Shown here: piece by piece, positions 1 through 64,000 of the stretch
How the letters are laid out: every line of letters begins with the position of its first letter
Position numbering within the stretch: the first letter of the stretch is position 1
Assembly (NCBI GenBank): GCA_963703955.1
Contig: CAVPGK010000014.1
Coordinates: forward strand, 47,048 to 111,047
Direction of reading: 5' to 3'
DNA length: 64,000 nucleotides
From: Nitrospirota bacterium
GTDB lineage: Bacteria; Nitrospirota; Nitrospiria; Nitrospirales; Nitrospiraceae
Notes under the pieces: generated by a model
Told to the model about the DNA's origin: nothing
Seen by the model: only the letters and a program-made list of their open reading frames with translations
Database searches by the model: none
Program-made: the position numbers and the translations under genes

Positions 1-387
1 ATCCGTGTGAGCGAGCTGTTTGACCTCCTCGTAGGTGATCTCGATGCTCAAGCCATTCAACTTTTCAATAATGAGGGGGTTCCGCACATGGCGTGCGTCG
101 CGAAGTCGGTTGAGATGATTCAACAGGGTCGTGTCCTTCCAATCGAGAAAATAGCCGAGGATATGCAGCTCGCTTGACCCGAGGCGTGAACTGATTTCAA
201 TCCCTGGGATCACCTCGATGCCGAACCGGCTGCCGGCTTCGATAGCCCCAGGAATCCCGTCCACGGTGTCATGGTCGGTGATCGCGAGCGCGCTGACGTT
301 GACTTTCCGGGCCAGTGCCAAGACCTCAGCCGGCGGGAGGCTGCCGTCGGAAAAGGTGGTGTGCAAGTGGAGATCAAGTCGGTCCAT
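1..387 (-). CDS. PHP domain metal-dependent phosphoesterase (TrpH/YciV-like); 3' end lies outside the window
   Basis: Manual translation from ATG at 387: MDRLDLHLHTTFSDG...LAITDHDTVDG...IPGIEISS...ELHILGY, the PHP motifs HxH-SDG, TDHD and GxE; not in the ORF track because it runs off the edge. Confidence 0.9.
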   Translation of the reverse strand, partial: MDRLDLHLHTTFSDGSLPPAEVLALARKVNVSALAITDHDTVDGIPGAIEAGSRFGIEVIPGIEISSRLGSSELHILGYFLDWKDTTLLNHLNRLRDARHVRNPLIIEKLNGLSIEITYEEVKQLAHTD

Positions 388-432
388 GACCACGCTCGTG
401 TCGTCGATGCGTTTGATGCCGCTGTTGCCCGT

Positions 433-1356
433 TCATCGTTCTTTCTGGGCGAGGAGTCTCGCCGTGAAAGCGGGCCGAGGGTCGCGTCCTGTTCCATGCT
501 CACCCTCCTCATAATGCAGCACGCGAAGCCCCGCTGCGAGTCGCAAGAGTTCGTTGTGCGTCAGACAGAACTCGCGACGGCTGGGATGGTGGTAGCGGAG
601 ATGATTCTCGATCAAGAAGGTTTCATACATCAGAACGCCCCCGGGCTTGAGGGCTTGAAAAAGGGCCGGGAGGATTGGACGGTAGAGATAAAAGAACACC
701 ATGATGGCGTCGTATTGCTCTTTCTGCAGATCTGGCGATCGATCCGGATCTTGCTCCAGGTCCATCATTCGTATGGTCACCCGCTCCAGATTCCTTTGCC
801 GGGCCTGTCTGGCGAGTTCTCCCAATGCCTGCTCGTCGCGATCGATGGCTTCGACGGAATATCCCTGTGTCGCAAGAAACAGAGAGTTCCGGCCGTGGCC
901 TGCGGCTAGGTCGAGCACGTCGCCCTTGGGAAGCTTTTGCCAGTGATCCAGAAGAAAGCGAGCGGGTTTCGGTTCCGGGAGTTGGTCTGCTCGTGTGCGG
1001 TGAAGTCGGACACCGGCTGATCCCTGCACTCCTTTCACGGGGGGCTTGAGCTTTCTCACCCAGAGACGCACTCCCGAAATCGGAAATTCCGAAAAGAGCC
1101 TCCCGCTGATCCGCTCCGCCAACGTTTCCAAGAGGCGAAACTCCTGCTCTCGGCCAGCTTGGATGACCCGCTCGGCGACGCGGGAGTAATCCACAGCCTG
1201 GGCAATATCATCGGCCTCGACAACGGTCTGAAGGGCATAATCAGGGTAGTCGAGCTCTAGATCGACTCCAATGGGTTGGGCGATCCGACGCTCTTCGACT
1301 GTCACGCCGATATGGGCTTGAAATTCGAGGTGTTCGAGAACCAGTCTGTCAACCAT
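433..1356 (-). CDS. folB: Dihydroneopterin aldolase (FolB) fused to a TehB-like class I SAM methyltransferase
   Basis: N-terminal IGVTVEER, VDYS, LLETLA, VRKLKPP (FolB); C-terminal VLDLAAGHGRNSLFLA and ALKPGGVL (SAM methyltransferase). Confidence 0.85.
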   Translation of the reverse strand: MVDRLVLEHLEFQAHIGVTVEERRIAQPIGVDLELDYPDYALQTVVEADDIAQAVDYSRVAERVIQAGREQEFRLLETLAERISGRLFSEFPISGVRLWVRKLKPPVKGVQGSAGVRLHRTRADQLPEPKPARFLLDHWQKLPKGDVLDLAAGHGRNSLFLATQGYSVEAIDRDEQALGELARQARQRNLERVTIRMMDLEQDPDRSPDLQKEQYDAIMVFFYLYRPILPALFQALKPGGVLMYETFLIENHLRYHHPSRREFCLTHNELLRLAAGLRVLHYEEGEHGTGRDPRPAFTARLLAQKER

Positions 1357-1538
1357 GGTGTTCAGTTCCAGGGCTATGAGCCATTCTCATCGATAGGATT
1401 CCACAGAGTCAAGCTAAAGGGACTCACTCGGGTTGTTTGTAACTATTTGATGTCCCAATGCTTTTAAGCTCTGGCACCTCGTCACCATTTTAGAGTACAA
1501 TGCACCTCGAAAGCCGTTCTATTTCAAGGAGTAACCCC

Positions 1539-1880
1539 ATGTTGGCCAAAAACATGCGCGATGGTGCCCAGGAGCAGACAGAGATTGAACTTCGGCAGCG
1601 TGCATTGAAATCTTTACTGGCTATGCGACAGAAACAGCTTCGCGAGTCCCTCGATCACCGAATCAAGCGAGCTTGGAAAGAAGGGGAAGGGCAAAACCTG
1701 ACGCGTGCGGAATGGGCAAGTTTACATAAGCAGGAGATTGCTCATGCCCGTGTGCAACTGGCGGATTTGCAACTGCAGAGTGTACGCACGAAAGGGCAGT
1801 TGAGCAAGTTAAAACGCGCAATGAACCGGGCAAGACGACTTCGGGCTTCTCAGTCTTCTACTTCCAGAAAACGGAAATAA
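1539..1880 (+). CDS. Hypothetical basic coiled-coil protein
   Basis: AAGGAG RBS before ATG 1539; helical R/K/Q/L-rich ORF. Confidence 0.55.
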   Translation: MLAKNMRDGAQEQTEIELRQRALKSLLAMRQKQLRESLDHRIKRAWKEGEGQNLTRAEWASLHKQEIAHARVQLADLQLQSVRTKGQLSKLKRAMNRARRLRASQSSTSRKRK

Positions 1881-1960
1881 GGTTCCCCGCCATCTCGTTT
1901 GATTTACTAAGCGCCGAAGCCGGTGGTCGGATCAACTAAAGGCATTCATTTCTCAAGGAA

Positions 1961-2452
1961 ATGGCCGAACTTACCCATTTCAATGATTCCGGCAGGGCCC
2001 GCATGGTCGATGTATCGGGGAAGAACTCGACCGAGCGAGTCGCCACGGCGCAAGGCCGGGTCTGGCTGAAACCGGAAACGTTGGAGAAGATCCAACGGGG
2101 GAAGATTGCCAAGGGCGACGTGCTCGCGGTTGCACAGGTGGCCGGGGTCATGGGCGCTAAACGCACCCCCGACCTCATCCCCATGTGCCATCCCGTCTTG
2201 ATCACCAGCGTCGACATCGGATTCAAAGAGGAACCTCAACCAGACCGGCAAGGACTCTGCTCGATTACGATCAGCGCGACAGCGAAAACCATGGGGCAAA
2301 CGGGCGTCGAAATGGAGGCGATGACCGCCGTCTCCGTGGCTGCGCTTACCATCTATGATATGTGCAAGGCCGTCGACAAGGGGATCACCTTCAGCGACAT
2401 CTGCCTTGTCTCGAAGTCCGGTGGAAAATCAGGCACCTATGCACGTCCTTAG
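1961..2452 (+). CDS. moaC: Cyclic pyranopterin monophosphate synthase MoaC
   Basis: LTHF..GRARMVDVS, LIPMCHP, TGVEMEA, TIYDMCKAVD, KSGGKSG. Confidence 0.97.
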   Translation: MAELTHFNDSGRARMVDVSGKNSTERVATAQGRVWLKPETLEKIQRGKIAKGDVLAVAQVAGVMGAKRTPDLIPMCHPVLITSVDIGFKEEPQPDRQGLCSITISATAKTMGQTGVEMEAMTAVSVAALTIYDMCKAVDKGITFSDICLVSKSGGKSGTYARP

Positions 2453-2466
2453 GGCGATATGACCAC

Positions 2467-3171
2467 ATGATGGTCACGATCAAACTGTTCGGTCTCATGA
2501 AAAGCCTCGCCGGCAACCGAACCGACATCTCGGTCGCGCTCAACGGCGCCCGCACTATGAAAAATTTGCTCTCCACGCTCGAACCGGCGTATCCTCAAAT
2601 TGCCGAACTGATTGACAAGAAGAAGGTTCTGGTATCGGTGAACCACGAGATTGCACGGGACGACACTGAGATTCGAGAAGGCGACGAAGTCGCATTGCTT
2701 CCGCCATTTGCTGGGGGGACGGACCAGGGGGCGACCCTCTTCGACGAGGCCATGCTGGTTCGCGTGCAGCGTGAAAATTTTTCGATTGATGCCGAGATCG
2801 ACCGAGTGCGACGACGTTCCAACCGGATCGGAGGGATTGCGACTTTCCTGGGCACCGCGCGAGATCGTTCGAAGGGCCGTGACGTCAGTGGAATTACGTT
2901 CGAGCATTACGAAGGAATGGCGCAAAAGAAACTGAGGGAGATCCGGGAACGCGCTCTGAAAGATTTTGATGTCATTGAGGTGCTGATCCTGCACCGTTAT
3001 GGCGCGATTGAGATCAGCGAGAACATTGTGCTGATTGTTGTCGGAGCGGAGCACAGAGCGGACGCGTTCAGGGCCTGCCAGTGGTGCATCGATGAGCTGA
3101 AGCAGATCACTCCAATCTGGAAATTGGAACAGACGCCGGAAGGGCAGGTGTGGGTCGAGGAGCATCCATGA
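2467..3171 (+). CDS. moaD/moaE: Fused molybdopterin synthase MoaD-MoaE (MoaX-like)
   Basis: Ubiquitin-like N-domain ending GDEVALLPPFAGG, then MoaE motifs GGIATFLG, EHYEGMA, HRYG, HRADAF, LKQITPIWKLE. Confidence 0.92.
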   Translation: MMVTIKLFGLMKSLAGNRTDISVALNGARTMKNLLSTLEPAYPQIAELIDKKKVLVSVNHEIARDDTEIREGDEVALLPPFAGGTDQGATLFDEAMLVRVQRENFSIDAEIDRVRRRSNRIGGIATFLGTARDRSKGRDVSGITFEHYEGMAQKKLREIRERALKDFDVIEVLILHRYGAIEISENIVLIVVGAEHRADAFRACQWCIDELKQITPIWKLEQTPEGQVWVEEHP

Positions 3172-4232
3172 ATCCTGTTTCCGTGGAGAGTCCAGCCCCA
3201 CTGACGGTCGATGCCTTCGGCCGTCCACTGCGCAGCCTACGAATTTCCGTTACGGATCGATGTAACCTGCGATGCAGGTACTGCATGCCGGAAGAGGAGT
3301 ACGCGTGGCTTCCCCGGGAGACCCTGTTCTCCTTTGAAGAGATCAACACCATCACGGCTTTGTTCACGGAAATCGGCGTCGACAAAGTCCGCTTGACGGG
3401 AGGAGAACCGCTCCTGCGTAGAGACCTCACGGTCCTGATACGAATGCTCGCCAAGAATCGCCGTCTCAAAGATATCGCTTTGACGACGAACGGCATCCTC
3501 TTGGGTGAGCAGGCGCAGTCGCTCTATGACGCAGGATTACATCGCGTAACCGTCAGCCTCGATACGCTGAGGGCCGAACGCTTTCGCTTGCTCACCCGGC
3601 GCGACAGTTTTGACAGAGTTCTGGAGGGTATCGGCACGGTCGTGAAAGTCGGGTTTCCAGCCCTCAAGCTCGACAGCGTGGCGATTCGTGGATTCAACGA
3701 TGACGAACTGGTGGATCTGATAGAGTACGGCAAACGGGTGACCGCTGAAGTCCGATTCATCGAGTATATGGATGTCGGCGGGGCAACCGACTGGTCGATG
3801 GATAAAGTCCTCTCTCGAGTGGCCATCCTTGACATCCTGGCCCGGCGGTACGGAAGGATTGAGCCGATCTGCGAAGACAGCTCCGCGCCGGCACAGCGAT
3901 TCCGTTTGTCGGATGGCGCAACCTTCGGGATCATTCCTTCAACGACGATGCCGTTTTGCTCGTCCTGCGATCGGAGCCGGATCACGGCCGATGGTTTCTG
4001 GTATCTCTGTCTCTATGCCAAAGACGGCATTGACCTTCGGGGGCCCCTGCGGGGCGGCGCTTCGAGGGATGAGATCAAAGCCCTCATTCTTTCCGCGTGG
4101 CAAGGGCGCAGGGATCGAGGGGCGGAGGAGCGAAAAGCTCTCGAACGACTCGGTCTACGAGAGGATCGATTGATCGAGATCGATCAACTTCGTGAGGATC
4201 CTCACCTCGAGATGCACGCCAGAGGTGGATGA
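3168..4232 (+). CDS. moaA: GTP 3',8-cyclase MoaA (radical SAM)
   Basis: LRISVTDRCNLRCRYCMP, RLTGGEPLLR, FCSSCDR..ADG..YLCL, C-terminal GG; ATGA overlap with the moaE stop. Confidence 0.96.
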   Translation: MNPVSVESPAPLTVDAFGRPLRSLRISVTDRCNLRCRYCMPEEEYAWLPRETLFSFEEINTITALFTEIGVDKVRLTGGEPLLRRDLTVLIRMLAKNRRLKDIALTTNGILLGEQAQSLYDAGLHRVTVSLDTLRAERFRLLTRRDSFDRVLEGIGTVVKVGFPALKLDSVAIRGFNDDELVDLIEYGKRVTAEVRFIEYMDVGGATDWSMDKVLSRVAILDILARRYGRIEPICEDSSAPAQRFRLSDGATFGIIPSTTMPFCSSCDRSRITADGFWYLCLYAKDGIDLRGPLRGGASRDEIKALILSAWQGRRDRGAEERKALERLGLREDRLIEIDQLREDPHLEMHARGG

Positions 4233-4327
4233 ATGCGCGCGACGTAGGATTCACCTGTCTTCGTCTCGCCTCAGAGCCGACTGCCTCTACTCGTTCTATC
4301 CCCGCGAATATTTTCAGGAACGGTCTC

Positions 4328-5035
4328 ATGCCTGATATTCAGTTTTTCACCGTGTTGGGCCTCGGTTTTCTCCTTGGGGCTCGTCATGCGTTGGACGCTG
4401 ATCATGTAGCCGCGGTGTCCACGATGCTGTCGCAACGTCCTAGCCTCCGTGCGTCCGGTCTCATCGGGTTCTCGTGGGGTTTTGGGCATACGGTGGTGCT
4501 CTTGCTGGTGGGCCTGGCGGTCATCCTGCTGAAGATCAGCATTCCTGCGCGACTGGCAATGGCGTGCGAATTTGTTGTGGGGATGATGCTAGTCGGCCTG
4601 GGCAGTTCGCTGGCGTGGACCCTTTATCGAGAGCGATGGCATGTGCACGCGCACCGGCATGACGGGGCGACTCATTTGCACTTACATAGCCATGGGGTTC
4701 ACACCGACCACGGTCATGAGCATTGGCTCAGGGTTTCTCTTCGACCGTTTCTCGTCGGCATGGTCCATGGGCTGGCGGGATCTGCAGCCCTCATGTTCAT
4801 GGTCTTGTCCACGGTTCGCACCTTGTGGGAAGGAATCGCCTACATCCTCGTCTTCGGAATCGGTTCTATCGTCGGGATGATGCTCCTGGGTGTGCTCATC
4901 AGCCTCCCTCTTGTCTTGTCGGCTTCGCTCGGCCGGCGTGCACAGCTGGCGGTGCAGGGGCTGGCGAGTCTGGGAAGCGTAGGCCTTGGCTTCGTCATGA
5001 TCATCCGGATCGCCTTGGGAGAGGGTGGGTTGTAG
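4328..5035 (+). CDS. NiCoT/UreH-like high-affinity Ni/Co permease
   Basis: GARHALDADH, GFGHT, His-rich loop HVHAHRHDG..HLHLHSH, GMVHGLAGSAA; multiple TM helices. Confidence 0.85.
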   Translation: MPDIQFFTVLGLGFLLGARHALDADHVAAVSTMLSQRPSLRASGLIGFSWGFGHTVVLLLVGLAVILLKISIPARLAMACEFVVGMMLVGLGSSLAWTLYRERWHVHAHRHDGATHLHLHSHGVHTDHGHEHWLRVSLRPFLVGMVHGLAGSAALMFMVLSTVRTLWEGIAYILVFGIGSIVGMMLLGVLISLPLVLSASLGRRAQLAVQGLASLGSVGLGFVMIIRIALGEGGL

Positions 5036-5212
5036 CAGAGTGCATGATGAACGCCTCGTGCGCCAGCCGACCCTCTCGACCAAGCTCCTCCTGTTCAGTG
5101 AATCGGCTGTCTCGCCATCGCGGTGGCGTCAGAAGATGTGACGCGAGTTATTTTCTCGCGTCGCAGGGCTGGCGACGGCATTCATGACCGATCCGGGCTG
5201 TCTCCCCCCGTG

Positions 5213-5241
5213 TTGACAGGCTCTTATCCGCTAGGTAAAGT
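5213..5241 (+). promoter_or_regulatory. Sigma70-type promoter for the PDE-accD-folC-lptD block
   Basis: TTGACA (5213-5218), 17 nt spacer, TAAAGT (5236-5241). Confidence 0.6.
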
Positions 5242-5450
5242 TGCAGCGCCCTTGTCGGATTGTTGTCTCTAGAACTCGACGCACTTCTTCCAGCATCGTG
5301 TCGGAACGCAGAGTGAGCCGTATCTTTGCTCCGGTTGCAAGGTGGCTTCCGGGGAGTTGATTGAGAACGCGGTGGCTTCTGCGCCATGGGGTGGTCTAGC
5401 TCGGGTAGGGCGACGGTGTCGGTGACACCGACCTGTGAGGCAGATCCGCG

Positions 5451-6239
5451 GTGAAAATCCGTGTGCTGGGGTGCCATGGCTCAGACCAAGTCCTTGATGG
5501 AGACCCCGCACCAGTCCAATGCCGCACGTGTGGATTCCTCATCAATGACACTGTCATGGTGGATGCGGGGACAATCGGCGCTGCGCTGACCCTCCAGGAA
5601 GAGAAGCGCATCCGGCATGTTCTGCTTAGCCATCTCCACTTCGATCATATCCAGGGGTTGCCGACGCTCGCAGATAACCTGGTTGAGGATGCTGGTGACC
5701 CGGTAGTGATTACCAGCATTCCCGACGTGTTGAACGGTCTCGTGGCGCACATTTTCAACGACATGGTCTATCCGAATTTCTTGAAGTTGCCGACCCCGCA
5801 GCAGCCCGTGTTTACGCGTCGCGCCTTGGAAGCCGGGAAATCGAGCGAAGTGGTAGGTCTTCAGGTCATGCCCGTTCACGTGAACCACTTGGTCCCCGCG
5901 GTGGGCTTTGTGATTCGTGAAGGCTCCTCGTCCATTCTCTATAGTGGGGACACCTATGAGACCGACGAGATCTGGGCCGTGGCGCGGCGAGAGCCGACGC
6001 TGAAAGCCGCCTTTATTGAAACATCGTTTCCGGATCAGATGGCGGACATGGCTATGGCGAGTCGGCACCTGACGCCATCCCTGTTCGCGCGGGAGTTTCG
6101 GAAAATCGGGCGCCCTGGTCTCCCGGTCTATGTGTATCATCTGAAACCAAGATGGCGCGCGGTCATTGGGGAACAACTCAAAGGCCTGCACGTTGAGAAT
6201 TTGACGATACTGAAGGAAGGACAGGTCATCGAAATCTAG
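5451..6239 (+). CDS. Class II 3',5'-cyclic-nucleotide phosphodiesterase (metallo-beta-lactamase fold)
   Basis: KIRVLGCHGS, DAGT, SHLHFDHI (HxHxDH), VNHLVP, YSGDT, HLTP, YHLKP. Confidence 0.85.
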   Translation: MKIRVLGCHGSDQVLDGDPAPVQCRTCGFLINDTVMVDAGTIGAALTLQEEKRIRHVLLSHLHFDHIQGLPTLADNLVEDAGDPVVITSIPDVLNGLVAHIFNDMVYPNFLKLPTPQQPVFTRRALEAGKSSEVVGLQVMPVHVNHLVPAVGFVIREGSSSILYSGDTYETDEIWAVARREPTLKAAFIETSFPDQMADMAMASRHLTPSLFAREFRKIGRPGLPVYVYHLKPRWRAVIGEQLKGLHVENLTILKEGQVIEI

Positions 6240-6273
6240 GAAGGCTCAGGTTTAGTATACCTCTTGTCTCTCT

Positions 6274-7110
6274 ATGGCTTGGTTCAAGAAACAAAAGACA
6301 GCAACCCCCGAAACTCCGCGGCGATCCAAGTCGGTCGAAGGGATGTGGCTTAAGTGCAACCACTGCCGGGAAATCGTTTATCGCAAGGAAGTCGATCGCA
6401 ACAATAAAGTCTGCCCGAAATGCGATTATCATTTTCCAATCTCAGTGTCGGAACGCATTGCCCTGCTCGCAGACCTCGGTACGTTTCGAGAGTTGGATGC
6501 GGACATCGAGCCTCAAGACCCCTTGAAGTTTACCGACACGCAATCCTATCAGGACCGGCTCAGGGCGCAGCAGGAGAAAACGGGTCGGAAAGATGCGTTG
6601 GTCGTCGGCGAAGCGGCCATCAATGGGCGGCGCGTAGCGCTGGCGGTCTTTGACTTCGGGTTCATGGGCGGCAGCATGGGCTCGGTCGTGGGGGAAAAAT
6701 TCTGCCGCGCGGCAGAGCGGGCCCAAACATCCCGCTATCCTCTCGTGCTGATTACGACCTCAGGCGGCGCGCGCATGCAGGAAGGGATTCTTTCCTTGAT
6801 GCAGATGGCCAGGACAGCGGCAGCTGTCGCGAAGCTCGCTGAGGCACGGGTGCCGTTCATTTGCATTTTGGCCGATCCGACCTTTGGAGGGGTGACGGCG
6901 AGCGTAGCGATGCTGGGCGATGTCATCATTGCAGAACCGAAGGCGCTGATCGGGTTCGCCGGACCTCGCGTGATCGAGCAGACCATCAAGCAGCAATTGC
7001 CGGAGGAATTTCAACGAGCGGAATTTCTCCTGGAACACGGCATGATCGATATGATCGTGGAACGCAAGCAATTGAAAGAAGCCCTCAGCACTCTGCTGAG
7101 TCATTTGTAA
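6274..7110 (+). CDS. accD: Acetyl-CoA carboxylase carboxyltransferase beta subunit
   Basis: WLKCNHC..VCPKC zinc finger, [33 protein letters not shown]. Confidence 0.98.
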
Positions 7111-7208
7111 GCGTGACGCGCGAGGGGTAAGAAGCCGGAGGTTAGAGGGTTAAGGCGGCCTCAACTGTTGGCTGAACCCCTTGATCCCGTTCTTCGCTCT
7201 TGGTTCCT

Positions 7209-8507
7209 ATGACATCGTACGCCGAAACCCTTCACTTTTTGTACGGGCTTCAGAAGCACGGCGTGAAGTTGGGCTTGGAAACCGTGGCTTCACTGCTCCG
7301 GCGGTTGGGCGATCCACAGACTCGGTATCCCGTCCTTCACATTGGAGGAACGAATGGGAAAGGTTCGACGGCCGCGATGACGGCCTCGATCCTGCAAGCC
7401 TCGGGTTTGCGCATCGCGCTGTACACCTCTCCGCATCTTGTTGCGTTCAACGAACGTATCCGTGTGAACGGCGAAACGATCGGCAATGAGGAGATTGTCG
7501 ACCTTACCGTGCGCCTCCGGAGGGTCGCGGGAGCCACGCTGGATCCGACATTTTTCGAATTTACGACGGCCATGGCGTTTCAATATTTTGCAGACAGAGC
7601 AGCGGATGTGGCTGTCCTGGAGGTTGGGATGGGAGGGCGGTTTGACGCCACCAACGTGGTGACGCCCCTGGTCTCGGCCATCACGAATGTCGCGTTGGAT
7701 CACCAAGCCTATTTAGGAGAGACCGTCGGCGCGATCGCATTTGAGAAAGCGGGGATTGTCAAGCCTCAGGTGCCGCTTGTGGTCGGACGTCTCAGCCCGG
7801 GCGCGGCGACGGTCATCGAATCTGTGGCTGTGGAGCGTCAGGCGCCCGCCTTCCGGTTGAACAAAGAATTTCGGGTCGAGGGGAATTCGATGGCGGAATT
7901 TGGGTACGCAGGTATGCAATGGTCGTTTGCTCATCTCTCTTGTCCACTCCCCGGCGCCCATCAACTCGACAATGCCGGGTGCTCGCTCGCGACGCTCGAA
8001 CTGGCCTCTGATCATGGATTCCACGTCTCGGAGGACGCGGTTCGAGCCGGGTTGCGCTCGGTCCAGTTGGAAGGCCGTCTGGAAACCGTCGAGCGCCAGC
8101 CGTTGCTGGTCTTGGACGGCGCCCACAATCCGGCAGCCGGAAGGGCCCTCGCCGATCATCTGGCTCGGCATCGCAGGGCGCATCCGGAGTCCCGAATTAT
8201 CCTGGTGGTCAGCATGATGCGAGACAAGGATCGTCTCGGGTTTTTTCAGGCAGTCTTGCCGGTGACGGACGAGGTCGTCCTCACCCGAGCGCAGCTTGAC
8301 AGGGCCGCGACGGTGGAGGAACTTCGCGACACGTTGGGAGACTGGAGCGGCGAGGTGACGGAATCGCCGTCGCCTGCCGAGGCATTGACCTTGGCTCGTA
8401 AACTGGCGTCCCCGGACGATCTCATTTGTGTAACAGGGTCTTTGATGCTGGTGGGTGATATCAAAGCTCTGTTGCGCGGGTGTGTTCTTTCTTCTCTCCG
8501 TGGCTGA
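7209..8507 (+). CDS. folC: Bifunctional folylpolyglutamate synthase/dihydrofolate synthase
   Basis: HIGGTNGKGST, YTSPHL, EVGMGGRFDATN, LDGAHNP, TGSL. Confidence 0.96.
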   Translation: MTSYAETLHFLYGLQKHGVKLGLETVASLLRRLGDPQTRYPVLHIGGTNGKGSTAAMTASILQASGLRIALYTSPHLVAFNERIRVNGETIGNEEIVDLTVRLRRVAGATLDPTFFEFTTAMAFQYFADRAADVAVLEVGMGGRFDATNVVTPLVSAITNVALDHQAYLGETVGAIAFEKAGIVKPQVPLVVGRLSPGAATVIESVAVERQAPAFRLNKEFRVEGNSMAEFGYAGMQWSFAHLSCPLPGAHQLDNAGCSLATLELASDHGFHVSEDAVRAGLRSVQLEGRLETVERQPLLVLDGAHNPAAGRALADHLARHRRAHPESRIILVVSMMRDKDRLGFFQAVLPVTDEVVLTRAQLDRAATVEELRDTLGDWSGEVTESPSPAEALTLARKLASPDDLICVTGSLMLVGDIKALLRGCVLSSLRG

Positions 8508-8508
8508 A

Positions 8509-10878
8509 ATGGGCCCACGCCCCTGGTTGGTGACCCGACCATTCGTTTTTCTGGCTTTCCTTCTTTGGTTGACTGGAATTCCCCTAGGTTTTGCCGCGCC
8601 GCAGGAGGCACCACCGGCCGTCTCAGTCAAACCACCCGCTCCCTCCGCGCAGCCGATTCAAATTACCGCCGAACACCTGGAGTATCTTCAAAACGTCGAT
8701 GTGTATGAGGCGGACGGCTCCGTCGTGGTCGTCCAAGGGCCGGTCCGGCTGACGGCCGACCATATCACGCTGATGATGCTGACGGGGACGATGGTCGCGA
8801 CCGGACAGGTCCACCTGACGGATCCTACGAGCGACCTGCACGCGGAGCGTTTAGAGCTGGATGTCAATACCGACAGCGGGGTGGTGACCAACGGGAAGCT
8901 GTATATCAAGCAAAGCAACACTCTGATCACCGGCCGCATCCTGCAACGATTTTCGGAAAATCACTATCGGGCAAAAGACGGTTCCTTCACAAATTGCGAT
9001 GCGCAGGAGGGACAGATTCCGGCCTGGCGTTTCACGTTTGAGGATTTCGACCTCAACGTGGGGGAAGGGGTGTATGGAAGGAAAGTCTGGTTTTGCGTCA
9101 ACGACAAGCCTCTGATCCGGCTGCCCTCGATGTTCTATCCGATCCAGACTGCCCGCAAGACCGGATGGCTAATCCCGACGGCTGGGTACGACAACCGCTT
9201 TGGGCTGACGTATCGACAAAGCTTTTTCTGGGCGATCAATCCGCACCAAGACGCGATCATCTCTCCCAACTTCTTGAGCAATCGAGGGTATGGCGCCGAT
9301 CTCGAGTATCGCTACGTCCTGAATCGGTTGTCCCGAGGCGAATGGCTGTTAAGTTTCCTTCAAGACACCAAAGAAAGCAAACCTCTCTTCTTGATGAGCG
9401 GACTCCATCGGCAGCAAGTGAACCCCGATCTCAGCATTAATGCGCGAGCGTTCCTGCTTTCCGATACGGATTACTTGAAGAACCTCAGCAACTCAGGCGT
9501 CCAGCGAGCGCTTCCAAGCGGCGATACATTTCTGAATGTCAATCAGCGCTTTACGAACGGCAATCTCTATCTGCTGGGGCAATTCCTGCAGCCGATAAAC
9601 GCCGGGGGAAAAGACAGCTTCCAGCGACTGCCCGAGATCGGGCACAGCCTCGTCAACGTCGCGCCGTTGAATGGACCCGTCCTGCTTGGAATGGATACAA
9701 CGGTGATGAACTGGGGCAGGGAGGAAGGGTTCAGTTTTCAGCGGGTGGATCTCGTGCCGTCTCTGTCGACGGATGTGCTCAGTGTCGGTCATGTGGTGGG
9801 TGTCAGACCCCAAGTGCGGTTGCGAGAGGTCTTTTACACAAGGGGCGTGACCGGAGACGAATCGGTCAACCGGGTAACCTTTTGGGGCGCGCTTCAAGCC
9901 GATTCACGGCTGACTCGACGTTTCACGATCGGTGAAAACCGGAGCCTAATGCATACGATCGAGCCGCGCGTGATCTATGAATTTGTTCCCGCGACGAACC
10001 AATCGGATATCATTCAGGTCGATGCCGTCGATAACCTTCCGTACAAGAACTTGATCACCTATTCACTCACGAGCCGATTGTTCGAGCAGAAAGCCTCCGC
10101 GACGCTCAACAGCTGGATGGATCTGACGATTGCGCAGAGTTACCATGTGGGTAGGACGCAGAGCCAAGCCGTTGATTTTTTCTTCGCTGGGAATCCGCTT
10201 TTCGGGTCGGAAACTCAACCATTACAGCCTCCCACCGTGGGCGTGGACGGGACCAAGTTTTCGAATATTTGGACCCGGGCGGTGATCGGCAATCCTGTGA
10301 ACATCATAAGGGCGATCGATCACGTGCTGACGATCGACGCATTCTACGACCCCTATGGAGGAGGATTCAGCCAATTCAATGCCGATCTCCGGTTCCAGCA
10401 TGGGAAGGAGTGGTATGTGGAGGTGGGGGAACGGCACACGAGAGCAGGAAATCGCCCTCAGCGGGGCGATATCTGGAATCCCTATTCGTTCGGTGATGTG
10501 TTCGCGCCCACCCCTGAAATAACCTTCGTCACACTGTCCGCCGCCTTCAAAGGCCCGTTCGGCCTGATCTTCGGGGCGAGAACCTACTACGACTTCCAGA
10601 ACGGAAATAGCCCGGAAACCGATGTCGTCGCTCTCTACCGGAATCCCTGCCAATGCTGGTCCGTGGGGTTCTACTATATTCAGTTCCCCGACCGGGTGAA
10701 CTACAATTTTATGGTCAGCCTGACGGGCATCGGCGCGACGCAGAATTTCGGAACGGAAATCATGAGGTATCTGCTCTATCCGCTGACGTACGGAGAGCGA
10801 GGGCTGCCGTGGGCTTCTCCCTACGGCGCGAGGACGACACCGACCCCGGCGGCCTCGCAACCTCTTGGCCTCCCTTGA
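8509..10878 (+). CDS. lptD: LPS-assembly outer-membrane protein LptD
   Basis: Signal peptide, OstA-like N-domain (QITAEHLEY), FTNC..PAWR, RKTGWLIP, QRLPEI, HTIEPRV, C-terminal CQCW; follows folC. Confidence 0.85.
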   Translation: MGPRPWLVTRPFVFLAFLLWLTGIPLGFAAPQEAPPAVSVKPPAPSAQPIQITAEHLEYLQNVDVYEADGSVVVVQGPVRLTADHITLMMLTGTMVATGQVHLTDPTSDLHAERLELDVNTDSGVVTNGKLYIKQSNTLITGRILQRFSENHYRAKDGSFTNCDAQEGQIPAWRFTFEDFDLNVGEGVYGRKVWFCVNDKPLIRLPSMFYPIQTARKTGWLIPTAGYDNRFGLTYRQSFFWAINPHQDAIISPNFLSNRGYGADLEYRYVLNRLSRGEWLLSFLQDTKESKPLFLMSGLHRQQVNPDLSINARAFLLSDTDYLKNLSNSGVQRALPSGDTFLNVNQRFTNGNLYLLGQFLQPINAGGKDSFQRLPEIGHSLVNVAPLNGPVLLGMDTTVMNWGREEGFSFQRVDLVPSLSTDVLSVGHVVGVRPQVRLREVFYTRGVTGDESVNRVTFWGALQADSRLTRRFTIGENRSLMHTIEPRVIYEFVPATNQSDIIQVDAVDNLPYKNLITYSLTSRLFEQKASATLNSWMDLTIAQSYHVGRTQSQAVDFFFAGNPLFGSETQPLQPPTVGVDGTKFSNIWTRAVIGNPVNIIRAIDHVLTIDAFYDPYGGGFSQFNADLRFQHGKEWYVEVGERHTRAGNRPQRGDIWNPYSFGDVFAPTPEITFVTLSAAFKGPFGLIFGARTYYDFQNGNSPETDVVALYRNPCQCWSVGFYYIQFPDRVNYNFMVSLTGIGATQNFGTEIMRYLLYPLTYGERGLPWASPYGARTTPTPAASQPLGLP

Positions 10879-10973
10879 CAATGACGGGACCGGCCTGAAT
10901 AATCCGGCGAGTCCCCTGGCTGGGCGAAACTTTCACAAATCCTCTGACTGTCGCTCGAAAGGATTAAGAGGCT

Positions 10974-13187
10974 ATGACTCACAAGAAGGATCAAGGGTTC
11001 TCCGTCAAAGACGTCATCCGCGTCAAGGATCAATTCTATATTCTCGCTAGCTCCTCACTGGCGGATGCTCGAACCCGAGTATTGAAGCAGGGCGAAACCT
11101 TTGCCGTCTTTGATCGTCACGGGGATGTCGGGCCGGTCGGGCTCGGGGTGCAGGGATTGTATCATGAGGGCACGAGGTTTTTGTCGAGGCTGGAATTGAG
11201 GCTGGGGAATGACCGGCCCATGCTCCTAAGCTCGACGGTAACGGACGACAACATGCTGCTCACGGTGGACCTCACCAATCAGGATGTGTATGACAACGGC
11301 GAAATCAGCGTCTGTCGTGGAACCGTGCATCTGTCCCGCTCGATGTTCCTCTGGCAGGGACGGTGCTACGAGTGTCTTCGAATATGGAATTATGGCCTTA
11401 TGTCCCTCGATCTGTCGTTTTCCTTTCAGTTTGAAGCGGACTTTGCCGATATCTTCGAGGTGCGAGGCCTGAAACGGAAGCAGAGGGGTAGACGCCTCGA
11501 TCCCGTCGTGGAAAACGGAAGCATCGTCATGGCTTATGAAGGATTGGACGGAATCACGCGTCGGAGTCGGCTCGAATGCTCTCCGGCACCACAGAGGGTT
11601 TCAGGAGCCTCCGCCCACTTTGAGACCCGGCTTCCGCAGAAAGGGGAGACGACCGTCTTTCTGACCGTCTCGTGCGAGGTCCAGGAGACCTCACATCCCC
11701 GTCTTTCCTACTCGGACGCCCTTGTGGAAGCACGTAAGGCAAGCAGCGAGGTCTGGGGCCAGGACAGCCATATCTATACCTCCAACGAAGGATTCAATGA
11801 TTGGCTGAATCGATCCGTCGCTGATCTCCATATGATGGTAACCATGACTTCGGAGGGCCCGTATCCCTATGCGGGCGTCCCGTGGTTCAGCACGCCTTTC
11901 GGTCGAGACGGCTTGATTACCGCGATGGCCTCCCTTTGGATCAACCCGAGCATTGCTCGCGGGGTCCTGGCATATCTCGCCGCAACGCAGGCCAAGGACG
12001 TGGCGCCGGAGCAGGATGCCGAACCCGGTAAGATCCTGCATGAAACGCGGTGCGGCGAAATGGCGGCGTTGGCGGAGATTCCTTTCGGTCGCTATTACGG
12101 CAGCGTCGATGCGGTGCCGCTCTTTGTCATCTTGGCGGGGGAGTATTATCATCTGACCGGAGACCTCGCGTTTATCCGATCGATTTGGCCGAGCATCGAG
12201 CTTGCCTTGCAGTGGATGGAGACATACGGCGATGCGGATCACGATGGCTTTGTGGAGTATGCCAGGCAGTCTCCTCAAGGACTTGTTCAGCAAGGCTGGA
12301 AGGATTCGAAAGACTCCGTCTTCCATGCCGACGGGACATTGGCAGAAGGTCCCATCGCCTTGTGCGAAGTGCAGGCGTACGTGTACGGAGCCAGGATCAT
12401 GGCCGCCCACATGGCCGTGTCGCTCGGTCTTGGGGAGCGAGCGGATGCCTTCCTGGACCGCGCCGAGAACCTGCGACAGCGATTTGAGCAGACCTTTTGG
12501 AGTGAGGAACTCTCTACCTACGTCCTGGCTCTGGACGGAAAGAAACAGCCCTGTCGCGTTCGGACGTCGAATGCGGGACATTGTCTGTTGACGGGGATCG
12601 CGGATGGGGAGCGCGCTCGACGCATGGCTGAGGTGCTTATGCAGGATGATTCCTTTTCCGGATGGGGAATCAGAACTCTCGCCGCGTCCGAGGTTCGGTA
12701 CAATCCGATGTCCTATCATAACGGCTCCGTGTGGCCTCACGATAATGCGTTGATTGCAGCAGGATTCGCCCGCTACGGACTCAAGCAGCCTGTGCTGAAG
12801 ATCTTGACGGGCCTATTTGATGCATCGTTGTTTTTGGACCTTCGTCGGTTGCCTGAACTCTTCTGTGGATTCGTACGACGGCCCAGCGAAGGTCCAACGC
12901 TCTACCCCGTCGCCTGCTCCCCTCAGGCCTGGGCGGCCGCCTCAGCGTTTCACCTCCTTCAAGCCTGTCTGGGCCTTTCCATTGATGGAGCGACCGGACG
13001 ACTGACCTTGACCAACCCGATCTTACCGGAGTTTCTTGAAGAGGTGCGGATCAGCAACCTCAAGGTCGGAAAGGCCAAGGTGGATTTGCTGTTCCAACGC
13101 TATCCGCAGGACATAAGTGTCCGTGTCCTTCGAATGGACGGACAGGTCGTCATCGAAAAGACCGGTATCGGGTCGTCATCCCTCTAG
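10974..13187 (+). CDS. Amylo-alpha-1,6-glucosidase / glycogen debranching enzyme family
   Basis: AGVPWFSTPFGRDGL, EPGKILHE, YYGSVDA, QGWKDS, YNPMSYHNGSVWPHDN, RLPELFCG, ACSPQAWA. Confidence 0.92.
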   Translation: MTHKKDQGFSVKDVIRVKDQFYILASSSLADARTRVLKQGETFAVFDRHGDVGPVGLGVQGLYHEGTRFLSRLELRLGNDRPMLLSSTVTDDNMLLTVDLTNQDVYDNGEISVCRGTVHLSRSMFLWQGRCYECLRIWNYGLMSLDLSFSFQFEADFADIFEVRGLKRKQRGRRLDPVVENGSIVMAYEGLDGITRRSRLECSPAPQRVSGASAHFETRLPQKGETTVFLTVSCEVQETSHPRLSYSDALVEARKASSEVWGQDSHIYTSNEGFNDWLNRSVADLHMMVTMTSEGPYPYAGVPWFSTPFGRDGLITAMASLWINPSIARGVLAYLAATQAKDVAPEQDAEPGKILHETRCGEMAALAEIPFGRYYGSVDAVPLFVILAGEYYHLTGDLAFIRSIWPSIELALQWMETYGDADHDGFVEYARQSPQGLVQQGWKDSKDSVFHADGTLAEGPIALCEVQAYVYGARIMAAHMAVSLGLGERADAFLDRAENLRQRFEQTFWSEELSTYVLALDGKKQPCRVRTSNAGHCLLTGIADGERARRMAEVLMQDDSFSGWGIRTLAASEVRYNPMSYHNGSVWPHDNALIAAGFARYGLKQPVLKILTGLFDASLFLDLRRLPELFCGFVRRPSEGPTLYPVACSPQAWAAASAFHLLQACLGLSIDGATGRLTLTNPILPEFLEEVRISNLKVGKAKVDLLFQRYPQDISVRVLRMDGQVVIEKTGIGSSSL

Positions 13188-13230
13188 CTCTTCTCGCTCT
13201 GTGTCGATCTCCATGCCAGAGGAGGTCTCA

Positions 13231-13758
13231 ATGAAATGGCTCATCCCGCCCGCGCTTCTTCTCATCACGTGTACGCAATGCGTAGGTCTTGGTCGGGTGG
13301 ATGCGGCCCCAGCAGCCGAGGGGACGCGGGATCATCTCAAGAGAGCCAAGGTCTTTCTGGCAGCAGGCGATTACCGCCGCGCGTTGGAAGCCTGTCAGAA
13401 AGAAGTGGAAGAGGCGCCTTCAGCGGCCAGCTACGTGTATCTGACCTATGTCTTTCAAGCGATCGACGGCTATCTGGATCATTTGGCGACCGCCGATCGT
13501 TGGGTGGGCGTGGAACAGCTCTACTGGAACTTGATCTCTCAAGGACCCCAGGATCTGACCGATCCCCCGGATGTCTTGGCACGGATTGCCAAAGAAATCA
13601 TTCAGGAGAGTTCCCGGAAACAGTCCGACGTGACGGCGGCGATGGCCGCGCGGCTGGATGCATCCGAGGTGACACGTCTCTGGAAGCAGCAGACGGCCTG
13701 GCGCAGCGAACGCCCTGTCGGCTGGTGGGCGGGCGTGCCCGCCGAGTGGGGGTGGTGA
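13231..13758 (+). CDS. Exported hypothetical protein with a TPR-like helix pair
   Basis: GAGGAGG RBS; signal-like MKWLIPPALLL; HLKRAKVFLAAGDYRRALEAC TPR-like segment. Confidence 0.7.
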   Translation: MKWLIPPALLLITCTQCVGLGRVDAAPAAEGTRDHLKRAKVFLAAGDYRRALEACQKEVEEAPSAASYVYLTYVFQAIDGYLDHLATADRWVGVEQLYWNLISQGPQDLTDPPDVLARIAKEIIQESSRKQSDVTAAMAARLDASEVTRLWKQQTAWRSERPVGWWAGVPAEWGW

Positions 13759-13864
13759 AGCTGAGAGGGGTAGACGGACTGCCCTTTGTGCTCACGCAGC
13801 GCGCACGATCAGAATGTGCTCGCTGGACGCGCGCAGTAAAGGGCAGTCCGTCCACCCTCTAGCT
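13759..13864. repeat. MITE/REP-like inverted-repeat element
   Basis: Perfect 15-bp IR GACGGACTGCCCTTT (13773-13787) / AAAGGGCAGTCCGTC (13838-13852), extendable to ~23 bp with mismatches; AGCT on both flanks; internal repeated TGTGCTC..CGCGCA. Confidence 0.75.
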
Positions 13865-13916
13865 ATTTTGCTGGGTTAAAAAGAACTGAGCTGACCCCGT
13901 CAATAAGGGAGGGCAT

Positions 13917-14090
13917 ATGACCTTCAAAGACTTCATGAGCCCGGCTTTAAAAGACTTTGAGAAACATTTAAAACAACAGAGGATGACGGCCAACACGGTC
14001 GACAGTCGGATGAGAGGAGCTAGGGAATTTGCTCGGCATGTTTCTGGCGACCCTCATCTCTATGGCGAGCGCACGAAGGATAGTATTTGA
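13917..14090 (+). CDS. 57-aa small protein resembling an integrase N-terminal SAM-like helical domain
   Basis: Strong RBS AAGGGAGG; MTFKDFMSPALKDFEKHLKQQRMTANTVDSRMRGAREFARHVSGDPHLYGERTKDSI; below the ORF-track size cutoff. Confidence 0.55.
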   Translation: MTFKDFMSPALKDFEKHLKQQRMTANTVDSRMRGAREFARHVSGDPHLYGERTKDSI

Positions 14091-14116
14091 CTGAAGAGAC
14101 CACGGGCGCCGCTAGG

Positions 14117-14146
14117 TTGACAGTTTCGAGAGGCGTGGGTTACGAT
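14117..14146 (+). promoter_or_regulatory. Sigma70-type promoter of trxA
   Basis: TTGACA (14117-14122), 18 nt spacer, TACGAT (14141-14146). Confidence 0.55.
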
Positions 14147-14174
14147 GACTGATAGTTTAGTGAAGGAGGTCAGA

Positions 14175-14522
14175 GTGGGTACACTGGCAATGAAAGTTGA
14201 CGAAAGCAGCTGGGACGCTGAGGTACTGGGGGCGTCCGGTTTGGTGATGGTGGATTTTTGGGCGGTCTGGTGCGGTCCTTGTCAAATGGTCGCGCCGATT
14301 GTCGATGAGTTGGCCGGCGAATACGCAGGCAAGCTCAAGGTGATGAAACTCAACACCGATGAAAATCCAGAAATTGCGGGTCGCTATCAGGTGATGAGTA
14401 TTCCAACCATTGTCTTTTTCAAGAATGGACAGCCGGCCGAGAAGTTGATCGGAGCCAGGCCGAAGCGGCAATTTAAGGAAGTCATCGACACCCTACTCAC
14501 GCAATCCTCCGCAAACGCATAA
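14175..14522 (+). CDS. trxA: Thioredoxin
   Basis: [27 protein letters not shown] before GTG 14175. Confidence 0.96.
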
Positions 14523-14625
14523 CCGACTGGAGTCGGCGGTCGAGGGACGCATCAGGAGAGAAACGTGGGCGCAGGCGTTTCCATTCTGGCACGCATCGTC
14601 AGTCGCTGATGGTTCATCGCGTGGC

Positions 14626-16317
14626 ATGCTCACCGAGCTCCGCATTTCCAACTTCGCTGTTATCGACCGTCTCGGGCTGAATTTCTCATCTGGATTTCAC
14701 GTCTTAACCGGGGAAACCGGTGCCGGTAAGTCGATTCTTGTCGATGCTATCGCGCTGCTGATCGGCGGACGAGGATCGGTGGATCAGATTCGGTCCGATG
14801 CCGATGAGGCTGTGCTAGAAGCCTCATTCGCGATTCCCGCCGAAGGGCCGGTCGCCGATCGGTTTCGGACTCTTGACCTCCTGGAACCCGGTGCGACGGA
14901 ACTCATCATCCGTCGAATCTTGTCGCGAACCGGTCGCCACCGGATTTACGTCAATGGAGTGCTGACCCCCCTCCATGCTCTTGAACATCTCGCCGGGACC
15001 CTCGTCGACATTCACGGACAGCATGAACAACAATCCTTGCTCTCCTCGCAAGCGCAGATGAATGCCGTAGATGCGTTCGGCCATCTGAGCGGTCTCCGAC
15101 AAGACTATGCCGAACAGTTTGCCCGTTGGCATGCCCGACGACGTGAACTGGAGGAGGCTGAGCGTCTCGCCGTAGACCAGGCCGCTCGCGAAGAGCTGCT
15201 TCACTTCCAGTATCGAGAGCTTGAAGGGGCTGACCTGCGCCCCGGTGAGGAGGAGATGCTCGCCGCAGAGCGGGACCGGCTGGCCCACGCTCGCCGTCTT
15301 GCCGAACTTCAGCATGAGGCCTACGAGTTGCTGTATGACAGCGATACATCGATTCTGGGACGATTGGGAATCGTCGCCGATCGGCTGCGAGAATTTGAAA
15401 AAATCGACCCCCAGACCAGAGAATGGATGGAACTCTCTAACGGGGCCACCGCGCACCTTCAGGAACTGGCTCAGCAACTCCGGTCCTATCGTGAACGTTT
15501 TGATGAAGATCCGGATCGATTGGGTCATATCGAAGAGCGTCTCGATCGACTCCAACGCCTCCGCAAGAAGTATGGTGGAACCATCGATTCCCTATTATCC
15601 CGAGCACGGGATCTCAAACGACAGATTGATGACTTGGCTGAGGTGGAGACAAGGACGGCTGACCTGCGTCTCGCCGTCGAGCAGAATTGGCGTCGGGTGC
15701 AAGAACTCGCCCAACGACTGTCGGACCGTCGTCGGATAGTGGCCCGCGAAATGGAAGCGCAGGTCGAAGCGGAACTGGCTGCGCTGCGCATGGATCATAC
15801 CCAATTCCGAATCACGGTTCGAACGGGTACTGAAGAGGTCGAGCTTGGTCCGACCGGACGGGATCATATTGAGTACCTTCTTTCGGCCAACCAAGGGGAG
15901 CCTCTCCAGCCTCTGGCTCGTGTGGCGTCGGGCGGGGAACTCTCTCGGGTGATGCTTGCCATCAAGACGGTCCTTGCCGAAACCGATAGGGTACCGGTGC
16001 TCATTTTCGATGAGGTGGACGCCGGGATCGGCGGTGCCGTGGCGGCAGTCATGGGGCGGAGACTTCGGGCCCTATCCGGCTATCACCAGGTGTTTTGCCT
16101 GACACACCTCCCGCAAATTGCTTCTCAGGCCGGGGCGCATTTTCGCGTACACAAAACGTTAGTCAAAAAGCGAACGGTCACCCGCGTCATTCACCTTGAT
16201 TCCGATGGTAGAAGGGATGAAATCGCTCGCATGCTAGGCGGCCTGGCTATTACCAAAGCGGTACGGGACACTGCAGCAGAGATGATCGAAGAGGCAGAAC
16301 GGCACTGTTCACGATAA
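14626..16317 (+). CDS. recN: DNA repair protein RecN
   Basis: LTGETGAGKS Walker A, IHGQHEQ, VASGGELSR, IFDEVDAGIGG, THLPQIA. Confidence 0.98.
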   Translation: MLTELRISNFAVIDRLGLNFSSGFHVLTGETGAGKSILVDAIALLIGGRGSVDQIRSDADEAVLEASFAIPAEGPVADRFRTLDLLEPGATELIIRRILSRTGRHRIYVNGVLTPLHALEHLAGTLVDIHGQHEQQSLLSSQAQMNAVDAFGHLSGLRQDYAEQFARWHARRRELEEAERLAVDQAAREELLHFQYRELEGADLRPGEEEMLAAERDRLAHARRLAELQHEAYELLYDSDTSILGRLGIVADRLREFEKIDPQTREWMELSNGATAHLQELAQQLRSYRERFDEDPDRLGHIEERLDRLQRLRKKYGGTIDSLLSRARDLKRQIDDLAEVETRTADLRLAVEQNWRRVQELAQRLSDRRRIVAREMEAQVEAELAALRMDHTQFRITVRTGTEEVELGPTGRDHIEYLLSANQGEPLQPLARVASGGELSRVMLAIKTVLAETDRVPVLIFDEVDAGIGGAVAAVMGRRLRALSGYHQVFCLTHLPQIASQAGAHFRVHKTLVKKRTVTRVIHLDSDGRRDEIARMLGGLAITKAVRDTAAEMIEEAERHCSR

Positions 16318-16481
16318 AGTATCTGGAGCTCAATGCAGGAGTCTCGTGTTCCGTACCATCTACGGTCGTGGCCACCGATCGGTCGCGGTAAGAGGCCCTG
16401 TGCGCGTCAGCCTGGCCCATGCGTGACCGTGCCCAGGTGGATTCTCGTGCATTCCTTGGTCTCAGGGGCCTGATTGAAGGA

Positions 16482-17198
16482 ATGGGGATGATCCGGGTAG
16501 AGAGCAGACAGGGACTCGCGATATTCGGTGTGGTATGCGTTGTTCTTTTCATAGTGGGTCCGTCGGTGCTGGCGCAAACACCGAGCTCGTCCGACTCGAA
16601 ACCTTCGAACCCCACGAAAGGGACGGAGATCGACGGAGAAAAACACTCTCCCGAAAAGTTGGAGAAGGACTCCCTCATCGTTACGTCTGAATACTACATT
16701 GGTCCAGAGGATGTGCTGGAGATCATCGTATGGAGGAACGCGGACCTTTCCAAAGTCGTAACGGTCCGACCTGACGGGCGTATCTCCTTGCCGCTGCTCG
16801 GTGACATTGAGGCCACGGGGCTCACTCCTGCAGAATTGACGGCCAGTATCGTCGGCCGCCTGAAGCAGTTCAAAGAAACGCCAACCGTGTCTGTTCTCCT
16901 CCAACAGGTCAATAGCTACGGAATTTATGTCTTGGGCGAAGTCACCAAACCTAACCGCTATTTTCTGAAGAGCAAAACTACGCTCATCCAAGCGATCACC
17001 ATCGCGGGAGGATTCACCCCCATCGCCGCGCGAAACAAGATCGTGATCTTCCGATGGGGAGAAGGTAAAAACAACGAGATCAAGTTGAAAGCGAGCTACG
17101 ACGACATCGTGTTAAAGGACGGAACCCAACAGAATATTATTTTGAAGCCGGGAGATACGATCGTCGTGCCGGCTGAAACCATGGTGCTCACGCAATAA
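16482..17198 (+). CDS. Short OPX/Wza-family polysaccharide export protein (Poly_export + SLBB)
   Basis: YYIGPEDVLEI.VW, VRPDGRISLPLLGDI.A.GLT, IYVLGEV..P, AITIAGGFT, LKPGDTIVVP. Confidence 0.9.
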   Translation: MGMIRVESRQGLAIFGVVCVVLFIVGPSVLAQTPSSSDSKPSNPTKGTEIDGEKHSPEKLEKDSLIVTSEYYIGPEDVLEIIVWRNADLSKVVTVRPDGRISLPLLGDIEATGLTPAELTASIVGRLKQFKETPTVSVLLQQVNSYGIYVLGEVTKPNRYFLKSKTTLIQAITIAGGFTPIAARNKIVIFRWGEGKNNEIKLKASYDDIVLKDGTQQNIILKPGDTIVVPAETMVLTQ

Positions 17199-17527
17199 GA
17201 CCGGCGCTGGAACCAGCTCAGGCGAGTGACGATCCGCATGAATACAGCCAAGGGATTCTAACAGGGTGACTTCCGTGACGCTGACCTCTTCTCCACGTGT
17301 AGGATTGTGCGACCTGCACGGGTAGAATGAATCGAAACAGCCTTACGGGGTGGGATGATCGGCTCAGTGCACCCTTCACAATTTACACAAGCATGTTGAC
17401 ATCGCCGGATGTTGTGGGCCTATTGCTTCTATAGGCAGATACCCCTATGATGGCTATGCCCGCGGAACACCAGTATTGACGGGTTCCCGTTTGCAGGTGC
17501 ATTCTGGGTGGCACGGAAACGATCGCC

Positions 17528-19810
17528 ATGCCCAAAGCACACCCTTACCGCCTTCAGGTCCTCACATGCGTCTGGGTTTTGGCCGTCGTCGCCGGAGTGC
17601 TGTTGGCGGTCGCGGTCATCGGAATCGTTGTCTGGCGTTCCGCCAGCGAACGTGTTCTGGAGCGGACCGGAGAGAGTCTCGCTCTCTCCGCCACCCATCT
17701 TGCAGACTCGTTGAACCGACTTCTATTCGAACAGGCACAGCATGCGCAAATGATCGCCGAGGCTCCCGTTCTCCAGGGGCAAGATCGTGAAGAAATAGCT
17801 CGATACCTGCGCGCGTTGCAACGCACCAACCCGTCGTACGCATGGGCGGGAGTCACCGATGTCGACGGTCGGGTAGTCGCCGCGAGCGATGGGTCCGGTA
17901 CGAGCTTTGAGGAGACTGGATCCGCTTGGTTCCAATCAGTCCGTCAAGCGGCCGGTATTGACATCAGAGAATTGGCTCAGACCCAAGGCGTGACTTCTCT
18001 TCTCATTGCCGTTCCGTTGCATGATCATGCGGGGCAATTTTGTGGAGCGGTCGTGTTGCAGATAGGGCTGACCAGCTTTACCTTCGTGTTGGATGAAGCT
18101 GTCCGTTCCAGCCGCCTCGTGCGCCAGGGGGGTACGGCTCAGGAATATCGATTCCTGGGTAGTGACGGAACGGTGCTCTTCGATTCAAGCATCCGTGACC
18201 TCGGGAGAATCAACTTGAGACACATGGGCCTGCCGTCGGCTATATTGATCCCCTCGGGACGCGCGGGCTATGTTGAAGAGACGGATGTTGGGCGGCGAGT
18301 TCCTGTTGTCACCGGTTTTGCCCAAGCCAATGGTTATGCCAAATTTCCTGGGTTGCGGTGGGGAATTACCGTCAGCATGGACCGGACCGATGTGGTGGCT
18401 CTCGTTCACCGTGATTTGAGAAGAGTCGCATTGTGGGGTGGACTCGGATGTCTTATCGTGGCTGCGTTCCTAGTTTGGACGTTGGAACGTCTGCGACGAG
18501 CCTGGATCACGGCCAAAGAAAGGGAAGGGTGGTTCTCTTCTCTTTTGAAGAGCATGGCCGGCGGAGTGATTGCCACGGACAGTCGGGGTCGCGTTGTCTT
18601 TTTGAACCGCGCCGCGCAATCGATGACCGGATGGGGTTCAAGAGAGGCCTGTGGAAAAAGGTTGGCAGAAGTTTTGACAATCGTTCAGAAAGCGACAAGT
18701 TGTTGCGAAGTCACGCCGGTCGCCGCGGCGAGCCGGAAGGATGGCTTGTGTTTTTCCTCAGGGTCAGAACATTTGGTTGCGCGCGATGGATCGACCCTAT
18801 CAGTTATCTCCCGAGCGGCGCCGATCGACGCGCCAGCGGGGGGGTCGGTTGTCGTCTGTCTGCACGAACGACCGCGTGAATCCGCGGAGTCGGATACTCG
18901 TGACACTCGAGCGGAGGGTGCGATCCAGCAGAAAGAAATGGGCAGCGATTGGGCCGGTTCAGATGGTCAAGCACTCTGGGAAAGCGTTCGACATTGGGTT
19001 CGTCTTATGGAGGTCTATCGAGTCAGTCTGTATGAAACCCGCCGGGGAGAGGACAGGACTCTCTGGGCCAATGGGCGGTACGAATGGATCGGTCCGGGGG
19101 CTATCGGCAAAGCAGAGTGGTCGCGGTGGTTCAGTTGGTCCCTACGGGAGAAAGGATTCTCACGGTGGGAAGAGATGTTGAGCGCCGGACAGCTCATTTA
19201 CGGAAGGGTGGAGGAGTTTCCCGAATCCGAACGGAGAGCATTGTCCTCCTACGGCGTTCACACTGTGGTGGTCGTCCCAGTCTTCGTCCGTCACTCCTGG
19301 TGGGGATTCATTGAGTTCGATCATGGCCTCGGCAAGCGCGAATGGACGACCCAGGAAGTCGTTGAGTTGGAGGCGTTTGCATGGCGTCTTAGCACCATGT
19401 TCCAGAATATCCACGGGGATGAACATCTGCAGCGCCTGCTCTTCGATTTGGACGCAGCGCTGGAATTCACCAAGGATGGACTCTTGGTCGTGAATGACCA
19501 AGGTCATGTGACGGGTCTCAATCAACGCTTGCTCTCGATGTGGGATATCCCGGGCTCGGTGGGCGAATTCCGAACCAGCGATCAAATTCTAGGCTTGATG
19601 AAGGAACGGTTGGCGACCCCCGACACCCTTCTAAGAACTATCAGTGAATTGGATTGCCAACCAGATGCGGAAAGCTACGATATCTTGGAATTGAAGGACG
19701 GTCGGACGATCGAGCGGTTCTCGAGACCGAAGCAGGAAGGCGATCAGTTTGTTGGCCGTGTGTGGAGTTTTCACGAAGTCACGGGCAGTCTGGCTCCAGC
19801 TCCATTGTAG
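17528..19810 (+). CDS. Membrane sensor (TM-Cache-TM-PAS-GAF-PAS) with no output domain
   Basis: Two TM helices flanking a Cache-like region; PAS (GVIATDSRGRVVFLNRAAQSMTGW); GAF (VPVFVRHSWWGFIEFD); terminal PAS (DGLLVV...GRVWSF), then stop. Confidence 0.8.
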   Translation: MPKAHPYRLQVLTCVWVLAVVAGVLLAVAVIGIVVWRSASERVLERTGESLALSATHLADSLNRLLFEQAQHAQMIAEAPVLQGQDREEIARYLRALQRTNPSYAWAGVTDVDGRVVAASDGSGTSFEETGSAWFQSVRQAAGIDIRELAQTQGVTSLLIAVPLHDHAGQFCGAVVLQIGLTSFTFVLDEAVRSSRLVRQGGTAQEYRFLGSDGTVLFDSSIRDLGRINLRHMGLPSAILIPSGRAGYVEETDVGRRVPVVTGFAQANGYAKFPGLRWGITVSMDRTDVVALVHRDLRRVALWGGLGCLIVAAFLVWTLERLRRAWITAKEREGWFSSLLKSMAGGVIATDSRGRVVFLNRAAQSMTGWGSREACGKRLAEVLTIVQKATSCCEVTPVAAASRKDGLCFSSGSEHLVARDGSTLSVISRAAPIDAPAGGSVVVCLHERPRESAESDTRDTRAEGAIQQKEMGSDWAGSDGQALWESVRHWVRLMEVYRVSLYETRRGEDRTLWANGRYEWIGPGAIGKAEWSRWFSWSLREKGFSRWEEMLSAGQLIYGRVEEFPESERRALSSYGVHTVVVVPVFVRHSWWGFIEFDHGLGKREWTTQEVVELEAFAWRLSTMFQNIHGDEHLQRLLFDLDAALEFTKDGLLVVNDQGHVTGLNQRLLSMWDIPGSVGEFRTSDQILGLMKERLATPDTLLRTISELDCQPDAESYDILELKDGRTIERFSRPKQEGDQFVGRVWSFHEVTGSLAPAPL

Positions 19811-20015
19811 GGGCAGTCCTGTTGTGACCACGGAAAGACTCGGTGCCTGCAGGTATTGACGAGAAGAGTTTGTAACCGTTCAGGGGAGCGATCGAAGGTA
19901 TCAGGCAACCCGGCAATCCATGATAGATGGGCGGGCATGGCTTTCTTCTGGTTGAGTGTGGGAGGTGGACAGGGAGAGCAACCACAGTCACGGTCCTGCT
20001 ACACGGAGAACGATC

Positions 20016-20648
20016 ATGATTAAAGTTCTGATTGCCGATGACCATGCCGTTGTCCTGGAGGGACTGAAGCAAATTCTTTCGGAAACGCCTGATATCGTTG
20101 TCTCGGCCCAGGCACGTGATGGACAAGAAGTGCTGGAGAAGATTCGGTCGAACAATGTCGATGTCGTCGTGCTCGATATTGCGATGCCGGGACGAAGCGG
20201 ATTGGATACTCTCATGCATATCAAACGGGAACGGCCCAACCTGCCCGTTCTTGTGCTCAGCATCCATCCCGAGGATCAGTACGCGGTTCGTGTGCTGAAG
20301 GCAGGTGCCTATGGATATCTAACCAAGGACAGCGCGCCGGACCAATTGATCAGCGCCATTCGAAAGGTGGTGATGGGTCGGAAGTATGTCAGCCCCTCTC
20401 TGGCTGAAAAATTAGCTTTCGATCTAGAGTCAGACACAGGGAAGCCTCCACATGAAATTCTCTCTGATCGCGAATATGAAGTGCTCTGTATGATTGCGGT
20501 GGGAAAAACCGTCAAGGAGATCGCGGATAAGCTTTCCCTAAGCGTCAAAACAATCAGCACATATCGCGCCCGCATTCTTGAAAAAATGAAAATGAAGAAT
20601 AATGCGGAGCTCACCCACTACGTCATTCGGGAAGGCTTGCTTGACTAA
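20016..20648 (+). CDS. NarL/UvrY-family response regulator (REC-LuxR HTH)
   Basis: IKVLIADDH, VLDIAMPG, GYLTK, LSDREYEV..GKTVKEIA..LSLSVKTISTYR. Confidence 0.95.
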   Translation: MIKVLIADDHAVVLEGLKQILSETPDIVVSAQARDGQEVLEKIRSNNVDVVVLDIAMPGRSGLDTLMHIKRERPNLPVLVLSIHPEDQYAVRVLKAGAYGYLTKDSAPDQLISAIRKVVMGRKYVSPSLAEKLAFDLESDTGKPPHEILSDREYEVLCMIAVGKTVKEIADKLSLSVKTISTYRARILEKMKMKNNAELTHYVIREGLLD

Positions 20649-20812
20649 CGAATAAGAAATCGTCTGCATATTGAGTCGCCTATCGGTCGCGGGAGCCTCT
20701 TACCCTCCCCGAACGACTGTCTAGCAGGTTGTCGAAGGATCCGAGCGGTGACTATGGAAAAGTGTTGTGAGCAATATCATGGGCGACACCGTGCATCCTT
20801 CAGGATGTTCAA

Positions 20813-21088
20813 ATGGCAGCCCAACAAGGCGGCAGCGAGGAGCATGGCGCGAAACGAATAGGAGCCGCATGTGTGTGCGCCAGCAGTGTCTTCAAGCCGA
20901 GGCGTGGTCGTCTTCACGCACCCCTCGAGCCTGCCAAGATCGCCTCATTTCTCATATGCGGCACATTGAGGCACGAAAATAAACCATACGCTTATCCAGC
21001 GGCGCTGGACATAGGAGAGACGAGACCGGAGGACTTTTACCATCCTACTTGCTGGAAAATAGTCACGCGATACTCAGCAGAGGTCTGA
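20813..21088 (+). CDS. Possible small hypothetical protein
   Basis: 91-aa ORF between convergent genes; protein-like C-terminal half (HENKPYAYP..FYHPTCW); no clear RBS or family. Confidence 0.3.
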   Translation: MAAQQGGSEEHGAKRIGAACVCASSVFKPRRGRLHAPLEPAKIASFLICGTLRHENKPYAYPAALDIGETRPEDFYHPTCWKIVTRYSAEV

Positions 21089-21114
21089 GCCTTAAGTGGA
21101 CTTGTGAGAGCGTC

Positions 21115-22248
21115 TTAGTCCTCAGAAATGAGCGCGGGCCTGGATGAAGCCGCGAGAGTTGGAAGGGAAGCGGTGGATTCACGTGCGATACGGACGAAGG
21201 TGTCGGCAAGTTTAGGATCGAATTCAGTACCGGCCAGTCGCCTTATTTGTTCGATGGCATCATGCACGCTCAGCGCTGAGGCCTGTGCAGGTTGTTCGGC
21301 GGTCAGATGGTCGAACACTTGGGCAATGGAGACGATTCGGGCGAGCAGCGGAATCCCGTCCCCCTGGAGCCCATAGGGATAGCCCATACCATCATACCGC
21401 TCGTGGTGGTAGAGGATGATCTGCCCCACCTCCGCCGGAACCCTAAGGGGGAGACTCAATCGAGATCCCATCTCCGGATGACGCTTGAAGAGTTCGGACT
21501 CTCGTTCGTCCAAAACCCGCCTCTTGTCCAGGAGGCGGTCATCAAGCCCTATCTGTCCGACGTCATGAAGGAAGGACCCGATGGCGAGGGTTTTCCGCGC
21601 TTCTTCACTTAGGCCAAGATGTTTCCCAAGGAGTCCGGCATAGAAAGTCGTGCGGCTCGAATGATTGAAAAGATCGCGATTCTTAGCTTCCAACAAGTCT
21701 AAAAGAAGCGAAGTGGCTTCCCCGCTGTCGGACGCGCGGGATTCAGGCTTATGCTTTGAACGAGTCTGTTGGCAGAGATCACGAAGCTGATTCCATGCGG
21801 CAGACGATTCATGCTCTGTTCCCCAGAGTCCTTCCGAGTGCTTGAGGAAAAGCCGGAGCCCGGCGAGACGTTTCTTCTTGCCGAGCGTCTGATCGATAAC
21901 GGCCAACAATTCTGTCACGTTGAAGGGCTTGAGCAGGTACGCTGCCGCTCCGTAGCGGATGGCATCCATCGCGGATTTCAGGCTGCCGTACCCGGTGATG
22001 ATAACCACCTCAACATCACCACGCACCTCTTTGATTTGCTGCAAAAGGTCCATGCCATTGCGATCGGGCAGCTTCATGTCAAGGGTCACGAGGTCAATCG
22101 TATTTTCTTTGAGGGTACGGATCGCCGCATGACCGTTGTCAACCGCGTGGAGATTATAGAACGGTCGCAGGATGACCTTGAGGGCATTCCGGGGCCCTAA
22201 CTCGTCTTCCACGATCAGTATGGTGGGTTTGTGGTCTTCTTGAAACAT
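21115..22248 (-). CDS. REC-HD-GYP protein with degenerate catalytic motifs
   Basis: ILIVEDE, TLDMKLP, YLLKPF; HSSR, LHDVGQ, HHERYDGMGYP, IAQVFD, FDPKL. Confidence 0.88.
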   Translation of the reverse strand: MFQEDHKPTILIVEDELGPRNALKVILRPFYNLHAVDNGHAAIRTLKENTIDLVTLDMKLPDRNGMDLLQQIKEVRGDVEVVIITGYGSLKSAMDAIRYGAAAYLLKPFNVTELLAVIDQTLGKKKRLAGLRLFLKHSEGLWGTEHESSAAWNQLRDLCQQTRSKHKPESRASDSGEATSLLLDLLEAKNRDLFNHSSRTTFYAGLLGKHLGLSEEARKTLAIGSFLHDVGQIGLDDRLLDKRRVLDERESELFKRHPEMGSRLSLPLRVPAEVGQIILYHHERYDGMGYPYGLQGDGIPLLARIVSIAQVFDHLTAEQPAQASALSVHDAIEQIRRLAGTEFDPKLADTFVRIARESTASLPTLAASSRPALISED

Positions 22249-22331
22249 CGGCGCCAAGAGTCTATTCGCCCTTATACGTCCGAAGACACATTTTGTCAAG
22301 CAAAACCAGTGTCTTATATCTTCGGCCTGGG

Positions 22332-23747
22332 TCAGGAAGGAGCAAAGGCTTCCCTATGTTCGGCTGATCCGTTCGAATCATCTCGGCGGATCCCGAGCAT
22401 ATCCATGCGGTATTTGAGCATCCGGCGGCTGATGCCCAGTAGCGCTGAGGCATGAGTCTGGACATAATCCGTTTTCTGAAGGGCATCGAGGATGATCTTT
22501 CGCTCGAATTCCATGACGGCCCTTTCCAATGAGATCCGTCCGGAAAGAGTTTCATTACGTAAGGAGTCGGAATGGGTGTCGGTTCTGAGACCACCCGGGA
22601 GGTGTTCCGGAAGGATGGTGTGGCCGTCCGACCAGACAATGGCCTGTTCAACCACGTTTTCCAGTTCACGGACATTGCCGGGCCAGTTGTACTTGCTGAG
22701 GATCTCCAAGGTCTCCTTCGAAAATTCCTGGTGCGGGTGGTGCTCCTCTTCCAGTCGTTTGGCCAGGAAATGTTTCGCAAGCAATGGAATATCCTCGCGC
22801 CGATCGCGGAGAGCCGGCAGATATAGCGACACTACGTTAATTCGATAATAGAGATCCTCTCGAAACTCTTTCCGTCGAAGGAGTTCCTCCAAATTCTTGT
22901 TGGTGGCCGCCATAATCCTCACGTCAACTTTGATCGGATGCGTTCCTCCAATGCGGGTGAATTCTCGTTCTTGGATGACCCGAAGCAACTTGGCTTGTGT
23001 CGCCAGGCTGAGGTCTCCAATTTCGTCGAGAAACACACTTCCGCCATGGGCAAGCTCAAACTGACCCAGGCGGCGTGACTGAGCGTCTGTGAAGGACCCT
23101 TTCTCGTGTCCGAACAGTTCGCTTTCGATCAATGTTTCGGGTAATGCGGCGCAATTCAATGCAATAAACGGACGATCCCGACGTAAACTGTTGTAGTGAA
23201 GCGCGCGAGCGACCAACTCTTTCCCCGTGCCGCTCTCGCCGGTGATCAGGACCGTGGTCCGCGTGTCGGCGACCTGCACGATCTTGGCGTAAATGTCGCG
23301 CATGGCTGGACTTTTGCCCACGAGACTGTCAAATCCGTATTTATGTGCGACCTGGGCTCGAAGATATCGAACTTCCCGCTCTAACGCCTGTTTCTCGATT
23401 GCGTTTTCCATCGTGAGGCGAAGTTCTTCGATCTCAAACGGCTTGGTGAGATAGTCGGCGGCCCCCATCTTCATGGCGTCGACCACGGTTTTCACCATTT
23501 TTGTCCCTGTGAGCATGATGATCGGAATCCGAGGATCTTCCGAATGCATGGTCTTAAGCACCGAGAGACCGTCTTCGCCAGGCAGCATGACGTCCAATAA
23601 AACGAGATCAGGCGAATCACGCTTGTAGAGGTTCACGCCTTCTTCCCCCTCGGAGGCGCAGATGAGCTCATAGGTCGGTTCAAGGACCATCTTCAATGAC
23701 ATGTGGATGCTGGATTCGTCATCGACCAATAGAACCCGCTTTTTCAT
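22332..23747 (-). CDS. Sigma54-dependent NtrC-family response regulator (REC-AAA+-Fis HTH)
   Basis: GESGTGKE, ESELFGHEKGSFTDA, FLDEIG, FREDLYYR, WPGNVRELEN, C-terminal HTH. Confidence 0.96.
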   Translation of the reverse strand: MKKRVLLVDDESSIHMSLKMVLEPTYELICASEGEEGVNLYKRDSPDLVLLDVMLPGEDGLSVLKTMHSEDPRIPIIMLTGTKMVKTVVDAMKMGAADYLTKPFEIEELRLTMENAIEKQALEREVRYLRAQVAHKYGFDSLVGKSPAMRDIYAKIVQVADTRTTVLITGESGTGKELVARALHYNSLRRDRPFIALNCAALPETLIESELFGHEKGSFTDAQSRRLGQFELAHGGSVFLDEIGDLSLATQAKLLRVIQEREFTRIGGTHPIKVDVRIMAATNKNLEELLRRKEFREDLYYRINVVSLYLPALRDRREDIPLLAKHFLAKRLEEEHHPHQEFSKETLEILSKYNWPGNVRELENVVEQAIVWSDGHTILPEHLPGGLRTDTHSDSLRNETLSGRISLERAVMEFERKIILDALQKTDYVQTHASALLGISRRMLKYRMDMLGIRRDDSNGSAEHREAFAPS

Positions 23748-26652
23748 GTTCGCTTTGTTCCTTTTTTGATGACACGTGTGCTAATGGGTTGGCTCTTAGA
23801 TTGACATAGAATGTCGTTCCACTTCCCAGGGTACTCTCAACCTCAATGAAACCATGGTGCTCCTGGATGATTTGATGGACGATGTTGAGGCCCAGTCCGG
23901 TTCCTTCACGTTCTCCACTCTCATGCTTGGTGGTATAGAAAGGGTCGAAAATGTGCTCCAAGTTGGCAGGTGCGATCCCGCTCCCCGTATCGGACACCTC
24001 GATCTGAACCCACAGATCGCCGGAGAGTTTTGTCACGCGATGCGTTCTCACGGTCAATTGGCCACCATCCTTATCCATCGCCTCCATCGCATTCTGAAAC
24101 AGATTGTGCAAGACTTGTATGATTTGTTGCCGGTCGAGGAGGATACGGGGCAAATCATCAGTCAGGTCTCGCTCGATTGTAATGGACTTGTTGGCAGCCT
24201 TGACCTCTATATAATAGAGACAGGAGGCCACGACGTCGTTGAGGTCCTCCTCATTCAACTTGGGTTCCATGTATCGGGCGTAATCCAGGATTTCGTGGAT
24301 CAGACGCTCGATCCGGCGGACATCTTCGATAACCACTTTGCTGAATTGATCGATAAACTCTGCATCATGTCTTCGGCTTGGCGCCAACTGGATAAAGGTC
24401 TTAATGGATGTGAGGGGGTTTCGAATCTCATGTGCAAATCCACCTGCCATCGTTTCGAGAGAACGGAGGCGATCGGTGCGCCGCATGAGGAGTTGGGAGC
24501 GTTTGAGGTCCGTGTAGAGGATGGCATTGTCCAGAGCGACGGCGGCGTTCTGAGCTAGGGAAGTCAGCAGATTCAGATCGTCTTCGGTGTACTGGTAATG
24601 GTCATTCCGATGTCCCAAGTTAATAAAACCGATGACGCGATCCTTGTTGATCAAGGGAAGGCAAACCTCGGATGACATCTGCTGTAGGGTCTGCATGACG
24701 GATCGAGGAACGTCCGGGCTCCGCGCGTGCTCCAATTCTTCGCGGACGAGAATCGATTGACAATATCTTAAGTGATAGGGCAAGCCGTCCTCTGCCGGTA
24801 GGCGGATGGTCTTGAGCTTCTCCGAATCTCTTGAATTTGCCAGCGCCAATGTGTAGAGGGCCTTTTCGTTATCCAGCAAAAACAACGAGATGTGTTTGAT
24901 GCCCAATGATTTTTCGAGGGTGGCCAAAATGGTCTGAGTAAGTGTCGGCAGGTCCAAGATCGACACCATGGCCTTGCTGAATTCTCTCAAGGTGTCATAG
25001 GCCTCCTGTCTGCCCTTAAACAGGGTCTTGCCCACGATGCCTTCCACGTGTTTCTGCAGAGTGGCAAGAATTCCGGCGAAAATCATGTTGGTGGCCAGCA
25101 GGATTCCCGCCAACTGATAGTGCATGGAGCCGGTAAAGAGTCTAACCAAGAAGAGGATCACCACGTATGAAAGGGTTCCGATTGAAAACGCTTCGATATA
25201 TGGGAGAACTTTGGATTTCGTCAGGACGAGGGAAATGTCCAGGAGTTGGTACCTGGCAATCGCATAGGAAACGATCAGAGTCCACGCGCTGACACAAAGG
25301 TAGCCCAGGGGATAGAACTCGACGCCGTAGTTCTGCACGAAATCGAGAGAGGCAAGATAGCCGATGACAAACGCCCAGAAGACATACTTAACCCGTGTGG
25401 CTTCAAGGGCATGTGCGGCAGCTTTATAGCCTGTGTGAAGCTTGAAAATCGACAAGACGCTGACCCAGCCGAAATACACCAAGAAAACCGGGTGAAGGAG
25501 ACCAGCTCTTGGATAGAACCCCCAAAAATAGGAGTAGTAGCCATCGATCAAATAGGTGGTGGGAACGAGAAACAGGAAGATCGTGCTGATCAGGTAATTT
25601 GGCACAATCCACCTACAGCGGGGATGCGTTTGCAGAAGACTCACGCAGAAGTGGTAGAAAAAGGCCGGAATATAGACCACACCGGCGTAGACCACTTTGG
25701 CCCAGAACTGGACCTCTTCCGCACTCGATGCCGAATAAATCATGAAGAATCCGAACAGCCAGGTACTTAAACCGATGCAAATCAGACTGAAGGTGATATT
25801 CTTCACGGTCCGATGGCTTTTCATGAAAATCCATAAGCCACAGGCGACAACCAAACTGCCCGCGAGCAGCGGCGGGAGCGAATAGAGTGTGGCGCGTTCG
25901 CTGATGAGCACACCTAGGTAGATTGGCAACGTGATCGCCGCCAACAAGAGTCCGTAGGTAAGACCTTTGTGCATTACGATGGTGATGTCCATTAGTCGAT
26001 GGCGGACGATCGCGTAAGAAATGATTCCGGCGAACAAGACCAGAAGGAAATCGTGCGGAAATGGCTCTACTTGGACATAGGCTCCGACGAAATGCATGAG
26101 CCCGGCGGTGTAGGCAAGCGCAAACGAAGCAAGGACGTACCCGAGCTGATTTCTTCTTAATCCCGTTGACTGAACATAGCTTCTAAAGGTCTTGTAGAAC
26201 GCGAAACCGCAACCCAATCCAAAAAATGCCGTGAAAGGTATAAAGAGCCCACCGGGAATGACCGCGTACAAGAAATCGTGGCGGACGACCCCTTGTATAA
26301 AGCTGTGACTGAATGCGAAGGCCGAGAAAACAAATGAGCAAACAAGTAAGCCTGTCAAGAAGTGTCGTTCGAAAGGATCGTGTTCCAAATGCAAGAGGAC
26401 GACGACAAAATAATAAAATGCAGTTGGCACAAACGGAGCGAATACGTACACTATTCGACCCACGATAGCAGCCGTTTCATCACTCGCGGGAAGGGAGATA
26501 AGAAAAGGGAAAACGGTCCACGTGCCTGCAAGGAAGGCGATGAGCGCAAAGGATCGGTTAAGAAGTTTCTCGGTATCCTTTAAGTAAACTAAAAGCCCTA
26601 CGCTCAGGCAGCTAGCTGATGCTGTCAGGGAGGCGAGCGGATAGAGATTCAC
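23719..26652 (-). CDS. Sensor histidine kinase with two tandem HisKA_7TM-like domains, GAF, HisKA and HATPase
   Basis: Two hydrophobic repeats ending YAIVRHRLMDI and YAIARYQLLDI; GAF (LPLINKDRVIGFINLG); FAHEIRNPL, NLFQNA, DTGSGI, FDPFYTTK, GTGLGL; GTG start overlaps the ALDH stop (GTGA). Confidence 0.92.
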   Translation of the reverse strand: MNLYPLASLTASASCLSVGLLVYLKDTEKLLNRSFALIAFLAGTWTVFPFLISLPASDETAAIVGRIVYVFAPFVPTAFYYFVVVLLHLEHDPFERHFLTGLLVCSFVFSAFAFSHSFIQGVVRHDFLYAVIPGGLFIPFTAFFGLGCGFAFYKTFRSYVQSTGLRRNQLGYVLASFALAYTAGLMHFVGAYVQVEPFPHDFLLVLFAGIISYAIVRHRLMDITIVMHKGLTYGLLLAAITLPIYLGVLISERATLYSLPPLLAGSLVVACGLWIFMKSHRTVKNITFSLICIGLSTWLFGFFMIYSASSAEEVQFWAKVVYAGVVYIPAFFYHFCVSLLQTHPRCRWIVPNYLISTIFLFLVPTTYLIDGYYSYFWGFYPRAGLLHPVFLVYFGWVSVLSIFKLHTGYKAAAHALEATRVKYVFWAFVIGYLASLDFVQNYGVEFYPLGYLCVSAWTLIVSYAIARYQLLDISLVLTKSKVLPYIEAFSIGTLSYVVILFLVRLFTGSMHYQLAGILLATNMIFAGILATLQKHVEGIVGKTLFKGRQEAYDTLREFSKAMVSILDLPTLTQTILATLEKSLGIKHISLFLLDNEKALYTLALANSRDSEKLKTIRLPAEDGLPYHLRYCQSILVREELEHARSPDVPRSVMQTLQQMSSEVCLPLINKDRVIGFINLGHRNDHYQYTEDDLNLLTSLAQNAAVALDNAILYTDLKRSQLLMRRTDRLRSLETMAGGFAHEIRNPLTSIKTFIQLAPSRRHDAEFIDQFSKVVIEDVRRIERLIHEILDYARYMEPKLNEEDLNDVVASCLYYIEVKAANKSITIERDLTDDLPRILLDRQQIIQVLHNLFQNAMEAMDKDGGQLTVRTHRVTKLSGDLWVQIEVSDTGSGIAPANLEHIFDPFYTTKHESGEREGTGLGLNIVHQIIQEHHGFIEVESTLGSGTTFYVNLRANPLAHVSSKKEQSEHEKAGSIGR

Positions 26653-28901
26653 TTGCTGGTTTTCCGCATCCTGGTTATGGTAATGCCTTGTAGGTGGGAG
26701 GTTTTCTGCCACACGTAGTTCAACTCGCCATATGGTCCTCCTGTTCTGCGGGTCCCTCCATGCGTCGCCAAAAAAGGTGAGAAGCCTGCATGTCGACAAT
26801 TGATTCGCAAGAGCCCACTGTTGTGGATCTGCTCGGAAAATTTATTGACGTAAAAGGGCGATGAAGCCCAAGCGGACACTCGGAGGCCATACTCATTGTT
26901 GTTTGCTACGTGGACCATTTTCTTGAAGATAACCATGTCCTTCGTGCCCTTATCAGCGCCCCTCGCATCTGCAGAGACTCTTATGAGTGGGATCAGGGGA
27001 AAAAAGTTTTCCTCGTTCATACACCTCATTTGAGACGCCTTCGAAAGATCCTTTACCCTGATCACCGTCGGAGTAATGAATTGACCATGATTGTCAGGAA
27101 TCGCCTTATAATTCACTCTGTATCCACCACAGAGCAACTCGGCTCCTTTGGCTAACGCTTCCTCTAGGAACTCGAAGAACTCAGGAATCTTTATGACCGG
27201 TGAGAAAGTAACGTGTGGATCGGTTGGCAACCCGATTCGCAGCTTTTTGACAGCTGAAAGAAATAGCTCCTGAAAAGACTCAAAAATATCCTCGTGGATA
27301 AAGGCTTTTTTCGGTACCATGCAAACCTGTGTGGAACCCATAAACCCGTCCAATAATGATTGGACCGCCATCTCCAAGGGAGCATCCTTCCAAACGAACA
27401 TCATGTCGTTTCCAGAAAGTTCGAGAATAGGTTTTTTCCCATTCTCATAGGCTCGAGCCCCAATCTTGAGTCCAGTCTTGCTGTCTCCAATGAAAATTAG
27501 GTCGTTAACAAGTTGACTGTTGAGCCATTCATCAACAATCAACTCGGAGTTTCCAACTACAAGATTCACTGTTCCATCGGGTGCATGATTGTGTTTCAAT
27601 GACTCGTGAACGACGTTCTTCCAGAGGAAGAGGGTGGAAATAGGGGATTGAAGCGGAGGCTTCACAACGAGAGTATTCCCGGAAAGAAGAGCGAAACCGG
27701 CGATTAATGAGGCGCTGCACGGCGCGTTCCTAGGAGGGCTGACGCACACAACTCCATCGGGCTTTCTCTTCCAATACAGATTCTCTTCGTCGACCACGGC
27801 TATCTTCCTTGTGAGGTGTTGAACATAAAAGTCGAGTGAAGGCTTGCGGTAAGCCTGTTCCATTCCAAGGAATTCCCATTCGGCCAACTGTCGTGGGTGA
27901 CCTTCAACAACCATGAGTTCGATCAGCTGGTCTTTATTTATCAGCAGAAGGTCATGTATGTCTGTGGCGATCCTTAGGCGTTTGGAAAGAGAGAAATAGC
28001 GAAATTCCTGGCTGGCCGCGTAGGCGGCCTCGAGAGCCGCTCGATTGGTATCTTTCTTGCCGAAACAATAACGCGCGTATATGTAATCCTTATAGTTTGG
28101 TGGAACCTGTCCTCGCTTGACCTGCTTCATCACCTGCGAGACTGCTTCCTGGTCCGTAAGAAGTTTAGCTGCGGGGACCACATACTTGTAATGGCCTGTG
28201 TCGATATCGTTACCGTTGATCAGCAAGGCGAAGGTCGGAATATCCAGATTGAGGGCGAGGGGTGCTTCCTTGTCGACAGGATGAGATATTTGGACGAACG
28301 GCAGGGGCGGTTGAGTCTGTGGTTGCCGTGCAGATATCAGCGCGTCATACGTCAAAGGAGGAAGGATCTGTGGGACGTTGGCCATGTCGGCATGAGCCTT
28401 GTCGTTAGCAGGAGGGCGGTACAACCTTGCAGCTTCTTCAGCAAGACTGTCTCGAGAGAGGAAAATGGTCAGGAGAGATTTGTCACGCGTCGGGCCTATT
28501 CGGCCTAGTTCGTCCAAAAGTGAAAGAAGAATGATCTGCTCCCATTCTCGAATATCTGAAAACTTAATCCCGATGATATCGAGTGCGCCATGTTGCGCGT
28601 AACGGCAGTAGACAATCTGTCCGCAAACGTTCAAATAACAGATATTGCCGCCGAATGAAAACTTGAGGGCGAGAGGGGTGCCCATAGCCAAGGGGACGCC
28701 GCTGACTACTCTCAAACCTCCTGGGCTGATATCTTCCGTCTGACAAGAAATTGAAGTGTCCTTGATATGGATGCAGGTGGGGATGTGAAGTGACTTCCGT
28801 ATATGTCGACGGACATACGGTCGTTGTGTCTCAGACTCCAGACTTTCCCATGCCGACAGCATGGTTCTCTTAGGGAGGTGTTCTTTAGTACCTTGTGGCA
28901 T
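26649..28901 (-). CDS. PilZ-aldehyde dehydrogenase fusion
   Basis: N-terminal RRHIR and DISPGG PilZ motifs; ALDH motifs PRNAP, GNTLVVKPP, FIGDSKTG, LELSGND, QVC, EENFFP, NEYGL. Confidence 0.88.
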   Translation of the reverse strand: MPQGTKEHLPKRTMLSAWESLESETQRPYVRRHIRKSLHIPTCIHIKDTSISCQTEDISPGGLRVVSGVPLAMGTPLALKFSFGGNICYLNVCGQIVYCRYAQHGALDIIGIKFSDIREWEQIILLSLLDELGRIGPTRDKSLLTIFLSRDSLAEEAARLYRPPANDKAHADMANVPQILPPLTYDALISARQPQTQPPLPFVQISHPVDKEAPLALNLDIPTFALLINGNDIDTGHYKYVVPAAKLLTDQEAVSQVMKQVKRGQVPPNYKDYIYARYCFGKKDTNRAALEAAYAASQEFRYFSLSKRLRIATDIHDLLLINKDQLIELMVVEGHPRQLAEWEFLGMEQAYRKPSLDFYVQHLTRKIAVVDEENLYWKRKPDGVVCVSPPRNAPCSASLIAGFALLSGNTLVVKPPLQSPISTLFLWKNVVHESLKHNHAPDGTVNLVVGNSELIVDEWLNSQLVNDLIFIGDSKTGLKIGARAYENGKKPILELSGNDMMFVWKDAPLEMAVQSLLDGFMGSTQVCMVPKKAFIHEDIFESFQELFLSAVKKLRIGLPTDPHVTFSPVIKIPEFFEFLEEALAKGAELLCGGYRVNYKAIPDNHGQFITPTVIRVKDLSKASQMRCMNEENFFPLIPLIRVSADARGADKGTKDMVIFKKMVHVANNNEYGLRVSAWASSPFYVNKFSEQIHNSGLLRINCRHAGFSPFLATHGGTRRTGGPYGELNYVWQKTSHLQGITITRMRKTSK

Positions 28902-29263
28902 CCTAAATGCCTTTGAAGCTACAATGGCGCGCCCTGCACATTACGAAACCGACTTCATGCTAAAGAATCAGGAAGGAAAGCAGTCTGAAGGTTCTCATGA
29001 TCATCAGACACTTAGCTCGTCGAAGCTTTGATCGACAAAATTGTACACTCTTCTGCATATAATGCAATACCTAAGAGGAATATTGACCTCGGAGGTTCCA
29101 GGCTCTCAGCGGGCTAGAGATTCTATAGAAGTCCAAACTGAAGAGTTTTTTCGGCGGTGTATGTGATTCAGAAGCCCTCGCTATGCCTGATAATTTTGAA
29201 AATATCAAGAAAAATATTTAGGAATACTAAAATTACATCAGAGACGTGCAGTTGGGGCTCATC

Positions 29264-32200
29264 TCAGGTCATCTTTTGTCCCCCCTTTTCTGCAACAGCG
29301 ATGTAGGCCTGGTTCGCGAATGTCGAATAGATACGGGGCTGCAGGGCCCCGGACGAGATCAACAGCGTCGCCAACTCTTGCCGATCGAAGAATCGAAAAA
29401 CGCCTTCCTGCTCCCGCTGCGCAATCTTCCCTGATGTGTTCAATACCTGTTTCGCTTTTTCAATTTCCTCGGCTGGTTTACCGAGTCCAAGAAAATTCCG
29501 ATAAATAGGAGAGAGATCCGCCTGAGGCTTGAAGATCGTCATGACCAGTCTTCCTCCCGGGGATAGCACTCGCATTAGTTCACGAAGAGTAAAGAGGGGG
29601 TCGCGAAGGTATCCGATGACCAAGTTACACAAGATTCGATTGAACTGGTTATCATGAAAGGGCAATGTCTGGTCAAGGTCTGCTTGCGCGAGCGCCGACG
29701 CCAGAATCGGAAGGGGCCTTTCGGTTGAAGGGAACCGCTCATGAATGTCGGCAGCGACCCTTGACAAGTTAAGCTGCGCCTGCGAGAGCCCGCTCATAAC
29801 GAAATCGACTCCCAAGTACCGCATTCGTTGGGTAACCGGAGAGTTTCGTAAGCGATATGATTCGTTAATAAACAAGAACATCCCAAAATTGCCGTTTCCG
29901 CAGCCGGCGTCCAAAACGCAGTCGTTCTCGCCAAGATTACCCATGAGACGGTAGATGTGGTCGAGGAGATGCCAATAGTCAGAAAAGTTCACAATGAACT
30001 GAGACTGGTCGAGATAGTCTCGCCAGAATTCAAACGCCTCAGATTTGGCCATGTGGTGTTGCGTGCGAGCACGCTCTCGTTCAAGCCGAACCTGGCGATC
30101 GAGTTCGTGATCCGACGGGAGAGCAAGTTGGAACGCATCGGAGAGCGGATAGAACCAAGCTCGGCAACACTGCACCATCCGTTGAAAGACGTCCCGCGCA
30201 CGCTCCGGGCGTTTGTGGATGTCATGAACCGCATCGGCCATGAGATACCAGTCAATGGCATATTCCCGCAGGGAGGTTTTCACCTTCTTTAACGCGCCTT
30301 GATCAACCCACGAATCGTGTTCCGATGAAAAGAAAACGACCGGGGTTTTCACTTGCTCGGCATCCTTCAGCGTCGTCTCCAGATCGGAATACTCTTGTCG
30401 GGTCGCATCTGCCAGCCATCGATCTGCATCAACCGAAAACCCCAGCAGATTGCTGACCCCCCGTCTCATGCCGTGAAGGTGGCCGCCAACCAAATCTTCC
30501 CCGTGTACGGTCCGTAACGTCGACTGCACGTCAACCACTCCGCCCAAGAGAAGAAGGAACTTGACAGTACGGCTCTGCAAGATAGTCTTCAACGCGACCC
30601 GGCCGGTCACTCCCGAGGCTACCACAAGGACCGGACTGGCGGGCCAGAGACGATCAGCGTAGCTCAGAATCGCGCGGAGATCTTCGTTCATCGTCGTGAG
30701 CGTGGTATGGACGATGTCGCCCTGACTGTCGCCGATATGAAATGTGTGGTCATATCGAATCACCCGAAAGCCGTTGCCGGCGAAATGATAGGCCAACGAG
30801 ACATAGTCTCTCTTGGTTTCTCCGAATCCAGGGGCAAGAATGACGAGCGGAGAGCCAGGCGGGAGTGCCTCACGGGGATGATCATGGTACAGCACGAGGC
30901 GACGTCCTCTTTCATTGAGGCATTCCAGCAACTCACTAACCAAGGTCGTTTGTTCATGAGGGTCCTGGATACGGTCGGGCGAGGTAAGGTAGTGAGTGAT
31001 GAGTTCCGCAATCCTGCGCTCGGAGGCGCCGTCAAAACGTATGAACCGAAGCCCGATGAGGAGGGGAGTTGCTGATGAGGGCTCTGAAGGAGTTGTCGAA
31101 ACAGCGGAGGCCGAAGAAACCCACACCACGTCGCCCATGACGCAATCTTCCTTCCCTGGCGCGTTCTCCGTGGAACGATCCGATACCGTTCGAGAAGTGT
31201 CCAGACACAGACGAATGCGATGACCCACTACGTCGGGTGAGGCGTGTAGTCGCACCCGGGCCCCAGTGGTCGTCAAATCGACCAGGTGAGCCTCCACACG
31301 GTCAAATCTCGGGGCAGTTCCGATTGATCCCACTTGAACAGGGACATCGAGATGTACGCGAGCTGATACGCGCCGATCCCCGGGACCCCCTTCATTCTTC
31401 TTGGCAAAGCCTGCCGGGATATCAACGAGCTCAACACGCTCATGATCGGTCAGTATGCCGGACTGGTGCTGTCCTGCGTCGCGCGGTAGGAGCACGGCGG
31501 TCAGCTTGACCGTGACTGTTCGACTGCGGAGGCCTTCGAACAGCGATTTCAGTATTCGGCTTTCCGAATCCTGGAGGACTGAGAATTCAACGGCGAGTCC
31601 GGTCAATGAGAGCTTGTCGTGGTGATCCTGAGTGACAGCGGGCTCACGGAGTTCACAGACCCTCCCCGAAATCTCCAAGATCCCCACGTCGCTGATGAAT
31701 CCTAATCGGATCGACTGGAACACATGTGCGGACACCGGCCCTTTGAATACTGTGTATACGCCGCCCAGGCTGACGTTCAGGGTCGTGCCGGTCCACGCGG
31801 TCCCATTGAGTCGCAGATAGGTCTCCATCTGAACTTCAGTTCGCGGAGAGCGGCGTCGTTCGGGGAAAAGGCACTCGTCGGTTGTCTTGGACGGAACGAG
31901 GCGGATGGGTGAGTCTTCGACTTTCGTCGACATCGGGGGAGTGTGAGGAACTGCGGACCCCGACGATCCATAACCGAACTCTTTCTGAACATCCTGCAAG
32001 GTGTGAAGCAGTTGCTCCGCGTTCGCGAGGATCGTGGCGAGGGGGGGTGCCAAGTCCGCGAGCCGGCGCGCCAGGCGTTCCTTATCTTGCGATTCAACGA
32101 CTGGCCTCAGTACGCCAGTCGTTCCGAGATACTGGCGATACCGATCGTACAGAGCCGTGGCATTGACCTCGACGACGATGGGTTTCTGCGCTTCTCCTTT

Positions 32201-32860
32201 GACCTTGAGTTGAAGCTGGAGCTTCCTCGTCGCGCGGGGCAATGAACGTCGTTCGTTGAAGTGCCGATTCGCCTTCACCAATTCATCGGAGCCGAGGATC
32301 GAGGAATACGGGAGTCCGATCAATTCGTGAGGCTCATAATTGAGCAATGCCTTCACGGCCGGGCTGAGATACACAAATCGCCCCTCGGCATCGAGTTCAT
32401 AAATCGTTTCAGTCAGGTTCTCGATCAGGTTTTGGTACCGATCCTGCGAGAGATCGAGCCGTGAACGCAGATCCCGCTTTTCGAGCGCCTCTCGGGTGAC
32501 AATCGGCAGGTCCATGAGCGCTGCGGGTGAATACTTGAAAAAATAATAATCTGCTCCGCCGCGCATCACGCGAAGCGCGACGCGCGGGTCTTGCTGAACG
32601 CCTTCGACGATGATGGCGGATTGTGGAGCTCGACGCCTGATTTCCTGGAGAAGATCGAGATCGCCCGCATGGGGAAGTTGCTCGTCGAGAAGGATCATGT
32701 GCCAGTCGAGTTTGGATGCCCACTCCAAGGCCTCGTTCGCGGAATAGACGGCCTCCACTCGACATCCGGGGTAAAAGGATCTCAGACTCACGGTCATGAG
32801 TTTGATTTCCTCCGCTTGCTCATTGACGAGCAAGACTGTCATGGCTTCAGATTTAGGCAT
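29264..32860 (-). CDS. REC-PAS-PilZ-PilZ-LuxD-like acyltransferase/thioesterase-class I SAM methyltransferase multidomain protein
   Basis: REC (ILLDEQLP); PAS (IYELDAEGRFVYLSPA); PilZ RRSPR/NVSLGG and RVSAR/DLTTTG; LuxD-like APGFGET..NGFRVIRYD..HIGDSQG, GVVDV, HDSWV, VHDI; methyltransferase VLDAGCGNG, RVLSPGG. Confidence 0.85.
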   Translation of the reverse strand: MPKSEAMTVLLVNEQAEEIKLMTVSLRSFYPGCRVEAVYSANEALEWASKLDWHMILLDEQLPHAGDLDLLQEIRRRAPQSAIIVEGVQQDPRVALRVMRGGADYYFFKYSPAALMDLPIVTREALEKRDLRSRLDLSQDRYQNLIENLTETIYELDAEGRFVYLSPAVKALLNYEPHELIGLPYSSILGSDELVKANRHFNERRSLPRATRKLQLQLKVKGEAQKPIVVEVNATALYDRYRQYLGTTGVLRPVVESQDKERLARRLADLAPPLATILANAEQLLHTLQDVQKEFGYGSSGSAVPHTPPMSTKVEDSPIRLVPSKTTDECLFPERRRSPRTEVQMETYLRLNGTAWTGTTLNVSLGGVYTVFKGPVSAHVFQSIRLGFISDVGILEISGRVCELREPAVTQDHHDKLSLTGLAVEFSVLQDSESRILKSLFEGLRSRTVTVKLTAVLLPRDAGQHQSGILTDHERVELVDIPAGFAKKNEGGPGDRRVSARVHLDVPVQVGSIGTAPRFDRVEAHLVDLTTTGARVRLHASPDVVGHRIRLCLDTSRTVSDRSTENAPGKEDCVMGDVVWVSSASAVSTTPSEPSSATPLLIGLRFIRFDGASERRIAELITHYLTSPDRIQDPHEQTTLVSELLECLNERGRRLVLYHDHPREALPPGSPLVILAPGFGETKRDYVSLAYHFAGNGFRVIRYDHTFHIGDSQGDIVHTTLTTMNEDLRAILSYADRLWPASPVLVVASGVTGRVALKTILQSRTVKFLLLLGGVVDVQSTLRTVHGEDLVGGHLHGMRRGVSNLLGFSVDADRWLADATRQEYSDLETTLKDAEQVKTPVVFFSSEHDSWVDQGALKKVKTSLREYAIDWYLMADAVHDIHKRPERARDVFQRMVQCCRAWFYPLSDAFQLALPSDHELDRQVRLERERARTQHHMAKSEAFEFWRDYLDQSQFIVNFSDYWHLLDHIYRLMGNLGENDCVLDAGCGNGNFGMFLFINESYRLRNSPVTQRMRYLGVDFVMSGLSQAQLNLSRVAADIHERFPSTERPLPILASALAQADLDQTLPFHDNQFNRILCNLVIGYLRDPLFTLRELMRVLSPGGRLVMTIFKPQADLSPIYRNFLGLGKPAEEIEKAKQVLNTSGKIAQREQEGVFRFFDRQELATLLISSGALQPRIYSTFANQAYIAVAEKGGQKMT

Positions 32861-33354
32861 GGGCACTCGCCAATGCGGGGGGATGAAGAGCCGAGTTGAC
32901 GCAGGGCCCGATGACCACCGGCACATGATCGAAGGGCGTCCAATAGCTGCCACCTGACCGAGGAGCCGATACGAAATAAGCAGTGGGTGTGCGCATGAGC
33001 GGAAGAAACGGGATCGCCGTCAATGGTCGAGGCGTCGCGGTCGATCCGGCTCGCGTCGAGGGATGGGAGGGAGACGTGCTCGGGCGACGATTCTCTCCTG
33101 GGCGCCCCTTGCTCATGAGGTCATCTGTCGGCCATAGCCCGGAATGGCTGGGAGGGGGATGGTGAAAAATGAGCAGGAGCAGGAAGCCGGTGTCCCACGC
33201 AGGCTCATGCACGTACATTCACCTACAATTCAGACCACAAGCTGTCATACCACGATGAGGCAGTCAATTAGACTTTAGACCTAAAACGGCCCAGGCTGGT
33301 TGACACACGGAAGATCGTCGGCCGTATCGATGACGGTCAAGCGACACATTCACG

Positions 33355-34359
33355 TTACCGGGCCTCGACTCTCTCGTCGGCGCCGCAGATCCCCGGTGTC
33401 ATGTACAGAAGGTAGTTCCCCATGCCGTGCTGAACGCGGGGATCGTGCAAAGGATGGTGATAGACCATCACCATCTCATACTCATCCTTCGTTGTCACTG
33501 AAAACCCTTGAGCATCTCTATATACCTGGTGAGGCTGAAACGCAATGAATGTCCCGTCTTGGGCCACGTCCGGAACCGTGCGAAGAAGGGTTCGACCGGC
33601 CGTCCTGTTTTCGAGCGCAATCAGAAGTAATTCGTCGTGTCCGTGGGGATACGCGAATTTGACACATCCGTCCATCCGAAACTTCAGCGTGGACGATAGG
33701 GTGTGAACCCCCGGCTTGATTTCGATTCCCTCATCGGTCTGGTCTTTCCCGCGTTGTCCAAACTTGCTGTAGCAGACGATGTTCACGCCGACTTGATAGA
33801 CGTCCATTTCTTTGATGGGAGTACCGTCAGGAGCCATCTCCATCGTGAAGGTTGCCATCACATCCTTCATCGGCGGGGCCTTATGATAGAAGGCGACCAC
33901 GGACATCAGCTTCTTGCCCTTTTCCAATTTCACCCCATAGCCGGACGGAAAACGGGCCTCGGTCATCTCCAAGCCGGCGCCTGAGAAGAATAGCGGCTCG
34001 CCGGGACACGAGACGCTTTCTTTATCGTTGTTCATCATGAGAATGTGATGCAGATACTGCTGTGGCAGGGGCCTGCCTTCTTTCGTAAAGACAGCCGATT
34101 TGAAGCCGACCAAATACATATCCTTCGGGAGTTCGAAAATATGCTTCGGCATGCTGGCCGCCAATTCACCGTCGTGTGCGGCCGGAAGGTCGATCGGTCC
34201 GAATGTCAGGGTGACCGTAGTGCCTTCAACCGTGACAGTGGTGGTGGTCTGTCCGTCCAATGTCGGAACGCCATGCGAATGGCTCTCACTTCCCAGTGCC
34301 GGGCCGGCCATGGCTGAGAACATCAGCATCAGCAATCCTACCGAGACCAATCGCTTCAT
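33355..34359 (-). CDS. Secreted copper type II monooxygenase (PHM/DBH)-like protein
   Basis: Signal peptide; YLHHIL, FAYPHGH and HGMGNYLLY in the order of PHM HH, HxH and M copper ligands; AGGAGG RBS. Confidence 0.65.
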   Translation of the reverse strand: MKRLVSVGLLMLMFSAMAGPALGSESHSHGVPTLDGQTTTTVTVEGTTVTLTFGPIDLPAAHDGELAASMPKHIFELPKDMYLVGFKSAVFTKEGRPLPQQYLHHILMMNNDKESVSCPGEPLFFSGAGLEMTEARFPSGYGVKLEKGKKLMSVVAFYHKAPPMKDVMATFTMEMAPDGTPIKEMDVYQVGVNIVCYSKFGQRGKDQTDEGIEIKPGVHTLSSTLKFRMDGCVKFAYPHGHDELLLIALENRTAGRTLLRTVPDVAQDGTFIAFQPHQVYRDAQGFSVTTKDEYEMVMVYHHPLHDPRVQHGMGNYLLYMTPGICGADERVEAR

Positions 34360-34391
34360 CGTTCCTCCTGGTGTACTTGAGTGGCCACAAG

Positions 34392-35279
34392 CTACGGAGT
34401 CGACGCAGAGTTTGAATCTGGAGAAGGAGTCAGTCGTTTCAACAGATACTTACCCCCCCATTGCCTGGCAGGAATGTCTTTCCGATCACCGACGCGTGTA
34501 TACCACCAGACGCCTCTTGCTTGCGTTCCATCCTCAGACAGGAGCACTTCAAACGCCCCCTCTCGGTCGTTTCCGGACTGGTGCCATGTCCCTTGCCACT
34601 TTTGGTCGGCAACCCCAGTGGTGGTGATCTTGCCATTTTGCCACGTATAAGTGCCGTTCCCGTCACGGTCAAGGGTGGCTTTATAAGACTTATCTTCTTC
34701 TTGGATATCCCATTCCCCGCTGAGATCGGGCCTTTGAGACAGCTGAGCGGCGCTGATCGGACCCGCGGCACCTTGAACGGACCCGGAACTGACCGCAGTG
34801 CTTCCGGTTCTTGCGGATTCGTGCCAGGCGACCAAGATCCATGTTCCATTCCGGCGCTCCAGAACACCGGTCTCACGAAGCGGAATGACGGTTCCGGCGG
34901 TTTTCTCGCCGGCTACATGGCGGATATAGTCCAGTTCCATTGCAAACCAGGCGGTGTCACCGCGAGTCCACACGGCGAGGTCGGTGATGGGAATTTCCAA
35001 GCGCTCGACCGAGTCGAACTCCAGTCGCATGTCGCGCGCAAAATCGGCCCACCCGACATACTTTCGGCCTCCGATCGTATAACTGATCATATCCGGATCG
35101 CGTGACATGAATCGTTCCATACCGGCCAGATCTTTGGCTGCATTGGCCTGCACGAGAGCCCGCAATACGTCTTCCGGAGTCGAAGGATCCTCTGATTTGG
35201 CGAAGGCTTGAAATACAAGAAGGAATATCACGGACCCGGCGAACAGGAGTCGACCCAACTGCATGCAGCGTTTACTCAA
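34392..35279 (-). CDS. Exported SnoaL/NTF2-like domain protein with a C-terminal beta-rich domain
   Basis: Signal peptide; GDTAW, RETGVLERRNGTWILVAWHES NTF2-type end; second domain DLSGEW..WQGTW..GVWWY. Confidence 0.75.
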   Translation of the reverse strand: MSKRCMQLGRLLFAGSVIFLLVFQAFAKSEDPSTPEDVLRALVQANAAKDLAGMERFMSRDPDMISYTIGGRKYVGWADFARDMRLEFDSVERLEIPITDLAVWTRGDTAWFAMELDYIRHVAGEKTAGTVIPLRETGVLERRNGTWILVAWHESARTGSTAVSSGSVQGAAGPISAAQLSQRPDLSGEWDIQEEDKSYKATLDRDGNGTYTWQNGKITTTGVADQKWQGTWHQSGNDREGAFEVLLSEDGTQARGVWWYTRVGDRKDIPARQWGGKYLLKRLTPSPDSNSASTP

Positions 35280-35358
35280 CAGGAAAGGACCAGATGAAGG
35301 CAGCCTGACAACAAACGGTCGACGACCACCTGAAGGTCGGCAACGTTAGCGGATCAGG

Positions 35359-36135
35359 CTACAGGCGTCCCCCCTCGTTTGTCAATTCATTTCTCACGAT
35401 GACGACCGAAACGTTGTCGTCGCCGCCCCGGCGGTTTGCCTCCTTCACCAGTGCCGAGCAGGCAGTCTCGGGCGAAGACTTAGTTCGAACGAGGGTATCC
35501 CGTATGTGGTCATCACTCATCATTTTTGTCAGTCCATCCGTGCACAAGAGAAGAAGATCCTCCGGTTGGAGCGCGTAGACCGAAATGTCTGGTTCCACTA
35601 CTGTCTCGGTGCCCAGCGCCCGTGTGAGGACATGGCGAAGGGGATGCGCGAGCGCTTCTTCTTCCGAGAGTTGGCCTTCTGACACGGCGTCTTCTACGAA
35701 TGAGTGATCGCGGGTGAGTCGAGTCAACCGGTCCCCTCGCAACAGATAGGCCCGACTATCACCGACATGGGTGATCGTGGCTTCCGATGTTGTTTGGACG
35801 ATGGTGACGATGACGACGGTCGTGCCCATCCCGATGAATTCGGGACGCCTGAGGGCCTCATCGCGGATCGCTTGATTCGATGCTTGGATGGCCTGGCGTA
35901 GCGCGGTCGCGCGTTCGTCTCGTGCGAGGCGGGAGAACATGCCTGAATGGCGATCCTGCGCGAATTCGCGGGCCAGCGTGTCGACGGCCATCCGACTGGC
36001 GACGTCCCCCCCCACGCGCCCTCCCATTCCATCGGCGACGACCCAGACACCGAGATCATTCATGACCGTAAAGGCATCCTGGTTGGACCGCCGAACCCGA
36101 CCCCGGTCGGTGATACCTGTTCCCTGCCAGGGCAT
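35359..36135 (-). CDS. PP2C-family Ser/Thr phosphatase (Stp1/PrpC-like)
   Basis: TDRGRVRRSNQD, VADGMGG, MGTT, HVGDSRAY, TRDHS, LLCTDGL, GGDDNVS. Confidence 0.95.
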   Translation of the reverse strand: MPWQGTGITDRGRVRRSNQDAFTVMNDLGVWVVADGMGGRVGGDVASRMAVDTLAREFAQDRHSGMFSRLARDERATALRQAIQASNQAIRDEALRRPEFIGMGTTVVIVTIVQTTSEATITHVGDSRAYLLRGDRLTRLTRDHSFVEDAVSEGQLSEEEALAHPLRHVLTRALGTETVVEPDISVYALQPEDLLLLCTDGLTKMMSDDHIRDTLVRTKSSPETACSALVKEANRRGGDDNVSVVIVRNELTNEGGRL

Positions 36136-36161
36136 AGCATTCGACCTCTGCGCAAAGATCA

Positions 36162-36554
36162 TTATGCGAAAGGTGGTCGAGGTGTGTGGGGGTGATGGCG
36201 CTCCACCGGTGGACAATGGATCAGGCCAGCGGGTCCCAAATTGCGCGTGTCGGCCTCATTGTACTCAATCGGCCGATCGTGGGTGTCAGTTCGGCCTCGG
36301 CGCCGCTCATGTCGGAGCCTGACCGCATCCCATCCATCCAAGCCGTCGACCGGCGTAGGGACCCGCCACGGCGACGTCTCCCTGTGGAGGCGGCTCGCTA
36401 CAGTTGCAGTCATTGAGGAGTTTTCGTTCGGGGCTGATGCCAGGAAGAGACTCGACGGCGGGAAGACATGCCAATGCGACACGCCCTGCACCCGGAGCTT
36501 TCGCTCTGTCAGTTCGCCGATGCCCTTGAACAAGATAAGGGTCGATTCAATCAT
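36162..36554 (-). pseudogene. Remnant of a YprB/RNase H-like exonuclease gene
   Basis: N-terminal MIESTLILFKGIGELTERKL and C-terminal GWDAVRL..IEYNEADTRNL family-like motifs; central catalytic region absent; LPGISPERK lies in another frame. Confidence 0.65.
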
Positions 36555-36694
36555 TGCGAGCCTTAGCCGGGGATTCTAGCCTTGCTTTCGATGGAGAAAC
36601 AAGATAAATTCCGCCTTATTATGACACAACAGTGACGCGGGACGATATCGTGGCGCGAGGCTCCGCATGTCACGCATGAAACGGAATCCAGATC

Positions 36695-37078
36695 GTGAGT
36701 GTTCCCAGCAGGCGAATCCTGATTTCAGTCGGCGGGGTGAGTCTCGAGGCCGAATTAAGAAGCAACAAGACGGCAGACGCTATTTTTGCGGCTTTGCCGA
36801 TCGAGAGCGCCTGTAACACCTGGGGAGAAGAATTTTATTGCAAGATCCCCGGCGTCAAAGATCATCGGGAGACCGCCACGACCCAAGTGAAGGTCGGCGA
36901 TGTGGCCTTTTGGGGAGCCGGTGAAGTGCTGGCGATTTTTTTTGGACGGACTCCGATGAGTATGGGCCCCGATCCAGTGCCGGCCGACCGGGTGAATGTT
37001 GTCGGGCGCATCATCGGGGATGCCACCAAGTTCCGCAACGTGATCAATCCGACCACTATCAAGGTTGAGAAGGTCTAA
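36695..37078 (+). CDS. Cyclophilin-like fold protein (DUF369/TM1367-like)
   Basis: TADAIFAALPI...NTWGEEFY, VGDVAFW, LAIFFGRTP, VNVVGRI. Confidence 0.8.
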   Translation: MSVPSRRILISVGGVSLEAELRSNKTADAIFAALPIESACNTWGEEFYCKIPGVKDHRETATTQVKVGDVAFWGAGEVLAIFFGRTPMSMGPDPVPADRVNVVGRIIGDATKFRNVINPTTIKVEKV

Positions 37079-37102
37079 AGACCGAACGGCAGGATCTGAG
37101 CC

Positions 37103-37384
37103 GTGAAGTTGTCGAAAGCCCGGGTCGGTCGCTTAGCAGACACATTGATTTCACGCTTGCAGCAGTCCGGCCATCTTGACGTGGTGGGAGATAAGAAGGT
37201 CGTGATTGATGCCTTGGACCGGGCCATCAGTGAAGAATTGTCGGTGGAAGATCGGTTGAATGCCGAAGTTCGGGAACTGATGAAGCAGTATGATGTAGAA
37301 ATCGAACGCGGGGGCGTGGATTACCAGAAAATGTTTACGATGATCAAGAACAAGCTGGTAAGAGAACGGGGGCTGATCCTGTGA
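37103..37384 (+). CDS. DUF507-family protein
   Basis: EELSVEDRLNAEVRELM..VDYQKMF.MIK.KLVRERG. Confidence 0.75.
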   Translation: MKLSKARVGRLADTLISRLQQSGHLDVVGDKKVVIDALDRAISEELSVEDRLNAEVRELMKQYDVEIERGGVDYQKMFTMIKNKLVRERGLIL

Positions 37385-37471
37385 GACGTCGGGTCCGTTT
37401 GGTCCGTTCAATCAGCTTTGCCAGTGAACGAAGCAAATGGTCAACACGGATAACACGGACGTGACGCTTCC

Positions 37472-37750
37472 ATGTTGCTGAGTGATGACAAAGTCAGCCA
37501 CCTCTCCCATGTGATCATGACCTCTCTCAAGAAGACTTCGGCGGCCCGTCTCAAAGGAGATGAAGAATTGGCGCTACGCGAGATCAAGCGGGTGTTGGCC
37601 GGCGAGCTGGCTGAAGAAGAAACCACTGATCGCACCGTTCGGGCGCGGTTGGCCTCCTACTCGCGTCGGCTGATCGAAGGAAGTCCGGAATGGGACGTCT
37701 TGTATCGGAAACTCTTTGAAGAGGAATTGCGCAAGCGGAACAAACTGTGA
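37472..37750 (+). CDS. DUF507-family protein (second paralog)
   Basis: LSDDKVSHLSH, VRARLASYSRRLIEGSPEWDVLYRKLFEEE. Confidence 0.75.
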   Translation: MLLSDDKVSHLSHVIMTSLKKTSAARLKGDEELALREIKRVLAGELAEEETTDRTVRARLASYSRRLIEGSPEWDVLYRKLFEEELRKRNKL

Positions 37751-37757
37751 GGACCTT

Positions 37758-38210
37758 ATGAAACGTACCGGTCTGTTGCTGATGATCATGGTGACGCTGC
37801 TTTGGGTACCCGGATGTTCGAGTGCGCCTAAGACCAAGCAGAGGTCGCCATTGCCGGTCAAGGCATCGGTTTCTCAAAACGTCACCCAACATAATGTACA
37901 GGGCACCGAGGCTTATCAGAACAAGCAATTCACGGAAGCCAGAACGCACTTCCAGCAGGTGGTTGTCGGTGCGCCGAATTCAGCCGAAGCGCACTACAAC
38001 CTCGGCTTGGCGCTCTTCGCGCTCGGTGAAAACGATCGGGCCCGCGAGCAGTTCATCGAAGCGGCCAACCTGGCACCAGGGGATAAAGTGATTTGGGATT
38101 CTCCGGCGTTGCATCAGTATGGATCGCCTGAGTCCAATATTCCCAAACAGATGAAGGACCAGGCGTATAACAATCAGCGACCGACGTTCGGTGGCTCACC
38201 GAGACGGTGA
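37758..38210 (+). CDS. TPR lipoprotein
   Basis: Lipobox VPGC; TPR AEAHYNLGLALFALGE..AREQF. Confidence 0.8.
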   Translation: MKRTGLLLMIMVTLLWVPGCSSAPKTKQRSPLPVKASVSQNVTQHNVQGTEAYQNKQFTEARTHFQQVVVGAPNSAEAHYNLGLALFALGENDRAREQFIEAANLAPGDKVIWDSPALHQYGSPESNIPKQMKDQAYNNQRPTFGGSPRR

Positions 38211-38232
38211 GGCGAGAAGGAGCATCAACAAG

Positions 38233-38706
38233 ATGGCTGCGGAGCTGAAGGTCGGCGACAAGGCCCCGGCATTTTCGCTCCCGAACCAGGCAGGGCAGAG
38301 CGTCACGCTGAAGAGCCTGAAAGGCATGTCGGTCGTGCTGTATTTCTACCCCAAGGATGATACACCGGGATGCACTAAGGAGGCGTGCGGATTTCGGGAC
38401 TCGATGGCATCGCTAAAGAAGACCGGCGCGGTCGTTGTGGGGGTCAGTCTGGACGACGCTGACTCACACCGCAAGTTTGTCGACAAGTATGGGTTGCCGT
38501 TCTCCTTGCTCAGTGACGAAGAGGCCGTCGTGTCCAAAGCGTATGGTGTCTACAAGCAGAAGAACATGTACGGAAAGAAGTTTTGGGGAATTGAACGAAG
38601 CACGTTCGTGATTGATGGAGCAGGAACGATCACGGCGATCTTCCGCAAGGTCAAGGTGGATGGTCATGTGGACGAAGTGCTAGCGGCCTTGAACCGGCAT
38701 GGATGA
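38233..38706 (+). CDS. bcp: Thioredoxin-dependent peroxiredoxin Bcp
   Basis: LYFYPKDDTPGCTKEAC.FRD, GIERSTFVID. Confidence 0.95.
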   Translation: MAAELKVGDKAPAFSLPNQAGQSVTLKSLKGMSVVLYFYPKDDTPGCTKEACGFRDSMASLKKTGAVVVGVSLDDADSHRKFVDKYGLPFSLLSDEEAVVSKAYGVYKQKNMYGKKFWGIERSTFVIDGAGTITAIFRKVKVDGHVDEVLAALNRHG

Positions 38707-38938
38707 CCGGGAGAGAACGTGGCGTGGGCTCCAGGCGGCTTCTCTTTCGATCATCACCGGAGTGGGGCATTTGTATCTTGGCGAAAAACGCGGGTATGCG
38801 CTGTTCGCTTGCGGCGCGGCGCTGTTTCTCATCTCTCGCCTGTTTTGGCCGCCCGCGGAATTGTTGTACATCAGTCTCATGATCTTTTCTGCGGTCGACG
38901 CGTATGGGATCGCCAAGCGCGGTCATGGCCTGTTCTGA
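38699..38938 (+). CDS. Small membrane protein
   Basis: LSIITGVGHLYLG..RG (TM2-like motif); hydrophobic; overlaps the bcp stop. Confidence 0.7.
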   Translation: MDDRERTWRGLQAASLSIITGVGHLYLGEKRGYALFACGAALFLISRLFWPPAELLYISLMIFSAVDAYGIAKRGHGLF

Positions 38939-38984
38939 CCGCCCGCGCTCCTCGTGAATCGTTCATCGAGCAGGAGGTGTCGCG

Positions 38985-40367
38985 GTGCGCGATCGTTCAC
39001 GACGCTCTTCGTCTCCTCTCAAGTCCCGGACGAATCTCATCCCCTTGATAACCGTCACGCCGCCCGGTTCCCAGGCCAAGGCCTGGGTCGCGCGAGATCA
39101 GCGCAGCCTTTCCCAGTCGGCAACCCGAATTTATCCGCTCGTCGTGCAAAAGGCGCGAGGGGCCATCGTTGAGGACGTGGACGGTAACCGGTATCTGGAC
39201 TTCACGGCGGGGATCGCGGTGGTGTCGACGGGCCATGCACATCCGAAGGTGGTGGCGGCGATCCGGAAACAGGCGGCGCGCTTTCTTCACATGTCCGGAA
39301 CGGATTTTTATTACCCTGCGCAAATCAAGCTGGCGGAGACCATCGGACGCATCACGCCGGGCAAGAAACCCAAGCGAGCCTTTTTCAGCAACTCGGGCGC
39401 AGAGGCGGTCGAAGCCGCCTTCAAGTTAGCGCGATACCGCACTCGCCGTCCGCTTATGATTGCGTTTCAAGGTGGGTTTCACGGGCGCACGATGGGGGCG
39501 CTGTCGCTGACGGGAAGCAAGGCCGTTCAACGCCGCCACTTCTCCCCGCTGGTCCCGGGCGTGACCCATGTACCATACGCGAATTGTTACCGCTGTCCGT
39601 ACGGCCTGACCTACCCGTCGTGCAAAATGCACTGTGTCCAGGTCATCCGGGATGTGTATTTCAAGAGCACTGTTCCCCCCGAAGAAGTCGCTGCAATCGT
39701 CGTCGAGCCGATCCAAGGCGAAGGCGGTATCATCGTGCCGCCTCCCGAGTTCCACCCCATGCTGGCTTCCCTGGCAAAAGAGTTCGGCATTCTCTATGTC
39801 GTCGATGAGGTCCAGACGGGAATGGGCCGAACCGGGAAGATGTTCGCCAGTGAGCACTGGGGATTGCTGCCGGACATCATGGCCATCGGAAAAGGGATCG
39901 CCTCGGGTCTTCCTATGGGCGCGACGGTCGCGCTGGCCGACGTGATGGATTGGCCTGCCGGCTCACATGCCAATACCTTCGGGGGAAATCCCGTCGCGTG
40001 CGAAGCGGCCCTTGTCACGATCGAACTGCTGGAACAACGTCTGGTGAAAAATGCGGCCGTGGTGGGTCAATATCTCCTGAAGGCCTTGGACGAGATGAAG
40101 GCTCGCCACCGGCTCATCGGCGAGGTGCGCGGAAAGGGATTGATGATCGGAATCGAATGTGTTCGCGACCCTGACACCAAGGAAATGGCGATTCAGGAAC
40201 GGAATGACGTGGTGCGGCGCTGCTTCCGGAAAGGATTGCTGTTGCTCGGGTGTGGGCAGAACGTGATCAGGATGGTGCCACCTTTGACCATTACGAAACG
40301 GGACGCGGACGTGGCGTTGGACATTTTGGACGGGGTGCTCAGTGATGTCGAAGGAAGGCGCCATTAA
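38985..40367 (+). CDS. Class III PLP aminotransferase (4-aminobutyrate/acetylornithine family)
   Basis: DVDGNRYLDF, NSGAEAVE, FHGRT, EPIQGEGG, DEVQTGMGRTG, GKGIASG, NTFGGNP. Confidence 0.93.
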   Translation: MRDRSRRSSSPLKSRTNLIPLITVTPPGSQAKAWVARDQRSLSQSATRIYPLVVQKARGAIVEDVDGNRYLDFTAGIAVVSTGHAHPKVVAAIRKQAARFLHMSGTDFYYPAQIKLAETIGRITPGKKPKRAFFSNSGAEAVEAAFKLARYRTRRPLMIAFQGGFHGRTMGALSLTGSKAVQRRHFSPLVPGVTHVPYANCYRCPYGLTYPSCKMHCVQVIRDVYFKSTVPPEEVAAIVVEPIQGEGGIIVPPPEFHPMLASLAKEFGILYVVDEVQTGMGRTGKMFASEHWGLLPDIMAIGKGIASGLPMGATVALADVMDWPAGSHANTFGGNPVACEAALVTIELLEQRLVKNAAVVGQYLLKALDEMKARHRLIGEVRGKGLMIGIECVRDPDTKEMAIQERNDVVRRCFRKGLLLLGCGQNVIRMVPPLTITKRDADVALDILDGVLSDVEGRRH

Positions 40368-41223
40368 GCTGCGGCCGCGGCTCGCTGGCTTGATCGGCCT
40401 GGCATGCCTGACGCTGGGTGAGGCTCTTGCGGGAGAAAAGGTTGCGGGCACCCTGTCGGTGCGCGATGGGTTGACGATGCCCGGACGTCCGGTCATGATC
40501 GAGGCCACATTGGTTCAGGACACCCTTCTGAGGCAGGCCGGAATAGGCGGGGAGCTCGTCGAGTTTTTGGTGGGAGGAAAGAAAGCCGGCACCTCGATGA
40601 CGGGCGGCGATGGGCGCGCGCGCCTGCAATACACCCCTCACATGCGTGGGAACCAGACGGTGACGGCGAAGCTTGCCGAAAGCAAGCGCGTGCAATCGCC
40701 GGAAGCCGCAGGCACGCTGTTCGTCTGGGAACGGCGGCGGCCAGTCTTGCTGGTCGAGTTTGCCGCGCTGACCGAACCCGCCAAGAATCCGGTCGTCGCA
40801 ATCCCGCCGCTGGCCGGGAAATTGACCGGTCAGCCATCTCCCACTCCGCTTCCGGAGGCGGCGGATGAGCTGAAGCGGCTCGCCGATTTCTTTTTCAATG
40901 TGACCTACGTCTCGCGAACCGGTGTCGCCATGAGCACCACCGAAGCCCAGCGAGAGTGGCTGCGGCAACACAGCTTTCCTTCGGGGTTCCTGGTCGACAT
41001 CAAACCGGACAAGGCGGCTCTTGGGACCGTGATTGAAGAGCTGCGTGATCAGGGTTGGGATAACCTGAAATCCGGGGTTGGGCGAACCAAGGACTTCGCC
41101 GATGTTCTGGTTGAGCATCGAATTATGGTAGTGATTGTCCCGGAACCGGAGCGGGGAGACCTGCCGAAAAAAGCCCAGGTTGCAAAGGGTTGGAAGGAGG
41201 TGAGAAAGAAGCTACAAGGCTAG
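40345..41223 (+). CDS. Exported hypothetical protein: Ig-like domain plus degenerate HAD-like domain
   Basis: Signal-like N-terminus; beta-rich segment (TGGDGRA); PLPEAADEL, TYVSR, REWLRQHSFPSG, GVG resemble LNS2/App1 HAD layout without DxD. Confidence 0.6.
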   Translation: MSKEGAIKLRPRLAGLIGLACLTLGEALAGEKVAGTLSVRDGLTMPGRPVMIEATLVQDTLLRQAGIGGELVEFLVGGKKAGTSMTGGDGRARLQYTPHMRGNQTVTAKLAESKRVQSPEAAGTLFVWERRRPVLLVEFAALTEPAKNPVVAIPPLAGKLTGQPSPTPLPEAADELKRLADFFFNVTYVSRTGVAMSTTEAQREWLRQHSFPSGFLVDIKPDKAALGTVIEELRDQGWDNLKSGVGRTKDFADVLVEHRIMVVIVPEPERGDLPKKAQVAKGWKEVRKKLQG

Positions 41224-41336
41224 AGGATGAGGGTATCCTGGGGAATCGCAAGGCTTTTGAAATTTGACCCCTTATTCCTTTAAGATGCGGTTGAACTTGC
41301 AGTGGTGATCACAATGTGACCAAGAGGCCTCAGTCG

Positions 41337-42698
41337 ATGCGCGCGAAGACCAGTTTCCTCTGCCAGGCCTGCGGACATCAATCTCCCCGATGGCTTGGGC
41401 GTTGCCCCGATTGCGGAGGCTGGAATACGCTAAAGGAAGAACGCATCGTCGGGCCGGGCCGAGGCCGCCCTTCGGTCCTCAAACTGGCTTCGTCAACCGC
41501 CACTCCGATTGCCGAGATCAAGACGCTCGGGGAACATCGTCGTCGAACCGGGATCGGGGAATTTGACCGGGTTCTGGGGGGCGGCGTCATTCCTGGGTCC
41601 GTCGTGTTGGTCGGCGGCGATCCCGGAATCGGAAAGACCACTCTTCTCCTGCAGGCTCTCCCTAAGTTAGGGTCCGATAGAGACACCGTACTCTATGTGT
41701 CCGGTGAGGAATCGCCTCAGCAAATCAAGATGCGAGGTCAGCGGCTGGGCGTGTGTGACTCCGGGCTCTACATTTTGGCCGAAACGTCCTTGGAGGGCAT
41801 CCTCAAGACAGTTCAAGAACTCCGACCGTCGGCTCTGGTCGTCGATTCCATTCAAACCGTGTACACAGACCAGATCACATCCGCCCCGGGCAGTATCAGC
41901 CAGGTGCAGGAGGTGGCCGGTCAGCTCATGGGGTTCGCCAAGCGAAGCGGTGTCCCGGTGTTTATCATTGGGCATGTGACTAAGGAAGGCGCTATTGCCG
42001 GTCCGCGTCTTCTCGAGCATATCGTCGATACGGTCCTCTATTTTGAGGGAGACAAGGGGCACAGCTATCGTCTCTTACGCGCGGTGAAAAACAGGTTCGG
42101 CTCAACCAATGAAATTGGCGTCTTTGAGATGAAGGACACTGGGCTCGAAGAGGTCGGCAATCCCTCAGAGCTGTTTTTGGCCGAGCGTCCGGCAAAAAGC
42201 ACTGGCTCAGTTGTCGTCTCCAGCCTCGAAGGATCGAGGCCGATCCTGGTCGAGTTGCAGGCCTTGGTATCCCCGACGGGGTACTCTTTGCCGAAGCGCA
42301 TGGCGAAGGGAGTCGAGAGCAACCGGGTCTCATTGCTGCTCGCGGTCATGGAAAAGCGGATGGGATTGCATCTGTCGGGTCAGGATGTGTACGTGAATGT
42401 CGTCGGCGGCATGCGGGTCGATGAGCCGGCGATTGACCTGGGTATTGTGAGCGCGGTGACGTCCAGTCTGCGCGAATGTCCTATCGACCACGGCACAGTG
42501 GTCCTGGGTGAAATGGGATTAGGGGGTGAAGTGCGCGCGATCAGTCAGGCGGAGCTTCGGGTGCGCGAAGCGGCGAAGATGGGATTCCGTCGATGCCTGC
42601 TGCCTCACCGCAACCTGTCGAAGTTGAATCTAGTGGAAGGCATCGAATTGATCGGCATCCGTGAGGTGGGAGAAGCGTTGGATGTGGTATTCGCCTAG
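41337..42698 (+). CDS. radA: DNA repair protein RadA/Sms
   Basis: CQACG..WLGRCPDC zinc finger, GGDPGIGKT, KNRFG, Lon-like C-domain. Confidence 0.98.
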   Translation: MRAKTSFLCQACGHQSPRWLGRCPDCGGWNTLKEERIVGPGRGRPSVLKLASSTATPIAEIKTLGEHRRRTGIGEFDRVLGGGVIPGSVVLVGGDPGIGKTTLLLQALPKLGSDRDTVLYVSGEESPQQIKMRGQRLGVCDSGLYILAETSLEGILKTVQELRPSALVVDSIQTVYTDQITSAPGSISQVQEVAGQLMGFAKRSGVPVFIIGHVTKEGAIAGPRLLEHIVDTVLYFEGDKGHSYRLLRAVKNRFGSTNEIGVFEMKDTGLEEVGNPSELFLAERPAKSTGSVVVSSLEGSRPILVELQALVSPTGYSLPKRMAKGVESNRVSLLLAVMEKRMGLHLSGQDVYVNVVGGMRVDEPAIDLGIVSAVTSSLRECPIDHGTVVLGEMGLGGEVRAISQAELRVREAAKMGFRRCLLPHRNLSKLNLVEGIELIGIREVGEALDVVFA

Positions 42699-42717
42699 CC
42701 AACGCGAAGGTAAAAAA

Positions 42718-43632
42718 GTGAGAGGAAAAACTATACAGCGCCGATGTGTTGCCTTTTTGCTTTGTACGGTTGTGCTCGGCGTGGTTGCAGGCTGCGCCGG
42801 CCAGTTTACCCGCTCCGAGGCGCTGCCGGAGGTGACATCCGAACAACTGATAGAGCTCCTGCGTGAACGGGAAGCCACTGTCCAGACGATGAAGGGACTG
42901 TTCAGAGCGCAGATCCAGGGCCCAGGGATTCCGATTGCTCAACGGGTAGAAGGCGCAGTGTATTATCGGCGCCAGGACGCGCTTCGGTTGCAAGGCTTCA
43001 ATCGTCTTGGGGCGGAACTGTTTGAGTTCGTCCTGGGAGCGGAGGTCTATATGCTTCGGTTACCGGCGGGCCGGATCCTGACCGGGAGCCCCGCCGAGCT
43101 GGAACGGAACGGCAGTATTGCGCGACCGTTCAAGCTGAGTGTCTTGGCGATGAGCGGTGTGGTCGGCATTTCCGGGGTCACCAAAGAACAGCGGACCGTA
43201 TTGTCAGTGGATGGGGATCGGTATCGCCTCGATGTGTTCGCCGGACCACGCGATCCGCCGGACCCGTCTAGTCCGTTCAGACGCCTCTGGTTTGATCGTC
43301 GCTCCCTACAGGTTGTGCAGGAAGAACGACTGACGGCGGCCGGTGACGTGGAGGCAACGGCCCTGTTTGATGACTATCGACCCGTGGGCTCGGTAGGGGA
43401 TGGCTCTGTTTCAGTCGCAGCAACTTCGGAGACCACCAATCTCGTCAAGCCGTTTCGGATCACGGCACAAGATGGGCAGGGGCGAGGATTCATTTTCCTG
43501 ACGTTTCATGAAATCGTGCCGAATGCCGCGATTAAGCCCGAGGAACTCAGGCTGACAGGATGGAATGAGCAGCACAGTGGGATGGTTCCCATGATCGCGC
43601 ATGACCAGTTGGGTGGTGGGTTTGTTGAGTGA
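42718..43632 (+). CDS. Lipoprotein (LolA/LolB-like or DUF4292-like fold suspected)
   Basis: Lipobox VAGC; beta-rich body; RLWFDR; start uncertain. Confidence 0.6.
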   Translation: MRGKTIQRRCVAFLLCTVVLGVVAGCAGQFTRSEALPEVTSEQLIELLREREATVQTMKGLFRAQIQGPGIPIAQRVEGAVYYRRQDALRLQGFNRLGAELFEFVLGAEVYMLRLPAGRILTGSPAELERNGSIARPFKLSVLAMSGVVGISGVTKEQRTVLSVDGDRYRLDVFAGPRDPPDPSSPFRRLWFDRRSLQVVQEERLTAAGDVEATALFDDYRPVGSVGDGSVSVAATSETTNLVKPFRITAQDGQGRGFIFLTFHEIVPNAAIKPEELRLTGWNEQHSGMVPMIAHDQLGGGFVE

Positions 43633-44360
43633 TGAGGAAAACCGTGAAGCTCCTGGCGGTTGAAACGGCCACAACACGCCTGAGCGTGGCCTTGTTGGAT
43701 GGAAAGAAGGCCGTGGCCAAGGTCAATAAGGAAGCCGAAGGACAGCATGCCAAGCATCTCATTCCGGCGATTGATCACGTCCTGCGCGCGAGCGGGCTCA
43801 CGCTTCTGGAACTTCAGGGGTTGGCAGTCTCGATCGGCCCGGGCTCGTTCACGGGGCTTCGGGTCGGGCTCGCGACTGTGATGGCGTTCCGAATGGTGAC
43901 CGGGCTTCCCCTCGCGGCGGTCCCGACCTTGGAAGCGCTGGCGTGGAATCTGCGTGGCACGGATCGGCTGGTCTGTCCGGTTCTCAAAGCTCGAAGCGGG
44001 GAAGTCTATTGGGCCCTCTATCGGTGGATCGAACCTGAAACGCTCACCTCTGTCGGTGAGGAACGGGTGGGCACTCTGGAAACGATGGCGCAGTCTCTCA
44101 GTGGTTCCGCTATCGTCTTCGGGGAGGGATGGGAGGCGAACCGGGACGCCCTCCGCCGGATTTTCGAGAAGAGACAATTGCAGGTCGAGGAAGCGCCGTT
44201 GAAGGCTAATACCGCATCCGCCATAAGTGTGGGGTTAGCCGGAGGTGACCGCCTTGCTCGAGGCGAGACCGCAGGCCAGGGCATTTCCCCTCGCTATGTC
44301 CAACGGGCGGAGGCGGAGCTGATGATGGAGCGTCGAGCGGCCGGAACTCGAACGTCGTGA
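43629..44360 (+). CDS. tsaB: tRNA t6A biosynthesis protein TsaB
   Basis: LLAVETAT, H...LIPAI, GPGSFTGLRVG, PTLEALA, ARSGEVY, PRY. Confidence 0.95.
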   Translation: MMRKTVKLLAVETATTRLSVALLDGKKAVAKVNKEAEGQHAKHLIPAIDHVLRASGLTLLELQGLAVSIGPGSFTGLRVGLATVMAFRMVTGLPLAAVPTLEALAWNLRGTDRLVCPVLKARSGEVYWALYRWIEPETLTSVGEERVGTLETMAQSLSGSAIVFGEGWEANRDALRRIFEKRQLQVEEAPLKANTASAISVGLAGGDRLARGETAGQGISPRYVQRAEAELMMERRAAGTRTS

Positions 44361-44857
44361 GTGTCAGTCCAAAAAGAGAGCAAGCCGGACATGTCCTCAT
44401 CGAGGTGGCGACCAATCTGGACTTGGAGAGGGTGTTGGAGATCGAGCATGAATCCTTTTCGGCTCCTTGGACACGCAAGATGTTCGAAGTAGAATTAGGA
44501 GAGAACCCATTCGGATACCTCTTTACGGCTCGGATCACGGGAGAAAATGATACCGAGTCGGTAAGAGGCTACGTGTGTTTTTGGGTCGTCTTCGAGGAAT
44601 TCCGGCTGATGAACCTTGCCGTGGCTCGTTCGGCTCGTCGGCAGGGCATCGGGAGAGAATTACTGCGAAGCGCCTTGACGCTGGGCCGGCTGGAAGGCGC
44701 AACGCGAGCCCTGCTGGAGGTACGCGCGTCGAATGCAGCGGCCCTCCAACTGTATGAACAAACCGGATTTCGTCGAACGGCCGCAAGAGAGAAGTACTAT
44801 ACGAACCCCGTTGAGGACGCGGTGTTGATGGAAATGAACCCGTTAGTCGGAGGGTAG
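44357..44857 (+). CDS. rimI: Ribosomal protein S18 alanine N-acetyltransferase
   Basis: IEHESFSAPWT, NLAV..ARRQGIG, LEVRASN..A..LY, YY..PVEDA; follows tsaB. Confidence 0.92.
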   Translation: MSVSPKREQAGHVLIEVATNLDLERVLEIEHESFSAPWTRKMFEVELGENPFGYLFTARITGENDTESVRGYVCFWVVFEEFRLMNLAVARSARRQGIGRELLRSALTLGRLEGATRALLEVRASNAAALQLYEQTGFRRTAAREKYYTNPVEDAVLMEMNPLVGG

Positions 44858-44928
44858 GAGGAGTTCGAGCTGATGGGGAGGCACCCGGGCTCTGTCCCTT
44901 GCGTGCTTCCTAAACCAGGAGGTGACAC

Positions 44929-45162
44929 ATGGTGAGTGAAGATCGGATTGCGGATCAGCTGCGCGCCTCGAACACGGAGTTCCGACAATTGGAGGAATCC
45001 CACCATCGGCTGGATGTCGAATTGAGCGAGCTGCAAAAGCGGCACGTGCTCACCCCACAGGAAGAGATGCTGAAGAAACAAATTCAAAAGGAAAAATTAG
45101 CCATGAAAGACAAAATGGCTGAATTTATCCGTCTCTATCGCCAAGAGGCTCCGTCCCACTAG
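44929..45162 (+). CDS. DUF465/YdcH-family coiled-coil protein
   Basis: EFRQLEESHHRLD...KKQ.QKEKL.MKD; AGGAGG RBS. Confidence 0.8.
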   Translation: MVSEDRIADQLRASNTEFRQLEESHHRLDVELSELQKRHVLTPQEEMLKKQIQKEKLAMKDKMAEFIRLYRQEAPSH

Positions 45163-45163
45163 T

Positions 45164-45952
45164 GTGATGACACCAATGTCTGCGATTCTCCCCCCCCTGG
45201 CTCAACATTTAGCCGCAATCAAACGGCGCCTCATCATCATGGTGGTGACGATGCTGGCCGCTTTTGTGTTCACCTTTAGTTATGCGCCCGCCCTGATCGA
45301 TTGGCTCAAACGTCCGTTCACCGACGATCTGATCTTCTACGGGCCGACCGAGGCGCTCTTTGCGTCGATCAAGGTCTCCTTGTTGGCCGGGGTCGTCTTA
45401 AGCTTACCTGTGATCCTCTACCAGTGCTGGAAATTCATTGAGCCCGCGCTGCTTCCCCGGGAGCAGCGCTGGGCCATTCCTCTCTTCTGCTTGGCGGTAA
45501 CGTTTTTCGGCTTGGGTCTGGTGTTTTGTAACCTAATTATCCTGCCACTGGTTATTCAGTTCTTTGTCGACTTCGGGATGGACAGGGAGCTGACGCCGCA
45601 ACTCGCGGTCGGGACCTATATTGATTTCAATGTGAAGTTCTTGCTGATTTTCGGATTTGCATTTGAGCTGCCGCTTGTGCTGACGTTACTCTCCAGGGTC
45701 GGTATGATCACGCCGGCCGTGTTGGCGCGGTATCGTAAGCATGCCGTGATGCTGGCGCTCATTGTCTCGGCCATCGTGACGCCTGATGCGACCCTGTTCA
45801 CGATGTTGTTGATGGCCGTGCCGCTGATGGTCCTCTACGAACTGGGTATTGTAGGAGCGAAGCTCTTCGGCCATCGCAACGTCACCGGTGAGTCTGATGG
45901 GAGCGAGAAGAGGCCGATACCGGTGGGCACGGCCGGCCAACGAGTACGCTGA
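45164..45952 (+). CDS. tatC: Twin-arginine translocase TatC
   Basis: PLAQHL..IKRRL, PTEA, YQ.WKFI.PAL..EQR, FELP, AIVTPD, PLMVLYE. Confidence 0.95.
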   Translation: MMTPMSAILPPLAQHLAAIKRRLIIMVVTMLAAFVFTFSYAPALIDWLKRPFTDDLIFYGPTEALFASIKVSLLAGVVLSLPVILYQCWKFIEPALLPREQRWAIPLFCLAVTFFGLGLVFCNLIILPLVIQFFVDFGMDRELTPQLAVGTYIDFNVKFLLIFGFAFELPLVLTLLSRVGMITPAVLARYRKHAVMLALIVSAIVTPDATLFTMLLMAVPLMVLYELGIVGAKLFGHRNVTGESDGSEKRPIPVGTAGQRVR

Positions 45953-45961
45953 TGTGACGTT

Positions 45962-46102
45962 CAAAGGCAAAAATTAAAGGCAAAAGTAAATGTTCGGAAG
46001 GATGAAAAATACAGGCGTCGTCGAGCCATTGATGGCAAGTGGGTTATCTCGCTTCACTATTACCTCATACATTTTTTGCTTTTGCCTTTTTACTTTCTAC
46101 TT
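45962..46102. repeat. Inverted pair of short heptamer-like tandem arrays
   Basis: AAAGGCAAAAATTAAAGGCAAAAGTAAA (45963-45990) faces TTTTGCTTTTGCCTTTTTACTTTCTACTT (46074-46102). Confidence 0.6.
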
Positions 46103-47051
46103 GCTGAGTCCTTTAGGTCCCGCAGAGGCCCAGCAAGCCGCCCCCAGCATTCAGGCTTTGACCACGGCCGGAACGCAGACCGTGTACGCCGGCTCCTTCG
46201 GCAAGGGTGTGTTTCGCAGTGAAGATCGCGGGCAGTCCTGGGCTGCCGCCAATATCGGCCTCAGTGATCCGTTCATCTTGTGCTTGGCGACAACACACGA
46301 CGGAACCGTGTACGCCGGGACATTTCGGGGAGGGGTATTCCGGACCCGGGACCATGGGAAGAGCTGGCAGCCCGTCAATACCGGGTTGAAGCGTCTTGAA
46401 ATCAAATCATTGCTGATTCAGCACGGGATCATTTACGCAGGGACGGGTGATGGTCTCTATCGTCTTCCTGAGGGCACCAACGAATGGTCGGTGGTGACCA
46501 AGGGGTTGGATGAAACGCTCGTTCATGCGATCGCCATGGCTTCAGACCGAACCCTGTACGTGGGGACGTCCGGCAAAGGTCTCTTGCGTTATAAACCCGG
46601 CGCGACATCCAAGGATTCGGAGTGGCGCCGTCTCTCGCACGGGCTGATCGATCATGAAGGGCTCGTTGAGAATTTTATTCGCGTCTTGACGATTGATAAG
46701 GAACAGGCCCTGTATGCCGGCACCTTCGACGGGGGAGTGTTTCGGAGCGGAGATGGGGGCATGACGTGGAAGCCGATCAGCCGGGCCCTGCCCAACGATT
46801 CCATCCGAGGCATAATTACCAATGAGAAAGGGTTGTTTGTGGCGACCGGCAGGGGTGTGTTTCGAAGCCAAAACCAGGGTGGGATGTGGATGCCGATCAA
46901 CAAGGGGCTGACCGAATTATCCATCCAGGCGCTCATCGTGGCCGGTGATGGGGCCCTCTATGCCGGCACGAGCTCCGGGGCGTTCAGGAGCGATGACGAC
47001 GGCAAAAACTGGATCGGCATCAGCGAGGGTCTCCAAGCCGGCGGACCGTAA
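45990..47051 (+). CDS. Exported BNR/YCF48-like beta-propeller protein
   Basis: Repeated YAGT..GVFRS.D.G.SW units; signal peptide ending AEA; start uncertain. Confidence 0.85.
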   Translation: MFGRMKNTGVVEPLMASGLSRFTITSYIFCFCLFTFYLLSPLGPAEAQQAAPSIQALTTAGTQTVYAGSFGKGVFRSEDRGQSWAAANIGLSDPFILCLATTHDGTVYAGTFRGGVFRTRDHGKSWQPVNTGLKRLEIKSLLIQHGIIYAGTGDGLYRLPEGTNEWSVVTKGLDETLVHAIAMASDRTLYVGTSGKGLLRYKPGATSKDSEWRRLSHGLIDHEGLVENFIRVLTIDKEQALYAGTFDGGVFRSGDGGMTWKPISRALPNDSIRGIITNEKGLFVATGRGVFRSQNQGGMWMPINKGLTELSIQALIVAGDGALYAGTSSGAFRSDDDGKNWIGISEGLQAGGP

Positions 47052-47145
47052 CAACTGACGGGCGGAGGATCAGCACTCCCGTCCTCAAGTGCTGAAGGCC
47101 TATCGGTGCATCCATCCGCAACGTTCCGATTCAAGAGGTGTTGCT

Positions 47146-47658
47146 ATGTCGCAAACGGGGAATGAACCGCGTGCCACGATCAAAATTACGATGAAGGGAG
47201 AGCCGCTGGGAGAGATCGTGTTGGGATTCTATCCGGACGTGGCTCCCAACCACGTACAGAACTTCATGAAATTGGCCAAGGAGAAGTTTTATGACGGCTG
47301 TACCTTTCATCGGGTCATCCCGGGATTCATGATCCAGGGCGGTGACCCGAACAGTAGGAAGCCGGACCGCTCCACTCACGGTATGGGTGGACCCGGCTAC
47401 CACGTTCAAGCGGAATTCAACAGCAAACCGCATAGGCGGGGAGTCCTGTCTATGGCCCGGTCGAACGATCCCAATAGCGCCGGGTCGCAGTTCTTTATCT
47501 GCGCGGCCGACTCGCACTTTCTAGATTGGAAGTACACCGCCTTCGGCGAGGTGATCAGCGGGATGGAGGTGGTTGACAAGATCGTCAACGTCAAGCGAGA
47601 CGGGCGCGACAATCCGCTGGAACGCGTCGAGATGACGGTCGCGGTGACGGAGAAGTGA
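47146..47658 (+). CDS. Cyclophilin-type peptidyl-prolyl isomerase
   Basis: APNHVQNF, FYDGCTFHRVIPGFMIQGGDP, LSMAR, SAGSQFFI. Confidence 0.96.
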   Translation: MSQTGNEPRATIKITMKGEPLGEIVLGFYPDVAPNHVQNFMKLAKEKFYDGCTFHRVIPGFMIQGGDPNSRKPDRSTHGMGGPGYHVQAEFNSKPHRRGVLSMARSNDPNSAGSQFFICAADSHFLDWKYTAFGEVISGMEVVDKIVNVKRDGRDNPLERVEMTVAVTEK

Positions 47659-47674
47659 GCGTGAGAGGTGCAGG

Positions 47675-48412
47675 TTGAGAGAAGACCGCCGGCTCCCTTA
47701 CTTAGCCTTAACCTCGACCCTCTTACTGCTCGCCGGTTGCGAAATTCCCCATGTCCCCTCACGAGTCGTCTACGAAGACCCCATCAATTTTGTTCGGTTG
47801 GAACGCGATGCCGCCGTACTTGACGAATTTCCGGAGAGCAAACACAGCCATCCCTTCACGATCGGTGGAGAAGAGGTGGCCGATCTGCTGCGTGGGTTCA
47901 GCGTTCGCGAGCATCGCAACGCCGTCCAGCGGATGATTTTCGGGGAGGCTCCTCGCGAACCTGTCTTTCGTGAAGAGGAAGTTCGCCTACTGGCCGACAA
48001 GCTCGCCGAAGCCCTGTCGCAGGCAAGACCGAATGAGCGCGTGACCTTTTATCTCAGTCTTCCCCAGACGTCGATCAAGCGGCAAATTACCTCCGGTGGT
48101 CTGTACGTGCGGGAACGCCATCTTCACTTCATCCTCGGCAATTTTCGGGTTATCTACGGTATTCCGGCATACGGGATGGTTTACGATCGACGATATCCGA
48201 TGATGCCGACTTCGGCGAAAGGCTTCGACATCTTCTTTGAACCGGCCCGCGCCCTGGTCCCGCAGCAGGTCCGGTTTTGGAATAGACTGCTGGGGCAGGA
48301 AAAAGATGAAATCGTGATCGACCTGCTCAACCTGGGTCCGACGGGGCCGGTCGCCTCAGGCTCTCAAGGACCGGGGGCCTCGATCCCGGTCAGGGGAAGA
48401 GCTGCTGCATAG
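47675..48412 (+). CDS. Hypothetical lipoprotein (paralog of 60856-61542)
   Basis: Lipobox LAGC; shares HP..I..EEVA.LLR.FS.RE and P.F..E...LA..L.EAL..A.P.ERV.F with the 60856 ORF. Confidence 0.75.
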   Translation: MREDRRLPYLALTSTLLLLAGCEIPHVPSRVVYEDPINFVRLERDAAVLDEFPESKHSHPFTIGGEEVADLLRGFSVREHRNAVQRMIFGEAPREPVFREEEVRLLADKLAEALSQARPNERVTFYLSLPQTSIKRQITSGGLYVRERHLHFILGNFRVIYGIPAYGMVYDRRYPMMPTSAKGFDIFFEPARALVPQQVRFWNRLLGQEKDEIVIDLLNLGPTGPVASGSQGPGASIPVRGRAAA

Positions 48413-49740
48413 GCAAGAGTGACCTCCGCGATCTTGTAGTCGTACTGCGCTTCGGCCAGTCGAGTTTGCGCCGCCCACACTGCGACTTCCGACTGTGTGA
48501 CCTCCACCACGGATCCCAATCCAAGTTTGTACCGCTGCCGCGCGAGCTGAAGCGCTTCCTGTGCGGTCTTGACCTGTTCCTGCGCCAACTTGATCTGCTC
48601 AGCAAGAGTAACGGTCTCAAGGTAGGACGTTGTCACCTGTTGGGTGAGAGCCTGTTCAATATTGGCGCTCCCTGCCTGGGCGGCGGTTTGTTGTGCGGCG
48701 GCCTCTCGCACCTGGTTTTCAATCATAAATCCGGTGAAGAGCGGCATCGACACGAATGCCCCGGCGGTCCACCATCCGCCGGTGGGAAGATCGCGACTGG
48801 TATCGAAGGTCTCATAGTTTCCCCCACTGGCCAGGGCCGAGATGGTCGGCAGGTGCTGTCGCTTCATGGCCCTCACCCGAGCCTCGGCGGAGGCAATCTG
48901 TTCCTTGGCTTTCCGAAGCTCTGGGTGCGCCAGGCTTTCGGTGATCAAGGTCTCCAGGGACCGTTGTGGTCGCACCTCCACCGAAAGATCCTCCAGTACA
49001 TAGTCATCGGCTCCGGCGATCCCCATGACCCGGTTCAAGTCGGCGAAGCTGGCTTTCAAGTCGTTTCTGGCTTTGACGAGCAAGGATTCCGCATTGGTCA
49101 ACTCGACTTGCACCAGATCCAGATCCAATTTGGACTTGAGCTGCTGGCGGAAGAGGGCCTCGATCTGGCCCTTGATCACACCTCGCTCCCGTACCGTCTG
49201 CTCGGCTATTTCCACGAGCCTTCGTCGTTTCAAGCTGCTGAAATAGGTGCGCTGCACATTCAATGCGACGAGGGCGCGCCGGGCCTGAATATCCTGCTCC
49301 TGCGCCTGTTCAGCGAGTTGGGACGATTCCACGAGGTTACGCGTGAACCCGAAATCATACAGCCGCTGATTGGCGATCACTCCCGCGCTGTAGGCGCTGA
49401 GATTCGATTGGAGGAGGCCGCCGCCGATCAGAAAACGGGGATTGATGCGACCCGAGCCCGCGGCGGTGTCGACATTGGCATAGAGCTGTGGGTAGTAGAG
49501 TGACTTGGTCTGCTGAGTTCTTGCCGTGGCTGCCTTCATGCTGGCCGAGGCTTCCTGCAGAATGGGATGTTTCTGAAGCGCGACGTCAAGCGCTTGTCTC
49601 ATCGCCAAGAAACTGCCGTGAATGGCGGGTTCGAACGCCGGCTTGCTAGTCTCTGCTCGGACGGAGCCTTGAGGCCAGAAGCAGAGCGTCAGGAAGAGGG
49701 TCATGACCAATGCTGTTGTCGTGCGAGTTTGTCGGCGCAT
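48364..49740 (-). CDS. TolC-family outer membrane factor
   Basis: Signal peptide; ALQKHP, YYPQL, LYDFG, LPTIS, PLFTG, RYKLGLGS..EV two-repeat OEP pattern. Confidence 0.92.
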   Translation of the reverse strand: MRRQTRTTTALVMTLFLTLCFWPQGSVRAETSKPAFEPAIHGSFLAMRQALDVALQKHPILQEASASMKAATARTQQTKSLYYPQLYANVDTAAGSGRINPRFLIGGGLLQSNLSAYSAGVIANQRLYDFGFTRNLVESSQLAEQAQEQDIQARRALVALNVQRTYFSSLKRRRLVEIAEQTVRERGVIKGQIEALFRQQLKSKLDLDLVQVELTNAESLLVKARNDLKASFADLNRVMGIAGADDYVLEDLSVEVRPQRSLETLITESLAHPELRKAKEQIASAEARVRAMKRQHLPTISALASGGNYETFDTSRDLPTGGWWTAGAFVSMPLFTGFMIENQVREAAAQQTAAQAGSANIEQALTQQVTTSYLETVTLAEQIKLAQEQVKTAQEALQLARQRYKLGLGSVVEVTQSEVAVWAAQTRLAEAQYDYKIAEVTLAYAAALPLTGIEAPGP

Positions 49741-49990
49741 CGGCGTTCTCCTTACCGAAGTTGCACCGCTGCCGTGCTGGCCAGCAGGTTATGGAGTTGT
49801 GGGACGACTGGCTTCCATGATCCGAGTTGTTTCGAGGACTACTACAGTCTGCCGGGCACTCCTTCAGTGATTTCGATCGGGGATTGTCGGCACGCTCTTG
49901 GACTCTTCCTGATAGAGATTTGAGAACACCATAATCAGCAATCACACTTTCTCATTATGGATGGGCCCAGCTTGCCATCTAGGCGGAGGG

Positions 49991-50296
49991 CTAGACCGCC
50001 TGCAGGCAAGGGAGGACAAACACTCGCAAAGGAATCTTCGCTCCATAGAGTTCCTGCCCTCGTTGGTCACGAAACGTTTTCAATCCTTCCACGACACGAT
50101 CTGCATGATCCTCCGGCAAGGCTGTAAGGATCATGCTGTTGACCCCTGGCCCGGCAAAAGAGTGAAAGGCATCACCGGTCTCGCCGGTGCCACCCACCTT
50201 GTGTAGCTCGGTGAAGCCCTTCACGTTCTGCTCATTCAGCAGGGCAACAATCTCTTCCTCAAGGGATTCGCGAAATACGATCAGCAGCATCTTCAT
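49991..50296 (-). CDS. P-II-like transporter-associated protein
   Basis: VKGFTELHKVGGTGETG, PGVNSMIL; located inside the RND operon. Confidence 0.75.
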   Translation of the reverse strand: MKMLLIVFRESLEEEIVALLNEQNVKGFTELHKVGGTGETGDAFHSFAGPGVNSMILTALPEDHADRVVEGLKTFRDQRGQELYGAKIPLRVFVLPCLQAV

Positions 50297-50433
50297 GAAT
50301 GCTCTCCCTTCAGGCCAAAGTCCTACCAGCCTGCTTTGTCGGCGGCTCGAACTTCTTGAGGCGACAGCCAGGCATCAGTCACACCGTCAGAGCGCTTAGC
50401 GAACGCGCATGGTTTGATGCACCGTTGAGGCGA

Positions 50434-51669
50434 TTATCTCCGTGAGTCGAATTTCTGCACAGACGGAGTGCCCTCAGGGAGGTTATAAGGCGCGGCGCGG
50501 ACCGCTGTCCCGTCAGAGAGCTGGGTCTTTCCGACCACCACCACGTCTTCCGTCCCGGTGAGACCCTGGACAACCTCGAGCCAGCGGCCGTCGCTCACAC
50601 CGGTTTGGATCTTCCGTTGAGCCGCCTTTCCTTGGTCGGCAACAAACACCATTTTGCTGTTCCCCTGCGTGATCAGCGCGCCGGCAGGAATGACCAAGGC
50701 ATCCGTGTGTTTACGCAGTTCAAGCGTCAGTTCACCGAAGGTCCCGGGCTGCAGGGCTTGATCGGGATTCGGCAAATCCACTTCAATGAGGAGGCTGCGG
50801 GTAGAGGGGTCTAAAGCGAATGTCGTTCGGGTCACGGAGCCGCGGAATGGCCGGCCGGGTAATTCCTTCACCGTCAACACAGCCGGCGTGCCGACTTTGG
50901 CCCAAGGCGTATCTTCCTGCGGCACGTTGGCATAGACCCTCACGGTTTCGAGGTCCATGATGGTGAAGAGCGGAATCGCGCCGGCAGATGAAGTCATCGC
51001 CACCTGGATGAGCGCGCCGGGATCGACAAATCGAGCGGTGATGGTCCCCGAATAGGGCGCCCGAACTTTGGTGTAATCGCGGAGGGCCATGCGCTGCTCC
51101 ATCAAATGCCGAGCCCCCTCGAACGCAGCTTCCGCCATGTCCACATCCTGCTTGGCGATGACATCGGGCGTTTGTTTCCACACATTGGCGAGCCGCTCGT
51201 ACGTGATCTTCTTGATCTTGTAGTCGGCAACCGCCTGCTGGTACTGCTCCTCCACCTCAGGCGCATCGATAACCGCGAGAACTTGATCTTTCTTGACGCG
51301 ATCACCTTTATCTGGCCCGATCCATTTCAGGTAGCCCGACACCTTGGCATAGAGCGTTGTTTGATAGAGCGGCGCGACGTTTGCGGGAAGAGAAATTGAG
51401 TAGACCACGTCGCGGCGAGTTGGTTTGACGACCTGAACGTCGACGACGTGGGAACTGGCCTGCTTCTCTGATGGAAGAGACTGTCCGCCTCCGGCCGATT
51501 GATCATCACCTGCGGGAACGCCTTCGCTTCGTTGGAGCAGCAGGGCGCCGACTCCCAGCAGTACTACAGAGCCAATGGCCATGATGACCAGCAGCCGCCA
51601 TCGTGCGATTCCTCGGCTCGCAGAGTTGGAGGGCATAGGTGTCATCAGCGGACCATCATTCGCTTGCAT
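50434..51669 (-). CDS. RND periplasmic adaptor (MFP)
   Basis: TM anchor; YAKVSGYL, DKGDRVKK, VRAPYSGTIT.R.VD.G, LDPSTRSL, LQPG.FG. Confidence 0.92.
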   Translation of the reverse strand: MQANDGPLMTPMPSNSASRGIARWRLLVIMAIGSVVLLGVGALLLQRSEGVPAGDDQSAGGGQSLPSEKQASSHVVDVQVVKPTRRDVVYSISLPANVAPLYQTTLYAKVSGYLKWIGPDKGDRVKKDQVLAVIDAPEVEEQYQQAVADYKIKKITYERLANVWKQTPDVIAKQDVDMAEAAFEGARHLMEQRMALRDYTKVRAPYSGTITARFVDPGALIQVAMTSSAGAIPLFTIMDLETVRVYANVPQEDTPWAKVGTPAVLTVKELPGRPFRGSVTRTTFALDPSTRSLLIEVDLPNPDQALQPGTFGELTLELRKHTDALVIPAGALITQGNSKMVFVADQGKAAQRKIQTGVSDGRWLEVVQGLTGTEDVVVVGKTQLSDGTAVRAAPYNLPEGTPSVQKFDSRR

Positions 51670-54600
51670 GCGATTCCGCACGACGGGAATGCGGGGACTC
51701 GCGCGCCAGAATGATGCTGTGGAGCACTGGCACAACGAGCAGCGTCATGATCGTGGAGACGAATAAGCCTCCCACGACAGCCCTGGCCAACGGTACCATG
51801 GTTTCGTTGCCTTCTCCAAACCCCAAGGACAATGGCAGGAGTCCGAGAATGGTGGCGAGCGCCGTCATGATGATCGGTCGGAGCCTTCGCCGGCCCGCCT
51901 CGATCACCGCTTGCTCGGGAAGCAGGCCTGATCGGGCCATGCGATTGGCGAAGTCGACCAGGAGAATGCTGTTGGAGACGACGATGCCCATCATCATCAA
52001 GGTGCCGATCATGGATTCGACATTCGCCGAGGTGCCGGTCAGGTACAGCATGAGGACCGTCCCGATCCAACCGAGCGGAACGGCCAAGAGGATGATCACC
52101 GGATCGATCAGCGAGCGAAACAGCCCGACCATGACCAGATAAATCAGGACCACCGCAAGCGGCAGGGCCAGGGCAAAATTCTGGAACGCGGCACGCATGT
52201 TGGCCACCTCGCCCTTCAGAGTGATCACGACATCTTTGGGAGGTGTCACCGTCTTCAGGACGTCTTCGATCTGGCCGGCGACGCGGCCGAGGTCATTGCC
52301 GACGGGAGTTATTAGCACGTCGATGAGGCGAGACAGATCATAATGATCCACCGAGTCGGGGCCGGTCTTATGGACCAACGTCGCGACATCGCGGAGCCGA
52401 ACCTCCGGACCGCGCGCGTCCTCGGCGCCGAAGAAGCGAGGTCCTACATTCGAGGTCCGACCGGCGAACGGGGTGTTCTCAAGGGCCAAGCTAGCTCCAG
52501 TCATCCCCGGCGTCACGATACTGGCGGTGGGCAAGAGCGGCACGCGCGCGCCGACAAGAGGAATGTTGAGAAGGTCCTCGGTCTTCTCGAGAGATTGTTC
52601 GGGATATTGGGCCAGCAGGTAGTAGCCGTTGGCGGTTTTCGGATCCAGCCAGTAGTTGGGACTCAACGCAATGTTCGAACTCAGTCCCGTGATCACGTCC
52701 ACAATGACTCCGTCCTGAGTAATACCGTAGTAGGCCGCCTTCCCACGATCGACATTCACGTGGAGTTCCGGGTAATTCTTGCCCTGCTTGATCCGCACGT
52801 CGGTCGTGTCGGGAATCTGAGCGACGCGATCGCGAATTTGCTCGGCCACGGGTCTGATCAATTCCAGCCGAGGCCCTCTCACTTGAATATCGACGGGTGC
52901 ACGCAAGCCGAAATTCAAGACGTCGCTCACAATGCCGCCCGTCTGAAATGCCACGTCGATCCCGGGCAATTCTTTCCGCAATCGTTCCCGAAGTTGGGCA
53001 ATGTAGTCGTCCGAATGACCCCGGTGTCCGGTGATCAGGTTCACCAGGACAAAGGCGGTGTGTGGGCCGGTGTTTGGCGCAAAGCGGCCCGCGTCGCCGT
53101 AATAGAGTCCGACGTTGGCGACGACCTCGTCGAGATCGCTCTTCGGGACGACGTGGCGAACGAGCTTCTCGATTTCGCCGACGATCGCGCTGGTCTTCTC
53201 GATCCGGGTGCCCTCCGGGGCCGTCACCAGCATCGTAAAGTTTCCGGCATCGATCTTCGGAAAGAATTCGGTGTGCAGACGGGGAACAAGGACGATTCCC
53301 ACCGCAACCAGCACCGCGAGCGCACCGGCGATGACCAGCGGCTTATACCGAAGGCCGAAGCGAAGGAGGCGTTCGTAGAGGTTCAGGAGGATCGCGAACC
53401 ACCCTTCATCTGCTCGACCCTGCTCGCCGGTCCCATGGCCTCCACTGTAGAGCCGAGCAAGTACAACTGGAGTGACGGACATGGACACGGCATAGTCGGC
53501 CAACATGGCAAAGGCCACGGTCATGGCTAGCGGAACGAAGAGAAATTTGATGATCCCGGTGAAAAAGATGATCGGTAGATAGACAATCAGGATGCAGATC
53601 GTCGCGACCAGAATGGGAAGAGTGAGCTCCGTGGCGCTGTCCTCGGCAGCCGACCGGCCGTCCTTTCCCATTTCCAAATGGCGGTGCAGGTTCTCCTGGA
53701 CGACGATGTTGTTGTCCAGAAGCGTCCCGATCACGAGGGCCAGCCCCCCAGCGTCATGATATTGACGCTCTGGCCGAAGAGGTACAAGAGCACCAGCGCG
53801 GACGTCAATGACAGAGGGATCGCGAGGCTCACCACCAGCGCGGCCTTGATGCTGCGCAGAAAAAGAAAGATCATCAAACCGGCCAGAACGGCGCCCAACA
53901 GACCTTCCTTCTGAAGATTCGAAATGGCTTCCCGGATATACAAGGATTGGTCATAGATGAATTTGACGGAGGCCCCGGCGGGGATTTCCGTCAACTTCGG
54001 AATTCTCGACCGAACGCCATCGGCCACATTGAGCGTATTGGCGCCCTCCTGTTTGGTCACGGGAATATAGACCGACTCGCGTCCGTCCACGCGTACAATG
54101 GACGTCTGGATGGCGGCCGAATCGGCCGCCGTGCCGATATCTCGGACCAGCACCGGCGTTCCGTTCACGACCTTGATCGGGATATCGTTGATCTGATCCA
54201 CCACGCTGATGAGGCTGTTCGAGTAGACGTAGTAGTTGAGGTCGCCCACCTTGACGTCCCCGGCCGGCAGGATCGCATTCTGGGCGTTGATGGCCTTCAC
54301 GACCTCAGAGGGAGAGATGCCGCGCGCCAGCATTTCCTGCTGATCCATGAAGATCGTGATCTGGCGCACCTTACCGCCCAGCACAGGAGGGGTCGAGATC
54401 CCCGGAATCGAGGCCATTTGTGGGCGCACGGTGAAGTAGGCGAGGTCGCGCATCTCCTTTTCGCTGAGCGTTTCGCTGCTGACGGTCAACAGACCGATGG
54501 GCAGACTGGCCACCCCAAACTTGTAGACGGAAGGCGGAAAGACACCGGTCGGGAGCAGACGAATGATGCTATAGGCGAGGCTGGTCAACTCGGACTGTGC

Positions 54601-54906
54601 GGCATCGATGCCGTATTCCGGTTGGAAAAAGACCTTGATGTAGCTGATCCCGGCCAATGACTGGGATTCGATGTGCTCAATGTAGCTCGCCTGCAAGAAT
54701 TGCTGCTCGAAGCGCAGGGTGATCGCGCCTTCCATTTCGGACGGGCTGAGGCCTCGGTAGAATGTGGACACAAGGATGACCGGAATATTGATGTCCGGAA
54801 AGATGTCCACCTTCATCTTCTCGTAGGACACGGCGCCCAAAATGACAACGATGAGGCAGATCGCCAAGACGGCATACGGATTTTTCAATGCCGATCTGGT
54901 CAGCAT
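51656..54906 (-). pseudogene. AcrB/NolG-like RND permease split by a frameshift near 53745
   Basis: ORFs 53731-54906 and 51656-53734 join as NIMTLGG|LALVIGTLLDNNIVV if the G6 run (plus-strand C6, 53744-53749) were G7; C-terminal RLRPIIMT..PLARAVVGGL. Confidence 0.85.
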
Positions 54907-55349
54907 CGGTCCGAGGTCCTATTCCAATTCAACCAGAACTGACAGAGAGCGCCGGCCAGTATGACAAGTTGGGAAAAGGTAGGGGGCTTCACGACGTACC
55001 CATTCGCCCCCGCTGCGTATGACGCTTCAACGTCCTGGGGATCATCGGATGTGGTCAACATCACGATCGGAAGGCCGGCAAGGAGGCGATTTGCGCGGAG
55101 TCGTCGCACGAGATCGATCCCATTGCCGTTCGTCAGCTTGACGTCGATCAGGACCAGGCTCGGAAGTCCCGTGGGGCAGGTGACCGCCTGGTGTTCGAGA
55201 AAGGCGAGCGCGGATTCTATCTCGCGCTCAACACGCGTCACCTTATCCAGGCCGTGGCTGGCGATCGCCTGGCCCAGCAACTCGCTCTGAGCCGGGCTGT
55301 CCTCGACCAGGAGAATCCGTGTGGAAGCGTCTGATGCCTGCCCATTCAT
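54900..55349 (-). CDS. Single-domain response regulator (Rcp1-like)
   Basis: ILLVEDS, LIDVKL, PIVMLTTS, SYAAGANGYVVKP; overlaps the RND start. Confidence 0.88.
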   Translation of the reverse strand: MNGQASDASTRILLVEDSPAQSELLGQAIASHGLDKVTRVEREIESALAFLEHQAVTCPTGLPSLVLIDVKLTNGNGIDLVRRLRANRLLAGLPIVMLTTSDDPQDVEASYAAGANGYVVKPPTFSQLVILAGALCQFWLNWNRTSDRC

Positions 55350-55441
55350 GTTGCTCGGTTCCCTCGCTGGGATCTTGAGCAATTCGAATACCAGGGACGC
55401 TAGATGGCTGGAGGAGTGGATGGTCAGGAAATTCCTCAGAA

Positions 55442-55457
55442 AGCGGGTCCCCTGCCA
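55442..55457 (-). promoter_or_regulatory. Possible sigma54 -24/-12 promoter for the REC-RND operon
   Basis: TGGCAGGGGACCCGCT has correct GG-N10-GC spacing but a poor -12 (CCGC instead of TTGC); a sigma54 activator gene is adjacent. Confidence 0.25.
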
Positions 55458-55532
55458 AGCCAAACGTGATTCGCGACCGTACGAAAGCTGGGAATCTTGC
55501 CATGGGGGCTCTGGAGTTTTTCCAGAGCGTCA

Positions 55533-56902
55533 TCACTCGGGAACGTCGTACTTCTTCAACTTGCTGAGGAGCGTCTTATAGTCGATGCCCAAGGTACGAG
55601 CCGTCTGGGTCTTGTTTCCGTCATGCGCGTGCAGGACTCGTAAGATGTGTCCTCTCTCGGCCTCCTCTAAGGAGCCCATGACCTCCGGCGGCAATGTTTT
55701 CTTGACCGTGCCCTGCGGCAGCATGGCGCTCAGCTCCTCCGCATCGATCGACTCCGGCCTTCCGTCTCCGGAAAGGAGGACCACCCGCTCGATGACGTTT
55801 CGCAGTTCCCGCACGTTCCCGGGCCACGGATAGCGAGTCAGTTCCTCAAGAGAAGCCCGGAGAATGCACGAGCAGGTCTGCCGGGCGGCTGAAGGGCCTG
55901 CAGGAAATGTTCGGCGAGCGGGCGGATATCTTCCGGTCGCTCCCGCAGGGGCGGCACATGCAAGGCGACGGTGTTGATGCGATACAAGAGGTCGTCGCGG
56001 AATCGCCCGGCAAGAACCAAGTCTTGTAGGTCGCGGTTGCTGGCTGAAACGAAACGGACGTTCGCCTGCAACGTCCGCGTTCCACCCACCTGTCGGTATT
56101 CACTCCGGTCGAGCACGCGCAGCAAGCTGACCTGCATCGCGCCGCTCATTTCACTGATCTCGTCAAGAAACAGCGTCCCACCCTCCGCTGCAGCCAGCAA
56201 ACCGCTTCTACTCACGGTTGCGCCGGTGAAGGCACCCTTCTCGTAGCCGAACAGCTCGCTCTCCAGCAATTCTCCTCGGATGGCGCCACAATTCACGGCG
56301 AGAAACGGCTGACTCCCACGGGGGCTGGCCGCATGCAGGGCCCGAGCGACGACCTCCTTCCCTGAGCCGGTTTCGCCCTGAATGAGGACGGGAGCGTTGG
56401 AAGGCGCAATCCTGTTTACCGTTTCCATCAGCTTTCGCCACACCGCGCTGGTTCCCGGCACAAAGTCAATTCTCCGAGAAATGCCGCTGAATCTGAGCGC
56501 AAGGTTCTCCTGTCGGAGAGCCCGCACCTTGATGAGCCGTTCAAGCGCCGCCGAGACTTGCGAGCCGTCGAAGGGCGTGTCCTTCACCAGAAAATCCGAA
56601 GCGCCGGCACGCATGGCTTCGACAGCCCCCTGAACCTCCCCGTGCCCCGTCAGCATGATGACATCCACATCAGGCTGATGGTCGCGAACCCACCGCAACA
56701 CTTCGCGGCCCTCCACGCCGGGCATACGTAGGTCGGTGATCACACAGTCGAAGGAAGTCTGCGCCAACTTGTCCAACCCGTCCTTTCCTCCGGAAGCCAG
56801 CGTGACTTCGCATCCTTCTCTCCGGAGGGTCTCCTCCAGCACGATGCGGATGAATTCTTCGTCGTCAATGACCAGAATGCGCATGGCGCGGAAGGCTGTC
56901 AT
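55533..56902 (-). pseudogene. Sigma54-dependent response regulator split by a frameshift near 55858
   Basis: REC, GETGSGKE and GAFTGA in 55838-57016; adding one base in TCCGGGCT restores AFS-x-ASLEELTRYPWPGNVREL into the HTH ORF 55533-55814. Confidence 0.85.
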
Positions 56903-56909
56903 CGTCGTG

Positions 56910-58500
56910 TTACCGGGGTCTGTCGGGACCGACGTGTAGATCTCTGGAGTCCGGGAACGCCAGGTAAAACGTACTGCCTTTGCCGGGGGAGGAGTCGGCC
57001 CAGGCACGGCCGCCATGCTTGTCCATGACGAGTTTGACGATCGCCAGTCCTATGCCGGTGCCCTCATACTGATCCGAAGCATGAAGGCGTTCGAATAGCC
57101 CGAAAAGTTTGCCGGCGTCTTTCGGATCAAAGCCAACGCCGTTGTCCCGAACCCACAGCACGCATTCTCCTTGCCCTCTAGCGCCGCCGATCGTGATGTC
57201 ACTCGACTCGGAGTGTGAAGAAAATTTCACGGCGTTATCAATGAGGTTCGCGATGGCTTGCTCGATGCTGGTCGGCTCTCCCCAGACCTGGAGCAAGGGA
57301 AGCTCAATCGCCATCCGAACCTGGCTACCCGATGGGCTCATCTGTCGGGTGCGAACAATATGCTCCACCAGCGTCCGCAGATTGACATGCGACTTGGGCA
57401 AGGATTGTTGGTCGATACGCGAGTAACGGAGCAGCGCGTCGATCAATATGGTCATGCGCAAGGCGGCCTGGCGAATCATGGCGAGGTAATGTCCGGCGGT
57501 CGGATCGAACGCCGCGGTATGCTTTCGTTCGATCAATGAGGCGAACCCCTCGATCTCGCGCAACGGTCCTTTCAGGTCATGAGCAACGGAATAACTGAAC
57601 GCCTCTTGGTCGCGGGTTTTCCGTTCCAATGCGGCGGTTCGGTCCCGAAGCGTCGCGAGCATCGATGCGAGCGAGGTCGATAACTCACCCACTTCGTCCT
57701 TGGATGACCACACGTCGAAACCAGCTTGCAACTCCCCTTGGGCGACACGATCGGACGCTTGAGCCAGTCGGCGGAGAGGCGATGCGATCTGAGTGCTGAC
57801 GACACGGTAGGTCGCGGCGATGACGACGCCCAAAAGCATCACCAGGGCGAGAATCACGAATCTCGCCTGGCGAAGAAGCAGGTTGCCTTCGACTTTCATC
57901 TCAGTGTCGATCTTGGTATGCACCTCAATGAGCCGAGAGAGCGCCTCGGTAAGTTGCTGTGACACAGCGACAGTTGCTGTCGAGGAGTGGAGTTCGTTCT
58001 GTGCGAGTCCTGTCTTGCAGCAAGGTTCTCAGAGTCTCCCGCCGTGATGACATCTCACGCACGAGCGACGAGATGTTTTCGAGCACGCGGTCTTCCTGAT
58101 CCGCGAGTCCAACTTGACCGTGCTTGGTCAGCATGCCGAACAGAATCGGATGAGTGCGGGCGGCGTGGTTCGAGCGATACATGTCGAGTCCGTGACGAAC
58201 GCGCGCCTCGACTTCTTCAAGTTGTTTGAACGCCTGTGCGATCCCGGCCTGCTCGCGCGCATGCTCCAGACGGTTGAGCAAGAGAATGCTCTGAAAGACA
58301 TCCCGGCGCATATCGGCGGCCGTCACGACGGCAGGAATCGTAATCCGACTGTGGCGGTCAACATAGCTGTTGATGCGCGCCAGGTAAAAGAGGATAGCCC
58401 CGAGACTCACGCCAAGCAGCAGCAGAATGATCCCGAACGAGGCGAGGAATTTGTGTCCGAGCGTCAGGCGGCGGAACCACGCCAGCAGAGTATCGAGCAT
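56910..58500 (-). pseudogene. TM-HAMP sensor histidine kinase split by a frameshift between ~57925 and 58030
   Basis: N-part has TM1 and a periplasmic helical domain; C-part has TM2, HAMP (DEVGELS), SYSVAHDLKGPL, NLIDNAVKF, DNGVGF, GTGIGL. Confidence 0.8.
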
Positions 58501-58650
58501 GGCGTACCCTATCATAGGTACGGCGCTGAAATCCTCGCGCAGTCTTGTGAACCAGGACCTCTCGATAGAAAGAACTGACATAATACAGGACACTTTGTAA
58601 TTTACTAGGCGAAGTGTGTCAACTGCCTGAAAGCCTTAGGCATAAGACAT

Positions 58651-58675
58651 AATGCTTGACATAAAGTCTAGCATT
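58651..58675. promoter_or_regulatory. Palindromic operator overlapping a TTGACA -35 upstream of the XRE-PBP regulator
   Basis: AATGCTTGAC-ATAAA-GTCTAGCATT (9/10 inverted match); TTGACA at 58656-58661. Confidence 0.55.
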
Positions 58676-58693
58676 CTGATACCTCCATCGACC

Positions 58694-59881
58694 ATGGGCG
58701 AGAAAAATAAAGCCGAACCGGCGAGCAATATTCAGAACCGTCTGCGAGAACGGCGGACGGCTAAGGGCTTGTCGCAGGGTGATGTTGGGCGCATGGCGGG
58801 GATTACGCGTCAGGCGGTGTATGCAATTGAGAACCATCAGTATTTGCCCACCACGGCCGTTGCGTTGCGATTGGCGGCCGTGCTGGGCTGCCGAGTGGAA
58901 GACCTCTTCAGCTTGATCTCGATCGGCGAGGTGCTCGAAGGCGAATTGATCACCGGCCATCCGGTTACTCCTCGCACGAGGGTGAAGATTGCCCATGTAG
59001 GCAAGCGATGGCTGGTGCGTCCGGTCTCAGAACTTGGCGGCGTGCTGAATTTTACGATTCCGGCGGATGGACTCATCATGGGGTCCACGTCCTCAAAGAA
59101 GACCGGTGCGCTCGATCACGTGCGCGTCGAACTGCTTCGAGATCGGCGGCTGATCGAGGAAGAGATTATGGTGGCCGGATGCGATCCGGCCATATTTCTG
59201 GCCGGAGAGCATCTGAGGCGCCGGCAGGAAAAAGGCGGTGTGATCGGCTGGACGATGGGAAGCGGGGCGGCGATCGAGGCGCTCAATCGCGGCGAAGTGC
59301 ATGTGGCGGGCCTGCATGTCGTTGATGCGAAGTCCGGCGAGTCGAATTTGCCGTATTTGCGACGGCATCTGAAGGGCAGGGACCATACGGTGGTGACCTT
59401 TGCGGCTTGGGAGCAAGGAATGATGGTGCAGCGAGGTAATCCGAAAAGTGTCCGTGAGGTCGCCGATCTGGCCCGGAAAGAGATGACGATCGTCAATCGG
59501 GAAGAGGGATCGGGTGCGCGGCTTCTGCTGGATCAGAAACTGACCGAGGCCGGCATGAAGCCGGCGCAGGTCCGGGGCTACGGTCGATTGGCCGGCTCGC
59601 ATCTCGAGGCCGCGCGCATGGTTGCCGAAGGCCAAGCGTACGCCGCCATCGGAGTGCTCAGCGCCGCCAGGCTATTTGGGCTGGATTTTCTGCCGCTCCA
59701 AGAGGAACGGTACGATTTGGTCGTACCGACTCCCTATCTGACATCGTCTCCCGCTCTCTCAGGGTTCCTGGACACGCTTGTGAGCCGGGCATTTCGCACA
59801 GAGGTTCAGGCGCTCGGCGGATATGATACGCGGGATAGCGGGAAGGTACAGGATCTGTACGGCAAGCCGGTGTCGCATTGA
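58694..59881 (+). CDS. XRE-HTH + MoeA-C-like + PBP (molybdate-binding) transcriptional regulator
   Basis: NRLRERR..GLSQ..GITRQAVYAIE..VEDLF; PADGL; GCDPA, GSGAAIEAL.RGEVHVAGLH, NREEGSGAR, EERYDLV, LGGYD. Confidence 0.88.
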   Translation: MGEKNKAEPASNIQNRLRERRTAKGLSQGDVGRMAGITRQAVYAIENHQYLPTTAVALRLAAVLGCRVEDLFSLISIGEVLEGELITGHPVTPRTRVKIAHVGKRWLVRPVSELGGVLNFTIPADGLIMGSTSSKKTGALDHVRVELLRDRRLIEEEIMVAGCDPAIFLAGEHLRRRQEKGGVIGWTMGSGAAIEALNRGEVHVAGLHVVDAKSGESNLPYLRRHLKGRDHTVVTFAAWEQGMMVQRGNPKSVREVADLARKEMTIVNREEGSGARLLLDQKLTEAGMKPAQVRGYGRLAGSHLEAARMVAEGQAYAAIGVLSAARLFGLDFLPLQEERYDLVVPTPYLTSSPALSGFLDTLVSRAFRTEVQALGGYDTRDSGKVQDLYGKPVSH

Positions 59882-59909
59882 GCGATGTAGCAAGCTGGAG
59901 GTGGTCCGG

Positions 59910-60722
59910 ATGATACGAAAGAGCAGATACGGCTCAATTGGGATCATTGTCTTGATCATCAGATTGCTCTGCAGCATTGATGCGCGGGCCGAGCCGTTGA
60001 TCATCGCCGCCTCGCCGAGCATGAAGGCGCCCGTCGAAGCCCTTGCTCGTTCGTTCGAGGCCAAGCATCCGGGTGTACAGGTCCACGTGTACTATGACAC
60101 GGGCCTGGATCTGCGCCAGAGGATCGCCGGCATGGAGAATAGCCCCCAGGGGTATATTTTCGGGAGAGGTCCGATCCATGTGCTAGCCCCGGGTGGGGAT
60201 GAACTCATCACACGCCTGGAGCAGAAGTACTACGTGTTGCCGGGAAGCCGGCGGGCGTATGTGGCGGTTCCGCTTGCCCTGGTCGTGCCGACGACGCTTG
60301 TCGAGGCCCCCTCGTCGTTTCGGGATCTTGCCGACAGTCGCGTGAAACGTATCGCCATCGCGGATCCGACATTGACCGAACTCGGCCGACAGACCATCCA
60401 ACTGTTCTATGCGCTGGGTATTGAAGAAGTCGCGGACAAGAAATTGGATATTGCGTCTGACCCTAAAGGCATATTGGACCATCTGCTTCACGGCGAAGCG
60501 GACGTAGGTATCGTGTTCGGACCCGATGCGTATCAAGAGCGCGAGCGGGTGCGGGTCGTCGCGGTGTCGGACGATCAAAGTGTCAATCCCACCGTCCATT
60601 CCATGGCGATGGAACGGCAATGCCCAAATCGAGCACTGTGTGAAGAGTTCCTGACTTTTATTCAGACACCGGAGGCCCACGCCGTTGTGAAGGGCATCGG
60701 GTATGTGCCGCCGAGGAAGTAG
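59910..60722 (+). CDS. Divergent ModA-like molybdate/tungstate-binding periplasmic protein
   Basis: Signal peptide; IAASPSMK..FEAKHPGV, IAIADP, GEADVGIVF..DA, FLTFIQTPEA..GY. Confidence 0.75.
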   Translation: MIRKSRYGSIGIIVLIIRLLCSIDARAEPLIIAASPSMKAPVEALARSFEAKHPGVQVHVYYDTGLDLRQRIAGMENSPQGYIFGRGPIHVLAPGGDELITRLEQKYYVLPGSRRAYVAVPLALVVPTTLVEAPSSFRDLADSRVKRIAIADPTLTELGRQTIQLFYALGIEEVADKKLDIASDPKGILDHLLHGEADVGIVFGPDAYQERERVRVVAVSDDQSVNPTVHSMAMERQCPNRALCEEFLTFIQTPEAHAVVKGIGYVPPRK

Positions 60723-60800
60723 GAGAGGAATATTGGTAGCTTGTGCGGGGCATGGGGTATATCGCTGGGGTGAAAGGACGTGAAAAAAATTTTATCCATT

Positions 60801-60827
60801 GGTCAATTATACTTGTCTATAATGACC
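60801..60827. promoter_or_regulatory. Imperfect palindrome containing TATAAT upstream of the lipoprotein-porin genes
   Basis: GGTCAATTATA-CTTGTC-TATAATGACC in an AT-rich intergenic region. Confidence 0.5.
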
Positions 60828-60855
60828 GCTATTAATTATTAACCAAGGAGATGTT

Positions 60856-61542
60856 ATGGCGAGCGAGCAGAAGACGCACCGTTTTTCGGTCATCTGCCTG
60901 AGAGGAACGGCGGCGGCCGCTCTGGCGGCCTATGGGCTGAGTGGGCTGTTACTCGGCTGTGCCCGGCTCCCGTACACGACCCAAGTCGTGCACGAAGACA
61001 AGCGAGCGGTGGTGAGCCTGCAGCGGGAAATCAAACCGACAGGGTACACCCATCCCGTCCAGCTTCAGCCCGAAGAAGTCGCGGCGATCCTGCGGGCCTT
61101 CTCAGGCCGGGAAAAACAGCGACTGCCGCTCCGGTGGTTCGCAGAGGAAACGCCGCCCAGGCCGATCTTCCGAACGGACGAGACGCAGGCGCTGGCTCCA
61201 TTTCTCGTTGAAGCTCTTCAGAAAGCCGGACCGGAGGAACGCGTGGCCTTTCAGGTCCGGGCGCCGGGGATGAGCCCTTCCAATGAGCGAGACGTGACGG
61301 CCGGATGGATCGCCGTGCGCGACCCGTATTTCTATCTCACGCTCGAGCATTTTCATGCGCAGTTCCCGGTCAGGTCGTCAGAGCAGTATGACAACCGTCT
61401 TCCAGCCCTGCCTCCTGAGGCCAAGACCTACCTCCTCTACTTCGAGCCGGGACGGTTTTGGGTCACGGATCCGGGGAGTGGAACGCGCGTGGTGGACTTC
61501 CGAGCATTTCTGAAATCCGAGAGCGGACCGAGGGTGAAATAG
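60856..61542 (+). CDS. Hypothetical lipoprotein (paralog of 47675-48412)
   Basis: AAGGAG RBS; lipobox LLGC; YTHPVQL..EEVAAILR, ALAPFLVEALQKAGPEERVAF. Confidence 0.78.
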   Translation: MASEQKTHRFSVICLRGTAAAALAAYGLSGLLLGCARLPYTTQVVHEDKRAVVSLQREIKPTGYTHPVQLQPEEVAAILRAFSGREKQRLPLRWFAEETPPRPIFRTDETQALAPFLVEALQKAGPEERVAFQVRAPGMSPSNERDVTAGWIAVRDPYFYLTLEHFHAQFPVRSSEQYDNRLPALPPEAKTYLLYFEPGRFWVTDPGSGTRVVDFRAFLKSESGPRVK

Positions 61543-61604
61543 CGTGTAGCAAGCGAGCCTGGCCTCTCACACCTGTTCATCAATCCCTATTCATGGAGGT
61601 CTTC

Positions 61605-63365
61605 ATGAATCGGCTGAACACTCGACAGAGAGATGGTGAAGGCGGAAGGTTGCTCAGAGCTTGTGCGATTCTATTCCTCATGGCGGCATGCGTCGCTCCT
61701 CTGACCGCAAAGGCCGTCGACTCGGGGAAACTCGTCGAGAAAGACGGGCAGTATGTGTTCGTGGAAAGTCAGGACCCCGCACTTCGTCTGTTGTTGGAAC
61801 GTGCGCGCGAGAAAGGGTGGATTACTCAGGAAGAGTACGACAAGACTCTCAAAGATTCTGAAGAGCATGCCTATCTGACATCCCCCAGTTACAAGGTGTG
61901 GTACGACCGGGGTTTTAATTTTTCGATGAACGACAATGCGTTTCTGTTGAAGATTCGAGGGCGTATGCAGTTCCGCAACACAACCCGGTGGAGAAACGAC
62001 GCCTGGCGCAATCCCGGGGATGCGAAGAATTTTCCCGAGCTGCTCGGCGTCTTCGGCGACTATCGAGCCGCCCGCTCGGAGGATTTTTCAAACCAATTTA
62101 ATCTGCGGCGCGCCCGCCTCCTGTTTCTGGGCCACCTGATCAATCCCGACTTCAAGTACTTCGTCCAGATCGGCTTCGAGAGCGCCGAAAATGCGCAGAC
62201 CCCAGGATCGGCGAATTTGCTTGATTGGTATTTTCTCAGCACGCACTTCTCCTTGTTCAACGCTCAAGCCGGGCAATACAAGGTCTTTTTCAATCGCTCC
62301 CAGATCAATAGCACTGCGTCCATGGAATTTGCCGAACGTACGCCCGTTCAAGATGCCTTTACCGCGAACGGTCTGAATCGCCGGGATATCGGCATCACGA
62401 TCATGAACGACGAGGAGGTCTACCCGTTCGTCTATTACCTGGGTCTCTTTAATGGCGGCGGTCCGCTCTTCAATCGATTTGGCGCCTACGAGAGCGAGGA
62501 GCCGACCCAGGGGTGTCCGGGTGGACAGACCGGAGGGAATCCTTTCCCGTCTCCCGCCACCTGTCCGATCAATCAGCGCAACCTCAACGCCAATGTCCGA
62601 ACCGAAATCGACAAGCTCATGTACACCGGTCGAGTGATGTGGAACATCATGGGGCGGCCGGGCTATGGCGAAGGGGATCTCATGTACTCGGAGTCGCCGC
62701 AGATCGCCGTTGGCGGCGATGTCGCGTACAACCCCGGCGTCAACACGAGCACCGACAATGCCTTTGTCGGTATCGATCTGGCCAACCTGAACTGGCGGAG
62801 GCAATTGGCCACGTTCGGCAACGGCCGGCAACTGGGGTGGGGGGTCGTCAACTTCTTTTCGTGGAGTTTCGACGCCGTCCTGAAGTATCGAGGGTTTTCA
62901 GCACAGGGTGAGTTTTACTACAAGAATATCGACCGCACCTTCAATGGCAGTCCCTGTTTACAGTTCAATGCGGCAGGCGCGTGTACGACGCAGGCTACCG
63001 GCGCAAATCTCCTCGGGAATGCCATGGGGTGGTATGCGCAAACCGGGTACTACCTCATCCCGCGGAAGGTGGAACTGGCGGCGCGCTATGCCTATTGGGA
63101 CCCCGATACCCATGCGAGCAGCGATCTAGTCAAAGCAATCGATGTGTCTTTGAACTGGTTTCCGTTCGGGACCTACGACTACCAGATCATGTTGACCTAT
63201 TCAAACACGGCGATGGGCATGGGAGGCTTTGCGATTGGGCGGAGCGCCCCGCTACCCACTCAGCCGCCGAACGCAGTGAATCCCTCGGGCACGGTGCCGC
63301 TGGATGCGCGTGGAGGGACTCTGATTGAGAATGCGCTTCGCATCCAGTTTCAGATCTTCTTCTAA
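61605..63365 (+). CDS. OprO/OprP-like anion-selective porin
   Basis: GWITQEEYD N-terminal motif; F.LKIRGRMQFR, FNLRRARL, AGQYKV.F, FAER, RDIG, ELAARY; C-terminal FQIFF. Confidence 0.82.
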   Translation: MNRLNTRQRDGEGGRLLRACAILFLMAACVAPLTAKAVDSGKLVEKDGQYVFVESQDPALRLLLERAREKGWITQEEYDKTLKDSEEHAYLTSPSYKVWYDRGFNFSMNDNAFLLKIRGRMQFRNTTRWRNDAWRNPGDAKNFPELLGVFGDYRAARSEDFSNQFNLRRARLLFLGHLINPDFKYFVQIGFESAENAQTPGSANLLDWYFLSTHFSLFNAQAGQYKVFFNRSQINSTASMEFAERTPVQDAFTANGLNRRDIGITIMNDEEVYPFVYYLGLFNGGGPLFNRFGAYESEEPTQGCPGGQTGGNPFPSPATCPINQRNLNANVRTEIDKLMYTGRVMWNIMGRPGYGEGDLMYSESPQIAVGGDVAYNPGVNTSTDNAFVGIDLANLNWRRQLATFGNGRQLGWGVVNFFSWSFDAVLKYRGFSAQGEFYYKNIDRTFNGSPCLQFNAAGACTTQATGANLLGNAMGWYAQTGYYLIPRKVELAARYAYWDPDTHASSDLVKAIDVSLNWFPFGTYDYQIMLTYSNTAMGMGGFAIGRSAPLPTQPPNAVNPSGTVPLDARGGTLIENALRIQFQIFF

Positions 63366-63393
63366 CGCTCTGCGGGCAACAGGAGGATGAACC

Positions 63394-64000
63394 ATGGCTC
63401 AGAAAGCCGATCTCTCGCCGTGGGTCTGGAATGTAGTCAGCGGACGAGTGGTTTCGATTCTGCGTGGTCTCACGCGAACGACGATTAAGGTCACGATGGA
63501 GGATCAGGCCACGCTGCGGGTCCGATGCGCCTCAGAGTTTTTCGACCGCGTCGGTTTTCACGTTGGGCAGCAAGTCATCGCGAGAATTCCGGCCGAAGAG
63601 GTCCTGCTGGGAACGATTGGGATCTGGCCTGGGAACAATCGCTGGAATCGCTGGGGCGGGCGGATCGTCCTTGTCGAGCCGGATGCATCAGCTCCGATAA
63701 TCACGGTGAAGCCGCAGGGGAAAAGCTGGACCCTGAAAAGTACAGGACCGGTCGTCGGGCAACCGCTGCGACCGCAGGTATGGGAGCCGGTGAGTATTGT
63801 CATCGATCCGGAGAAAGTGACGCTTGTGCCGCAACTGGTCGGAAATATGTCGCGCAGCCAATGGGCAGCTGAGAGCATTCAGACTGCCGGGAACAGTCCC
63901 GTGTGGCTGCGAGCTCGCATCGAGTCGGTTTGCACCAGAGCACAGGGATCGGTCATATGTCTGGATATTGGAGGTGCACATGTCTCGGCGTTGATTGGCC
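63394..64000 (+). CDS. Multi-TOBE/Mop-like protein; 3' end lies outside the window
   Basis: AGGAGG RBS; manual translation open to the end: NVVSGRVVSI..TTIKV..GFHVGQQVIARIPAEEV, NRWGGRIVLV..VSIVIDPEKV, WLRARIESV..VICLDIGGAHVSALI. Confidence 0.7.
   Translation, partial: MAQKADLSPWVWNVVSGRVVSILRGLTRTTIKVTMEDQATLRVRCASEFFDRVGFHVGQQVIARIPAEEVLLGTIGIWPGNNRWNRWGGRIVLVEPDASAPIITVKPQGKSWTLKSTGPVVGQPLRPQVWEPVSIVIDPEKVTLVPQLVGNMSRSQWAAESIQTAGNSPVWLRARIESVCTRAQGSVICLDIGGAHVSALIG

What the first reader, a model, noticed from the sequence alone, without database searches (positions are those of the whole stretch)
29264..32860. Six-domain fusion: signalling inputs (REC, PAS, 2x PilZ) wired to a LuxD-like domain and a methyltransferase
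Seen: approximate order REC (32845-32480), PAS (32440-32100), PilZ1 (RRSPR..NVSLGG), PilZ2 (RVSAR..DLTTTG), alpha/beta hydrolase (30950-30060), SAM methyltransferase (30050-29264). The hydrolase tracks Vibrio LuxD motif by motif as I recall it: GF..NGF.V.RYD..H.G.S.G, RVA, GVV, TL, D.WV, HD. LuxD is known as a stand-alone bioluminescence myristoyl-ACP thioesterase, and no luxA/B/E is present here. Inference: a LuxD fold repurposed as an acyl donor or acyl-binding module feeding an adjacent O-methyltransferase under multi-input allosteric control.
Basis: partly seen in the sequence, partly recalled or inferred. Interest (0 to 1): 0.8.

Follow-up and report, generated by a model that had tools for sequence, protein, structure and literature searches.

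The report
Retired signal enzyme with swapped replacement
This large protein of a nitrifying bacterium joins sensing domains to a LuxD-type and a methyltransferase domain but lacks the catalytic serine that most relatives keep, so it is likely a retired signal-making enzyme kept as a regulator, while the neighbouring aldehyde dehydrogenase and its matching membrane sensor domain likely took over the signalling job.

Summary
The six-domain ORF is real (REC-PAS-PilZ-PilZ-LuxD-like-methyltransferase, 1198 aa), and LuxD is its best sequence and fold match. In 121 homologues, three putative methyltransferase pocket residues are all present in 80 of 82 Ser-bearing proteins and 0 of 39 Ser-less ones, including this one: the two halves seem to work together and retire together. 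Ser-bearing genes lie directly before a 7TM sensor kinase in 48 of 52 loci, Ser-less ones in 1 of 36. Here a PilZ-aldehyde dehydrogenase sits between fusion and kinase. In relatives that slot holds five unrelated enzyme types, and the kinase's first 7TM domain groups by enzyme type, while the second 7TM domain and kinase core do not. This window's sensor is of the dehydrogenase type. Best reading (about 0.5): an undescribed, likely c-di-GMP-gated synthase/receptor signalling locus in which this fusion is a conserved pseudoenzyme and the dehydrogenase cassette is the current synthase. No chemistry is shown. The scan noted the family, the sensor swapping and dead copies before on other DNA; my paper searches found no description.

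The parts
29264..32860 (-). Fusion gene, 1198 aa (P0001): REC-PAS-[H-box remnant]-PilZ-PilZ-LuxD-like-SAM methyltransferase
32486..32845 (-). Atypical receiver domain: Asp59 and Lys109 kept (54 and 52 of 55 homologues), first acidic pair reads Asn-Glu, the usual Thr/Ser is Gly87
   Evidence: receiver motif roles from established knowledge
32093..32449 (-). PAS domain
31976..32089 (-). Degenerate HisKA H-box helix without His; remnant of a kinase segment that 1400-aa relatives still carry
31523..31861 (-). PilZ 1 with RxxxR (336-340) and NxSxxG (362-367)
30977..31378 (-). PilZ 2 with RxxxR (497-501) and DxTxxG (528-533; Thr for Ser)
30152..30940 (-). LuxD-like alpha/beta-hydrolase domain; Asp849 (30314-30316) and His879 (30224-30226) kept
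30611..30613 (-). Gly750 codon (GGA) at the position of LuxD Ser114
   Evidence: Gly also in P0002-P0005 and L072
29285..30046 (-). Class I SAM methyltransferase domain; SAM motif LDAGCGNG (29891-29914) intact; putative pocket changes F953S, N1109I, N1142T
26649..28901 (-). PilZ-aldehyde dehydrogenase cassette gene, 750 aa; PilZ subtype plus helix at 28422-28820; catalytic Asn, Lys, Glu, Cys motifs present
23719..26652 (-). Sensor kinase, 977 aa: 7TM-7TM-GAF-HisKA-HATPase; its GTG start overlaps the ALDH stop by 4 bases
25981..26616 (-). First HisKA_7TM domain (7TMa), the variable sensor, of the ALDH type
25234..25857 (-). Second HisKA_7TM domain (7TMb), does not track the enzyme type
22332..23747 (-). 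NtrC/AtoC-type sigma-54 response regulator
21115..22299 (-). REC-HD-GYP protein, predicted c-di-GMP phosphodiesterase

Best explanation
The protein has glycine at the catalytic serine position of its LuxD-like domain and is likely a retired two-step signal synthase that is kept as a non-catalytic regulator, while the PilZ-aldehyde dehydrogenase gene behind it is likely the enzyme now matched to the membrane kinase. [quoted passage not shown] State in this window: shown are the loss of the serine, the change of three putative pocket residues, the kept SAM motif, the inserted cassette and the ALDH-type first sensor domain; inferred are that the dehydrogenase makes or converts the new ligand and that the old fusion persists as a c-di-GMP-, SAM- or phosphoryl-reading scaffold in the same circuit.
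For: Ser114 of LuxD aligns with Gly750 (Ser114 is the acylated residue, PMC6279958 passages). Of 121 aligned homologues 82 have Ser-Asp-His; 39 have Asp, Gly or Asn. F953, N1109 and N1142 are all present in 80 of 82 Ser-bearing and 0 of 39 Ser-less proteins, while seven SAM-motif residues are kept in 37 of 39. Of 88 non-redundant loci, 48 of 52 Ser-bearing genes but 1 of 36 Ser-less genes lie directly before a 7TM kinase; the Ser-less ones precede a kinase without 7TM (22), a PilZ-enzyme cassette (8), NtrC (2) or another gene (3); the state changes 7 times on the tree. One homologue carries enzyme and 7TM kinase in one chain (P0097). The cassette slot holds ALDH, heme-oxygenase-like di-iron enzyme, KAS III, HMG-CoA-reductase-like enzyme or a fresh intact LuxD-methyltransferase, each followed by a 7TM kinase in 18 of 18 loci with enough DNA. 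Among 17 double-7TM kinases, 7TMa identity is 56% for same-enzyme and 32% for different-enzyme pairs (0 of 5000 label shuffles reach this), against 48/45% for 7TMb (980 of 5000) and 61/59% for the core (182 of 5000); the window's 7TMa joins the ALDH locus L196 at 100/100 and is 24-32% identical to LuxD-type sensors. ALDH and 7TMa have low GC3 (0.54, 0.56; 7TMb 0.66; genome median 0.685). The LuxD-like and methyltransferase domains are the best conserved parts against the Gly-bearing relative L187 (76% and 80%; linkers 33-45%), so the gene is not simply decaying.
Against: No product, ligand or activity is shown for any family member. Two Ser-Asp-His copies also have a cassette behind them (L050, L070) and one Ser-less copy sits directly before a 7TM kinase (L080). 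The ALDH locus L176 has a 7TMa unlike the window's (30%), and 1 of 5 kinases paired with an ALDH by equal contig length has a LuxD-type sensor. The three pocket positions were picked because the window deviates there, their place in the pocket is inferred from fold topology, and kin are not independent. An aldehyde dehydrogenase could remove a ligand as well as make one. The strong conservation of both enzyme domains and the intact SAM motif also fit a changed activity. GC3 of the LuxD, methyltransferase and kinase-core parts is also below the genome median (0.61-0.63). No binding partner of the retired protein is known.
Confidence: 0.5

Rival explanations
1. Changed enzyme: the hydrolase half is dead, but the methyltransferase is active on a new acceptor, for instance the acid made by the neighbouring dehydrogenase (aldehyde to acid to methyl ester).
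For: SAM motif, Asp1019, Asp1061, Asn1079, Tyr1084 and Lys1111 are kept; only 4 of 48 family-conserved columns differ; the domain is 80% identical to L187; L178 has deleted the LuxD domain but kept the methyltransferase in front of a KAS III cassette.
Against: The same pocket positions change in all 39 Ser-less homologues whatever their neighbours; this ALDH family also stands before 7TM kinases without any methyltransferase gene next to it (L176, L197, L199); L185 has cut the old gene down to REC-PAS-PilZ.
Confidence: 0.17
2. Sensor plus remover: the kinases sense outside or membrane compounds, and the adjacent enzymes (hydrolase-methylase, dehydrogenase, oxidase, reductase) convert or quench those compounds instead of making a signal.
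For: The enzyme-sensor matching fits this equally well; ALDHs and esterases often remove compounds (established knowledge).
Against: KAS III and LuxD-type enzymes draw on acyl-ACP or acyl-CoA and are building enzymes (established knowledge; PMC6279958 passages); gating by PilZ and the tight gene coupling resemble synthase-receptor operons such as phcBS (PMC8578825 passages).
Confidence: 0.18
3. One reading: the LuxD fold still donates or presents an acyl chain to an active O-methyltransferase, under REC, PAS and c-di-GMP control.
For: Fold, Asp849, His879, SAM motif and both RxxxR motifs are kept; a Ser-less pocket could still bind an acyl chain.
Against: No nucleophile; Ser749 is the ordinary preceding residue, Thr/Ser/Ala in intact copies, not a shifted nucleophile; pocket residues lost; the sensor next door is not of the LuxD type.
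Confidence: 0.1
4. Functionless remnant on its way to loss.
For: 7 of 49 and 4 of 48 conserved columns are already changed, and Nitrospira copies at the same chromosomal site show 13-23 and 17-37; truncated and deleted forms exist (L178, L185).
Against: Open frame; pN 0.12 and 0.11 against pS about 0.7 to L187; Ser-less full-length copies are kept at this site in about 20 genomes of several genera.
Confidence: 0.05

Closest known systems
LuxD myristoyl-ACP thioesterase/acyltransferase of Vibrio harveyi (PDB 1THT, Pfam PF02273)
   Same: Best sequence and fold match; Asp and His of the triad align.
   Different: Gly at the Ser114 position; about 20% identity in the structural alignment; far below the NCBIfam LuxD cut-off (81 against 420 bits); fused to five other domains; no luciferase or LuxE found in the genome; the adjacent ALDH is not a LuxC-family match.
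Phc quorum sensing of Ralstonia (phcB-phcS-phcR-phcQ; PMC8578825, passages seen)
   Same: A methyltransferase gene coupled to a membrane sensor kinase and response regulators; the intact family members would make an acyl methyl ester by the same logic (inferred).
   Different: Own LuxD-like domain, PilZ/REC/PAS inputs, HisKA_7TM sensors, sigma-54 and HD-GYP outputs, a slot that takes five unrelated enzymes; homology to PhcB was not tested; this copy looks inactive.
PilZ-fused c-di-GMP-gated enzymes such as cellulose synthase BcsA (bioRxiv 10.1101/814665, passages seen)
   Same: [quoted passage not shown]
   Different: The enzymes here are small-molecule enzymes tied to a receptor; binding and gating are untested.
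DSF/Rpf system of Xanthomonas (RpfF thioesterase-dehydratase, RpfC kinase, RpfG HD-GYP; RpfF from the abstract listing of PMC13660987, RpfC and RpfG recalled)
   Same: Acyl-ACP-cleaving synthase, membrane kinase and REC-HD-GYP output in one locus.
   Different: RpfF has a crotonase fold (recalled), not an alpha/beta-hydrolase fold; no methyltransferase, no PilZ on the synthase.

Membership tests
LuxD acyltransferase/thioesterase | Pfam PF02273 above cut-off and LuxD as best structural match | tested here: met
   83.7 bits against 20.3; 1THT ranks first by phmmer and Foldseek
LuxD acyltransferase/thioesterase | NCBIfam equivalog cut-off | tested here: not met
   NF052253 81.4 against 420 bits
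LuxD acyltransferase/thioesterase | Serine nucleophile (Ser114) | tested here: not met
   Gly750
LuxD acyltransferase/thioesterase | Catalytic Asp and His | tested here: met
   Asp849 and His879 align with the LuxD DWV and HD motifs; that these are LuxD's triad residues is recalled
LuxD acyltransferase/thioesterase | lux operon context (luxC, A, B, E) | tested here: not met
   No PF00296 or PF04443 match; one weak PF05893 match on another contig; genome 82% complete
LuxD acyltransferase/thioesterase | Cleavage of myristoyl-ACP | not testable with these tools
   needs an assay
Phc-type methyl-ester quorum sensing | Methyltransferase gene directly coupled to a membrane sensor kinase | tested here: inconclusive
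   Met for 48 of 52 intact loci; in the window an ALDH gene lies between
Phc-type methyl-ester quorum sensing | Homology to PhcB and PhcS | not tested
   No tool returned a PhcB or PhcS sequence; NCBIfam, PDB and plasmid searches gave only generic class I methyltransferases
Phc-type methyl-ester quorum sensing | Production and sensing of an acyl methyl ester | not testable with these tools
   needs chemistry
c-di-GMP-binding PilZ domain | [quoted passage not shown] | tested here: met
   RRSPR/NVSLGG and RRHIR/DISPGG; motif definition from 10.1101/814665 passages
c-di-GMP-binding PilZ domain | [quoted passage not shown] | tested here: inconclusive
   RVSAR kept, DLTTTG has Thr for Ser
c-di-GMP-binding PilZ domain | Binding of c-di-GMP | not testable with these tools
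   genome has 7 GGDEF matches, so the ligand can be made
Canonical receiver domain | Acidic pair, Asp, Thr/Ser and Lys | tested here: inconclusive
   Asp59 and Lys109 kept; Asn13-Glu14 and Gly87 atypical
LuxC acyl-reductase (for the neighbouring ALDH) | Pfam PF05893 match | tested here: not met
   Only Aldedh and PilZ match the gene; the LuxC model does not hit it

The most novel reading that the evidence does not exclude
Nitrospirota carry an undescribed chemical-dialect locus: a fixed kinase-sigma54-HD-GYP backbone takes plug-in cassettes made of a c-di-GMP-gated enzyme (LuxD-methyltransferase, ALDH, di-iron oxidase, KAS III or HMG-CoA-reductase-like) and its own 7TM sensor domain, each making and sensing a different small lipid-type signal. 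This window caught a handover: the old synthase lost both active sites but stays as a regulatory hub, and an aldehyde dehydrogenase makes the new signal.
Probability: 0.4. Interest if true: 0.82.

Novelty: new variant of a known kind. Interest (0 to 1): 0.62.

Why it matters
Nitrospirales are major nitrite and complete ammonia oxidisers (established knowledge), and 89 of 151 genomes of the order carry a PF02273 match. If the locus is a synthase-receptor system, it gives these slow-growing biofilm bacteria an unknown signal family that can be tested in E. coli with genes of cultured strains (an intact copy lies in Nitrospira defluvii, L119), and five enzyme-sensor pairs offer a ready specificity matrix. 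For the finding itself, it tells experimenters not to use this copy to find the product: the intact relatives and the neighbouring dehydrogenase are the ones to assay. It is also a clear natural series from working two-step enzyme to conserved pseudoenzyme.

Tried and rejected
1) Generic lysophospholipase or monoglyceride lipase: rejected; LuxD scores far better by sequence and fold. 2) Bioluminescence or a LuxCDE-like complex with the ALDH: rejected. 3) Ser749 as a shifted nucleophile: rejected, that position is Thr/Ser/Ala in intact copies. 4) Assembly error at codon 750: unlikely, since P0002 (96%), P0003-P0005 and L072 also have Gly; a base-level check on reads is left open. 5) An intact paralogue elsewhere in the genome: not found (one PF02273 match; tblastn; one 7TM kinase), but the assembly is 82% complete. 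6) A very recent swap in a near-identical strain: P0056, an intact cassette-type LuxD-methyltransferase, has the same longest-contig length (299749) as P0002, but no kinase from that contig was among the 120 listed hits, so gene order is unconfirmed. 7) Substrate of the methyltransferase from family or fold: no call possible; hits are generic class I enzymes, all far below cut-off. 8) Promoter, terminator and sigma-54 scans: at chance level. 9) Expression: one RNA run gave short exact contigs in the ALDH, kinase and HD-GYP genes and none listed in the fusion gene; contigs cannot rank expression and may be DNA, so nothing is concluded. 10) AHL synthase search: no match, but the control also found none. 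11) Binding between the LuxD-like domain and the ALDH: no prediction was obtained; open. 12) My first labelling of neighbour cluster 41 as ALDH was wrong; it is PilZ plus a heme-oxygenase-like domain. 13) In one search the window's kinase was left unlabelled by a script fault; one search corrects this and only one search is used for statistics. 14) Papers: Nitrospira+LuxD 0; LuxD-like+methyltransferase 0; HisKA_7TM 2, both on archaeal or eukaryotic kinases; three further searches on Nitrospira with quorum sensing or PilZ terms listed nothing on this locus by title or abstract start. Subscription journals and supplements were not searched.
Full report
Observation. The stretch 29264-32860 (-) is one open frame of 1198 aa, P0001. 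LuxD 1THT is the best of 14 PDB sequence matches (E 3.4e-21; next 6.4e-06) and the best Foldseek match of a confident model of residues 640-1190 (pLDDT 91.4). NCBIfam places it far below the LuxD cut-off (81 against 420 bits). No luciferase or LuxE is found in the genome (82% complete). Record titles of relatives name Nitrospirota taxa in 78 of the 80 loci kept out of 123; a search of 50%-identity representatives gives 275 proteins at E up to 1e-30, many of them bare LuxD-methyltransferase proteins of about 560 aa; 1 of 10 clusters looked up carried a taxon name, Omnitrophica.

The nucleophile is missing. In the alignment to 1THT, Ser114 falls on Gly750, while Asp849 and His879 are kept. Ser114 is the acylated residue of LuxD (PMC6279958, passages). 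Among P0001 and the 120 listed homologues (of 209 found), 82 have Ser-Asp-His and 39 have Asp (23), Gly (12) or Asn (4). Among 139 further distant hits 100 have Ser. The four closest homologues and locus L072 also have Gly, so this is a lineage trait.

The methyltransferase half follows. The SAM motif is intact, but the window differs at positions that are near-invariant in 73 intact copies: F953S (F in 71), N1109I (N in 70), N1142T (N in 70). In the 121-protein set all three are present in 80 of 82 Ser-bearing and 0 of 39 Ser-less proteins, whereas seven SAM-motif residues stay in 37 of 39 Ser-less ones. I chose the positions after seeing the window, their place in the acceptor pocket is inferred from class I topology (lid helix, end of strand 5), and relatives are not independent. 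Still, the pattern suggests that the two domains act in one reaction and are lost together. At columns conserved in 43 non-redundant intact copies the window differs in 7 of 49 (LuxD) and 4 of 48 (methyltransferase); the 1400-aa Nitrospira copies differ in 13-23 and 17-37 (intact copies score low by construction). Yet against L187 both enzyme domains are the best conserved parts (76% and 80%; REC 72, PAS 66, PilZ 64 and 55, linkers 45 and 33; pN 0.12 and 0.11, pS near saturation at about 0.7). This is a maintained pseudoenzyme pattern, not decay.

Input domains. PilZ 1 has both c-di-GMP motifs; PilZ 2 has RxxxR and a Thr in place of Ser (motifs from 10.1101/814665, passages). The receiver keeps Asp59 and Lys109 but is atypical. 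Residues about 258-295 align with an AHELSSPL H-box of longer relatives and have lost the His: the protein descends from a form with a kinase segment. The genome has 7 GGDEF matches.

Context. Behind the gene, on the same strand, lie a PilZ-aldehyde dehydrogenase (363 bases on), a 7TM-7TM-GAF kinase whose start overlaps the ALDH stop, a sigma-54 regulator and a REC-HD-GYP protein. I classified 113 loci, dropped 7 with too little downstream DNA and merged those over 90% alike, leaving 88. Ser-bearing genes are followed directly by a 7TM kinase in 48 of 52; Ser-less ones in 1 of 36, the others preceding a kinase without 7TM (22), a PilZ-enzyme gene (8), NtrC (2) or another gene (3). The Ser state changes 7 times on a FastTree tree. 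The sample is biased: favours intact copies and I picked the 40 regions by hand. One homologue has enzyme and 7TM kinase in one chain (P0097).

The cassette. The ALDH begins with a distinct PilZ-plus-helix module (alignment A3), found in 11 of 401 genomes of the phylum (at most 10 candidates a genome were scored). It is fused to ALDH (window, L072, L176, L194, L196), to a heme-oxygenase-like domain (L049, L050, L070, L107, L177, L183), to KAS III (L089, L091, L178, L179, L180), to an HMG-CoA-reductase-like domain (L181, L182, L184) or to a fresh intact LuxD-methyltransferase (L082, P0056). A 7TM kinase follows in 18 of 18 loci with enough DNA; 4 were cut short. At the window's own chromosomal site, L178 has deleted the LuxD domain and taken KAS III, and L185 has cut the old gene to REC-PAS-PilZ and taken an intact copy. 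L196 repeats the window's state on another branch: Gly nucleophile, PilZ-ALDH, double-7TM kinase. The window's ALDH keeps its Asn, Lys, Glu and Cys motifs, belongs to a family with Nitrospirota and Omnitrophota names and is not a LuxC match.

The sensor follows the enzyme. Of 40 double-7TM kinases, 38 had a long enough core and 17 remained after merging. First-domain identity is 56% for 26 same-enzyme pairs and 32% for 110 different-enzyme pairs (0 of 5000 shuffles), second-domain 48 and 45% (980 of 5000), core 61 and 59% (182 of 5000). In the 7TMa tree LuxD (99/100), KAS III (99/97), di-iron (94/95), reductase (100/100) and window+L196 (100/100) form groups; L176 (ALDH) is a long-branch exception at 30%. 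L183 has a core 88% and 7TMb 73% identical to the LuxD-type kinase L042 but a 7TMa of 40%, with the same flanking gene types. Of 120 kinases most like the window's, 96 could be typed: 29 KAS III, 15 LuxD, 12 ALDH, 9 di-iron, 6 reductase, 25 none of these; P0406 has a core 75% like the window's and a KAS III-type sensor. ALDH and 7TMa have GC3 in the lowest 2-3% of 1213 long ORFs, 7TMb does not. The idea of testing this swap came from earlier scan notes read; the test is mine.

Mechanism. Shown: architecture, loss of Ser, pocket changes, conservation, gene order, enzyme-sensor matching. Inferred: intact members release an acyl chain and methylate it, by analogy with LuxD and with PhcB-PhcS, where a methyltransferase makes a fatty-acid methyl ester sensed by the next gene's kinase (PMC8578825, passages); c-di-GMP gates the enzymes and the HD-GYP protein closes a loop; in the window the ALDH supplies the ligand of 7TMa and P0001 persists as a binding or relay protein. 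The methyltransferase's substrate cannot be read from family or fold. I put the whole reading at 0.5; that the hydrolase half is not a serine enzyme is much surer.

Novelty. Six paper searches aimed at this locus found no description; only open-licence papers were searched, and apart from the three papers read in passages I saw listings and abstract starts only. It is not a LuxD by membership and was not shown to be a PhcB homologue; it likely works like a synthase-receptor quorum-sensing operon. The scan has noted the family, the swapping and dead Nitrospira copies on other DNA. What this window adds is an intermediate state, the coupled loss of both active sites, and five enzyme types in one slot. 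Verdict: new variant of a known kind, interest 0.62.

Noticed in passing
window 16419-20648: Three genes (a polysaccharide-export-like protein by my reading of the sequence, a 760-aa sensor-like protein without a kinase end, a NarL-type regulator) lie between the HD-GYP gene and recN; in the 20 syntenic loci HD-GYP directly abuts recN, so this looks like an insertion.
   Followed up: no
L152:6256-7737 (G000 contig C10): A REC-PAS-coiled-coil-REC protein whose first half is 45% identical to the REC-PAS of P0001; a possible duplicate of the input module.
   Followed up: partly
   Followed up: partly
L183:5704-10274 against L042/L186: At the site between the Pup-ligase genes and an alpha/beta-hydrolase gene, one genome has PilZ-di-iron enzyme where others have an intact LuxD-methyltransferase; kinase core 82-88% alike, first sensor domain 40%.
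   Followed up: yes
L178:10197-12413: The fusion has lost the whole LuxD domain but keeps REC-PAS-PilZ-methyltransferase, in front of a PilZ-KAS III cassette.
   Followed up: partly
P0028, P0034, P0038 and 15 more: 18 homologues have Asp at the nucleophile position with Asp and His kept; an Asp-nucleophile chemistry is not excluded for that group.
   Followed up: no
L181:8382-10214, L182:9378-11090, L184:6125-8425: PilZ fused to an HMG-CoA-reductase-like domain directly before a 7TM kinase.
   Followed up: partly
25 of 96 kinases: First 7TM domains that match none of the five known types at 45% identity: further enzyme cassettes likely exist.
   Followed up: no
window 33355-36216: Three genes upstream of the fusion (a 334-aa protein without Pfam match, a SnoaL-like protein, a PP2C phosphatase) are conserved at this site in 20 of 41 loci.
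   Followed up: no
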